From positions 1,410,001-1,442,000 of the forward strand of contig NC_009073.1 in the NCBI RefSeq assembly GCF_000015805.1: a stretch of 32,000 bases of DNA, in the 5' to 3' direction. Both the position numbers and the translations under genes were made by a program. Source of the stretch: Pyrobaculum calidifontis JCM 11548 (GTDB taxonomy: Archaea; Thermoproteota; Thermoprotei; Thermoproteales; Thermoproteaceae). Shown piece after piece: positions 1 through 32,000 of this stretch (its first letter is position 1; the number at the start of each line of letters is the position of its first letter). Below the pieces are notes generated by a model. The model was not told where the DNA came from and searched no databases. It worked only from the letters and a program-made list of their open reading frames with translations.

Positions 1-334
1 GGAAGAGGTTGTTCCCCACCCTGTATGCAGACATCACCTGGGGCCCCACGCATGTAACTACCTCGAAGAACTCCCTAGGCGTGTAGTACGCGCGGAGCAA
101 CATCCCAGCATTGACGCCGACTTCGTAGCCAGATCTGCCAGGCCCAACACTCCTAGTAATTCTGCAGATGTGTATTAGGTCAATGGGGTCAATGCCGTGG
201 TCTACGGCGTCTATAAGCGCCTGTATCGCCGCCTCTACAACCTCGGAGGGCCTCCTCCCCACTTTTTTCACCTTTTGAGAAAACTCTTGGGCGAGGGCTT
301 GGTCTACGGCCAGGCGGGCATAACGCTGAGGCAT
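1..334 (-). CDS. hypothetical protein; its 3' end lies beyond the window edge
   Basis: Absent from the track because it runs off the left edge. ATG at 334..332 opens a stop-free frame to position 1 (MPQRYARLAVDQALAQEFSQKVKKVGRRPSEVVEAAIQALIDAVDHG...). A TATA-like box lies about 26 nt upstream. No family recognised. Confidence 0.45.
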   Translation of the reverse strand, partial: MPQRYARLAVDQALAQEFSQKVKKVGRRPSEVVEAAIQALIDAVDHGIDPIDLIHICRITRSVGPGRSGYEVGVNAGMLLRAYYTPREFFEVVTCVGPQVMSAYRVGNNLF

Positions 335-356
335 GTACTACCGTAGTACATCTAGA

Positions 357-364
357 TATAAAAA
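357..364 (-). promoter_or_regulatory. TATA-like box (TTTTTATA on minus strand) for the 1..334 gene
   Basis: AT-rich octamer in a GC-rich context, centred about 26 nt upstream of ATG 334. Confidence 0.35.
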
Positions 365-931
365 TTATCCACAAGTAATCTCTGCTGTTATTACGTTTTT
401 CTCCACGGCGATTTTTGGCTGACATTTCCATTGTCGTATGGCTTCTTCTGCGAATGTGGCTAGGCATTTTGCCGATTTTTCGCCGGGGGCTATGAAGACT
501 ATTCTCCACGTCTCTCCCCGGCGGGTGAAGCTTAGGCGGGCCGTTGGGAATAGGGCGAAGAACTGGGCCGCCGTCTGTACCAGCTCGGGGAATGTGAAGC
601 GTGCAGAGGCCAGTTGGCCAAACCTTGCCCCCATCTCTCTCAGCGCCTTAGCCACGTCTCCGTCTTCACACACTCCCCACTTCTCGGCAAAGAGCTCCAA
701 AAGCGGAAGAGGCACGGGGACGACGTCGAAGGCAAGGGCAAGCTCCACCAGCCTAAACATCTCTAAACCCCTAGAAGGAGAAATACCACGACGAAAAAGC
801 TCCACAGCCAAGCGGAGGGCGTCTGAGGAAAACCTTATGAGAGAGAGTCTTTGGCTTTTTGCGAGGGCGGAGGCCTCCTTTGCCACGTCGCCTTCGACTG
901 GTATCGTGGTTCTCGGCGTCTCTTCTTCCAT
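365..931 (-). CDS. hypothetical protein (188 aa)
   Basis: Track ORF with ATG start, co-directional and tightly spaced with its neighbours (22 nt after the upstream stop). The opposite-strand ORF 438..974 is Ser/Arg-rich low complexity. No family recognised. Confidence 0.55.
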   Translation of the reverse strand: MEEETPRTTIPVEGDVAKEASALAKSQRLSLIRFSSDALRLAVELFRRGISPSRGLEMFRLVELALAFDVVPVPLPLLELFAEKWGVCEDGDVAKALREMGARFGQLASARFTFPELVQTAAQFFALFPTARLSFTRRGETWRIVFIAPGEKSAKCLATFAEEAIRQWKCQPKIAVEKNVITAEITCG

Positions 932-953
932 GTGCGCAACTCATTGCTTCCTT

Positions 954-1385
954 TTAAGGCTTCACGGCTTGTAGCTTCATGCCTCCCTCTAGTCCCCCCT
1001 CGGGGAAGTACCAGTCTTTTACTATCTTGAAGCCGCACTGCTCTAGCAGTTTTCCAAGTCTGGTCTCCCCTGGCGGGGTTCCCCTCTGGAGCTGGGCCAG
1101 GGTCTCTTTGTCGCCGACGTATTCGAGGTAGAGGACGTCGCCGGGCTCCATGTGGCGGTGGAGGACGCAGAGGACGTGGCGCAGCTCCTCGGCGGAGGCG
1201 CCTTGGCTTATGTTGAAGACCTCTGCCCACGGCGAGTAGTAGGGCGGGCGGCCCTTGAAGACTTTTACAACGCACAGCGCCTCCCCGCCCCTGTAGATTA
1301 TGAAGTCCACCTCCTCGGGGTAGCGGCCCCTCTTTGCCACAGCTCTCAGAGGCGCAAAGGCCGAGGGCTCCAACTCAGCCAGCAC
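954..1385 (-). CDS. conserved archaeal hypothetical protein (143 aa), possibly DUF1122-like
   Basis: GTG start at 1385 with a TATA box 22.5 nt upstream. Globular, non-repetitive sequence (…WYFPEGGLEGGMKLQ). The family assignment is from memory only and is unverified. Confidence 0.6.
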   Translation of the reverse strand: MLAELEPSAFAPLRAVAKRGRYPEEVDFIIYRGGEALCVVKVFKGRPPYYSPWAEVFNISQGASAEELRHVLCVLHRHMEPGDVLYLEYVGDKETLAQLQRGTPPGETRLGKLLEQCGFKIVKDWYFPEGGLEGGMKLQAVKP

Positions 1386-1403
1386 GGCCGCACCTCGTCA
1401 AGT

Positions 1404-1411
1404 ATTTATAT
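1404..1411 (-). promoter_or_regulatory. TATA box (ATATAAAT on minus strand) for 954..1385
   Basis: Centre lies 22.5 nt upstream of GTG 1385. The same spacing is seen at several other unit heads in this window. Confidence 0.4.
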
Positions 1412-1564
1412 CTATGTCTAATTGTCGGCGTGGCCGCTCTTTTGAGCCTTGTGGACGTGGTCATCGCAATAGCCTCCTCGTCGGCTACCCTAGGCCGCTG
1501 GCTGGCCGCCCAGCTGATAAAAATCCAGAGGGGTGAGCACGTGTTGAAGGCGGGGGGCTAGCCT

Positions 1565-2197
1565 ATGCGCCTCCTCATCGTGGCAGACGTCCACGACGCC
1601 GTGGAGATGGTCAAGAGGATTAGGGAGTCCGTGGACGCGGTGATCGCTGCGGGGGACTTCACCTATAGGGGCACTCTAGAGACCTCTGCCGCGGTCCTCC
1701 ACGCCCTCGCCGAGCTGGGCCCAGTCTACTTTGTCCCAGGCAACTGCGACCCTCCCCAGCTCGCCGACTACACGGCCGACGGAGTCTACCCTCTACACAG
1801 CCGTGTGGTCCAGCTCGGGCCCTTCCGGGTGGGGGGTGTGGGGGGTAGCACTCCCACCCCCTTCCCATACGCCAATCTGTTCGTCATGGGGGAAGGGGAG
1901 TTTGAGGCGTTGCTGAGGGGCCTCTCCCCAACGCCGCATGTCTTCGTCTCGCACGATCCCCCGAGGGGCCACTTAGACAGAGTGGGAGGGGTGAGGCCGG
2001 TGGGGAACTTGGCCGTGCGGCGGTACATAGAGGAGAGGCAGCCGCTTCTCTCTATCCACGGCCACATACACGAGGACAGGGGGGTGGACCTCTTGGGCGA
2101 CACTGTGTTGGTAAACCCGGGTCCCTTGAAGGAGGGGTACTACGCCGTGGCGGAGTTGGACAGGACAGTCAAAGTGGAGCTAAAGAGAGTTAGGTAG
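1565..2197 (+). CDS. metallophosphoesterase (calcineurin-like, YfcE/MJ0936-type)
   Basis: Ordered metallophosphoesterase motifs are present: ADVHD (DxH), AAGDF (GD), VPGNCD (GNxD), VSHDPP, and HGHIHE (GH-x-H). Confidence 0.85.
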   Translation: MRLLIVADVHDAVEMVKRIRESVDAVIAAGDFTYRGTLETSAAVLHALAELGPVYFVPGNCDPPQLADYTADGVYPLHSRVVQLGPFRVGGVGGSTPTPFPYANLFVMGEGEFEALLRGLSPTPHVFVSHDPPRGHLDRVGGVRPVGNLAVRRYIEERQPLLSIHGHIHEDRGVDLLGDTVLVNPGPLKEGYYAVAELDRTVKVELKRVR

Positions 2198-2211
2198 GAG
2201 TCGAAGTTAAG

Positions 2212-2219
2212 CATAATAA
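2212..2219 (+). promoter_or_regulatory. TATA-like box (CATAATAA) for 2239..4137
   Basis: Centred 23.5 nt upstream of ATG 2239. Confidence 0.35.
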
Positions 2220-2238
2220 CTGCCGCGGTGGTTGCTAC

Positions 2239-4137
2239 ATGAAGCTATTTGAGGAGGGCTTTATCGCGGGGGTGAGAGTGCCCAACCGCATTGTAGTGGC
2301 GCCGCTGGGAGCCGGCCTTGCCCAAAACGGATTCGTCACCCCGGCCCTCATACAGCACTACGTAGAGCTCGCCGAGGCGGAGCCCGGCCTCGTGGTAGTG
2401 GAGGGGGCCGCCGTGTCTGAAGACGCGAGAGACAGCCACGGGATGTTGGCCATATACGACGACGCCTTCGTCGGAGGGCTCAGCCTGCTCGTAGACGAGA
2501 TCAAGGCTAGGGGGCCCCGGGTGGCCATCCAGCTCCTGCACCCGGGCGGCGCGGCGAGCCCCAGGGTGAGGGGGAACGTGCCTGTGGCTCCCACGGCCAT
2601 GGAGTACCTCCTGTTTGTGCACGGGAGACACGCCTTTAAGGCACACGCGAGGGAGCTCACTAGGGAGGAGATAAAGCGGTTGGTTGAGAAATTCGCCGAG
2701 GCCGCCGGCAGGGCCAAAGACGCTGGGTTTGACTTTGTGCAAATAAACGCGGGTCACGGCTGGCTGTTCAGCCAGTTCCTATCACCCCGCACGAACAAGA
2801 GGAGCGACGAGTATGGGGGGCCCATTGAGAACAGGATAAGATTCGCCATCGAGGTGGCAGAGGCGGTTAAAAGCCAGGGGATACCCCCCATCTTTAGAAT
2901 AGACGCGGTAAACCCCGCATATGGGGGAGTCACAGAGGAGGAAGTGCTCTACTTCGCCAAGAGGCTTGAGGAGGCCGGCGCCGCGGCCATAGAGGCGTCA
3001 GGCGGCCCAGCGCCCATAAGCCCCGCGGTATTCCCACAGGGGCTCTTCCTAGAGGGAGCCGCCAAATTGAAAAAGGCGTTGAAAATCCCTGTAATTGCCA
3101 TTGGCGCATTAGACCACGACTTGGCCAACAAGGCCCTAGAAGAGGGGCTGGCAGACTTCGTGGCCTTTGGAAGAGCCTTTATAGCAGACCCTCAGTGGCC
3201 TATCAAGCTGAGGCAGGGCAGGCCAGAGGACATACGGCCGTGCGTTAGGTGCAACGAGTGTATAGACAGGGGGTTTAGCCTCAGGCAACTGCCGCCCAAA
3301 TGCGCCGTGAATCCGCAGTTCCTCAGATTCGCCAAGCCCAAGCCCCCAACCCACGTAAAGACGGTGGTGGTAGTCGGCGGGGGCCCCGCGGGGATGGAGG
3401 CGGCCCGGGTAGCCGCCGAGAGGGGGCACCGAGTGGTCCTCTACGAGCAGAGCCACCAGCTAGGCGGGAACTTAATACCCGCCACGGCCTCCCCCTTTAA
3501 ACAAGACCTTAGGCGCTACCTGGAGTGGCTAAGGCGCCAAGTCCACAAGGCTGGCGTAGAGGTGAGGCTAGGCACAAGGCCCACCCCCGAGGAGATACTC
3601 AGCCAGAGGCCCGACGCCGTGATCCTCGCCCTGGGGTCAGAGCCGGCAACCCCCAACATCCCCGGCATAGAGCAGGGGGTATACGCCGTCGACGTCTTAT
3701 TGGGCAAGGCAAAGGCGCAGGGCAGAGTGGTCGTCCTAGGCGGCGGGCGAGTGGGCGGAGAAACGGCGCTACACTTAGCCCTAGAAGGCGCCCAAGTGGC
3801 CATAGTGGAAATCCTCCCAGACATTATGACAGACCTAGAGCGCAGCTACAGGCTGGCCATGTTAGGCGAGCTCAAGAGGAGGGGAGTCTCCATATATACA
3901 AACTTCCGCACACTGGAAGTACGCCCGGGGCGCCTCTACGGACTCCACAACGGCAACCCCGTGGAGGTGCCCTTCGACACCCTCGTAATAGCCACTGGAA
4001 TGCGCCCCAGAGACACAGCCCCCTACAGGGCCCTGGCAAAACACGGCGTTGAGGTATACGAGGTGGGAGACTGCGTAAGGCCGAGAAACCTCTACGCCGC
4101 AGTCCACGAGGCCTACAACGTGGCCAGCAGACTTTAG
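2239..4137 (+). CDS. NADH:flavin oxidoreductase, OYE-family TIM barrel fused to an FAD/NAD(P)-binding domain (2,4-dienoyl-CoA reductase / NADH oxidase-like)
   Basis: 632 aa. The N-terminal OYE-like barrel is followed by a Cys cluster (CVRCNECI ... C) typical of the FadH-type 4Fe-4S linker. Two Rossmann motifs follow (VVVGGGPAGMEAA; VVVLGGGRVGGE). Confidence 0.9.
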   Translation: MKLFEEGFIAGVRVPNRIVVAPLGAGLAQNGFVTPALIQHYVELAEAEPGLVVVEGAAVSEDARDSHGMLAIYDDAFVGGLSLLVDEIKARGPRVAIQLLHPGGAASPRVRGNVPVAPTAMEYLLFVHGRHAFKAHARELTREEIKRLVEKFAEAAGRAKDAGFDFVQINAGHGWLFSQFLSPRTNKRSDEYGGPIENRIRFAIEVAEAVKSQGIPPIFRIDAVNPAYGGVTEEEVLYFAKRLEEAGAAAIEASGGPAPISPAVFPQGLFLEGAAKLKKALKIPVIAIGALDHDLANKALEEGLADFVAFGRAFIADPQWPIKLRQGRPEDIRPCVRCNECIDRGFSLRQLPPKCAVNPQFLRFAKPKPPTHVKTVVVVGGGPAGMEAARVAAERGHRVVLYEQSHQLGGNLIPATASPFKQDLRRYLEWLRRQVHKAGVEVRLGTRPTPEEILSQRPDAVILALGSEPATPNIPGIEQGVYAVDVLLGKAKAQGRVVVLGGGRVGGETALHLALEGAQVAIVEILPDIMTDLERSYRLAMLGELKRRGVSIYTNFRTLEVRPGRLYGLHNGNPVEVPFDTLVIATGMRPRDTAPYRALAKHGVEVYEVGDCVRPRNLYAAVHEAYNVASRL

Positions 4138-5006
4138 GCAGTCGCCCCAGGCCCGCCGCCCCCCTCCTTTTTCTTCTTCAGTCTCTCAAAGTAGAGAGAG
4201 GCCTTGATCATATAGGCGTAGAGATACGCCCTGAACACTTCAACCTTGTAAGTCTCTAAAAACCAGCGCCACAAGATGTCCAACGCCTTGTCCAACTCCT
4301 CAAAGGAGATCTCCTCATCAGGCTTAGAGAAGACCGCCTTTATAAACTCCAGCTCCTCCCTAGACACGGGGTTAGGCGCCGCGACCCCCGCAATAGCCCT
4401 AAGCTGGGCCTTGGCGAAGTCCCTCTCACCCTCCGTAAACAGCCCCTTCAACGCCACGAAGTCCACCACAAAGGTGTTCATGGCAACTGCGGCGGATAAG
4501 ACAGACTCAGAAGACCGGCGAATCTCCCCCCGCAACTCTTCCCCCAGCTCCTCAATCCGCTTCTCCACACCTTGAAAACGCCTCTCAACCTCACCCCTAA
4601 ACTCCGCAAACCGCCTATCCATTTCTCCCCTAAGCTCGGCGAAACGTTTATCCATCTCTTCCCTCAGCTCTGTAAAACGTCTATCTACGTCTCCCTTAAG
4701 CTCTGTAAACCGCCTCTCCACGTCGCCCCTAAGTTCTACAATTTGTCTCTCCACAGCTTGAAACCGCCTATCCGCGTCCCCCCTAAACTCTGCAAATCGC
4801 CTATCTACCTCGGCAAAGCGTTTGTCCATCTCCGCCCTAAGATCTGCGATCTGCCTCTCCACCGCCTTAAAGCGCATGTCCACTTCCTCAAACCTCTCGT
4901 CAATAGTGGCAAACTTCCTCCCCAGCCAGTAGGCAAGCCCCACAATCTGCGCCACGACAGTCGCGAGAAGGCCAAACAGAGCAATCCACACCTCATCCAC
5001 AGACAC
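4134..5006 (-). CDS. membrane-anchored coiled-coil protein with RRF-type 7/11/18-residue repeats
   Basis: Track ORF is 4134..5138. I trim the start to GTG 5006 (or GTG 5000) because a TATA box (GTTTTTAT, 5021-5028) lies inside the long form. One TM helix (WIALFGLLATVVAQIVGLAYWLG) is followed by about 130 aa of charged repeats and a C-terminal globular region. Confidence 0.7.
   Translation of the reverse strand: MSVDEVWIALFGLLATVVAQIVGLAYWLGRKFATIDERFEEVDMRFKAVERQIADLRAEMDKRFAEVDRRFAEFRGDADRRFQAVERQIVELRGDVERRFTELKGDVDRRFTELREEMDKRFAELRGEMDRRFAEFRGEVERRFQGVEKRIEELGEELRGEIRRSSESVLSAAVAMNTFVVDFVALKGLFTEGERDFAKAQLRAIAGVAAPNPVSREELEFIKAVFSKPDEEISFEELDKALDILWRWFLETYKVEVFRAYLYAYMIKASLYFERLKKKKEGGGGPGATA
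4515..4904 (-). repeat. intragenic imperfect tandem repeat with a 33-bp (11-codon) core period
   Basis: Protein units include TELKGDVDRRF, TELREEMDKRF, AELRGEMDRRF, AEFRGEVERRF and AEFRGDADRRF. Interspersed are 7-mers (AEVDRRF, EEVDMRF) and 18-mers (QAVERQIVELRGDVERRF, KAVERQIADLRAEMDKRF). The DNA repeats are diverged. Confidence 0.75.
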
Positions 5007-5086
5007 ACCCCCGCACAGAGATAAAAACTTTTCAACACCACCAGCGCCCAACAGCCCAAACGCCGGCAACCCGCCATACGACGCGC

Positions 5087-5284
5087 CTACACCCAGCCCC
5101 CTCGCCACCCCACCGCGACAACGGCAGAGTTGTCCCACATGGTCACATACCCGACGCCGTCTGCAACGCCAAACTCTCTCACAAAAAGGTTACGCCTAGA
5201 GACACCGTGTGAAGCTACGTAAGCCGACTCAAGCAGGTTAGACATCTCCTTTTCTTGGGAAACACGCTCGAGGTAGAAACCCAA
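5087..5284 (-). CDS. possible small hypothetical protein (65 aa, or 52 aa from ATG 5245)
   Basis: Only an ORF between the peptidase and the coiled-coil gene. It has no recognisable family, and its T-ending codon usage differs from the neighbours. It may be non-coding. Confidence 0.2.
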   Translation of the reverse strand: MGFYLERVSQEKEMSNLLESAYVASHGVSRRNLFVREFGVADGVGYVTMWDNSAVVAVGWRGGWV

Positions 5285-5324
5285 GCCCCGCTACAGCCAG
5301 CGGGAGGCGCCCACGGCGCCTGGG

Positions 5325-6482
5325 CTAGCCGTGTACCACCGCCTCGGCCTCTCTGACCACGTATGGCGGCATCCACTCGGTGCCCCTCTCTGCGGCCCTC
5401 CTCAGCTCCTCCTCCATGGCCTCGGGCCGGCCACCCTTCGCCATGTACTCAGCCAAGGCCAGGGCGCGGCCGGCGGGCGAGCGCAGTGTGCTGGACATGA
5501 GGTAGTCGTAGAACCGCATCCTGTACTCCGGCGGCTCTCTCGGCTTCAGCGCCTCGGCCACCGCAGTCCTGGCGTCGCCGAGAGACCTCGCCGACTCCAC
5601 CACCACGGCTAGGTAGGCCACCTGCCCCACCACGTCGAAATCCACGTAGAAGGAATACGCCACGCCCCTGTCCCTCACCACGTTGAAGAGTATAGACTTA
5701 GTCCCAGTCTCCAAGTGGAAAGCCGCGCCGTGGAGGAGGGCGTACGCGGCCGGGGGGCTGTCCACGGCCAGCCTAACCGCCCTGGCGTAGTACACCCCAT
5801 CCACCTCCCCCACCTCTTCCACAAACCCAGGCCCAACCCCCTCCGAGGGGTCTCCCTTGCGCGGCGCCGCCCCCTCCAACGAGCCGAAGAGAGAGGCGGC
5901 CCTCTCCACAGCCTCGTCGGAGAAGCCCCCCGAGAGCACCACCACGGTGTTGTCGGGGGTGAACCACCTCTCCTTGTGCTCAACCACGTCCCCCAGCGAG
6001 AGGGAGCCCACAGTCTCCGGCGTCCCGCCCACCGGCGCCCCCCAGTCCGAGTCCCCGAAAAGCGCTCTCACTACTAGGTCCCCCACCCGCTCCGACGGGT
6101 CCTCCCGCGACATGCGCAACTCCGAGAGAACCACGTCCCGCTCTCTCTCAAAGTCAGCCGCCTCGTACCTCCCATTGGCGTAGATGCGGTAGGCCAGCTC
6201 CACGAGGCCCACGGCAGAGCCCCCAAGCCCCTCAAAGACAAACGCCACGAAGTCCCTGTGCGTATACGCGTTACAGCTACCCCCGAGAGATTCCACAGCC
6301 ATATCCACGTCGAAGCCCGGCACCCTAAACGAGAGGTGCTCCAACAAATGCGTCACCCCCCGCGCCTCCCGCGGCTCGAAGAGCGACCCAACCCCCACCG
6401 ACGTCACAACAGCCGCCAACGGTGAGTCAAACTTATCAACAACGAGCCTGACGCCGTTCTCCAACGAGATAACTCGACGCAC
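5325..6482 (-). CDS. M16-family (pitrilysin/insulinase-like) zinc peptidase
   Basis: Inverted zinc motif HxxEH (THLLEHLSF) near the N-terminus, and the length and two-lobe organisation are typical of M16. GTG start with a TATA box 23.5 nt upstream. Confidence 0.85.
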   Translation of the reverse strand: MRRVISLENGVRLVVDKFDSPLAAVVTSVGVGSLFEPREARGVTHLLEHLSFRVPGFDVDMAVESLGGSCNAYTHRDFVAFVFEGLGGSAVGLVELAYRIYANGRYEAADFERERDVVLSELRMSREDPSERVGDLVVRALFGDSDWGAPVGGTPETVGSLSLGDVVEHKERWFTPDNTVVVLSGGFSDEAVERAASLFGSLEGAAPRKGDPSEGVGPGFVEEVGEVDGVYYARAVRLAVDSPPAAYALLHGAAFHLETGTKSILFNVVRDRGVAYSFYVDFDVVGQVAYLAVVVESARSLGDARTAVAEALKPREPPEYRMRFYDYLMSSTLRSPAGRALALAEYMAKGGRPEAMEEELRRAAERGTEWMPPYVVREAEAVVHG

Positions 6483-6501
6483 AATGGGCAGAACAGGTTC
6501 A

Positions 6502-6509
6502 GTTATAAA
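6502..6509 (-). promoter_or_regulatory. TATA box (TTTATAAC on minus strand) for the M16 peptidase gene
   Basis: Centred 23.5 nt upstream of GTG 6482, in the 33-nt gap after the upstream stop. Confidence 0.4.
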
Positions 6510-6515
6510 CCTGCG

Positions 6516-7067
6516 CTAGACCAAATCGCCGTAGAGGAGAGTTACGCCGAGTTTTTCAGCCCTCTCTAGGGCCTCCCTAGCCGCGTGCACTCCCACGATT
6601 ATTTTGCCCTCTGCGCGCCTTCCGAGTATTCTCTCCACGGCGTCTGCCACTAAGTAGAAGCGGTCCACATCCTCGGGCTCCACGAGGCTCTTCAACTCTA
6701 CGAGAAACGTCTTGTCGTTAGACACGTAGAGGTCTACCTCGTACACCACGCCCCTCGGCCCATACCTCCCCTCCCTATCCTCAAACCTAAACTTCTCCAC
6801 CACGTACTCCCCGACCCCCAGCCTCTTCAACAACTCGTCGACCAACGCCCGGACGTCAACGCCGAGCCTCCTGCCCAAAGATCCCACGGCCACCTTTAGA
6901 TCCCTCACCTCTTTCACTAATGTTATTAGCACCTTTCTCTGTCTCTTAAGTTCCCTTTCTACTGCGTCCATGCGCCTTAAAAGTTCTAGTATCCCCAGCT
7001 TGCCAGCTACAGCATAGCGAAACTCTTTGTCTTTCTCTAGTAGGTCTAAGAACTCCTCCTTGTTCAC
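6516..7067 (-). CDS. coiled-coil + PD-(D/E)xK nuclease-fold-like protein (DUF3782-like architecture)
   Basis: Track ORF is 6516..7109. I trim the start to GTG 7067 because a TTTTTTAT box (7088-7095) lies inside the long form, 24.5 nt upstream. An N-terminal coiled coil (LELLRRMDAVERELKRQRKVL...) is followed by a D...ExK pattern (VYEVDLYV...TFLVELKS). Confidence 0.6.
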   Translation of the reverse strand: MNKEEFLDLLEKDKEFRYAVAGKLGILELLRRMDAVERELKRQRKVLITLVKEVRDLKVAVGSLGRRLGVDVRALVDELLKRLGVGEYVVEKFRFEDREGRYGPRGVVYEVDLYVSNDKTFLVELKSLVEPEDVDRFYLVADAVERILGRRAEGKIIVGVHAAREALERAEKLGVTLLYGDLV

Positions 7068-7087
7068 AATAGCTAACACGCGTAGAG

Positions 7088-7095
7088 ATAAAAAA
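7088..7095 (-). promoter_or_regulatory. TATA box (TTTTTTAT on minus strand)
   Basis: Centred 24.5 nt upstream of GTG 7067. Confidence 0.4.
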
Positions 7096-7141
7096 GTCTT
7101 CAAATGCACCCCCTTGGCATAAACGGCGTGTGAAAATCGAA

Positions 7142-7795
7142 TTATCTACACGCCTTTGGCCGCGTGAGGTGGGCGGGGTCTATCTGGCTGGGCGGCCCTG
7201 CCCACTTGACCTCTCCGTCTTCTATCACCATTACGTAGTCGCAACAGGGCAGGACGTCGAGGTGGTGTGTGGTGTAGGCTATTATCTTGCCCCGCGCCTC
7301 TCTTTTGAGCAACTCCGCCAGCTCGGCGCGTCTGTCGCCGTGGAGGTTCGCCATGGGCTCGTCGAGGAGGAGTAGGTCGGCCTCTGTGGCTAGCGCCGCG
7401 GCCACCACGGCGAGTTGTCTCTGCCCCCCGCTGAGGGTGCCCCACCTCCTCTGGAGGAGGGCCCCGACGCCCACTAGCTCGGCGAAGCGGGCCGCGGCCG
7501 CGGCGTCTTCCCTCCCCACCGGCTTCCCCCCGAAGCGCGTCCGGCCGGCGAGGACTACGTCCATCACTGTGCTGTCTGGCGGGGCGTATAAGTCGCCCAC
7601 GTACGCCCTCGACTTGACGCCGACGTACTCCACCCGCCCCTTGTCTGGCTTGAGGATGCCGGCCAGTATTTTGAACAGCGTGGTCTTACCCGCGCCGTTG
7701 GGCCCCACTACGCATGTGGCGCCTTCCCTCAGCTCCCCCCTTGCCGACAGGCGGAATTCGCCGAGGCGCTTCTCTACGTCAAAGGCCACGTACAT
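7142..7795 (-). CDS. ABC transporter ATP-binding protein (FepC/BtuD-type)
   Basis: Walker A GPNGAGKTT, signature LSGGQRQ, Walker B LLLLDEP, and an H-loop (TTHH). It overlaps the permease stop by 17 nt. Confidence 0.9.
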   Translation of the reverse strand: MYVAFDVEKRLGEFRLSARGELREGATCVVGPNGAGKTTLFKILAGILKPDKGRVEYVGVKSRAYVGDLYAPPDSTVMDVVLAGRTRFGGKPVGREDAAAAARFAELVGVGALLQRRWGTLSGGQRQLAVVAAALATEADLLLLDEPMANLHGDRRAELAELLKREARGKIIAYTTHHLDVLPCCDYVMVIEDGEVKWAGPPSQIDPAHLTRPKACR

Positions 7796-8699
7796 ACTTC
7801 AGCAGAAGCCAGGCGGCGGCCGGGGCTCCGACGATCGACAGAACCACTGTGGCTGGGACGTCGCGGGGCAGGAGGAGGCGTATGGCGTTGTCTGCGGCTA
7901 GGGCGAGGGCGACGCCCATGGCCGCGGCGGCGTGGAGAGTTTTGTCAAAGCGGACGCTCTTCTCCGCCCACTTGGCCATGTGCGGCGCCAAGAGACCGAT
8001 AAACCCCACAGGCCCCACCGTAGCCGTCGCAACGCCCGCCGCCGCGGCGCCTGCGGCGGCGATGAGGAGGTTTGTCTTCTCCACGTCCACGCCGAGGCCC
8101 TTAGCCGCCTCTTCGCCGTGGATGTAGGCCGCTATGCGCCTAGCCCTGGCCCATGCTGCGGCGTATATTGCGGCGACGGCGGCAGCCGCGGCGTAGCCCA
8201 CGGGGCCGGGGGGATATGCGGCGAAGGTTCCCTGCAGCGACAGGTAGATGTAGCCCAGCTCCTCTGGGGGCAGGGCGAGGAGGAGGAGCTGTGTGGCCGA
8301 GGAGGCGGCGAAGGCGAGGAGTACTCCGAAGAGCACTACGACGGTGAGGGGGGCCCTCCTCGCGGCGTAGAGGAGGACGGCGGTGGCGGCCGCGGCGCCG
8401 AGAAGCGACCCAGCGAGGTAGCCCAGGTAAGGCGCGGAGAAGAGGCGCCAGAGGACGTAGGAGAGGAGGGCTGTGAAGAGGGCGGTCTGGCTGACCCCTA
8501 GGAGGTAGGGGTCGGCGAGGGGGTTGCGGAGGGCGGTCTGGAGCAGGTGGCCCGATATGGCGAGGGCGGCCCCTGCGGCCACGGCCCCGAGGGCGCGGGG
8601 CAGTCTAACCGCCTCGACTATGGCGGGGTCAAAGCCGGCGGGTCCCCAGGCTAGTTCCAGGAAGAGGAGTGGGATTATGAGGAGGTATATGGCCTTCAC
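7779..8699 (-). CDS. FecCD/BtuC-family ABC permease
   Basis: Polytopic Ala/Leu/Gly-rich membrane protein of FecCD type. I trim the start to GTG 8699, which forms a GTGA overlap with the binding-protein stop. The 73-aa Arg-rich extension in the track ORF lies inside the upstream gene. Confidence 0.85.
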   Translation of the reverse strand: MKAIYLLIIPLLFLELAWGPAGFDPAIVEAVRLPRALGAVAAGAALAISGHLLQTALRNPLADPYLLGVSQTALFTALLSYVLWRLFSAPYLGYLAGSLLGAAAATAVLLYAARRAPLTVVVLFGVLLAFAASSATQLLLLALPPEELGYIYLSLQGTFAAYPPGPVGYAAAAAVAAIYAAAWARARRIAAYIHGEEAAKGLGVDVEKTNLLIAAAGAAAAGVATATVGPVGFIGLLAPHMAKWAEKSVRFDKTLHAAAAMGVALALAADNAIRLLLPRDVPATVVLSIVGAPAAAWLLLKYVRGL

Positions 8700-10003
8700 C
8701 TCAGTGGCACAAAGAGGGTGAAGTTGCCCGGCGGGGCCAGCTCGGGGTGTATTATCCAGAGTAGCTCTTCGAGCACTTGGTCGGGGTATGCGTTGGCGAG
8801 TTGGTAGAAGGCGTCGCTGTAGGCGTATAATCTGCCCACTGCGACGGCCTTTAGCTCGGAGAGCCTCGGCTCGATTTTCAAAATGTCGGAGACGGACTGC
8901 ACGCCATAGCCCGACCACACGAGGACGTCCACGTCCTTCTCCTTCAGCACCACCTCCAGGTCTACGCGGCTGTAGTTTGAATAGGCGTAGCGGCCCCCGG
9001 CGAGGGATATGAGCTCTCTCACCTGCGGCCCCGCTGGGTACAGGACGCCGCCGAATATTATGAACCAGGCCACCCTTGGCCTATGCTCGGCCTCCCTCGC
9101 CAACGCGGCTAGGCTGTTCCACTTGGCCTCCGCCCCGTCGAAGATTTTGACGGCCGCGTCGGTGAGGTTGTAGAAGGCGGCTATGAACTTTATCCACTCG
9201 GCCCTGCCCAGGGGGGACCCCTCCTGGAACTCGTTGACCACGGCGTAGGGGATTTTCAACTGGTCAAGCCGCTGTATCACCGCCTCTGTGCCGTAGGGGC
9301 CGGGGTAGAAGTAGACAAAGACCACGTCTGGCTTCAGCGCGGCTATTTGCTCATAGTTGGGCGAGCTGGCGGGCCCCACGTCCCTGATTGTGCCGTTCTC
9401 AAGGGCCTTCGCCACCTCGGGGAGGTGCCACGCGTACTCCTTCCCCCACATTATGCCCACCACCGACTTAAGCACGTGGGCATCGCCGCCCTCCTTGTAC
9501 AGGCGGTACGCCATGGCCACATGCGTAGAGGACATGTACACGGCGCGTTGCACGGGGTAGTAGACCACGGCGGCTGGCTTGTACTTATCCACGTAGAACT
9601 TTGTGAGGGCCGGGCCCGCGCCCCTGGGGGCGAGGAGTATCGTCCTGCCGAGGGCGTCCCTCAGCACGTAGTAGCCCCCCTCGTACCTTATGGAGAACAG
9701 CTTGGCGTACTTGACCGGCACCTCGCCGGCGGGGGCCTGGGCGGCCTTTAGCAGAATGGCCGTGGCGTTTTTCGCCGCGGCGGCCTCCCTCTCCACGTTG
9801 GCCAGCCTCTGCTCAACCCCAGACGCCAGAGAGGCGAGGGTGGAGTTCAGCGACTTTACGGCAGATGTGAGAGCCCCCAGCTCCTGCCCCGTCGCGTGGA
9901 GCGCCTCCTCGACCTTAGCCGAGGTGGACCAGGCCAGCGCCACTGCCAGTATGGAGATTAACAACGCAGCCGCGGCTAGTCCCAGCGTAATTTTTTGACT
10001 CAT
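8696..10003 (-). CDS. BtuF/FhuD-type (class III) substrate-binding protein with an N-terminal membrane anchor; probable corrinoid or iron-chelate binding
   Basis: I trim the start to ATG 10003 (MSQKITLGLAAAALLISILAVALAW), which has a TATA box 22.5 nt upstream. A TM anchor is followed by an Ala-rich coiled linker and a periplasmic-binding fold (…KPDVVFVYFYPGPYG…, …DVLVWSGYG…). The B12 neighbourhood suggests a corrinoid substrate. Confidence 0.8.
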   Translation of the reverse strand: MSQKITLGLAAAALLISILAVALAWSTSAKVEEALHATGQELGALTSAVKSLNSTLASLASGVEQRLANVEREAAAAKNATAILLKAAQAPAGEVPVKYAKLFSIRYEGGYYVLRDALGRTILLAPRGAGPALTKFYVDKYKPAAVVYYPVQRAVYMSSTHVAMAYRLYKEGGDAHVLKSVVGIMWGKEYAWHLPEVAKALENGTIRDVGPASSPNYEQIAALKPDVVFVYFYPGPYGTEAVIQRLDQLKIPYAVVNEFQEGSPLGRAEWIKFIAAFYNLTDAAVKIFDGAEAKWNSLAALAREAEHRPRVAWFIIFGGVLYPAGPQVRELISLAGGRYAYSNYSRVDLEVVLKEKDVDVLVWSGYGVQSVSDILKIEPRLSELKAVAVGRLYAYSDAFYQLANAYPDQVLEELLWIIHPELAPPGNFTLFVPLR

Positions 10004-10021
10004 ATGTGGGAGAAATATCCC

Positions 10022-10029
10022 ATATTTAA
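10022..10029 (-). promoter_or_regulatory. TATA box (TTAAATAT on minus strand) for the ABC importer operon
   Basis: Centred 22.5 nt upstream of ATG 10003. The same octamer and spacing occur at cbtB. Confidence 0.45.
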
Positions 10030-10255
10030 CAATTTCCATAAGAGATTTAACGACGGGCGAGGTGCCCTCCGTGATGAGCATGGGAACGGCGTATGTGTGA
10101 AGAGGGCTTGATTAACTGACGTCTACTGGAGCTCTGTCCTCGCTTGGCTGTAGCCGTTTGGGCTAGCATTGTGCGAGTGGGGAGCCTTGACTGCGGCTCT
10201 GTCATGCAAACAACTCACTATGCTCGCCGCATTAAGTGGCTGGCGCGGGTAATTG

Positions 10256-10263
10256 ATAAAATA
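10256..10263 (+). promoter_or_regulatory. TATA box (ATAAAATA) for nnr
   Basis: Centred 24.5 nt upstream of ATG 10284. Confidence 0.4.
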
Positions 10264-10283
10264 TTGACGTATCTGGGGGGGGC

Positions 10284-11789
10284 ATGGCCATCTCTTCTCT
10301 GGAGATGTATGTGGCGGATCGTAATGCCGAGTGGCTTGGGGTGCCGCGGCTTGTGCTTATGGAGAACGCCGGGGCGGCTGTGGCTAGGAACCTTCTGCGG
10401 AAGTTTCCCAACGCGTCAAACGTCCTGGTGGTGTGTGGCACTGGTGACAACGGCGGTGATGGCTACGTCGCGGCGCGGCACCTCCACGCGGCTGGGAAGA
10501 GGGTGAGGGTGGTGGGGCTGGGCGAGCCAAGGGAGGAGCTGGCGAGGGTCAACTTCGAGGCTGTGAGGAGGCTGTGGGGGGTGGAGCTGGCGGTGGTCCG
10601 CGACGTGTTGGAGCTGTTGGCTTTGCAGGACTGGTTCCTCTGGGCTGACGTCATTGTAGACGCCGTGTTGGGGACGGGGATTAGGGGTGTGTTGAGGGAG
10701 CCGCAGGCCACCGCCATTGACCTCATGAACGCCGCGGCGGCGCCTAAGGTGGCTGTGGATGTGCCAAGCGGCCTTGACCCAGACACGGGGGAGGTGAGAG
10801 ACAAGGCCGTCAAGGCCGCGCTGACGGTCACTTTCCACAAGGCTAAGAGGGGCCTCTTGGCGCCTGGCGCCGAGAGGTACGTGGGGGAGCTTGTGGTGGA
10901 GCCCATCGGCATCCCGCCTGAGGCTGAGCTGGTGGTGGGGCCGGGGGACTTCGCCTACCTCAACTTCTCTAGGCGGGCTGACTCTAAGAAGGGGGACCAC
11001 GGGAGGGTGCTGGTGGTTGGGGGCTCGTTGGAGTACTCGGGGGCCCCCGTCTACGTGGCTAAGGCCGCTCTGAGAGGCGGCGTGGACTTGGCAGTGGTGG
11101 CGGCGCCCGAGCCGGCGGCCTACGCGGCCAAGGCGCAGGGCCCTGAGGTCATCGCCATACCCCTCGAGGGGGCCCGCCTCTCCCTCAAACACGTGGACAA
11201 GCTGGCGTCTCTTGCGGAGCGGTTCGACGTAGTGGCCATGGGGCCCGGCCTTGGGACTGAGGGAGAGACGCCAGACGCCGTGCGCGAGCTGTTCAACAAG
11301 CTGGCCGGGAGGAAGCCGCTGGTGGTAGACGCAGACGCGATAAAGGCGCTTAGGGGAGTGGAGGCGAGGGGTGTCGTGGTCTTTACTCCGCACGCGGGGG
11401 AGTTCAAGGCGCTCACCGGCGTGGAGCCCCCCGCAGATCTGAGGGCTAGGGCCGAGGTGGTGAAGGAGTGGGCGGCGCGGCTCGGAGGCGCGGTCATCCT
11501 CCTCAAGGGCAGGTTCGACGTGGCCTCAGACGGGCAGAGGGTTAAGATAAACGCCACGGGGACACCTGCAATGACCGTGGGGGGCACTGGCGACGTGCTC
11601 ACGGGCCTTGTGGCGGCCTTCCTCACCAAGTCCAAGGACCCCCTAGAGGCGGCGGCGGTTGCCGCCTTCGTCAACGGCCTCGCTGGCGAAGAGGCGGCGG
11701 CTCAGCTGGGCTTCCACATAACAGCCACAGACCTCCTAGACCGCATCCCCGGCGTAGTCAAGAGGTTTGCGAGAGAGCAGGTGGTTTAA
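10284..11789 (+). CDS. nnr: bifunctional NAD(P)H-hydrate repair enzyme (NAD(P)HX epimerase / ADP-dependent dehydratase), YjeF_N + YjeF_C
   Basis: N-terminal domain carries CGTGDNGGDGYV. The C-terminal carbohydrate-kinase-like domain carries GGSLEYSGAP and GGTGDVLTG. 501 aa. Confidence 0.9.
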   Translation: MAISSLEMYVADRNAEWLGVPRLVLMENAGAAVARNLLRKFPNASNVLVVCGTGDNGGDGYVAARHLHAAGKRVRVVGLGEPREELARVNFEAVRRLWGVELAVVRDVLELLALQDWFLWADVIVDAVLGTGIRGVLREPQATAIDLMNAAAAPKVAVDVPSGLDPDTGEVRDKAVKAALTVTFHKAKRGLLAPGAERYVGELVVEPIGIPPEAELVVGPGDFAYLNFSRRADSKKGDHGRVLVVGGSLEYSGAPVYVAKAALRGGVDLAVVAAPEPAAYAAKAQGPEVIAIPLEGARLSLKHVDKLASLAERFDVVAMGPGLGTEGETPDAVRELFNKLAGRKPLVVDADAIKALRGVEARGVVVFTPHAGEFKALTGVEPPADLRARAEVVKEWAARLGGAVILLKGRFDVASDGQRVKINATGTPAMTVGGTGDVLTGLVAAFLTKSKDPLEAAAVAAFVNGLAGEEAAAQLGFHITATDLLDRIPGVVKRFAREQVV

Positions 11790-12571
11790 CGCGGCTCTTC
11801 GACACGCCTTGGCCGATAGCTGTGTGAGTGGCTTGGGTCGTATACGGAGCTCCTCGGTAGCTCGGGTGGGCTCACGGGCTCACCCACTATGATGATGGAG
11901 TCGCGGACTATTCTCTCTCTTTTGACTTTCTCCGCTATGTCCCCGAGTGTGCCTGTCACTATCTTCTGGTCTGGCCATGTGGCCTTGTATACCACCGCGA
12001 CTGGGGTATCGGTGCCAAGGCCGCCTTGCAACAGCTCGTGGACCACCTTGTCTATTACGTGGACGCCGGTGTATATCACTGCGACTGCCCCCGTCTTGCG
12101 CATGAACTCTGCCACATCTACGAGGGACCCCCTCATGGGCACTCTGGTGGACGCCCTCGTAATAACTACGTGTTGCACTCTCTTGGGCACGGTCAGCTCA
12201 ATCTTCATGGCTGAGGCGGCCGCAAGCGCCGCCGTGACGCCTGGCACAACTTCGTAGGGTATGCCCAGCAACTGGAGGGGGATTATCTCCTCCCACAAGG
12301 CGCCGTATATGGAGGGGTCGCCCGACTTTAGCCTGGCCACGAGCAACCCCTTGGAGGCCTTTTCCACGAGGATTGAGACTATCTCCTCTGTGGTCATAGA
12401 AGCGCTGTTGTAGACCTCGGCGTCTGGCCTCGCGTATTTCAAAAGCTCGGGGTTAACTAACGACCCCGCGTAGACCACTACGTCTGCCGCCTGGAGGTAC
12501 TTCAGCCCCTTCACAGTGATGAGCTCTGGGTCGCCGGGGCCGGCGCCTATGAACACTACCTTGCCCGCCAT
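11786..12571 (-). CDS. cbiF: cobalt-precorrin-4 C11-methyltransferase
   Basis: Tetrapyrrole methylase fold. The N-terminus VVFIGAGPGDPELITVKGLKYLQAADVVVYAGSLVNPELL matches the CbiF/CobM pattern. Confidence 0.9.
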   Translation of the reverse strand: MAGKVVFIGAGPGDPELITVKGLKYLQAADVVVYAGSLVNPELLKYARPDAEVYNSASMTTEEIVSILVEKASKGLLVARLKSGDPSIYGALWEEIIPLQLLGIPYEVVPGVTAALAAASAMKIELTVPKRVQHVVITRASTRVPMRGSLVDVAEFMRKTGAVAVIYTGVHVIDKVVHELLQGGLGTDTPVAVVYKATWPDQKIVTGTLGDIAEKVKRERIVRDSIIIVGEPVSPPELPRSSVYDPSHSHSYRPRRVEEPR

Positions 12572-13185
12572 AGGTACACAGTGGTGAAGTAGTCAGTCCA
12601 CCCCACGGCCCGGCCCACAGCCTCTCCCTCCATGTGGCACCTCCTGACAGCCGCGCCGGCATATGAAGAGAGGAGGCGGTTTAACAAGTCTAGGTTCTTG
12701 TTGGCCTTGACCACCACCACTGCGTCGAAGAGGGAGAGGGCGGTCTCCACTAGCTCCGGCCTCGTGGCTGGCACAATGGCCACGGCCTCGTCCCCGACGG
12801 CGAGCGGCCTGCCGACTTTGAGTGAACAGGAAACTATGGCGGAGACGCCGGGGATGTACTCCACGGGCTCATCAACGTAGGGCAGGAGCTTGGCGAAGGT
12901 GCTGTACAGCGCGGGGTCTCCCAGCACCACATACGCCTTCTCTCCCCCGTACCTCTTCACCGCCTCCGCGGCCTTGGCGTAGTCCTCAGAGGCGCTGGCG
13001 CCCATCTTGAACTCCAGCTCCACTACTTGGCCGCCGGCGTACCTCTCCACTATCCTCCTCGCCAGGCTGGCCTCTGAGGAGGTGGACTTGGGCACAAAGA
13101 CCACGTCTGCCCTCTGGAGGGCCTTAAGCGCCTTAATTGTCACAAGCTCCGGGTCTCCGGGGCCTAGGCCAATTACCCTAAGCAT
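12556..13185 (-). CDS. cbiL: cobalt-factor II (precorrin-2) C20-methyltransferase
   Basis: Tetrapyrrole methylase (GLGPGDPELVTIKA…VLGDPALYSTF…PGVSA), of CbiL size and pattern. It overlaps cbiT by 8 nt and cbiF by 16 nt. Confidence 0.85.
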   Translation of the reverse strand: MLRVIGLGPGDPELVTIKALKALQRADVVFVPKSTSSEASLARRIVERYAGGQVVELEFKMGASASEDYAKAAEAVKRYGGEKAYVVLGDPALYSTFAKLLPYVDEPVEYIPGVSAIVSCSLKVGRPLAVGDEAVAIVPATRPELVETALSLFDAVVVVKANKNLDLLNRLLSSYAGAAVRRCHMEGEAVGRAVGWTDYFTTVYLWRAR

Positions 13186-13765
13186 ATGCCGTAATTATGT
13201 AGACGGGGTTTAAAGCGGTCATCACCGTGTACCTTCCCTTGCGCTGTCCGCGGGCGACGAATATCTGGGTCACCTCGTAGTCTAGGCCCAACTCGCCGAG
13301 GGCCTCCACCGCCGCCTTAAGCGACTCCAAAGTCACCACGTCGGCGACTATGATCCCCTTTTCCATGCGCTCCACAGCGGCCTTGATTATGGCCGGTAGC
13401 TCAAGCCCTCCCCCGCCGACGAAGTAGCGGTCTGCCTTAGGCAACTCGGCCAACACCTCCGGGGCCTTTCCCCTCACCAACACCACTCTGTCCGCCACGC
13501 CGAACTTCTCCGCGTTGCGCTTAGTCAACATGAGCGCCTCCTCGTCGTAGTCCACGGCGTATACGCGCGACCCCTCTCCCATTATAAGCGCCGCCTCCAC
13601 AGACACGCTCCCTGTCCCACAGCCCACGTCCACTAAGACGCCGCCTCTGCGTAGCCTAAGCTTTGAAAGAGCTACTGACCTCACCTCCGCCTTGGTCATA
13701 GGCACGCCCTCCGCCCTCTCAAACAGCTCGTCGGGTATTCCCGGCGTTGCGTAGGGCCAAGTCAT
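13178..13765 (-). CDS. cbiT: cobalt-precorrin-6B C15-methyltransferase (decarboxylating)
   Basis: Class I SAM methyltransferase with the CbiT N-terminal signature (GVPMTKAEVRSVALSKLRL…VDVGCGTGSVSVEAA). Confidence 0.9.
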   Translation of the reverse strand: MTWPYATPGIPDELFERAEGVPMTKAEVRSVALSKLRLRRGGVLVDVGCGTGSVSVEAALIMGEGSRVYAVDYDEEALMLTKRNAEKFGVADRVVLVRGKAPEVLAELPKADRYFVGGGGLELPAIIKAAVERMEKGIIVADVVTLESLKAAVEALGELGLDYEVTQIFVARGQRKGRYTVMTALNPVYIITAYA

Positions 13766-14772
13766 ACCTTGGCCAACAGCTCCCCTCCCCTTGCGAACAC
13801 CACCACTACTACGTCGTTGCCCAACGCCTGCTTAGCCCTAACGGCCATGTGTTCCACCACGGCCCTGGCGTGTGGGCCCAAGTAATACAGCGCCTCTTCC
13901 ACAGACGAGGCCTTAACTAGTGCCCCAAGCAGTGCGGGATCTACGCCCACCGCCACGGCCGAGTAAAGCACGGACTCTACGCCGCATTTACACAACTTGC
14001 TGTGGGTGTTCAACGCACCGCAAGCTATCTTAGCCAGCTTGCCCGGCATCGTGGCCAAGTAGATCTCAGAGAAGCCAAACTCCCTAGCCGCCGCCACGGC
14101 CTCTCCCACTAAGTCCCCTATTTTGACCACACAGTCGCATATGGCGGACCTGGCATATTGGGCGCTTCCACTCCCCTGCGCCAACACCACTCTGTCCCCA
14201 GACGACCTCAGCACCTTCAGCTCGGCCTTTACATGTTCAATATACCCCTCGGCGCTCACTGGATACTCTATGCCAGTGGTGCCCAGTATAGACACTCCGC
14301 CCACGATGCCAAGCCTCTCGTTCATGGTTAACTTGGCCAGCTCCTCCCCGCCGGGCACCTCTATCACCACTTCACCGCCCTTCGCCACCTCTCTAAAGGC
14401 CTCCTCAATCATCCGCCTAGGCACAGGGTTTATGGCGGGCTCTCCGGGGGGCACCGGCAAACCGGGCCTAGTGACCACGCCGACCCCCCTGCCCCCCTTA
14501 ACTACCACCTCCTCGCCCCCCAGCCTCGCACACGCCTTGATTATCGCCCCGTCCAAGACGTCGGGGTTGTCCCCAGAGACCTTCTTTACCTCGGCGCAGT
14601 GCCTCCCCTCTTCTACGTACAGCCTCTCCACGGGCACCTCAATCCTTAGCCCAATGGGCGTAGGCACTACCACAGCTCTGGGCCGCTCCCCCAGCGCAAA
14701 CAGCGCGGCGGCCTTGGCCGCAGCAGCCGCCGCGAGGCCGGTGGTTATCCCAAAACGCATCAGTGGAATCAT
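13762..14772 (-). CDS. cbiD: cobalt-precorrin-5B C1-methyltransferase
   Basis: CbiD-type N-terminus (FGITTGLAAAAAAKAA), and GTTGI and related motifs. 336 aa. ATGA-type 4-nt overlaps at both ends. Confidence 0.9.
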   Translation of the reverse strand: MIPLMRFGITTGLAAAAAAKAAALFALGERPRAVVVPTPIGLRIEVPVERLYVEEGRHCAEVKKVSGDNPDVLDGAIIKACARLGGEEVVVKGGRGVGVVTRPGLPVPPGEPAINPVPRRMIEEAFREVAKGGEVVIEVPGGEELAKLTMNERLGIVGGVSILGTTGIEYPVSAEGYIEHVKAELKVLRSSGDRVVLAQGSGSAQYARSAICDCVVKIGDLVGEAVAAAREFGFSEIYLATMPGKLAKIACGALNTHSKLCKCGVESVLYSAVAVGVDPALLGALVKASSVEEALYYLGPHARAVVEHMAVRAKQALGNDVVVVVFARGGELLAKV

Positions 14773-15506
14773 AGCCGGTACTTCCTGCTGTATCCCCTCG
14801 GCGTAATCATGTAGCTGCCCCAGACAAATGTCTCAGAGTTGCCCACTATGAGGATAGTGCGCATGTCCACCTCGTCTACGTCTACTTCGCCCAACGTGGT
14901 TATCTTCACCGCCTCTCCCTCTCTGTAGGCGTTTTTAACAACTCCCACAGGCGTCGAGGGGCCTCTGACGGCCTTTACCACCTCTAAGACGCGCCTCAGC
15001 AGCCCACTATCTATGGGGTTGTACAACGCAATTACAAAGTCGCCCTCTGCGGCCTTCAACGCCCTGTGGAGAATCACATCCTCGGGGGTCAGAAGGGGGC
15101 TTAGGTTCAACACGACGAAGTCTGATCCTAGAGGCGAGCCGAGCCTAGCCCCAGCGGCCAGCGCCGCGGTTACGCCAGGCACCACCTCCACATCTACGGA
15201 GATCCCCCTCTTGGCCAACATCTCAAAGAGGAGGGGGGCCATGCCGAAGACTTGCGGATCTCCGTCTGAGACCAAGGCCACGGTCTTCCCCTCCAGCGCC
15301 TTGGCTATAGACACCTCTGCCCTGTACACCTCCTGCCGCATCTTGGCCGAAACCACCTCCTTGCCCCCGAGGAGGTCCTCCACCAGCTTTATATACGTCT
15401 CATACCCCACCACCACCTCGCTTTTAGCTATGGCGTCAATTGCGGCGAAGGTGCGCTGGGAGGGGTGGCCGGGGCCTATTCCCACTACGTATATCTTACC
15501 GCCCAT
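14769..15506 (-). CDS. cbiH: cobalt-factor III / precorrin-3B C17-methyltransferase
   Basis: I trim the start to ATG 15506 (MGGKIYVVGIGPGHP…VVVGYETY…LVSDGDPQVFGMA…PGVTAALAAGA…ALYNP). The 50-aa Trp/Ser/Pro-rich extension in the track ORF lies inside the upstream gene. Confidence 0.9.
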   Translation of the reverse strand: MGGKIYVVGIGPGHPSQRTFAAIDAIAKSEVVVGYETYIKLVEDLLGGKEVVSAKMRQEVYRAEVSIAKALEGKTVALVSDGDPQVFGMAPLLFEMLAKRGISVDVEVVPGVTAALAAGARLGSPLGSDFVVLNLSPLLTPEDVILHRALKAAEGDFVIALYNPIDSGLLRRVLEVVKAVRGPSTPVGVVKNAYREGEAVKITTLGEVDVDEVDMRTILIVGNSETFVWGSYMITPRGYSRKYRL

Positions 15507-16467
15507 GGGCCAGCTTGACCAGCTCGTTGAAAAGCGCCACGGCGATTCCAGATCCGCCGTATGTCCCCCTGACCACTGCGGCGGGGATGCCAGACTCCAC
15601 GAGCTCCTCCTTGACTCTCTCGGCATTGGTGAAGCCCACGGGGGACGCCACCGCAAAGGCCAACTCAGCCTCGCCGCTCCTCCACGCGTCTAAGCCTGCC
15701 TTAAGCGCCGTGGGGGCATTGCCCACTGCTAAGATCCCGTGCTTAAGCTCTCTGAGCCAGTGGCGCACGCCCTGCGCCGCCCTCGTCACGCCTATTGCTT
15801 GAGCGGGCGCATCCACTGCCACGTACACCCTTCGGTACTTGAGCCCAGCGGCCACCATTCTCACGTCAGCGACAGCTGGCACCTCGGCACGCACTGCCTC
15901 CTCGGCGGCCTTGAGCAAGTCGGGGGAAATCCACACGTTCTTCGCCAGCTCTAGGTTGCCGCTTGCATAAACCGCCCTGGCTATGAGGCGGTCTCTCCAG
16001 TTGGACAAGTCGAGGCCTAGCCTTTCAGCCACGTACCTCATAGACGACTCCTCCACCTCCTCTGGATCCCACACGACGTCTGGGCTCTGCCGCGCGCCCT
16101 CGCCTGCCTCAATGGCCCTTACTATGCGTGAGAGAAAGGCTGACAACACCAGCGGCGAGTCGCCCAGCGGCCTTGTCACATAGACCCTCTTCCCATACGT
16201 GGGAGAGGTGGCCCACTGCTCAAAGTCCACGCCTAATTCGCGGAGGATGTCCTTGGCCACGTGGTTCCCCTCGCCGAGGAAGGCCAGCGCAATTATCACG
16301 TCTCCCTCCGCTTCTCTTATTAGTTGCCGCCAGTTGGGCTCGGCGTATTCGTTGTACCCCACCACGGCCCTAACTCCAAGGCGCTTTGACGCCTCGGCGG
16401 CCCACCTCTCCATTAGCTCGTTAAACGCCGACCTCCGGGAGCCGTGGTTGACAACTATGACCTCCAT
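15496..16467 (-). CDS. cbiX/cbiC: fusion of small sirohydrochlorin cobaltochelatase (CbiX-S) and cobalt-precorrin-8 methylmutase (CbiC)
   Basis: Residues 1 to about 125 are CbiX-S-like (VVNHGSRR…LAFLGEGNHVAKDI…VTRPLGDSP). Residues from about 135 to 323 are CbiC/CobH-like (…VGNAPTAL…ASPVGFTNAE…GTYGGSGIAVA). Confidence 0.8.
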   Translation of the reverse strand: MEVIVVNHGSRRSAFNELMERWAAEASKRLGVRAVVGYNEYAEPNWRQLIREAEGDVIIALAFLGEGNHVAKDILRELGVDFEQWATSPTYGKRVYVTRPLGDSPLVLSAFLSRIVRAIEAGEGARQSPDVVWDPEEVEESSMRYVAERLGLDLSNWRDRLIARAVYASGNLELAKNVWISPDLLKAAEEAVRAEVPAVADVRMVAAGLKYRRVYVAVDAPAQAIGVTRAAQGVRHWLRELKHGILAVGNAPTALKAGLDAWRSGEAELAFAVASPVGFTNAERVKEELVESGIPAAVVRGTYGGSGIAVALFNELVKLAHGR

Positions 16468-17051
16468 AGCCTCCTAAGGGGGGCAAATATAGATGTTAAA
16501 ATCGCCAGCGAGCTCCAGAACAGCGCCCAAGACGCCAGGGAAAGGCCTTGGAGGGCCCTCAGCTCTGGCACAACTCCCGCGTATTTGTCGGGGAGAGTGA
16601 AGCTTGGAAATAGGAGGGGGCCAGCCCCAAGGGCCGCGGCGCCTGCGACTGCGGCAAGCCCTCCCCTCAGCACCAACAGAAGCGCAAATAGGTTGTAGAG
16701 CAGATACGCACCGTGCACCGCCTCTCGCCACCACACCGGCTCCACGTAGGAGACTCCATGCGGAGTGGGGAGCCACTTGAGGCCTGGTAGGAGGGAGAAG
16801 GCCACAAACATAAGCGCGGCCGTCTTGGCCACGCCGTGGCGCATGGACAAGTAGTGGAAAGGAGCAGCCCACGCGGCCCCAAGGGCCATGGCCACGAGCG
16901 GGAGAGCCCACCCTGCGTATTCCTCCTCCCCCTCAACCACGGCCAGCTTGTCGTGGAGTAACTCCGCCAGGGGGGCCGCGAAGTAGTAGAGGAAGGCCAG
17001 CTGGACCAGCGCCGCCAGTGCCCCGGCCACGAGGGCCAGCCTCAGTGACAT
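16455..17051 (-). CDS. cbtA: putative cobalt transporter subunit CbtA-like membrane protein
   Basis: Polytopic membrane protein following a CbtB-like gene at the head of the cbi operon. The loop LLPGLKWLPTPHGVS resembles the CbtA P-x-LKYP-x-NPP region. Assignment is from pattern and context only. Confidence 0.55.
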   Translation of the reverse strand: MSLRLALVAGALAALVQLAFLYYFAAPLAELLHDKLAVVEGEEEYAGWALPLVAMALGAAWAAPFHYLSMRHGVAKTAALMFVAFSLLPGLKWLPTPHGVSYVEPVWWREAVHGAYLLYNLFALLLVLRGGLAAVAGAAALGAGPLLFPSFTLPDKYAGVVPELRALQGLSLASWALFWSSLAILTSIFAPLRRLWRS

Positions 17052-17269
17052 GGTATACCAAGGAGGTGTCTCAGCTCGTGTATTGCGTTGTATATAGGCG
17101 CTGGCACTATCTTCTGAAGAATTCCCCCGAGCGCCGCGTCAATCACGGCGGGGTAGAGGAGCACGGCCAGAGTAACCCCCGCCGCCGCAAGGGCGAGCGC
17201 CGTCTTTAGAGGAAAACGGCTTGTCTTCTGCGCCAGTTTAAGGCCTAGTTTTTTGGTTTTAATTTTCAT
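17042..17269 (-). CDS. cbtB: putative cobalt transporter subunit CbtB-like small membrane protein (75 aa)
   Basis: I trim the start to ATG 17269, which has a TATA box 22.5 nt upstream. One TM helix and a C-terminal His/Cys motif IHELRHLLGIPCH, resembling the CbtB C-terminus (H-x-x-RH-x-x-G-x-PCH). The rest of track ORF 17042..17716 is antisense to cbiE. Confidence 0.6.
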   Translation of the reverse strand: MKIKTKKLGLKLAQKTSRFPLKTALALAAAGVTLAVLLYPAVIDAALGGILQKIVPAPIYNAIHELRHLLGIPCH

Positions 17270-17287
17270 AGTTGGGATATTTCTCCT

Positions 17288-17314
17288 ATATTTAAGCTTT
17301 TTCAGATTTAAATA
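17288..17314. promoter_or_regulatory. compact divergent promoter pair (TTAAATAT for cbtB; TTTAAATA for cbiE)
   Basis: The 66-nt intergenic region is AT-rich. The minus-strand box 17288-17295 lies 22.5 nt from ATG 17269. The plus-strand box 17307-17314 lies 25.5 nt from ATG 17336. Confidence 0.5.
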
Positions 17315-17335
17315 CCTGAAAAATTCTCTACCCCC

Positions 17336-17971
17336 ATGCTGTACATAGTGGGCGTGGGGCCTGGAGACCCCTCTCTGGCCACGTTGAAAGCCGTAGATAC
17401 AATCCGCGGGTGCAGAGTGGTGTTGGGCTGGCGTAGCGTGGTGGAGAGGTTTAAACACCTGCTTGATGGAAAGGAGGTGGTTTATTTGACCTATGGGAAT
17501 CAAGAGGCTGAGTTGAGGAGGGCGGCCGAGAGGGCCGCGGGCGATGAGGTCTGCCTCTTGGTGCATGGCGATCCCCTGGTCTCCGACTGGGAGCTTCTTG
17601 AGAGGGTAAGGGCGCTTGGCGTAGATTTCGAAGTGGTGAACGGCGTCTCCTCTGTAAACGTGGCGCTTGGAAGAGTGGGGCTGGACTTGGCTCAGGTGGT
17701 GTTTCTCACCATGCACGCCTCAAGGCCGCAGGACGTAGCCGAAGTGGCTTGTGTTGCAAGGAGCAGGGCGCTTGTAATTTTCCCTCCCCCTGGCGGAATT
17801 AGGCGGCTGGCAGAGGCGTTGATCTCGCTGGGCATGGGCAAGTGCCGCGCCGTGGTGCTGGAAAACCTTACTCTGCCGGGGGAGTGGGAGTGGAGGGGGT
17901 CTGTAGAAGAGATGGCAGAGCTCGACGCAGGGGACCTCGCGGCCGTCGTGGTGGACTGCCGTGTCTCTTGA
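17336..17971 (+). CDS. cbiE: cobalt-precorrin-7 C5-methyltransferase
   Basis: Tetrapyrrole methylase (MLYIVGVGPGDPSLATLKAV…HGDPLV…NGVSSV) of CbiE size, and divergent from the cbi operon. Confidence 0.85.
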   Translation: MLYIVGVGPGDPSLATLKAVDTIRGCRVVLGWRSVVERFKHLLDGKEVVYLTYGNQEAELRRAAERAAGDEVCLLVHGDPLVSDWELLERVRALGVDFEVVNGVSSVNVALGRVGLDLAQVVFLTMHASRPQDVAEVACVARSRALVIFPPPGGIRRLAEALISLGMGKCRAVVLENLTLPGEWEWRGSVEEMAELDAGDLAAVVVDCRVS

Positions 17972-18902
17972 CCTGCTGTGGAGGGGGGTTGCCGTAGTGT
18001 ACGCCTCAGAGGCTGGGCGGCATCCCGCCGAGAGAGTGGCCGAGTCGCTGAGGGGGGCGGGCGTGGCAGCATATATCTTCAGGTACGGCCAGTTGGAGGA
18101 CGTCTGGGGATGCTACGACGCGTATGTGTTCGTCATGGCGCTGGGGGGCGTGGTGAGGTGGCTCTGCGGCAGACTGGTGGACAAGGCGGCGGACCCCCCA
18201 GTCGTGGTGGTGTCCCACGACTTAGGCCACGTGGTGCCGGTGGTGGGCATGCACAGGGGGGCCAACGGCTTGGCCATAGAGCTGGCGAAGCTTCTTGGCG
18301 CAACTCCAGTCTTGACAACGGCCGCTGAGGCGGCGGGATTTGCGCCCGTCGAAGACCTCGAGAGGGCGCTACTGTGCGGCTTAGATCCGCGAGACGCCTT
18401 AGAGGTCTACCGGGCGCTTGCGTTGGGCAAGACGGTGTGCGTCGACGCCCCTCTTCCACGCCCCCTCCCTGGCTATAGGCAGGGCAACGACTGCGACGTG
18501 GTGGTGTGGGTGGGTTGCGATGGGGAGATGTGTTGTAGGCCGTGGAAGATTTACGCAGGCTTCGGCGCCACTTCTACGGCTACCGTAGAGGACGTAGTAG
18601 AGGCTATTCTACAAGCTATGAAGGCGGTGGGGGCAACGACTCTGGAGGCCGTTGCGTCGATAAAGCCTCTCGTCTATCAAGTGGCCGAGAGGCTGGGAAC
18701 GAGGCCCATCTTGCTTAACCCGGGGCAACTGGCGAGGGATCGGTGCCTCTCGCCGCCTCTTGAAATCGCCAAGGCTACAGTGGGCGCGGGAAACGTGGCT
18801 GAAGCATCTGCGCTAGCCGCGGCGGGCCCCCGCGGCTTTTTGCTCTACAGAAAGAGATCCTACAAGCGTCGGGTAACTGTGGCGATAGCCGCATCAACCT
18901 AA
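17961..18902 (+). CDS. cbiG: cobalt-precorrin-5A hydrolase
   Basis: GTG start overlapping the cbiE stop. Three-part CbiG architecture, with a C-terminal CobE-like segment (FGATSTATVEDVVEAILQAM…VASIKPL…). Confidence 0.8.
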   Translation: MSLDLLWRGVAVVYASEAGRHPAERVAESLRGAGVAAYIFRYGQLEDVWGCYDAYVFVMALGGVVRWLCGRLVDKAADPPVVVVSHDLGHVVPVVGMHRGANGLAIELAKLLGATPVLTTAAEAAGFAPVEDLERALLCGLDPRDALEVYRALALGKTVCVDAPLPRPLPGYRQGNDCDVVVWVGCDGEMCCRPWKIYAGFGATSTATVEDVVEAILQAMKAVGATTLEAVASIKPLVYQVAERLGTRPILLNPGQLARDRCLSPPLEIAKATVGAGNVAEASALAAAGPRGFLLYRKRSYKRRVTVAIAAST

Positions 18903-18940
18903 AGCCACGCTACTTTAACGCCACAGAACAAAAGCTAAAG

Positions 18941-18952
18941 CGGCGGTTTTTC
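18941..18952 (+). terminator. oligo-T tract (CGGCGGTTTTTC) about 40 nt after the cbiG stop
   Basis: A T5 run preceded by a GC-rich stretch. Archaeal termination commonly uses oligo-T. Inferred only. Confidence 0.3.
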
Positions 18953-19531
18953 AAGGATCTTGGCGCGCGGAATCTTGGGCCTTATAGTACGGAATCACGG
19001 TGTCAGGAGCGATTGCCGGGCGCAGTACTGACGCTACGATTGACGACCATGTCTTGCGGCTCAAGAGGCGTGTCGCTAAGTCGGCTGGCAGGCGCGTGAC
19101 GCCTTCTCCTTAGCAGTCCCCATTCCCCGACCTCCTTCGACTGAAGTTTGAATCTCCATAAACATCTTATACATTTCACTTTATAAACATGTTTCAACTT
19201 TCTCCAGTCATATATAGAAAATTATAATTTTTTGAATATTTTACACCATCGTCCCCTTACACATATTAGCAACGGCGCATCCTACCACCGTTGCCAGATA
19301 TTGAAAAGAGGCGTAACAACACATCGCGTCAGCTATAGGCCCGCCTAATTTAACGACACAATGCATGTACCTTCCCGTCTCTCCGCCAACTGTGTCACAG
19401 AAGTTATGCGACCACTTCGACTGAGGGAGGCACGCCGAGACTTGACTCAGCACACAGCCGCCGCCAAGGACGACTGCCAACTCGTGACTAGACGGCAGAG
19501 AAAAGTTTATCTAAAAACACAAATAATGTAC

Positions 19532-19666
19532 ATGGAGAGGTGGAGGGGAGAGGTCAGTGTGCCAGGTCACGGACAGGAACCCCTTAGCTCCCTTTCACCA
19601 TCCCCTCCCCCCGATGAGTTTTCTCAAAAAATCCTGGGGATTTTGGCCAATTCCTCTGAGTGTTAA
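19532..19666 (+). CDS. possible leaderless small ORF (44 aa, MERWRGEVSVPGHGQEPLSS…)
   Basis: A TTTATCTA box (19506-19513) is centred 22.5 nt upstream of ATG 19532, the same spacing as bona fide units here. No family recognised; Ser/Pro-rich. Confidence 0.2.
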   Translation: MERWRGEVSVPGHGQEPLSSLSPSPPPDEFSQKILGILANSSEC

Positions 19667-19680
19667 AGCACAGGTGCATA

Positions 19681-20108
19681 TCACTGTGTAGGAGACGATA
19701 GTTTAAGGCAAGATAATAACCTAAATGCCGACTGTCTAACGGTGTCCTCGTTGCAGAAGCGCCACAAGCCCCTCTTGGCGTCTAGTATTATTATGCACAG
19801 CTTCCCCACGACGTAGTCACTTAGCAATACCTCGTCGATGTAGAGGTTCACCGCCACGTTGACCACTAATCGCCTACCCTCTAGCTCTAGCTCTCCCCAG
19901 TCTCTATATACGCCATCTCAACCTCTCCGCCGCCTGTATCGGCTGAGACAAGCCAAGCTCTTGTAGGGGGCCACAAACCGAGGGCCTTTGCAACGGCTGT
20001 GGGTACCGCCACGTCGGGCGCTGGGGATTCAAAGCCCGTGTTAACGAGGGCCGACGTGGACACCTCTCTATTTCCCGCCCTCAGCCTTATCTTCACTCTG
20101 ACGGCCAC
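19681..20108 (-). pseudogene. frameshifted retropepsin-like (clan AA, DTGF-type) aspartic protease with Asp->Asn at the catalytic motif
   Basis: Track ORFs 19887..20108 and 19681..19866 form one protease-like sequence if the frame is shifted by one nt within 19890-19917, next to a GGGG run and a GAGCTA GAGCTA repeat. The motif reads ALVNTGFE instead of DTGF. The C-terminal half (VNLYIDEVLLSDYVVGKLCIIILDAKRGLW) fits the family. Confidence 0.55.
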
Positions 20109-20220
20109 ATATCTCCCCCACGACCCTTTTTATCCTCATGTAGCCTATCTTTATACGGGGCCTCCTCGCCTCTCTATACGCCTCGAACATGGCCTTCAGC
20201 TCGGGAGGTAGCTCTTCCAC
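20068..20220 (-). CDS. possible small ORF (50 aa from GTG 20220, or 40 aa from ATG 20190)
   Basis: VEELPPELKAMFEAYREARRPRIKIGYMRIKRVVGEI…. It lies just downstream of a TTTTTATA box (20234-20241) and overlaps the protease start out of frame. It is below the track size cutoff, and no family was recognised. Confidence 0.2.
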   Translation of the reverse strand: MEELPPELKAMFEAYREARRPRIKIGYMRIKRVVGEICGRQSEDKAEGGK

Positions 20221-20241
20221 AACCTTATCGCGGTATAAAAA

Positions 20242-21255
20242 TTATTGCCTCTCGCCCCCATACGCCTTTTTGTAGAGGGATAGATACACCGAGGCCAGCA
20301 ACGCCGACATTATGTCGTCTGCAAAGGGGGCGAGCTCTCTAAAGGCGCCCCTCTTCTTCACCCGCTCGACCCAGTAAGTGGTCAAGACTGCTTGGAATCC
20401 CCCGAGGTAGTCCGCCAGCGCCACACCGAGGAGCTCGTCTGCGACAAGCCTAGGCGAGTCGCTTTTGAACTCCTCCGCCGAGAGCCCTGGGATGAGGCCC
20501 CTTGTGCCCATGGCGTCCAGCTCAGAGGCGGCCAAGATGAGGGCCCAGACGTTTGGGTCTTTGAGGAATTTGTCAAGCTCTCTCAGCTCTTCCCCCTCCT
20601 TCACTGGCAGAGGAGCCTCCTTAAGCAAGGCGGCGAAGGCTTGCGAGAACTCCCTCCTAGTGGCCCCGAGCGCTCTTTCAAAGAGGTCGTAGGCGTCCAA
20701 AGCGACGACAAGCTCGTAGACGAGCTGCGTAGCCCTTTGCCCCAGCTCGGTGGCGGGGCCGGCGTGATGTATCGACTCTCCTTGCCTCTCCGGCACGGCT
20801 ACTAGAACCGCGTCGGTGACTGTGCCTGGGCTCCTCATGCCGTTGCATCTGGCCAGCCTGTCCACCGCGGCTAGGCACTTGGCCTCCACCGCTGTCCTCA
20901 GGAGGTCTACCATGCCCCACTTGGACAGCGGAGCGTCTGCTATAACGGCCACGTTGATAGTCCCCCCGACGCAACTCGTCGGCGACATGGCCACTGTGGC
21001 CGCCGCGGAGACGGGGCCCTCGGCCCTTACGCCAAAGGACTCGGGTAGCTTTGCCGCCGTTAGAAAGACCGCAGTGTCTTCCCCCAGCGCCTTCCTCACG
21101 CGGGCCGCCTCTGCCTCGTAGGTATCGGAGAAGTCCTTGTCCACCTGCTTAAACGCTATTCTAGCGATCTGGGGCGGCGTGGGGAGAGAGGAAATGGCGC
21201 GGTGCGCCTCGCCGAGTTCCACCACCACTAGTCCCCTCTCTTTACGTATCTCCAT
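20242..21255 (-). CDS. cbiZ: adenosylcobinamide amidohydrolase (CbiZ) fused to a PgpA/CobZ-like C-terminal domain (CbiS-like bifunctional architecture)
   Basis: The N-terminal approximately 200 aa carry CbiZ hallmarks (GGTINVAVI, TAVEAKCLA, SPGTVTDAVLVAV). The C-terminal approximately 130 aa carry a PgpA-like motif (PFADDIMSALLASVYL). The gene overlaps the cobT 3' end by 28 nt. Confidence 0.8.
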   Translation of the reverse strand: MEIRKERGLVVVELGEAHRAISSLPTPPQIARIAFKQVDKDFSDTYEAEAARVRKALGEDTAVFLTAAKLPESFGVRAEGPVSAAATVAMSPTSCVGGTINVAVIADAPLSKWGMVDLLRTAVEAKCLAAVDRLARCNGMRSPGTVTDAVLVAVPERQGESIHHAGPATELGQRATQLVYELVVALDAYDLFERALGATRREFSQAFAALLKEAPLPVKEGEELRELDKFLKDPNVWALILAASELDAMGTRGLIPGLSAEEFKSDSPRLVADELLGVALADYLGGFQAVLTTYWVERVKKRGAFRELAPFADDIMSALLASVYLSLYKKAYGGERQ

Positions 21256-22238
21256 ACGCGCTCGTACTCGGCCTCCACCAGCTTCAACACGTCGCGCCCC
21301 ATGGACTGGGCGTAGAAGAGCGCCCCGCCCATCCCCACCCCCTCCTTAACGGCGCCTCTCTCATAGGCCCTAAGCCCCTCGTACTTCGACTCGCCGAAAG
21401 AGGCGGTGGCCACGTGGACGTTTTTGACCCCTACCTCGGCCATTAGGCCGAGGAAGTCCGCCGACTTGTCTTCCACAATCCACCTAGTGGTAACCACATG
21501 CAACTTGGCGAGGTCGCCGCCCATGGCCTTGTAAATCGCCGCGGCCGCCGCCATCTGAGTACCCCCCGCCAATACCGGGACTCCGCCCGCCTCAGCGACG
21601 CCCAGCGCAATTGCCGCCAAGGCGGGGTGGACCGGGTCGCCCAGCTCGCATACCACCCTGAGCGGGTCGGGGGGCGGCTTGGCCCTCTCGAGGGCATCCA
21701 TTACGACTTGGGCCTTAAGCTCCTTTGGATTATTGGGCGAGGCGGAGCTGGTCCTGCCCCAAGCGTTGTATCCCAGCCCCACTAGTATGGCCATGGCCGT
21801 GGTGGTTCCCCCTGGTATAGACTCTCCGAGGTACACTACGCCGAGGCGGCCCAGCTCCCGCCCGAGCATCCTGCCCCTGCTCGCCAGCTCCTCGGCCGCG
21901 GCGCAACTCATGGCAGGGCCCCTCCTTATGTCCCCGCCTGGCTCGCCGCCTAAGTCCACATACGGCACCCTCGGCCTCACTCTAGCCCCGGCGTTTACCA
22001 CCAGCTTAGGCACGTCGAAGGCCACTGCCCTTGTGACAAGCGCGGGGGTGGGAATGCCGTCGGGCGTCACTGGCACTACGTCGAGGGTGATAGGCCTCCC
22101 GGTGAGGAGATATTCCACGTCCAAGGCGGGGGTATAGTGGGTAAGCTCAGGAGTAGCCCCCGCAACAGTTATGCCGGGGATTAGAGAGACGTCTGTAGTC
22201 CCAATCACCACGGCGAATATGGCTGGCTTTAAGTTCAT
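21228..22238 (-). CDS. cobT: archaeal-type nicotinate-nucleotide--dimethylbenzimidazole phosphoribosyltransferase (UPF0284/CobT-like)
   Basis: N-terminus FAVVIGTTDVSLIPGITVAGATPELTHYTPALDVEYL is typical of the archaeal CobT-like family. 336 aa, with its own TATA box. Confidence 0.85.
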   Translation of the reverse strand: MNLKPAIFAVVIGTTDVSLIPGITVAGATPELTHYTPALDVEYLLTGRPITLDVVPVTPDGIPTPALVTRAVAFDVPKLVVNAGARVRPRVPYVDLGGEPGGDIRRGPAMSCAAAEELASRGRMLGRELGRLGVVYLGESIPGGTTTAMAILVGLGYNAWGRTSSASPNNPKELKAQVVMDALERAKPPPDPLRVVCELGDPVHPALAAIALGVAEAGGVPVLAGGTQMAAAAAIYKAMGGDLAKLHVVTTRWIVEDKSADFLGLMAEVGVKNVHVATASFGESKYEGLRAYERGAVKEGVGMGGALFYAQSMGRDVLKLVEAEYERVWRYVKRGD

Positions 22239-22256
22239 AAGAGGGAGAGAAATCCA

Positions 22257-22264
22257 TTATATAA
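22257..22264 (-). promoter_or_regulatory. TATA box (TTATATAA) for cobT-cbiZ
   Basis: Centred 22.5 nt upstream of ATG 22238, in the 40-nt gap after cobS. Confidence 0.45.
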
Positions 22265-22278
22265 GTAAACTCATACGG

Positions 22279-22932
22279 CTACATGTGCCACGTAACTATA
22301 TACGCCACACGTGAGACCTCTAGAAGGTAGCCGAAGACGTCTCCGTTTGCCCCACCGAGGTGTTGATATGCAACAGCATACAACGCCAAGGCAACGGCAA
22401 GGGCGGCAAGCGTAGCGGCTGGCCTTAAGCATATTATCACGGCTAGGGCTGGGAGCGCCAGCGGCCAGGTGGACCTCGCGCCGTCTATAAACAGCGCCCC
22501 TAAGCCGGGCTTGAATGGCTTGCTAAACGCCGCTACGGTCACTATCAGTGCCTTTGAGAAGACCTCTGCCAAGAGGAGCTGAAGAGGGGACGCGGTAGAG
22601 GCTGTGGCGACTGCGTATGTGGCCACCACTGCGAATATGCCGCCAGTGCCCCTCCTGGGGTCTTCCAACACGGCGCGTGCCCTCTCCCTGTCTCTGACCA
22701 TCAATGCGTCGGCCACGTCGGCGAGGCCGTCGAGGTGGTTGAGCCCGGTCATCAAGAGGAGTAAGAGATAGGCCACGTGGGGACTTGCGCCGAGCCACAG
22801 GGCGGCGGCCGCTGGCCCCGCCACTAAGGGGGGTACCACGTAGGGGAGCGCCCAGGCGCATTTGAAGTCCAGCTTGGCTACTCCCGCCGGTATTATTGTG
22901 AAGAAGGAGAGGAGCGCCCTTAGGCACTGCAT
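22279..22932 (-). CDS. cobS: adenosylcobinamide-GDP ribazoletransferase (cobalamin synthase)
   Basis: I trim the start to ATG 22932 (MQCLRALLSFFTIIPAG…), which overlaps the cobD stop by 13 nt. CobS motifs are present (LMTGLNHLDGLADVADAL; GGANGDVFGYLLE). The Arg-rich 96-aa extension in the track ORF lies inside cobD. Confidence 0.85.
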   Translation of the reverse strand: MQCLRALLSFFTIIPAGVAKLDFKCAWALPYVVPPLVAGPAAAALWLGASPHVAYLLLLLMTGLNHLDGLADVADALMVRDRERARAVLEDPRRGTGGIFAVVATYAVATASTASPLQLLLAEVFSKALIVTVAAFSKPFKPGLGALFIDGARSTWPLALPALAVIICLRPAATLAALAVALALYAVAYQHLGGANGDVFGYLLEVSRVAYIVTWHM

Positions 22933-23840
22933 ATGGCCTTTATCAACACGTCGTTTAGCTCCGGAGTTTTGATAGATACGCGGTAGGCGTCTGCAAGGCC
23001 GTGGGTCCACAGCGGCCTCACCTTGACCCCCTTGGGCTCTCTGCCCTTCACCACGAAGAAGTGGACGTCGGTGGGGAGCGGGCTCGCGCACTTGGCGACC
23101 TTCTGCCACACCCGCGGGAGCTCTTCGGCTATGTAGGCGAGGGTCCTCTCTCTGTGCTTCTTTATGCCAGATGCGCCTAGGTGGTAGATGGCGTAGTCTG
23201 CTATGGAGTTGAGACGCCAAGGCGCTTTGAGGCCCGGCGGGGGGTCGCCCAAGTATGCCCCGACGCGGAGGCCCGGCGCCGCGAGGAGTTTGCCGTAGGA
23301 TTTCACCACGGGCACGTCTGGGGCGGCGGACTCGCCCCTTGTGAAGTCTATGAAGGACTCGTCCACGAGAAGCGCCGCCCCTCTCGCCTTGAGGCGGCGC
23401 GCCAAGTCGAGCACCTCGTCTCTCCTCACGTACCTCCCCAGCGGATTGTTGGGGTTTGACATCACCACTAGGTCCCCCGAGGCGGCTTGTAGGGGGTCCT
23501 CCACTAGGACGTAGCCGACGCCGAGCAGCTGAGCCACTCTCACATAGTCGGCGTAGTTGGGCCAGGGGATTACAATGCGCCGCGGCTTAAGCGCCGCGAT
23601 AGCCGCAAGCAGGGCCTCAGTCGCCCCGTTGAACACAGTCACCTCAACCCCCTCGTACTCCCTCAACACCTCCTCCGCCAAATTGGCCGGGAAGCGGAGG
23701 TAGACGCCCCTCTCCACGGCCTCTCTCACGTAATAAATCAAGCCCTCGGGAGGGCCTATGGGGTTTGAGTTGTCCGAGAAATCTGGCATGACGCCCTCCT
23801 CCGCCCAACTGGTGCCCCCGTGATAGAAGACTACAGCCAT
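22920..23840 (-). CDS. cobD: L-threonine-O-3-phosphate decarboxylase (class I/II aminotransferase fold)
   Basis: HGG near the N-terminus, SNPNNPLG, and a PLP-lysine region (KSYGKLLAAPGLRVGAY). 306 aa with no extra domain. It sits in a B12 nucleotide-loop context. Confidence 0.85.
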   Translation of the reverse strand: MAVVFYHGGTSWAEEGVMPDFSDNSNPIGPPEGLIYYVREAVERGVYLRFPANLAEEVLREYEGVEVTVFNGATEALLAAIAALKPRRIVIPWPNYADYVRVAQLLGVGYVLVEDPLQAASGDLVVMSNPNNPLGRYVRRDEVLDLARRLKARGAALLVDESFIDFTRGESAAPDVPVVKSYGKLLAAPGLRVGAYLGDPPPGLKAPWRLNSIADYAIYHLGASGIKKHRERTLAYIAEELPRVWQKVAKCASPLPTDVHFFVVKGREPKGVKVRPLWTHGLADAYRVSIKTPELNDVLIKAICSA

Positions 23841-23936
23841 TGGACTCTGACGGGGGCTAGCCGAGGCTGTAGCTCCGCTAGAATTGCGGCGTCCACCTCG
23901 CCTAGTGTGTACAACTTCAATTCCATGCCCAGCGCA

Positions 23937-24761
23937 TTACCGCTCTTCATAGTAGCCGCACATGGAGCAGTAGCCGTCGAATTGAGCGTAGCCGCATCTA
24001 GGGCACCCCTCGGCGCTCCGCAGGTATTGGAAGCCCTTTGCTTCAAAGAGGCGGCAGAGGTAGGCGTAGGGGCTCCCAGCCCTCTTCTCCATCTCCTCGT
24101 ACAGGCGGTTGAAGCAACTACCCTCCTCCAGCGGGGTCTTCCTCCTCGCGGCGATTAGCGGCGCCACGCCCTTTAGGGCCTCTCTAAGCGGCTTTTTGTC
24201 TAAGACCTCGGCGGCTGGCAGAGCGAGCGCAAATTTCACCACCTCGTTCTCTGTGAAGGGGAGCACCGCCTCTAGGCCCAAGGCCTGGGCTATCTGGCGG
24301 CTACAGAACCTCCACTTTGCCACTATCTCGCGGCGTTTTTCCTCAAGCGCGTGGAGGGGATATTTGCGGTAGAAGGAGTAGCCGAGGAAAAGCTCGTCTC
24401 CCCCGTCGCCTGTACACACCCTCCTAAGCCCCAAGTCCCTCGCCCTCTCAAGCCCAGCATACTGCACTGCGCAGTTTACGAGCTCCATGGCGTTGAAGTT
24501 CTTCAACACCTCCATGGCCCTCTCCACGTAGTCGAGCGCCTCTACAAGTCTCACTTGCACAATGGAGAGGGGGGTGGAGAGGCGGGCCGCGGCGTATAAG
24601 GCAAATGGCAAATCCCCCTGGCAACTGACCAGCGACACTGTTATGCCGACGGGCACATGTCCTATCCGCCTCGCGGCGTAGGCCACCAAAGTGCTATCAA
24701 TTCCCCCGGAGAGGAGGACGCCGTCACACTCCGCATACTTAGACAAGAGGTCTACAATCAC
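23937..24761 (-). CDS. asparagine-synthetase-like PP-loop ATP pyrophosphatase lacking the glutaminase domain, with a C-terminal zinc ribbon
   Basis: GTG start in a GTGA overlap with the upstream stop. PP-loop LLSGGIDS at residues 16-23, AsnB-type motif CTGDGGDELFLGY, and a C-terminal CPRCG…CSMCG. Confidence 0.8.
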   Translation of the reverse strand: MIVDLLSKYAECDGVLLSGGIDSTLVAYAARRIGHVPVGITVSLVSCQGDLPFALYAAARLSTPLSIVQVRLVEALDYVERAMEVLKNFNAMELVNCAVQYAGLERARDLGLRRVCTGDGGDELFLGYSFYRKYPLHALEEKRREIVAKWRFCSRQIAQALGLEAVLPFTENEVVKFALALPAAEVLDKKPLREALKGVAPLIAARRKTPLEEGSCFNRLYEEMEKRAGSPYAYLCRLFEAKGFQYLRSAEGCPRCGYAQFDGYCSMCGYYEER

Positions 24762-25366
24762 GGCCTAATCTCGGCGATGTAGTACCCCCCGTAGACCGCC
24801 GCAGGCACACACTTTGCCTCAGCTGAGACGACGAGCCTCTTCACCTCTACCACTTGGCTGTGGTACTCTCCGCGCTCCCCTAGGGGGTCGACACTCATCT
24901 TCTTCGCCAAGGCGATAAACTCCTCCACGTTGCTCCCGTCGACTCTTCTACAGAGGAGCTCCCCCGGCCCGCCGATGATGTAAAAGGAGAGCTCCTCCGC
25001 CTCCCTCCTGAGGAGCTCTTCGTGGTCCATCCCCCACAGCGGCTCCTTCAGCGACGCCCCCACTTCGCGCGCCAGCTTCTCCATGTAGCGCAAGTGGTCT
25101 TCCACGTCGACGTCCCCAGCGACAATCACGTCTACGCCCAGCTTCCTCAAGAGGCGGGCCTTTTCCTCAAACTCTCTCCCCTTGGGCAACTTGTGAACCA
25201 CCACGGGGGCTATACGCGAGCCAAACCCCACGGCGAAGCCCAAGTTAGCGATGTGGGGAGAGGGCCTGGGAAACTCGTAGATGAGGAATACAAAGGCGTC
25301 TATGGGCCACTCCAAGAGAGCCGCGTACACGCTCTCTTTGCCCCCGCTGTAGAAGGCTATTTTCAT
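24758..25366 (-). CDS. DUF71/COG2102 (Dph6/MJ0570-like) PP-loop ATPase
   Basis: I trim the start to ATG 25366, which forms an ATGA overlap with the cbiB stop. MKIAFYSGGKESVYA is the SGGKDS PP-loop with D->E. VIVAGDVDVEDHLRYMEKLAREVG and GERGEYHSQVVE match the ATP_bind_4 pattern (GE-x-H-[TS]). Confidence 0.8.
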   Translation of the reverse strand: MKIAFYSGGKESVYAALLEWPIDAFVFLIYEFPRPSPHIANLGFAVGFGSRIAPVVVHKLPKGREFEEKARLLRKLGVDVIVAGDVDVEDHLRYMEKLAREVGASLKEPLWGMDHEELLRREAEELSFYIIGGPGELLCRRVDGSNVEEFIALAKKMSVDPLGERGEYHSQVVEVKRLVVSAEAKCVPAAVYGGYYIAEIRP

Positions 25367-26310
25367 GGGCCTCCAAAAATCAACACTTTTAAATATTGAA
25401 CAATCGTCCATATTAAAAACATGACTACGAAGTAAACCGCGGTGACTGCCGTGGCAAGCTTAACGCCTCTGGCTATGTCGGCCGCGGTGGGCGGCCTCCC
25501 AGAGGGGTTCAAGACGTAGTGCCCCCTCTTTTCCAGTCTCACGCCGAGCGCTCCTGCCATGGCCGACATTGGGTGGCCCGCGTTGAGGCTCTCTGTGGCG
25601 TTGTGCCACCTTAGCCACACTGCCAGGGCCTTCCTCACGTCGCCGCCGGCTATGGGCGCCAGGAGGGCTATCAGTAGGGCGGTGAGGCGGGCCGGGATAA
25701 AGTTCAGGACTGTGTCCGCCCGGGCCGAGACCCACCCCACGTCTTTAAACTCGGGCGTCTTATAGCCTAAAGCGCCGTCCAACGTGTTGGCCACCCTTTG
25801 CCCTAAGGCGCCTAGGGGGCCCAGCAGTACGGCGTAGAAGACCGGTGAAGTGAAGCCGTCCACTAGGCTCTCCGCCAAGCTCTCCAACGCCGCCGACGCT
25901 ACGCCGGCTTCCTCTAGGGAGGATACGTCTCTTCTCACGATGTGACTCACCCACCGCCTTGCCTCTGCCAAGTCGCCTCTCTCAAGCGCCTTCTGCACTC
26001 TGCGGCATATGTCCACCAAGAGCTTGTACGAGATGGAGAACTTGAGTGTAGCGGCGGCCGCCAGAGCCCACGCCAGGGGGTGGAAGGCGGCCAGGGCCAA
26101 AAGCGCGGCGAAGGGGGTCAAATGCGCCGCCTCTACGGCGAGCCACACTGCAATTCCCCACAGCCTGTCCCTCCGCCGCTTGGCCAGCCGTAGCGCCATG
26201 AAGTAGGAGGTGTGCACCGGGTGTATCTTTAAGAGGAGGCCCCGGTGCTCGGGGTACACCACGTCGAGGGCCAAGGCGAGCGCTAGCGCAAGCCAGATTT
26301 CACCAGTCAA
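25363..26310 (-). CDS. cbiB: adenosylcobinamide-phosphate synthase
   Basis: Polytopic membrane protein with CbiB/CobD-family features (LALDVVYPEH…IHPVH…; GHPMSAMAGALGVRL). Confidence 0.9.
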   Translation of the reverse strand: MTGEIWLALALALALDVVYPEHRGLLLKIHPVHTSYFMALRLAKRRRDRLWGIAVWLAVEAAHLTPFAALLALAAFHPLAWALAAAATLKFSISYKLLVDICRRVQKALERGDLAEARRWVSHIVRRDVSSLEEAGVASAALESLAESLVDGFTSPVFYAVLLGPLGALGQRVANTLDGALGYKTPEFKDVGWVSARADTVLNFIPARLTALLIALLAPIAGGDVRKALAVWLRWHNATESLNAGHPMSAMAGALGVRLEKRGHYVLNPSGRPPTAADIARGVKLATAVTAVYFVVMFLIWTIVQYLKVLIFGGP

Positions 26311-26764
26311 GCCCCCTAATGGCCAAAACCCCCCTCTGGTAGTAGTGTTTGACGTTGTCCAGCCGCGTCACTAAGTCGAAGTAGCCCCCAAAGCCCTCCT
26401 CCCAATACCCCCCAGTGACCACCACGTGGGACCTCAGCCTTGCGAGATCGCCCAAGTGCCGCGGCTCTAGAAGGTCCTGCCTAACCGCGTACAACAGCTC
26501 GTCCAACACGACTACGTCGTAGCTGTCGCCTTGGGAGAGGGCGTACTCCAGGAGGGCGGCGGGGCTCCTTAAGTCGGTGAGATACACAGCGTCTATCCCC
26601 AGCCGCCTCATGGCCTTGTACTCCCCCACCTCCTCCCCCATGTAGAAGGGCGTCTTCATGACTCCCACGTACAGCACCCTGAGCCCGTGGCCCCACGCCC
26701 TCAGCGCTATGCCGAGTGCCGCAGAGGTCTTCCCCTTGCCGCTCCCCGTGAATGCCAGGCGCAT
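26300..26764 (-). CDS. cobA: ATP:co(I)rrinoid adenosyltransferase (CobA/CobO/BtuR type, short form)
   Basis: P-loop FTGSGKGKTSAALGIALRAWGHG, then VVVLDELLYAV and VVVTGG. It heads the late operon, with a TATA box 22.5 nt upstream. Confidence 0.8.
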   Translation of the reverse strand: MRLAFTGSGKGKTSAALGIALRAWGHGLRVLYVGVMKTPFYMGEEVGEYKAMRRLGIDAVYLTDLRSPAALLEYALSQGDSYDVVVLDELLYAVRQDLLEPRHLGDLARLRSHVVVTGGYWEEGFGGYFDLVTRLDNVKHYYQRGVLAIRGLDW

Positions 26765-26782
26765 GCGTTACAGACTCCAACG

Positions 26783-26790
26783 TTTTAAAA
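26783..26790. promoter_or_regulatory. palindromic TATA element TTTTAAAA, potentially shared by divergent units
   Basis: Centred 22.5 nt from cobA ATG 26764 and 27.5 nt from ATG 26814 of the decayed ATPase copy. Confidence 0.4.
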
Positions 26791-26813
26791 GCGTCACCAC
26801 TATTTATATGTGT

Positions 26814-27410
26814 ATGTTGAATATTGCTCGTGTTGCCCTTCGTGGGGCGGAGTTGGAGGCTTTGAGGAGGTATAACGCGAGGCAGATGCTTGTGCCCATA
26901 TTTGTCTACGGGCCTGAGGGCTGCGGGAAGTCCCGCCTTTTTCGAGAGGCCGTGCGCCGCTTTAAGGAGTGGTATCAAGACGGCAAGCGCTTCTAATAGA
27001 TGCAACAATGGACGATGTGTATAAGATATTCGCCGCGTCTTCCCCTGACATGTTGTGTGAAGTCGTGGAAGAGTTTACCGCCGCCGCTTCGCAACAAGTC
27101 GGGGCTGGCCCCTTTTCTGCGCCTCTGGGAAAGCCTGCGGCGTTCTTATGTGCGAGAATTGCGCGGCGTATATACAAGAGGGTTAGGAGGACGTTTTTGA
27201 CAAGCTGTGGCGGCCTTTGGCGTAGCTGAGGTGGACAGAGTGGCCAAGGACATGTACCACACCACAGACCCGCTGAGGGCCGAGGACGTCGACAGAAAGA
27301 TAAACTTCTTCGCCCTCACCTCGGAGGGTGAGTCTAGGAGAGAGTCTCTGGGTAGAGCCCATACGCGACACTGCCAACTCAGTTGCTACCCCGCGGCAGT
27401 CGCCGTCTAA
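26814..27410 (+). pseudogene. decayed, truncated tandem paralog of the downstream archaeal P-loop ATPase
   Basis: 26814-26996 encodes …LEALRRYNARQMLVPIFVYGPEGCGKSRLFREAVRRFKEWYQDG, which is then stopped. The intact copy reads …LEAVKRYNTGQMYLPLFVFGPEGCGKSRLFKEAVKRFKEWYPDG. Homology continues in two other frames (ALLIDAT…; …RKINFFALTSEGESR vs VIVNFFALTSEGYSR). The C-terminal half is missing. Confidence 0.6.
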
Positions 27411-27422
27411 ACAAGCGGAGAA

Positions 27423-27430
27423 GCTTATAA
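27423..27430 (+). promoter_or_regulatory. TATA-like box (GCTTATAA) for the intact ATPase
   Basis: Centred 24.5 nt upstream of in-frame GTG 27451. Confidence 0.35.
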
Positions 27431-27450
27431 CCCCGCGACCTGGCACAAAC

Positions 27451-28491
27451 GTGGAACTCCCATTCATAGGAAGGAAGATAGAACTAGAGGCGGTGAAGAG
27501 GTACAACACGGGGCAGATGTACCTCCCCCTCTTCGTCTTCGGCCCTGAGGGTTGTGGTAAGTCTCGACTGTTTAAAGAGGCGGTGAAGAGATTTAAAGAG
27601 TGGTATCCCGATGGGGTTGCTGTCCTTGTAGACACGAGGAAGAGCGAGCTCGCCGAGGCCGTAATTGCCACCGCGCCCGTAGACGTGAAAAAGCTGGCCA
27701 AGCAGTTAGCCAAGGCCATGTTTAGGAGCCTCTCCCAAATCACGCACTTCGGCGAATTCTTTGCCATCATGGCCACGTCGATACCAAAATACGTCAAAAC
27801 CAAGGACGTAAAACGGATATTCATCGTAGTAGACGAAGTCACCACCACATTCGTCAATGTGGAGGCATATGCCAAATCCATGGAATCCACTATGAACGTG
27901 GGGAGACCAGAGGAGTTGAAAGACGTCATAGTCAACTTCTTCGCTCTTACGTCAGAGGGCTATTCCAGAGGCCTACTGGCACGGCACAGCTACGTCTGGC
28001 AGGCCTATTTGTGGAATCTCCCCAGGCGGGACTTCGAAGAGCTGTACTACAGAGCGAGGGAGCTCTACCCCGGCCCGGCGCCCCCCTTCGACGAGGTGTG
28101 GAAGCTCTATGGCGGGAATCCGAGGGGGCTAGAGGAGCTGGCAAAGCTGGGCTGGGACGTGGATAAGTACAAGCGGCGGCTCGCCGCGCTTAAGGGCTTG
28201 GAGTCTCTTGTCGGTTTGGTGAAGGGGAGGCGCCTAGGCGAGCTCGCGCGGCGGGTGGTAGAGGACGTTGACTACCTCCGCCTAGGCGAAGAGCCCGAGC
28301 TCCACGAGCTAGCCGACTTGCTCATAAGATACAACCTTGTGATGGAGTTGCCCAGAGACCTTGAGCTAGGCAACGAGGTAGACACCCCATTTGAGCCACC
28401 CCCCATAGACAGAGAGCTCGGCGTGGGGAAGCACTACGCATGGCAAGTCCCAATCTACAGAGAACTCTTCGCCAAGGCGTTGGCCGAGTAA
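27451..28491 (+). CDS. archaeal P-loop ATPase (Arch_ATPase/PF01637-like)
   Basis: Track ORF is 27328..28491. I trim the start to GTG 27451 so that the protein begins VELPFIGRKIELEAV, the F-x-G/D-R-x-x-E-L opening typical of this family. Walker A GPEGCGKS, Walker B IFIVVDEV, and GGNPRGLEEL. Confidence 0.8.
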   Translation: MELPFIGRKIELEAVKRYNTGQMYLPLFVFGPEGCGKSRLFKEAVKRFKEWYPDGVAVLVDTRKSELAEAVIATAPVDVKKLAKQLAKAMFRSLSQITHFGEFFAIMATSIPKYVKTKDVKRIFIVVDEVTTTFVNVEAYAKSMESTMNVGRPEELKDVIVNFFALTSEGYSRGLLARHSYVWQAYLWNLPRRDFEELYYRARELYPGPAPPFDEVWKLYGGNPRGLEELAKLGWDVDKYKRRLAALKGLESLVGLVKGRRLGELARRVVEDVDYLRLGEEPELHELADLLIRYNLVMELPRDLELGNEVDTPFEPPPIDRELGVGKHYAWQVPIYRELFAKALAE

Positions 28492-28521
28492 ACCGGCCGC
28501 GCCCGTGTTGGCGTCTCGGGG

Positions 28522-30270
28522 CTATTGTACGCCGCTCTTGCCTTTTCCCAGTCTTTGGGTGTATGCGCGGTTTATTGACTGAAGCGTTAGCACGCCTATT
28601 AGCTTGCCGTCGTCTACCACAGGCGCCCATGTAAGACCCGTCTGGCCTATTACTTGTAAAGCCTCTAGTAGGGAAGACTCGGGCGATACGTGTGGGATTT
28701 TCCTGGCGTACTTTCCAACTCTCCCGCTCTTGCCCAGCAACTCAAATAGGTAGACTGCGCCGAGGAAGTTGCCGTAGTCGTCAACCACTGGTAGCGCTGA
28801 CATACTCCTAGTGGTCATAATTGTGACAGCCTTTTTCACATCGTCGTCGTGTTTTACCACTGGCTCTTTGTCGAGGGCGCAGTCTGCCACTTTCATCTCC
28901 ATGAGTAATGGCACGTGGTACTCCTCTAAGTGGGCTGGCGAATCTCTCCGAGTTGGCACTTGGGATCTATAGAGAGAGTCCTCCCCTGAGACTAGCCGGG
29001 CTACTGCGACGGCGATTATGGCGGCTGGCAGTAAATCGTAGCTACCAGTCATTTCGACTACCATAATTGCCGTGGCCAAAGGCGCTTTTGACGCGGCGCC
29101 AAACAGCGACAGCATGCCCACTACAATGAATGGAGCGGCGTTGGGGGCCAGCGAGGGGAAGAGCGTTTTGAATACTAGGTACATGTCGTATCCCACAAAT
29201 GCGCCTATGACTAAGCCTGGCGCAAATACTCCGCCGCTACCCCCAGAGCCCACGGTGAGAGAAGTCGCTAAGATTTTCAAGAGTGGCAACAAGGCAATCA
29301 ACAACACGGCGGGGAGAATGGGCGAGTAAAACGCGGACGGCGACTCCTGTATTAGTAAGCTGACCCATCCATATCCAACGCCTAGTATCTGCGGCGCGAC
29401 GATGCCTAAGGCACCTACGGCTAAGCCTCCCACAAGAGGTTTTACATAGGGAGAGGTGTGCCAGCTCTTAAACCTATCGTGAAAGTAATAGAAAACTTTT
29501 ACATACACATATGCGACAGCTCCGCTGACGAGGCCCAATAGGGCAAACAGCGGCAGTTGTCTTACGTCAAAGTGCGCTGGGACTTCTCCGAACACTGGGG
29601 TGAAGCCCGTAATAGCGCCGTAGATGGCGTATCCCACAATTGCGGCCACTAGCGCGGGGAAGAGTACCTCAGACTCTACGTCTCGTTTGTACAAGACCTC
29701 TGCCGCAAATAGTGCGCCTCCTATGGGGGCCTTGAATATTGTGCCTATGCCAGCGCCGGCGGCAACCATGGTGACAATTCTCCTGTCGTCGTCGTTTAAG
29801 CGCAAAATGTCGGCAATTATTGAGCCAAGACCTGCGCTTAGTTGCGCCGTGGGGCCCTCTCTGCCGGCGCTTCCCCCCGAGCCTATGGTTACGGCTGAGG
29901 CCACTAGTTTTACAAACGGGACCCGCCTCCTAATGCGGCCCCTCAGTCTGTGGTAGGCGTTTATGGCCGCGTCTGTGCCATGGCCCTCGGCCTCTGGGGC
30001 CAGGCCGTAGACCAATAGCCCAGACAAGAGGCCTCCTAGGCCTGTGGCCACTGGCAAGAGCCATAGTCTCTCGGAAGTTAATGTGTAGTTGCCCAAGCCG
30101 CCCTCGCCCACAGGCCTCGGGAGCTCAACACCTACGATCTGCTCTAAGAAAAATTTTTGGCACAACTCAAGAGCGTAGATAAATGTCAGTGCCGCTACCG
30201 CCGCAACGACGCCTATCAACGTGCCTACGATTATCCACTTGACAAAGTACGGTAGTGTGCTAATGGACAC
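28522..30270 (-). CDS. ClC-family chloride channel / Cl-:H+ antiporter with a C-terminal CBS-domain pair
   Basis: ClC selectivity motifs GSGGSAGREGP and GGSGGVFAPG in a polytopic membrane core. The tail carries two CBS repeats. GTG start with a TATA box 22.5 nt upstream. Confidence 0.9.
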   Translation of the reverse strand: MSISTLPYFVKWIIVGTLIGVVAAVAALTFIYALELCQKFFLEQIVGVELPRPVGEGGLGNYTLTSERLWLLPVATGLGGLLSGLLVYGLAPEAEGHGTDAAINAYHRLRGRIRRRVPFVKLVASAVTIGSGGSAGREGPTAQLSAGLGSIIADILRLNDDDRRIVTMVAAGAGIGTIFKAPIGGALFAAEVLYKRDVESEVLFPALVAAIVGYAIYGAITGFTPVFGEVPAHFDVRQLPLFALLGLVSGAVAYVYVKVFYYFHDRFKSWHTSPYVKPLVGGLAVGALGIVAPQILGVGYGWVSLLIQESPSAFYSPILPAVLLIALLPLLKILATSLTVGSGGSGGVFAPGLVIGAFVGYDMYLVFKTLFPSLAPNAAPFIVVGMLSLFGAASKAPLATAIMVVEMTGSYDLLPAAIIAVAVARLVSGEDSLYRSQVPTRRDSPAHLEEYHVPLLMEMKVADCALDKEPVVKHDDDVKKAVTIMTTRSMSALPVVDDYGNFLGAVYLFELLGKSGRVGKYARKIPHVSPESSLLEALQVIGQTGLTWAPVVDDGKLIGVLTLQSINRAYTQRLGKGKSGVQ

Positions 30271-30288
30271 GCGCTAAAATTAAGGTCC

Positions 30289-30296
30289 ATTTTAAT
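30289..30296 (-). promoter_or_regulatory. TATA box (ATTAAAAT on minus strand) for the ClC gene
   Basis: Centred 22.5 nt upstream of GTG 30270. Confidence 0.4.
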
Positions 30297-30384
30297 GTTG
30301 ACCGCCGTCCGCCGCTCATTCCTATCTCCGTAGAAGACTTAGTTCCGAAAATTTTAAACTCAGCAGTACATAAACGACGTTGAG

Positions 30385-30888
30385 TTGGCTAAGCCTTGGG
30401 TAGACGAGAAGGGCTACATCGCGGCTAGGCTTAGGGAGGCTTTATACGAGGCAGAGTTGGCCAAGGAGTTCCTCCGGAATGGGCTTGTCCGCAACGCCGC
30501 TGGAAAGGCCTATCAGGCGTGGAAGGCCGTCGTAGCGGCCCTAGCCGCCGAGAGGAGGGAGACGCTCGCACGTTTGTACACTGGGGTGAAGCGGCTGAGG
30601 GAGGGCAAGAGGGTGAGCGAGGCTGACTGGGTGATAGCCTTTATGCCTTCGACGAGGTTGAGGGAGGTGGCTAAGGCCCTCTCGGAGGTCTACGGAGACG
30701 AGGTGTACTACGTCACAGAGGTGGCCCTCTCGCTACATGAGTATCAGTACAATGGGCCAGACCGAGAGGGCGTATTCAGCCGGTATAGGACAGACAAGCA
30801 CGCCGCAAAAGACGTAGAACACGTCGTGGCAATTGTGGAAAAGTACGCCGCGTCTATAAAGGCGCGTCTAGACGCCCAGTCTAAATAG
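30385..30888 (+). CDS. PaREP1-family-like helical protein (HEPN-like helical pattern)
   Basis: TTG start. The N-terminal helix pair ARLREALYEAELAKEFLRNGLVRNAAGKAYQAWKAVVAALAA resembles PaREP1/HEPN-type openings. The family call is from memory and unverified. Confidence 0.6.
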   Translation: MAKPWVDEKGYIAARLREALYEAELAKEFLRNGLVRNAAGKAYQAWKAVVAALAAERRETLARLYTGVKRLREGKRVSEADWVIAFMPSTRLREVAKALSEVYGDEVYYVTEVALSLHEYQYNGPDREGVFSRYRTDKHAAKDVEHVVAIVEKYAASIKARLDAQSK

Positions 30889-30933
30889 CCCGCGCAACTG
30901 CACGCTCAGAGCCGCTGGCGGGCTCGCGTTGGG

Positions 30934-31776
30934 CTATATTGCATCGCACTTGAGGAGCCTTGTCGGCATGTGAGGCAACTGGGCGGTGGGTATCTGGCTG
31001 ATGTGTATGCCCCTGTAGGTGTGCCAAGTGGTTTTCGGGGGGTAGAGAAGGCCGGCGGCGGCCCTCGCCAACACCTCCATCTTCGTCATGTTTACCTCTA
31101 CTGCCCGGTAGTCCACCGGGAGGGCAAATATGGGACGCCCCTCCCTCTTCGCCTTGTTTAACCTGTGGTGTCCATCCAGTACAGTGCACGTCCACGCCTC
31201 TACGGCTATGGGCGCCTCTCCTGCGACGACATCTGGGAAGACATCCTCGTGCGGCCTAAGCGTGTGGGGGTCCATGGGCAGGGGGTACGCAGGTGGGGGG
31301 TCCGCCTCGGCCTCCTCGTAGTCGCGCCACGTGTTTATGTTCATCAACGGCGGCACCTCCACCTCCTCCCACTTGGACATGTTTGGGCTGGGCATCCACG
31401 TCAGTCCCACGTATTGCCCGCTGGCGACTGCCGTGGCCATACGGGGGCGGCTCAGGAGGGGCTTCACGTGGCTGGGCGTCAAGTTGGCCAAGTCGCATGA
31501 GGCAAACAGGGCAGGGGCGTGTCTCTCCGCCAGGCGGACTAAGTCGGGGCCGTAGCCCAAGCCCTCTGTGTAATCCACTGCAAGCCCCCACGTCTTTGCC
31601 AGCCAGACAATTCCGGGGTGCCCCCTGGTGGTGGCCACCACCACTTCGTCGAAGCCAGCCCAGATCAGCGCGGCGGCCACTCTGAGCAACAGAGGCACTG
31701 CGCCCACGGGAAGTAAGCACTTCTCAGGCCTTCCCATCCTCGACCCCCTCCCCCCGGCTAGCACCACCGCCCTCAT
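30934..31776 (-). CDS. cobY: CobY/MobA-like nucleotidyltransferase (probable adenosylcobinamide-phosphate guanylyltransferase) fused to a ParB/Srx-fold domain
   Basis: I trim the start to ATG 31776, which forms an ATGA overlap with the upstream stop. The N-terminal domain reads MRAVVLAGGRGSRMGRPEK…LMNINTWRDYEEAE. The C-terminal domain reads LRPHE…VLDGHHRLNKAKREG. The Arg/Gly-rich 55-aa extension in the track ORF lies inside the upstream gene. Confidence 0.75.
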   Translation of the reverse strand: MRAVVLAGGRGSRMGRPEKCLLPVGAVPLLLRVAAALIWAGFDEVVVATTRGHPGIVWLAKTWGLAVDYTEGLGYGPDLVRLAERHAPALFASCDLANLTPSHVKPLLSRPRMATAVASGQYVGLTWMPSPNMSKWEEVEVPPLMNINTWRDYEEAEADPPPAYPLPMDPHTLRPHEDVFPDVVAGEAPIAVEAWTCTVLDGHHRLNKAKREGRPIFALPVDYRAVEVNMTKMEVLARAAAGLLYPPKTTWHTYRGIHISQIPTAQLPHMPTRLLKCDAI

Positions 31777-32000
31777 TCCTCCTCTTCGCCGGCCTCCTCG
31801 CCGCGTCCCGTCTCGCCGTATAGCTCCCGCCGCCTGGCCTCGAGCAGTTGCTCCTCGCGGCCGGCCAACTTGGCGTATGTGGCCACCTCTACGCCGCGCC
31901 GCTCTGCATACTGGAGGACTTCGCCGACTTTCTCCCGCCACTGGACGTCTCTGAGGAGGTGGTGGGCGAGGACTAGCAGACGGGGCCGCAGGTCCACTAT
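31773..32000 (-). CDS. hypothetical protein, 5'-truncated by the window edge, with an acidic C-terminal tail
   Basis: The frame is open to the window edge (…IVDLRPRLLVLAHHLLRDVQWREKVGEV…GEEAGEEEE*). The stop is ATGA-coupled to the cobY-like gene. No family recognised. Confidence 0.45.
   Translation of the reverse strand: MVDLRPRLLVLAHHLLRDVQWREKVGEVLQYAERRGVEVATYAKLAGREEQLLEARRRELYGETGRGEEAGEEEE

What the first reader, a model, noticed from the sequence alone, without database searches (positions are those of the whole stretch)
23937..25366. Two different PP-loop adenylating enzymes translationally coupled inside the cobA-cbiB...cobD late-B12 operon
Seen in sequence: a DUF71/COG2102 (Dph6-like) PP-loop ATPase sits directly after cbiB with an ATGA overlap. 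Its PP-loop reads SGGKES (codons 25331-25348). It is followed, with a GTGA overlap, by an asparagine-synthetase-like PP-loop enzyme (SGGIDS, codons 24693-24710; CTGDGGDELFLGY). That second enzyme has no N-terminal glutaminase domain and ends in a CPRCG…CSMCG zinc ribbon.

Established knowledge: Dph6 and AsnB both adenylate a carboxylate and amidate it. A comparative-genomics study of DUF71 (de Crecy-Lagard and co-workers, as I recall) noted a B12-linked subfamily with no assigned reaction. The canonical corrin amidases CbiA and CbiP use a different fold, and neither is present in this window.

Inference: this pair may carry out ammonia-dependent amidation of corrin side-chain carboxylates. That could serve salvage (a link with cbiZ and the BtuFCD-like importer) or replace CbiA/CbiP. 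It could also repair thermally deamidated corrinoids in a hyperthermophile. The pairing with the AsnB-like enzyme and its Zn ribbon is unexplained.
Basis: partly seen in the sequence, partly recalled or inferred. Interest (0 to 1): 0.7.

Follow-up and report, generated by a model that had tools for sequence, protein, structure and literature searches.

The report
Two ATP-dependent amidating enzymes in B12 operon
Two uncharacterised ATP-using enzymes of the carboxylate-to-amide kind sit inside a vitamin B12 operon of a Pyrobaculum-like archaeon, and they or their relatives turn up next to or fused with B12 genes in archaea, bacteria and B12-dependent eukaryotes, so they probably mark an undescribed B12 maintenance step.

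Summary

The DUF71 protein is not a diphthine-ammonia ligase. It scores 58 bits against a cut-off of 197 and carries GERGEYH, the signature of the B12-linked DUF71 subgroup predicted in 2012 and still not assayed.

The new result concerns its partner, an AsnB synthetase domain with no glutaminase and a C-terminal Cys4 ribbon (AsnBL). It belongs to a large family (462 representatives at E<=1e-30) that is linked to B12 on its own:
- It lies beside DUF71-B12 and/or btu, cbiB and cobS genes in Pyrobaculum, other Thermoproteota, Dehalococcoidia, Anaerolineae and Desulfobacterales. In an unbiased scan this held for 7/15 family loci against 2/145 control loci (p=4.5e-7).
- It is fused to a CblC/MMACHC-like domain in oomycetes, to a BtuF-like domain in an alga, and to a CobY-like domain in an archaeon.

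Best explanation (inferred, not shown): both enzymes adenylate corrinoid side-chain carboxylates and amidate them with free ammonia, serving salvage or repair.

Replacement of CbiA/CbiP is not excluded. No Thermoproteaceae B12 locus examined carries either gene, and a published table lists only DsrN in complete Pyrobaculum genomes. CobQ presence could not be tested.

The parts
24758..25366 (-). DUF71 (B12-type) PP-loop ATP pyrophosphatase, 202 aa. NCBIfam family TTX_0299.
   Evidence: PF01902 E=8e-19. NF052347 scores 315 bits against a cut-off of 250; Dph6 TIGR03679 scores only 58.5 against 197.3. AF2 pLDDT 95.3. Top Foldseek hits are PH1257 and PF0828, TM about 0.8.
25331..25348 (-). PP-loop SGGKES of the DUF71 protein
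   Evidence: Translated. S7, G8, G9 and K10 are invariant in alignment A2.
24860..24880 (-). GERGEYH motif, the DUF71-B12 signature (ENGE[F/Y]H). Dph6 has GEGGEFE at this position.
   Evidence: The motif is defined in PMC3541065, section 13.
23937..24761 (-). AsnB-like synthetase-domain-only PP-loop enzyme with a C-terminal zinc ribbon (AsnBL), 274 aa
   Evidence: PF00733 E=1e-23. The family profile hits the E. coli AsnB C-domain (residues 211-506) at E=4e-37. AF2 pLDDT 96.6. Top Foldseek hits are AsnB 1ct9 and beta-lactam synthetase 1mc1.
24693..24710 (-). PP-loop SGGIDS of AsnBL
   Evidence: S18, G19 and G20 are invariant in A1.
24378..24413 (-). TGDGGDELFLGY, which aligns with SGEGSDEVFGGY of AsnB. 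D119 sits at the position of the AsnB Glu I recall as the catalytic Glu348.
   Evidence: G118, D119, D122, E123, L124, G127 and Y128 are invariant.
23958..24005 (-). Cys4 zinc ribbon CPRCG-x8-CSMC
   Evidence: C253, C256, C265 and C268 are at least 90% conserved from archaea to fungi. The profile also matches the rubredoxin-like end of rubrerythrin, E=1.4e-4.
25363..26310 (-). CbiB (adenosylcobinamide-phosphate synthase). Its stop codon overlaps the DUF71 start.
   Evidence: PF03186 E=1e-76; NF002281 396 bits.
26300..26764 (-). CobA/BtuR corrinoid adenosyltransferase
   Evidence: PF02572 E=2e-29.
22920..23840 (-). CobD-like threonine-phosphate decarboxylase. Gene callers start it at about 23789.
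   Evidence: PF00155; TIGR01140 E=9e-39, below its cut-off.
22279..22926 (-). CobS
   Evidence: PF02654 E=1e-35.
21228..22238 (-). Archaeal-type CobT
   Evidence: TIGR00303 324 bits.
20242..21255 (-). CbiS, a bifunctional CbiZ amidohydrolase and CobZ phosphatase
   Evidence: NF038002 444 bits; PF01955.
7142..10081 (-). BtuF/BtuC/BtuD-like ABC importer
   Evidence: PF01497, PF01032, PF00005.
11786..18902 (.). De novo anaerobic corrin genes: four TP_methylases, CbiT-like, CbiD, CbiX-CbiC and CbiG. CbiA, CbiP and CbiJ are absent.
   Evidence: (L001).

Best explanation
The two genes encode two independent PP-loop adenylate-forming enzymes dedicated to corrinoid (B12) metabolism. One is a B12-type DUF71. 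The other is a glutaminase-less AsnB-like synthetase with a zinc ribbon.

Proposed mechanism:
1. Each enzyme binds Mg-ATP at its PP-loop.
2. It adenylates a free side-chain carboxylate of a corrinoid, giving acyl-AMP and PPi.
3. Free ammonia displaces AMP and leaves the carboxamide. This is the chemistry of Dph6 and of the AsnB synthetase domain.

Two different enzymes would cover different side-chain positions, or different corrinoid forms (incomplete versus complete).

The main role is salvage or repair: making imported or hydrolytically deamidated corrinoids usable before CobA, CbiB and CobS act on them. In Thermoproteaceae, where no CbiA/CbiP was seen, the same enzymes may also carry out the biosynthetic amidations.

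Shown: domain identity, intact catalytic motifs, confident folds, and a conserved genomic and domain-fusion link to B12 genes. Inferred: the corrinoid substrate, the amidation reaction, and the use of ammonia.
For: 1. Catalytic equipment is intact.
- PP-loops SGGKES and SGGIDS.
- In AsnBL the residues aligned with AsnB's SGEGSDE and RQKEQ motifs are invariant (D119, D122, E123, K208).
- In DUF71 the residues S, G, G, K, H38 and GE.GE are invariant.
- Fold models have pLDDT 96.6 and 95.3. They match the AsnB/beta-lactam synthetase and PF0828/PH1257 folds.

2. The DUF71 protein is the B12 type. It has GERGEYH and is far below the Dph6 cut-off.

3. The two genes keep a B12 context through many rearrangements.
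- P. oguniense: DUF71-AsnBL-CobD-CobS-CbiB.
- A Pyrobaculum MAG in which the two are split between two B12 operons, DUF71-CobD-CobS and AsnBL-CobT-CbiS-CobA.
- L096: CbiT, two methylases, then DUF71-AsnBL.
- L015: BtuCD ... DUF71-AsnBL ... CbiS-CobY-CobD-CobS-CbiB.
- Dehalococcoidia: AsnBL beside BtuD-BtuC-CobA-DUF71-BtuF.
- Desulfobacterales: TonB receptor-AsnBL-DUF71-BtuF-BtuC-BtuD.
- Anaerolineae: CobT-CobS-CbiB-CobD-CobC/U ... BtuCD-AsnBL-DUF71.
- L099 and L098.
- Nitrososphaera: next to methylmalonyl-CoA mutase.
- Control: 7/15 family loci against 2/145 other loci, p=4.5e-7.

4. Domain fusions of AsnBL.
- A CblC/MMACHC-like domain in oomycetes. The profile hits human MMACHC at E=2.4e-9 over residues 13-228.
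- A BtuF-like binding domain in Prasinoderma.
- A CobY-like domain directly after cobS.
- By my knowledge, eukaryotes cannot rebuild the nucleotide loop or make corrin. The AsnBL substrate there must then be the finished cofactor's periphery, which fits side-chain chemistry.

5. P. arsenaticum lost the cobalamin cassette and has one DUF71 copy instead of two.
Against: - No biochemical or genetic datum exists for either family.
- The conserved Glu188 of Dph6 is a His in the B12 type. The 2012 authors read this as a change of reaction.
- The pair is not always B12-linked. In Thermoproteus it sits with a PF01663 phosphodiesterase, away from the cbi cluster. Nitrosopumilus AsnBL has no B12 neighbours. 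A Pyrolobus H-type DUF71 lies among translation genes, 8.5 kb from Dph2.
- The 2012 paper reports that DUF71-B12 anticorrelates with CbiZ in bacteria, which suggests a remodelling role rather than amidation.
- AsnBL occurs without DUF71-B12 (Nitrosopumilus), so the two are not an obligate complex.
- Deamidated corrinoids as a relevant natural substrate is an assumption.
Confidence: 0.5

Rival explanations
1. Non-orthologous replacement of CbiA and CbiP. In Pyrobaculum and Thermoproteus the pair carries out the six biosynthetic amidations of cobyrinic acid in the de novo pathway. This is its primary role, not salvage.
For: - The window and every Thermoproteaceae B12 locus examined contain a near-complete anaerobic pathway but no PF01656/PF07685 protein (window, L007, L094, L095, L176, L178).
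- The supplementary table of PMC10504309 lists only DsrN, inside dsr clusters, or nothing (P. aerophilum IM2) for complete Pyrobaculum genomes. It does list CbiA plus DsrN for Caldivirga.
- In L096 the pair directly follows de novo methylase genes.
Against: - CobQ/CbiP presence in these genomes could not be tested. DsrN might serve in both roles.
- The pair is common in bacterial btu-only import operons and in eukaryotes that do not make corrin.
- Thaumarchaeota, which I recall as carrying CbiA/CobQ, also have AsnBL.
Confidence: 0.17
2. Cobamide remodelling, the 2012 proposal. DUF71-B12, with its partner, fulfils the role of bacterial CbiZ. It either removes the nucleotide loop of pseudo-B12 and other cobamides to give cobyric acid, or opens another route to reuse them.
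For: - PMC3541065 reports strict anticorrelation of DUF71-B12 and CbiZ in bacteria, and clustering with btuFCD (75/102) and cbiB (18/102).
- Alkaline-phosphatase-superfamily genes sit beside the pair in L008 and L015. These could cut a phosphodiester.
Against: - ATP-driven adenylation runs opposite to amide hydrolysis. A reviewer raised this in the paper.
- This window and L015, L178 and L099 carry CbiZ/CbiS together with the pair.
- Eukaryotes with the CblC-AsnBL fusion cannot rebuild a loop (my knowledge).
Confidence: 0.13
3. Carboxylate-activating partners of CbiB. One or both enzymes adenylate the f-propionate of adenosylcobyric acid, so that the membrane protein CbiB can attach aminopropanol phosphate.
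For: - Translational coupling to cbiB here.
- cbiB is adjacent or divergent in L178, L099, L098, L032 and L015.
- From my own knowledge, CbiB has no recognised nucleotide-binding domain.
Against: - By my knowledge, most cbiB-containing organisms, such as Salmonella, lack both families.
- The pair occurs in operons with no cbiB within 10 kb (L020, L019) and in eukaryotes with no CbiB.
Confidence: 0.1
4. Not a B12 function. The pair amidates some other substrate, for example a protein or tRNA as in diphthamide synthesis, and the B12 neighbourhood is an accident of gene order.
For: - A Pyrolobus H-type DUF71 lies near eIF5A, SRP54 and Dph2.
- The GATII-AsnB_C-DUF71 fusion in Methanohalophilus and Methanosalsum is their only DUF71, hence presumably Dph6.
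- The Thermoproteus and Conexivisphaera contexts lack B12 genes.
Against: - The association statistic.
- Independent gene arrangements in five phyla.
- Three kinds of fusion to B12-handling domains.
- Loss together with the cobalamin cassette in P. arsenaticum.
Confidence: 0.05

Closest known systems
DUF71-B12 subgroup of COG2102 (de Crecy-Lagard et al., Biol Direct 2012, PMC3541065)
   Same: PF01902 fold, PP-loop, the ENGE[F/Y]H-type signature (here ERGEYH), clustering with cbiB and btuFCD, and presence as a second DUF71 copy beside Dph6 in relatives.
   Different: It belongs to a shorter (about 200 aa), divergent Thermoprotei branch that NCBI models separately (TTX_0299 family). It coexists with CbiZ/CbiS. 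It is paired with an AsnB-like enzyme, which the 2012 paper does not mention in the passages retrieved (its mentions of AsnB there concern the GATII-AsnB_C-DUF71 fusions). Its function is still unassigned.
Dph6, diphthine-ammonia ligase (EC 6.3.1.14)
   Same: Same fold and PP-loop. The likely chemistry is the same: carboxylate adenylation followed by attack of ammonia.
   Different: It fails the Dph6 HMM cut-off. Glu188 is replaced by His. The 2012 paper reports that the predicted EF-2-binding residues differ in the B12 subgroup (not compared here for this protein). The gene context is B12, not translation.
Asparagine synthetase B (AsnB) and its synthetase-domain relatives (beta-lactam synthetase, carbapenam synthetase, TsnB9)
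   Same: The C-terminal synthetase domain, the SGGxDS PP-loop, the acidic GDGGDE motif and the RxK ATP-binding motif. It is also the best match by fold.
   Different: It has no N-terminal class II glutaminase domain and so no ammonia tunnel. It adds a Cys4 zinc ribbon. It scores far below the AsnB equivalog cut-offs. Its context and fusions are with B12 genes.
CbiA/CobB and CbiP/CobQ corrin amidases
   Same: If the proposal holds, the same net reaction: ATP-dependent amidation of corrin side-chain carboxylates.
   Different: The fold is unrelated (MinD-like P-loop plus a GATase_3 glutaminase). They form an acyl-phosphate and release ADP, and they depend on glutamine. The pair here would form an acyl-adenylate, release AMP and PPi, and use free ammonia.
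CblC/MMACHC cobalamin-processing chaperone
   Same: It is fused to AsnBL in oomycetes. Both would therefore act on incoming cobalamin before delivery to the B12 enzymes.
   Different: CblC removes the upper axial ligand. It is not present in this window.

Membership tests
DUF71-B12 subgroup (PMC3541065) | PF01902 domain with an N-terminal SGGKD/ES PP-loop | tested here: met
   PF01902 E=8e-19. SGGKES at 25331-25348.
DUF71-B12 subgroup (PMC3541065) | ENGE[F/Y]H motif in place of the Dph6 motif EGGE/DxE188 | tested here: met
   GERGEYH, with N replaced by R. All AsnBL-linked DUF71s have GE.GEYH, while PF0828 and PH1257 have GEGGEFE.
DUF71-B12 subgroup (PMC3541065) | Physical clustering with cbiB or btuFCD | tested here: met
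   Overlaps the cbiB stop codon. BtuFCD lies 15 kb away in the same window.
DUF71-B12 subgroup (PMC3541065) | An extra DUF71 copy in a genome that also has a genuine Dph6 | not testable with these tools
   The window's genome is not available. In Table S1 of the paper, P. aerophilum, calidifontis, islandicum, oguniense, T. neutrophilus, tenax and uzoniensis have two copies. P. arsenaticum, which lacks the B12 cassette, has one.
DUF71-B12 subgroup (PMC3541065) | Phylogenetic placement in the B12 cluster of the DUF71 tree | tested here: inconclusive
   No tree was built. HMM scores are 315 bits for its own TTX_0299 family, 77 bits for the PAB0415 family (cut-off 250) and 58 bits for Dph6.
Dph6 diphthine-ammonia ligase | Scores above the TIGR03679 equivalog cut-off | tested here: not met
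   58.5 bits against a cut-off of 197.3.
Dph6 diphthine-ammonia ligase | Conserved EGGE/DxE188 catalytic motif | tested here: not met
   His169 sits at the Glu188 position.
Asparagine synthetase B (glutamine-hydrolysing) | [quoted passage not shown] | tested here: not met
   The protein is 274 aa and its PP-loop starts at residue 18. The match to AsnB starts at AsnB residue 211.
Asparagine synthetase B (glutamine-hydrolysing) | C-terminal synthetase domain with SGGxDS and the ATP-binding and catalytic motifs | tested here: met
   PF00733. The profile hits 1ct9 at E=4e-37. D119, D122, E123, K189, R206 and K208 are invariant. Foldseek TM is 0.73-0.75.
Asparagine synthetase B (glutamine-hydrolysing) | Scores above the AsnB equivalog cut-offs | tested here: not met
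   TIGR01536 scores 62 bits against 267. NF006949 scores 49 bits against 499.
CbiA/CbiP corrin amidases | CbiA-type P-loop domain (PF01656) plus GATase_3 (PF07685) | tested here: not met
   Neither protein has these domains. Any similarity would be functional only.
AsnB-like zinc-ribbon family (unnamed, defined here) | Stand-alone AsnB synthetase domain of about 270-340 aa ending in CxxC-x8-10-CxxC | tested here: met
   Alignment A1: the four Cys are at least 90% conserved. There are 462 representatives at E<=1e-30, mostly 300-340 aa.
AsnB-like zinc-ribbon family (unnamed, defined here) | Genomic or fusion link to B12 genes | tested here: met

The most novel reading that the evidence does not exclude
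A previously unrecognised cobalamin side-chain re-amidation system, in effect B12 repair, built from two PP-loop amide synthetases. It would be present in archaea, in bacteria and, as CblC fusions, in B12-dependent eukaryotes. In Thermoproteaceae it would also be the only corrin amidation machinery, replacing CbiA and CbiP with AMP-forming, ammonia-dependent enzymes.
Probability: 0.3. Interest if true: 0.85.

Novelty: new variant of a known kind. Interest (0 to 1): 0.7.

Why it matters
- The role of the B12-linked DUF71 proteins has been open since it was predicted in 2012.
- This work gives that family a conserved partner family. It adds independent fusion evidence that the partner handles cobalamin itself, and it yields a concrete reaction to test.
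- If the reaction is side-chain re-amidation, it would be a new step in cobamide salvage. It would explain how B12 users cope with deamidated, potentially antivitamin corrinoids. It would also matter for predicting who can use which corrinoids in microbial communities.
- If it replaces CbiA/CbiP in Thermoproteaceae, it would fill missing steps in an archaeal B12 pathway with a mechanistically different enzyme type.

Tried and rejected
- **Finding cbiA/cbiP in the genome.** Extending the window through edge genes failed because the contigs end there. No CobQ sequence turned up in any fetched locus to use as a query. A remote CobQ query was judged uninformative, because only the 8000 candidates sharing most words are scored. 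This question stays open.
- **Genome and metagenome scans with the AsnBL alignment.** The extra loci were reused as a control set.
- **NCBIfam classification of the bacterial btu-linked DUF71s.** It gave no family above cut-off, so the sequence motif was used instead.
- **A DUF71-AsnBL fusion.** None was found among the 20 longest or oddest family representatives.
- **The published GATII-AsnB_C-DUF71 fusion.** I considered it as support for the pairing, but it is the sole DUF71 in those methanogens, hence Dph6. It is not evidence for B12.
- **Riboswitch or other RNA in the window.** Rfam found none.
- **Literature.** Searches for any assay of DUF71-B12, or any report of an AsnB-like enzyme in B12 metabolism, found nothing beyond the 2012 paper and reviews citing it.
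Full report
**Observation**

The minus strand of the window carries an uninterrupted run of late-B12 genes:
- CobA, 26300-26764
- CbiB, 25363-26310
- a DUF71 protein, 24758-25366
- an AsnB-like protein, 23937-24761
- CobD, CobS, archaeal CobT and the bifunctional CbiS, down to 20242

- The DUF71 ATG overlaps the cbiB TGA (CCCATGAAA).
- The AsnB-like GTG overlaps the DUF71 TGA (GCCGTGATT).
- The PP-loops read SGGKES (25331-25348) and SGGIDS (24693-24710).
- TGDGGDELFLGY is present.
- CPRCG-x8-CSMCG lies at 23958-24005.

The rest of the window holds a de novo anaerobic corrin cluster: four TP_methylases, a CbiT-like gene, CbiD, CbiX-CbiC and CbiG. It also holds a BtuFCD-like importer. It contains no CbiA, CbiP or CbiJ. 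The nearest named relatives are Pyrobaculum species at 55-57% identity.

**The DUF71 protein**

It is not a diphthine-ammonia ligase. It scores 58.5 bits on the Dph6 equivalog model, whose cut-off is 197.3. It scores 315 bits on NCBI's function-less "TTX_0299 family putative ATP pyrophosphatase".

The 2012 comparative study of DUF71 (PMC3541065) split the family into Dph6 and a "DUF71-B12" subgroup.
- The B12 subgroup clusters with btuFCD (75/102) and cbiB (18/102).
- It is marked by ENGE[F/Y]H where Dph6 has EGGE/DxE188.

The window protein reads GERGEYH, and so does every DUF71 I found next to an AsnB-like gene. The solved Dph6 orthologues PF0828 and PH1257 read GEGGEFE.

The paper's Table S1 lists two DUF71 copies in P. 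aerophilum, calidifontis, islandicum, oguniense, T. neutrophilus, tenax and uzoniensis. It lists only one in P. arsenaticum, the species that lost the cobalamin cassette (PMC3558965).

The predicted structure is confident (pLDDT 95.3). It superposes on PH1257 and PF0828 with TM about 0.8.

This half of the finding is a member of an already published, still uncharacterised group. I found no later experimental work on it.

**The AsnB-like protein (AsnBL)**

Its family profile aligns with residues 211-506 of E. coli AsnB at E=4e-37. That is the whole synthetase domain and nothing of the glutaminase domain.

The residues aligned with AsnB's PP-loop, with its SGEGSDE motif (here TGDGGDE) and with its RQKEQ motif are invariant across the family. 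The four ribbon cysteines are at least 90% conserved.

The model has pLDDT 96.6. Its best structural matches are AsnB, beta-lactam synthetase and carbapenam synthetase.

An exhaustive profile search finds 462 representatives (clusters at 50% identity) at E<=1e-30. Most are stand-alone proteins of 300-340 residues. The family is large and has gone unnamed.

**Genomic linkage**

The two genes stay with B12 genes through many independent rearrangements.

| Locus / lineage | Arrangement |
|---|---|
| P. oguniense | DUF71-AsnBL-CobD-CobS-CbiB |
| Pyrobaculum MAG (L178) | split between two B12 operons 8 kb apart: DUF71-CobD-CobS, and CbiB divergent from AsnBL-CobT-CbiS-CobA |
| Metagenome contig L096 | CbiT, two methylases, DUF71-AsnBL |
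| Thermoproteota MAG (L015) | BtuC-BtuD ... DUF71-AsnBL ... CbiS-CobY-CobD-CobS-CbiB |
| Dehalococcoidia (L019) | AsnBL beside BtuD-BtuC-CobA-DUF71-BtuF |
| Desulfobacterales (L020) | TonB receptor-AsnBL-DUF71-BtuF-BtuC-BtuD |
| Anaerolineae (L032) | CobT-CobS-CbiB-CobD-CobC/CobU ... BtuC-BtuD-AsnBL-DUF71 |
| L099, L098 | AsnBL with CbiB, CobD, CbiS and CobT (L099), or with CbiB and CobD (L098) |
| Nitrososphaera (L022, L024) | AsnBL next to methylmalonyl-CoA mutase |

As a control I used the loci returned by the same pattern scans that encode ordinary AsnB-type genes. Seven of 15 full-length family loci carry a DUF71 or a specific B12 gene. Only 2 of 145 other loci do, and both appear to be fragmentary family members (Fisher p=4.5e-7).

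Exceptions exist:
- In Thermoproteus the pair sits with a PF01663 phosphodiesterase, away from the cbi cluster.
- Nitrosopumilus AsnBL has no B12 neighbours and no H-type DUF71.
- Conexivisphaera has the two genes 10 kb apart without B12 genes.
- A Pyrolobus H-type DUF71 lies among translation genes.

The two proteins are therefore separate enzymes that often travel together, not obligate subunits.

**Domain fusions**

Among the longer family representatives, eight share a homologous N-terminal domain. A profile of that domain matches human MMACHC (CblC) over residues 13-228 at E=2.4e-9. The named members come from the oomycetes Aphanomyces and Globisporangium.

Two representatives, from the green alga Prasinoderma coloniale, carry a BtuF-like Peripla_BP_2 domain.

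One, from a Thermoprotei MAG, carries a CobY-like NTP_transf_3 domain and directly follows cobS.

By established knowledge, CblC is the protein that receives incoming cobalamin, and eukaryotes neither make corrin nor rebuild the nucleotide loop. An AsnB-type enzyme fused to CblC therefore most plausibly acts on the periphery of the finished cofactor.

I found no paper mentioning such a fusion or an AsnB-like enzyme in B12 metabolism. Subscription literature is only partly covered.

**Mechanism**

What is shown: two intact PP-loop adenylate-forming enzymes whose closest characterised relatives (Dph6, AsnB) turn a carboxylate into a carboxamide through an acyl-adenylate. Neither has a glutaminase. 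Both are tied to corrinoid transport, processing and late assembly.

What I infer:
- Each adenylates a corrinoid side-chain carboxylate, and free ammonia completes the amide.
- The two enzymes divide the work by position or by substrate form.
- The purpose is to make imported or hydrolytically damaged corrinoids usable.

I give this 0.5.

- None of six Thermoproteaceae B12 loci contains a CbiA/CobQ-type gene.
- The supplementary table of PMC10504309 lists only DsrN, inside dsr clusters, for complete Pyrobaculum genomes and nothing for P. aerophilum IM2. It lists CbiA plus DsrN for Caldivirga.
- I could not test for CobQ, so I keep this reading at 0.17. It cannot be the general role, given the bacterial import operons and the eukaryotic fusions.

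The 2012 remodelling idea (0.13) and a CbiB-partner role (0.10) are weaker for the same reasons. A non-B12 role is unlikely (0.05).

**Comparison and novelty**

The DUF71 half is a divergent member of the published DUF71-B12 subgroup. The AsnBL half fails the membership tests for asparagine synthetase B: it has no glutaminase domain and scores far below the equivalog cut-offs. It defines its own family.

Neither protein is related to CbiA/CbiP. If the proposal is right they would be mechanistic analogues: AMP-forming and ammonia-dependent, against ADP-forming and glutamine-dependent.

I rate the finding a new variant of a known kind. PP-loop amide synthetases have been recruited to corrinoid metabolism; half of this was predicted before, and the partner family and its cross-domain fusions appear to be new.

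**Limits**

There is no experimental evidence. The genome of the window's organism was not available. The absence of CbiA rests on another paper's BLAST-based table. No phylogenetic tree was built.

Noticed in passing
window 16455-17051 (-) and about 17042-17269 (-): A 198-aa multi-pass membrane protein and a 75-aa single-pass protein ending HELRHLLGIPCH sit between CbiX-CbiC and the methylase/CbiG genes. Neither has a Pfam hit. Both are conserved in the P. oguniense, P. aerophilum and Thermoproteus cbi clusters. The architecture recalls the predicted CbtA/CbtB cobalt transporter.
   Followed up: partly
window 11786-18902; L007, L094, L095, L176, L178: Thermoproteaceae B12 clusters lack not only CbiA and CbiP but also CbiJ (cobalt-precorrin-6A reductase). 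If these genes are absent genome-wide, several steps have unknown enzymes.
   Followed up: partly
P0244, P0313, P0275, P0287, P0314, P0307, P0318, P0267: Oomycete proteins (Aphanomyces, Globisporangium) and unnamed relatives fuse a CblC/MMACHC-like domain to the AsnB-like zinc-ribbon enzyme. Kickxellales fungi (P0032, P0038) have the stand-alone form.
   Followed up: partly
P0278, P0282; P0201 / L181 3152-4738: A BtuF-like periplasmic-binding domain is fused to AsnBL in the alga Prasinoderma coloniale. A CobY-like nucleotidyltransferase is fused to AsnBL in a Thermoprotei MAG, directly after cobS.
   Followed up: partly
L008 7827-9098; L015 4854-5852; L095 15313-16437: Alkaline-phosphatase-superfamily genes (PF01663 or PF01676) lie next to the pair, or near the cbi cluster, in Thermoproteus and in a Thermoproteota MAG. 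They could be a nucleotide-loop phosphodiesterase or phosphatase.
   Followed up: no
L015 1702-3145: A weak ECF S-component-like membrane protein and a PfkB-family kinase lie between BtuCD and the pair. This resembles the CblT/CblS alpha-ribazole salvage system (my recollection).
   Followed up: no
L099 11919-12869: A GHMP-family kinase lies 1 kb downstream of AsnBL in a B12 salvage locus. It may be a PduX-like L-threonine kinase.
   Followed up: no
L022 7908-9509; L024: In Nitrososphaera the AsnBL gene lies next to the large subunit of methylmalonyl-CoA mutase, a B12-dependent enzyme.
   Followed up: no
L179 1633-2217: Pyrolobus fumarii has an H-type (GEHGEYH) DUF71 among translation genes (eIF5A, SRP54, Pus10), 8.5 kb from Dph2, with no AsnBL nearby. 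The genome has a second DUF71 copy. Which copy is Dph6 is unclear.
   Followed up: partly
L178 4132-9119: A ThiC/BzaF-like radical SAM gene with PurE and PurK lies between the two B12 operons of a Pyrobaculum MAG. It may make a benzimidazole lower ligand.
   Followed up: no
window 6516-7109; L007 3397-3909; L176 1143-1760: A DUF3782/PDDEXK_10 nuclease-like gene recurs at the edge of Pyrobaculum B12 clusters. PaREP1 genes lie nearby in L007 and L095, which fits the published description of the cluster as a mobile or lost cassette.
   Followed up: no
window 1-32000: No Rfam family reaches its gathering score, so there is no cobalamin riboswitch in front of any B12 operon here.
   Followed up: yes

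Follow-up and report, generated by a model that had tools for sequence, protein, structure and literature searches.

A CobY-like/SerK-like fusion protein from the cobamide locus of Pyrobaculum calidifontis, a candidate L-threonine kinase

The fusion gene and its genomic context

The window analysed here is a 32,000-nt stretch of the genome of Pyrobaculum calidifontis JCM 11548 (NC_009073.1, positions 1,410,001 to 1,442,000). It carries a group of cobamide genes and a further gene whose product joins a CobY-like nucleotidyltransferase domain to a C-terminal domain related to free serine kinases (Table 1). Taken mechanically, the open reading frame of this fusion gene reaches as far as a GTG at 31941; however, the ATG at 31776 is considered the real start, because all of the 21 homologues aligned with the protein begin at the methionine of MRAVVLAGG. 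This ATG overlaps the stop codon of the upstream gene (ATGA). Start-site and motif conservation were both read from an alignment of 22 orthologues. A metallo-beta-lactamase-fold gene located upstream was considered as a possible conserved partner and discarded, as it precedes the fusion gene only here and in a 98%-identical relative.

Table 1. Features of the window discussed in the text (residue numbers refer to the fusion protein unless a gene product is named).
Feature	Position	Strand	Remarks
CobY-like/mini-SerK-like fusion gene	30934..31776	-	280 aa, stop codon included; from ORF and sequence
N-terminal MobA-like NTP-transferase domain, CobY-like	31306..31776	-	residues 1-157; Pfam, NCBIfam, Foldseek
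Nucleotide-binding motif LAGGRGSRMGRPEK	31720..31761	-	residues 6-19
C-terminal ParB/Srx-fold, SerK-like domain without the SerK insert	30934..31305	-	residues 158-280
PHE motif (P175, H176, E177)	31246..31254	-	aligned to KPHE of SerK; E177 aligned to SerK Glu30
DGHHR motif	31162..31176	-	residues 201-205; aligned to VDGHHR of SerK
DY motif (D222, Y223)	31108..31113	-	aligned to LDY of SerK
PPKTTWH motif	31021..31041	-	residues 246-252; aligned to SPKTTRH of SerK
Unrelated genes between fusion gene and cobA	27328..30888		ATPase_2, chloride-channel-like membrane protein, PaREP1
cobA, corrinoid adenosyltransferase	26300..26764	-	Pfam CobA_CobO_BtuR; in relatives, mostly located directly next to the fusion gene
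cbiB, adenosylcobinamide-phosphate synthase	25363..26310	-	Pfam CobD_Cbib, E = 1.4e-76
cobD-like PLP enzyme	22920..23840	-	306 aa; Aminotran_1_2; proposed consumer of L-Thr-P
cobS	22279..23220	-	Pfam CobS on residues 104-308 of the product; listed ORF over-extended at the 5' end
cobT, archaeal type	21228..22238	-	NCBIfam TIGR00303 and NF003368
cbiS, bifunctional CbiZ amidohydrolase/CobZ alpha-ribazole phosphatase	20242..21255	-	NF038002, E = 2.8e-133, above cutoff; Pfam CbiZ

The plain 306-aa CobD that the initial annotation had placed in the window was recovered both with Aminotran_1_2 and with the threonine-phosphate decarboxylase model TIGR01140, which is the best-scoring model for this protein (E = 8.9e-39), although at 133 bits it lies below the cutoff of 290. 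For cobS, the near-identical relative L001 has a gene call of 217 aa. No GHMP-type (PduX- or BluE-like) kinase was found among the scanned ORFs of the window, i.e. the long ORFs picked as likely genes, in agreement with the initial annotation, and the scanned cluster genes, cobD among them, contained no kinase-like candidate other than the fusion gene. Genes for a BtuFCD-type corrinoid transporter are located nearby in this window and in a P. aerophilum-like locus.

The fusion gene had been noted to lie about 4 kb away from the main cluster. This distance is real, and it is due to the insertion of unrelated genes between the fusion gene and cobA, as the loci of T. tenax and of other relatives show. 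Among these spacer genes, ATPase_2 was identified with Pfam and PaREP1 through synteny with L001, while a 582-aa ORF (28522-30270) looks, from reading its sequence, like a putative chloride-channel-like protein. The channel gene is missing from L001, and in T. tenax nothing separates the fusion gene from cobA.

All 13 loci at which the fusion was found belong to Pyrobaculum or Thermoproteus, and thus to the Thermoproteaceae; the survey is a sample of genomes and not a census (a search with a narrow pattern gave 12 loci). In T. tenax the fusion gene overlaps cobA, and in nine further relatives it adjoins cobA or is at most 2.4 kb from it (adjacency was recorded at loci L002, L003, L004, L008 and L010-L014). 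Overall, the fusion gene abuts cobA at 10 of the 13 loci, with cobD, cobS, cobT, cbiB or cbiS within 8-10 kb; cobD is co-located with it in the window and in the relatives' loci surveyed.

The two domains of the fusion protein

The initial annotation had described a single 280-aa product with a CobY-type and a ParB/Srx-type domain and knew of no published fusion of this kind. Both points were confirmed, the former by Pfam, profile, AlphaFold2 (AF2) and Foldseek results, and the latter by a literature search that likewise turned up no earlier description of a CobY-ParB/Srx fusion. The AF2 model of the full-length protein has a pLDDT of 92.9 and a pTM of 0.91.

The NTP-transferase assignment of the N-domain held in a Pfam search, in which NTP_transf_3 matched residues 3-114 (E = 1.7e-16). 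The NCBIfam matches were TIGR00454 (E = 4e-9) and CobY_Meth (E = 7e-6), both below cutoff; against the curated CobY equivalog models, the domain scores 25.7 bits with NF045495 (cutoff 250) and 36.6 bits with TIGR00454 (cutoff 174.7). Judged by sequence, the N-domain is therefore a divergent CobY lineage and not a textbook member of the family. Its closest solved structures in the Foldseek PDB search are nevertheless those of Methanocaldococcus jannaschii CobY (MJ1117; 2MZB and 3RSB), with target-normalised TM-scores up to 0.72. The match extends to the nucleotide-binding motif, in which A7, G8, G9, G11, R13 and K19 are invariant among the 22 orthologues, and whose pattern LAGGxGxR...EK we take to be typical of MobA/CobY-type GTP-binding enzymes. 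It extends also to the operon context, since the nucleotide-loop assembly genes cobS, cobT, cbiB, cobD and cobA are all encoded alongside the fusion gene. The two proteins differ in that M. jannaschii CobY is 196 aa long, against about 157 aa for the N-domain, and in that only the fusion protein has an extra, kinase-like domain.

Because the fold search with the full-length model gave matches to NTP-transferases only, a separate model was made for the C-domain (AF2; pLDDT 91.2). Its top PDB matches in Foldseek were 1VK1 (P. furiosus), SbnI (6NR6/5UJE) and SerK (5X0B), with probabilities of 0.94-0.99, followed by Noc and ParB; all of the matches ranked 1-24 have the ParB/Srx fold, with modest E-values of 0.06-0.1. 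A profile built from 18 orthologous C-domains matched in the PDB only the free serine kinase 5X0B (E = 1.3e-7) and 1VK1, so that the SerK family is the only sequence-detectable PDB relative of the domain. The NCBIfam SerK model was matched by 14 of the 18 fused C-domains (best E = 1.1e-5), and no other family was matched by more than one member. In contrast, neither the fusion protein nor any of the 18 C-domains had a significant Pfam match to ParB_N or ParBc. Of the ParB/Srx fold that the initial annotation had placed at residues ~165-280, the fold itself thus stands, but its relationship to ParB/Srx proteins is recovered by profile and fold methods only, and not by the ParBc model. It should be noted that the fusion protein has no match to the GHMP-kinase family either (Pfam, NCBIfam).

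These matches relate the C-domain, in trimmed form, to the free serine kinases; it is not a generic ParB domain. A canonical ParB or nuclease reading was considered and rejected: the domain has about 123 aa, no HTH, no C-terminal dimerisation region, no DNA-related context and no ParB_N match. Compared with SerK, it lacks the counterpart of residues ~100-193, an insert of about 95 residues, and its score of ~14 bits is to be set against the SerK equivalog cutoff of 380 bits. The fused C-domain is, on this sequence evidence, a distinct trimmed subfamily and not a SerK equivalog.

What is left after the trimming is the motif set of the kinase. In the profile alignment, PHE, DGHHR, DY and PKTTxH of the C-domain align with SerK (5X0B/1VK1; T. 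kodakarensis TK0378 and P. furiosus) in the same order, as PHE with Glu30, DGHHR, DY and PKTT(R/W)H. All fused members share PHE, and its H and E do not vary in the family alignment either; at the position aligned to E177, lower scores were obtained for the SerK chains with the E30A and E30Q mutations. DGHHR, whose codon positions in the initial annotation proved exact on direct reading of the sequence, varies neither in the fused clade nor in the stand-alone relatives described below. Every fused member has the Y of DY, as do 152 of the 153 stand-alone relatives. In PPKTTWH, K/R248, T250 and H252 are conserved, while W251, found in 12 of the 18 fused members (most of the Pyrobaculum ones), is R or K in the rest of the family, PKTT(R/K)H. 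Thus, the family-invariant H, E, DGHHR, P, K and H are all retained in the fused clade, with some K-to-R replacements in Thermoproteus, and the Glu, DGHHR, DY and PKTTxH are strictly conserved although the fused orthologues are ~40-60% divergent. E177 and D201, invariant in the fused clade and in the family alignment, presumably correspond to the catalytic residues of ParB/Srx kinases (E20 and D58 of SbnI).

The fused domain has also changed. Two elements that SerK and every stand-alone relative possess, a helix following PHE and a hairpin following DY, are missing, and Y254, H258 and S260 are invariant residues specific to the fused clade. The clade-specific residues and the deletions suggest functional divergence, and the lost helix and hairpin, together with W in place of R/K, could reflect a different substrate. 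The setting differs as well, being one of cysteine and serine metabolism for SerK and of a CobY fusion in a cobamide operon here.

The relatives of the C-domain are stand-alone proteins of 120-170 aa, here called mini-SerK, which make up a large family found mainly in archaea (1,326 cluster representatives at E <= 1e-3). Three of them, P0038, P0192 and P0202, are 31-44% identical to the C-domain of the window, carry its motifs and are trimmed in the same way, having no SerK insert; unlike the fused clade, they stand alone beside CysK-like or TrpB2-like genes and retain the helix and the hairpin. A gene of the PALP family of PLP-dependent enzymes was directly adjacent at 8 of the 10 stand-alone loci examined, and the five PALP neighbours that were typed are CysK-like or TrpB2-like; P0038, the nearest stand-alone relative examined, adjoins a CysK-like gene. 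Two family representatives are mini-SerK-PALP fusions, and a further member, P0119, has a nucleotidyltransferase of another fold, CTP_transf_like, as its fusion partner. L023 and L024 are mini-SerK loci with a PALP-family neighbour.

Proposed function and alternative readings

We give an even chance to the proposal that the fusion protein is a bifunctional enzyme of late cobamide synthesis, combining CobY with a kinase of free hydroxy-amino acids that most likely converts L-Thr into L-Thr-P. The N-domain would be the archaeal GTP:adenosylcobinamide-phosphate guanylyltransferase. For the C-domain, we infer the kinase activity as well as the substrate and the phosphate donor: the domain would act on a free hydroxy-amino acid, L-threonine being the most likely one, and phosphorylate its side-chain hydroxyl, with a nucleotide held by DGHHR and PKTTxH as phosphate donor and with the Glu of PHE as catalytic base. 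CobD, the PLP enzyme of the same operon, would then decarboxylate the resulting L-threonine-O-3-phosphate. The aminopropanol phosphate would next be attached by CbiB, leaving the last of these steps, guanylylation, to the CobY half.

Precedents exist for parts of this scheme. The L-Thr kinases of cobamide synthesis are PduX in Salmonella, BluE in Rhodobacterales and an extended CobD in Methanosarcina mazei, where the kinase activity resides on the extension and, as in the proposal made here, shares a polypeptide with a second enzyme of the nucleotide loop. The C-domain would catalyse the same reaction and play the same part in the pathway as all three. Cobinamide salvage through CbiZ still requires aminopropanol phosphate, and therefore L-Thr-P. 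SbnI, from the staphyloferrin B pathway of Staphylococcus, is a ParB/Srx-fold serine kinase which ranks among the top structural matches of the C-domain and provides O-phospho-L-serine to the PLP enzyme SbnA, the same logic of a kinase feeding a PLP enzyme that is proposed here; it differs in being bacterial and in having no NTP-transferase fusion, and it bears an additional C-terminal heme-binding and regulatory region. PduX and BluE have GHMP-kinase motifs in common (PMC10906522). Their fold is unrelated to the C-domain, and the candidate would therefore be a non-homologous replacement.

Of the interpretation originally offered for this gene, the structural claim is upheld; the L-Thr kinase reading is not proven, but has become more plausible. 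This is because the mini-SerK relatives nearly always adjoin PLP enzymes that use O-phospho-amino acids, as CobD does, and because the fused clade keeps every residue that is invariant in the family, among them the Glu of PHE and the Asp of DGHHR. The specific kinship with SerK, the recurring cobamide setting, the lack of a rival kinase among the scanned ORFs and the demand of the CbiZ route for L-Thr-P speak in its favour, too. There are also points against it. L-Thr kinase and CobY would be three steps apart, whereas enzymes joined in a fusion more often catalyse steps that follow directly on each other. In addition, SerK of T. kodakarensis does not phosphorylate Thr (PMC5120207), so that an L-Thr kinase must assume a change of specificity.

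The objection from the order of the steps would disappear if the C-domain were an adenosylcobinamide kinase, whose product the CobY domain guanylylates. Such an enzyme phosphorylates the aminopropanol hydroxyl of adenosylcobinamide, and the fusion would join two consecutive steps, as in the bifunctional bacterial CobU/CobP. It would then be the archaeal counterpart of CobU/CobP, without homology to it, and would likewise unite kinase-like and guanylyltransferase functions in one polypeptide at the same point of the pathway. CobU itself consists of one P-loop domain, to which neither domain of the fusion protein is related. The high pTM of the model with both domains suggests that these are fixed relative to each other, the loss of two structural elements and the frequent W for R/K fit a changed, larger substrate, P0119 of the same family is fused to a nucleotidyltransferase too, and corrinoid transporter genes lie nearby both in the window and in the P. 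aerophilum-like locus. However, the relatives and the gene neighbours of the C-domain family point to small free amino acids, and every family-invariant residue is kept in the fused domain. An adenosylcobinamide kinase would moreover be largely redundant with CbiZ/CbiS, the archaeal alternative to cobinamide kinase encoded in the same clusters, and would leave the source of L-Thr-P for CobD unexplained. We regard this reading as unlikely.

The same relatives that speak for an amino acid substrate raise the question of whether the ancestral specificity was ever lost. L-Ser is the substrate of SerK and SbnI, the closest relatives to have been characterised, and the CysK-like neighbour of P0038 would suit the same activity; O-phospho-L-serine might then serve a CobD yielding ethanolamine phosphate, for a linker of the norcobamide type, or general O-phosphoserine metabolism. 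Sulfurospirillum makes norcobamides via a CobD homologue acting on L-Ser-P, but norcobamides have not, to our knowledge, been reported from Thermoproteaceae. Also, the CobD of the window scores best, though below cutoff, with the L-Thr-P decarboxylase model, the fused clade is tied to cob operons (cob genes nearby at 10 of 13 loci), and its Y254, H258, S260 and deletions suggest functional divergence, all of which makes an L-Ser kinase rather improbable in our judgement. It is about as improbable that the C-domain is no kinase but a nucleotide-binding, regulatory or scaffolding ParB/Srx module, which modulates CobY or docks it to partners such as the membrane-bound CbiB or CobS. ParB-fold domains act in many fusions as NTP-dependent switches or scaffolds, and nucleotide binding alone is no proof of catalysis (PMC12704722). 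Such roles and the trimming relative to SerK speak for this reading, and the tight packing predicted against CobY would fit a structural function. Yet the Glu aligned to SerK Glu30 and the DGHHR, DY and PKTTxH motifs are strictly conserved across the divergent orthologues, the pattern expected from purifying selection on an active site, which counts against a module of this kind.

Implications for archaeal cobamide synthesis

To the best of our knowledge, the source of L-threonine-O-3-phosphate in archaeal cobamide synthesis has been assigned in Methanosarcina only. Among bacteria, pduX annotations are missing from most of the verified cobamide producers (PMC6461909). The fusion gene offers a concrete, clonable L-Thr kinase candidate for the archaeal B12 gap. 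A wider proposal, to which we attach somewhat less than even confidence, is that the C-domain is the missing L-Thr kinase of Thermoproteaceae cobamide synthesis, derived from a trimmed free serine kinase welded onto CobY, and that the mini-SerK proteins are O-phosphoserine suppliers to Sep-dependent CysK and TrpB2.

The mini-SerK family is mostly unannotated, and its gene neighbourhoods suggest that serine kinase and O-phosphoserine routes to Cys and Trp are far wider in archaea than the two orders in which they were first reported (PMC5120207). Should the C-domain prove to be an adenosylcobinamide kinase instead, the view that archaea lack that activity would be overturned. If, on the other hand, the L-Thr kinase reading is true, the fusion would represent a fourth, non-homologous solution to the L-Thr kinase step, and the first ParB/Srx-fold enzyme, hence a new enzyme family, in B12 biosynthesis.

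The fusion gene and its distribution

The fusion gene runs on the minus strand from an ATG at 31776 to a stop at 30934 and encodes a product of 280 aa. The mechanical ORF reaches further upstream, to a GTG at 31941; because each of the 21 aligned homologues starts with the methionine of MRAVVLAGG, 31776 is taken as the real start. This ATG shares bases with the stop of the upstream gene (ATGA), which codes for a metallo-beta-lactamase-fold protein; the two genes are linked only here and in the 98%-identical relative L001, and not in other genera. The DGHHR codons lie exactly where the initial annotation had placed them (31162-31176). As for cysteines, C20 and C94, of EKC and CDL respectively, are invariant, while 12 of 18 members have C197 (WTC) and the near-C-terminal C277 (PLRC).

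Among 5.8 billion proteins searched, 24 near-full-length homologues (41% to 98% identity) with both domains conserved were found, and all those bearing a taxon name belong to Pyrobaculum or Thermoproteus. A genome survey with a narrow search pattern returned 12 loci. The two domains are contiguous in 13/13 Thermoproteaceae loci, in 10 of which cobA adjoins the fusion gene or lies within 2.4 kb. In T. tenax the fusion gene overlaps cobA, followed by cobT, cobD and cobS; in the P. aerophilum-like locus L003 a BtuFCD-type transporter stands on one side of it and, on the other, a cobA-cbiZ-cobT / cobD-cobS-cbiB cluster; the P. neutrophilum fusion gene is oriented divergently from cobA-cbiB. The 4-kb distance from the main cluster, noted earlier as a caveat, is real in the window, where PaREP1, chloride-channel-like and ATPase_2 genes intervene; the chloride-channel-like gene is absent from the gap in L001. 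The gap is a local insertion, and the caveat is thereby removed.

Of the two domain profiles anticipated for the protein, Pfam recognized NTP_transf_3 (residues 3-114, E = 1.7e-16), while single-sequence searches of the C-terminal domains detected no ParB domain. The best NCBIfam matches of the N-terminal domain, TIGR00454 (4e-9) and the methanogen CobY equivalog (7e-6), are both far under the curated cutoffs. A confident full-length AlphaFold2 model built from 22 orthologues (pLDDT 92.9, pTM 0.91) gave M. jannaschii CobY (2MZB and 3RSB) as top PDB matches, with target-normalised TM up to 0.72 and with MurU, Rv0371c and MobA ranking just behind. Judged from domain matches and operon context, the N-terminal domain is credibly a divergent CobY.

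Features of the window and of related loci
Feature	Position	Strand	Remarks
BtuFCD-like ABC transporter	7142-10081	-	ABC_tran, FecCD, Peripla_BP_2; beside cob cluster
Three consecutive ORFs (198/224/126 aa)	16455-18072	-	corrin-ring cluster, between cbiX/cbiC and cbiG
cbiS	20242-21255	-	bifunctional CbiZ amidohydrolase + CobZ alpha-ribazole phosphatase; above NCBIfam cutoff
cobS, ORF as mechanically listed	22279-23220	-	~300-nt overlap with cobD (22920-23840, -)
ATP-pyrophosphatase-type gene pair	23937-25411	-	between cbiB and cobD
Fusion protein, N-terminal domain	residues 1-157		NTP-transferase, CobY-like
Fusion protein, C-terminal domain	residues 158-280		ParB/Srx fold, SerK-like
Metallo-beta-lactamase-fold protein	31773-32000	-	PRK04286 'hypothetical protein' family; upstream of fusion gene
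PRK04286-family counterpart	L001:9099-10004
Stand-alone mini-SerK	L005:6001-6537		beside CysK/CysM-like enzyme
Stand-alone mini-SerK	L007:6001-6390		beside CysK/CysM-like enzyme
Stand-alone mini-SerK	L020:5001-5393		beside CysK/CysM-like enzyme
Stand-alone mini-SerK	L006:6001-6504		beside TrpB-like (TrpB2) enzyme
Stand-alone mini-SerK	L017:1659-1880		beside TrpB-like (TrpB2) enzyme
Stand-alone mini-SerK	L018:4327-4548		beside TrpB-like (TrpB2) enzyme
Stand-alone mini-SerK	L023:4001-4393		beside PALP-family enzyme
Stand-alone mini-SerK	L024:4001-4522		beside PALP-family enzyme

The C-terminal domain and its SerK relatives

When 18 orthologous C-terminal domains were combined into a profile and compared with all PDB sequences, only two proteins matched: the T. 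kodakarensis free serine kinase SerK (5X0B, E = 1.3e-7, along with its E30 mutants) and its P. furiosus homologue 1VK1. The HMMER alignment to SerK consists of three separate blocks, in which PHE stands opposite KPHE (containing Glu30), VLDGHHR...DY opposite IVDGHHR...LDY, and DY...K..V...A..G...PPKTTWH opposite SerK 194-226, ending in SPKTTRH. SerK residues ~100-193 have no counterpart, so that the fused domain corresponds to SerK minus its inserted domain. In the reverse search, 14 of the 18 domains matched the SerK model of NCBIfam, the best of them at E = 1.1e-5, and no other family was matched by more than one. A separate AlphaFold2 model of the domain (pLDDT 91.2) retrieved 1VK1, SbnI (6NR6, 5UJE) and SerK (5X0B) as top Foldseek matches in the PDB (probability 0.94-0.99, E 0.06-0.1), ahead of Noc, ParB, KorB and sulfiredoxin. 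On these four lines of evidence, the ParB/Srx-fold assignment is upheld and becomes more specific, pointing to the free-serine-kinase branch.

The initial annotation knew of no such fusion, and no description of a CobY-ParB/SerK fusion was found by full-text literature search, including the T. tenax genome paper; a 2025 survey of ParB-CTPase-fold fusions (PMC12704722) mentions, in its text and accessible supplements, neither an NTP-transferase/CobY fusion nor Pyrobaculum or Thermoproteus. Databases annotate the protein only as NTP-transferase domain protein or CobY. What we regard as new is the architecture, which joins two known folds; the substrate is new as a prediction.

Among 1.84 billion cluster representatives, the C-domain profile matched 1,326 at E <= 1e-3 and 287 at E <= 1e-10, mostly stand-alone proteins of 120-170 aa sharing with the fused domain the motifs L.PHE, (I/V)LDGHHR, DY and PPKT(T/S)(R/K)H. 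These mini-SerK proteins give matches of ~1e-22 to the N-terminal part of the SerK model of NCBIfam; their database annotations read ParB N-terminal domain protein, transcriptional regulator or, in occasional cases, L-serine kinase. A gene for a PALP-family PLP enzyme immediately adjoins in 8 of the 10 stand-alone loci examined, and direct mini-SerK-PALP fusions also exist (P0032, P0141). O-phospho-L-serine is a reported substrate of TrpB2 enzymes. In T. kodakarensis, SerK has an O-phosphoserine-dependent CysK as its partner (PMC5120207). We infer as the theme of the family a small kinase whose O-phospho-amino acid product is used by a PLP enzyme.

Other mini-SerK fusions involve CTP_transf_like (P0119), SAM methyltransferases (P0069, P0139), a pyrimidine-dimer glycosylase (P0114) and an NAD-binding oxidoreductase domain (P0161); P0027-P0031 are long, eukaryote-like in appearance, with tandem duplicated copies.

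Cobamide genes and the proposed role of the fusion

The window cluster comprises cobA, cbiB, a DUF71-B12/asparagine-synthase-like pair, cobD, cobS, cobT, cbiS and corrin-ring genes. No GHMP-type kinase was found among the window ORFs scanned, in agreement with the earlier remark that no PduX- or BluE-like gene is visible there. It should be noted that the Pfam match in the listed cobS ORF begins at residue 104 and that the gene call of a near-identical relative has 217 aa; the true cobS start is probably internal. The pair between cbiB and cobD, which consists of a TTX_0299/DUF71-B12 family gene and an asparagine-synthase-like one, is kept in L001 and L003; a role of the DUF71-B12 subgroup in B12 salvage was predicted in 2012 (PMC3541065), and no assigned function was found for it. 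The three ORFs in the corrin-ring cluster match nothing in Pfam or NCBIfam and may be cobalt-transport components; a weak CbtB match occurs at the equivalent position in P. neutrophilum. A transporter similar to that of the window directly flanks the fusion gene in L003.

The fusion gene shares its operons with cobD. CobD is a PLP enzyme consuming an O-phospho-amino acid, L-threonine-O-3-phosphate (L-Thr-P). The fused domain retains all residues that are invariant in the family, among them the Asp of DGHHR and the Glu corresponding to Glu30 of SerK. We infer kinase activity, substrate and phosphate donor alike when we propose, at even chances, that the C-terminal domain phosphorylates free L-Thr. 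The resulting L-Thr-P would be converted by CobD to aminopropanol phosphate, which CbiB would join to adenosylcobyric acid, and the CobY domain would guanylylate the product. Since CbiZ/CbiS is present in the same clusters, cobinamide salvage would also proceed via CbiB and need the same L-Thr-P.

The fusion would unite consecutive steps if the domain were an AdoCbi kinase, analogous to CobU. The rigid two-domain arrangement confidently predicted in the full-length model would suit this, as would the losses that distinguish the fused clade from its mini-SerK relatives (helix after PHE, hairpin after DY), the W in most Pyrobaculum members where the family has R/K in the PKTT motif, and the fusion of P0119 to an unrelated nucleotidyltransferase fold. 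However, such an activity would be redundant with CbiZ, the whole family has an amino-acid theme, and the family-invariant residues are all kept; an AdoCbi kinase is thus unlikely. A non-catalytic nucleotide-binding or scaffolding module, in line with the caution voiced for ParB-fold fusions (PMC12704722), appears quite improbable. Retention of the ancestral L-Ser specificity, possibly feeding a norcobamide-type linker, is considered about as improbable. Thr is not accepted by the SerK of T. kodakarensis (PMC5120207), so that an L-Thr kinase would require a shift in specificity.

The paper reporting SerK described clear homologues as absent outside Thermococcales and Desulfurococcales (PMC5120207). 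The named mini-SerK members are overwhelmingly archaeal, from Thermoplasmatota, Thermoproteota, Desulfurococcales, Korarchaeota and DPANN. The size of the family and the PLP-enzyme genes adjoining its members suggest that serine kinase and O-phosphoserine routes occur much more widely than the literature consulted would indicate.
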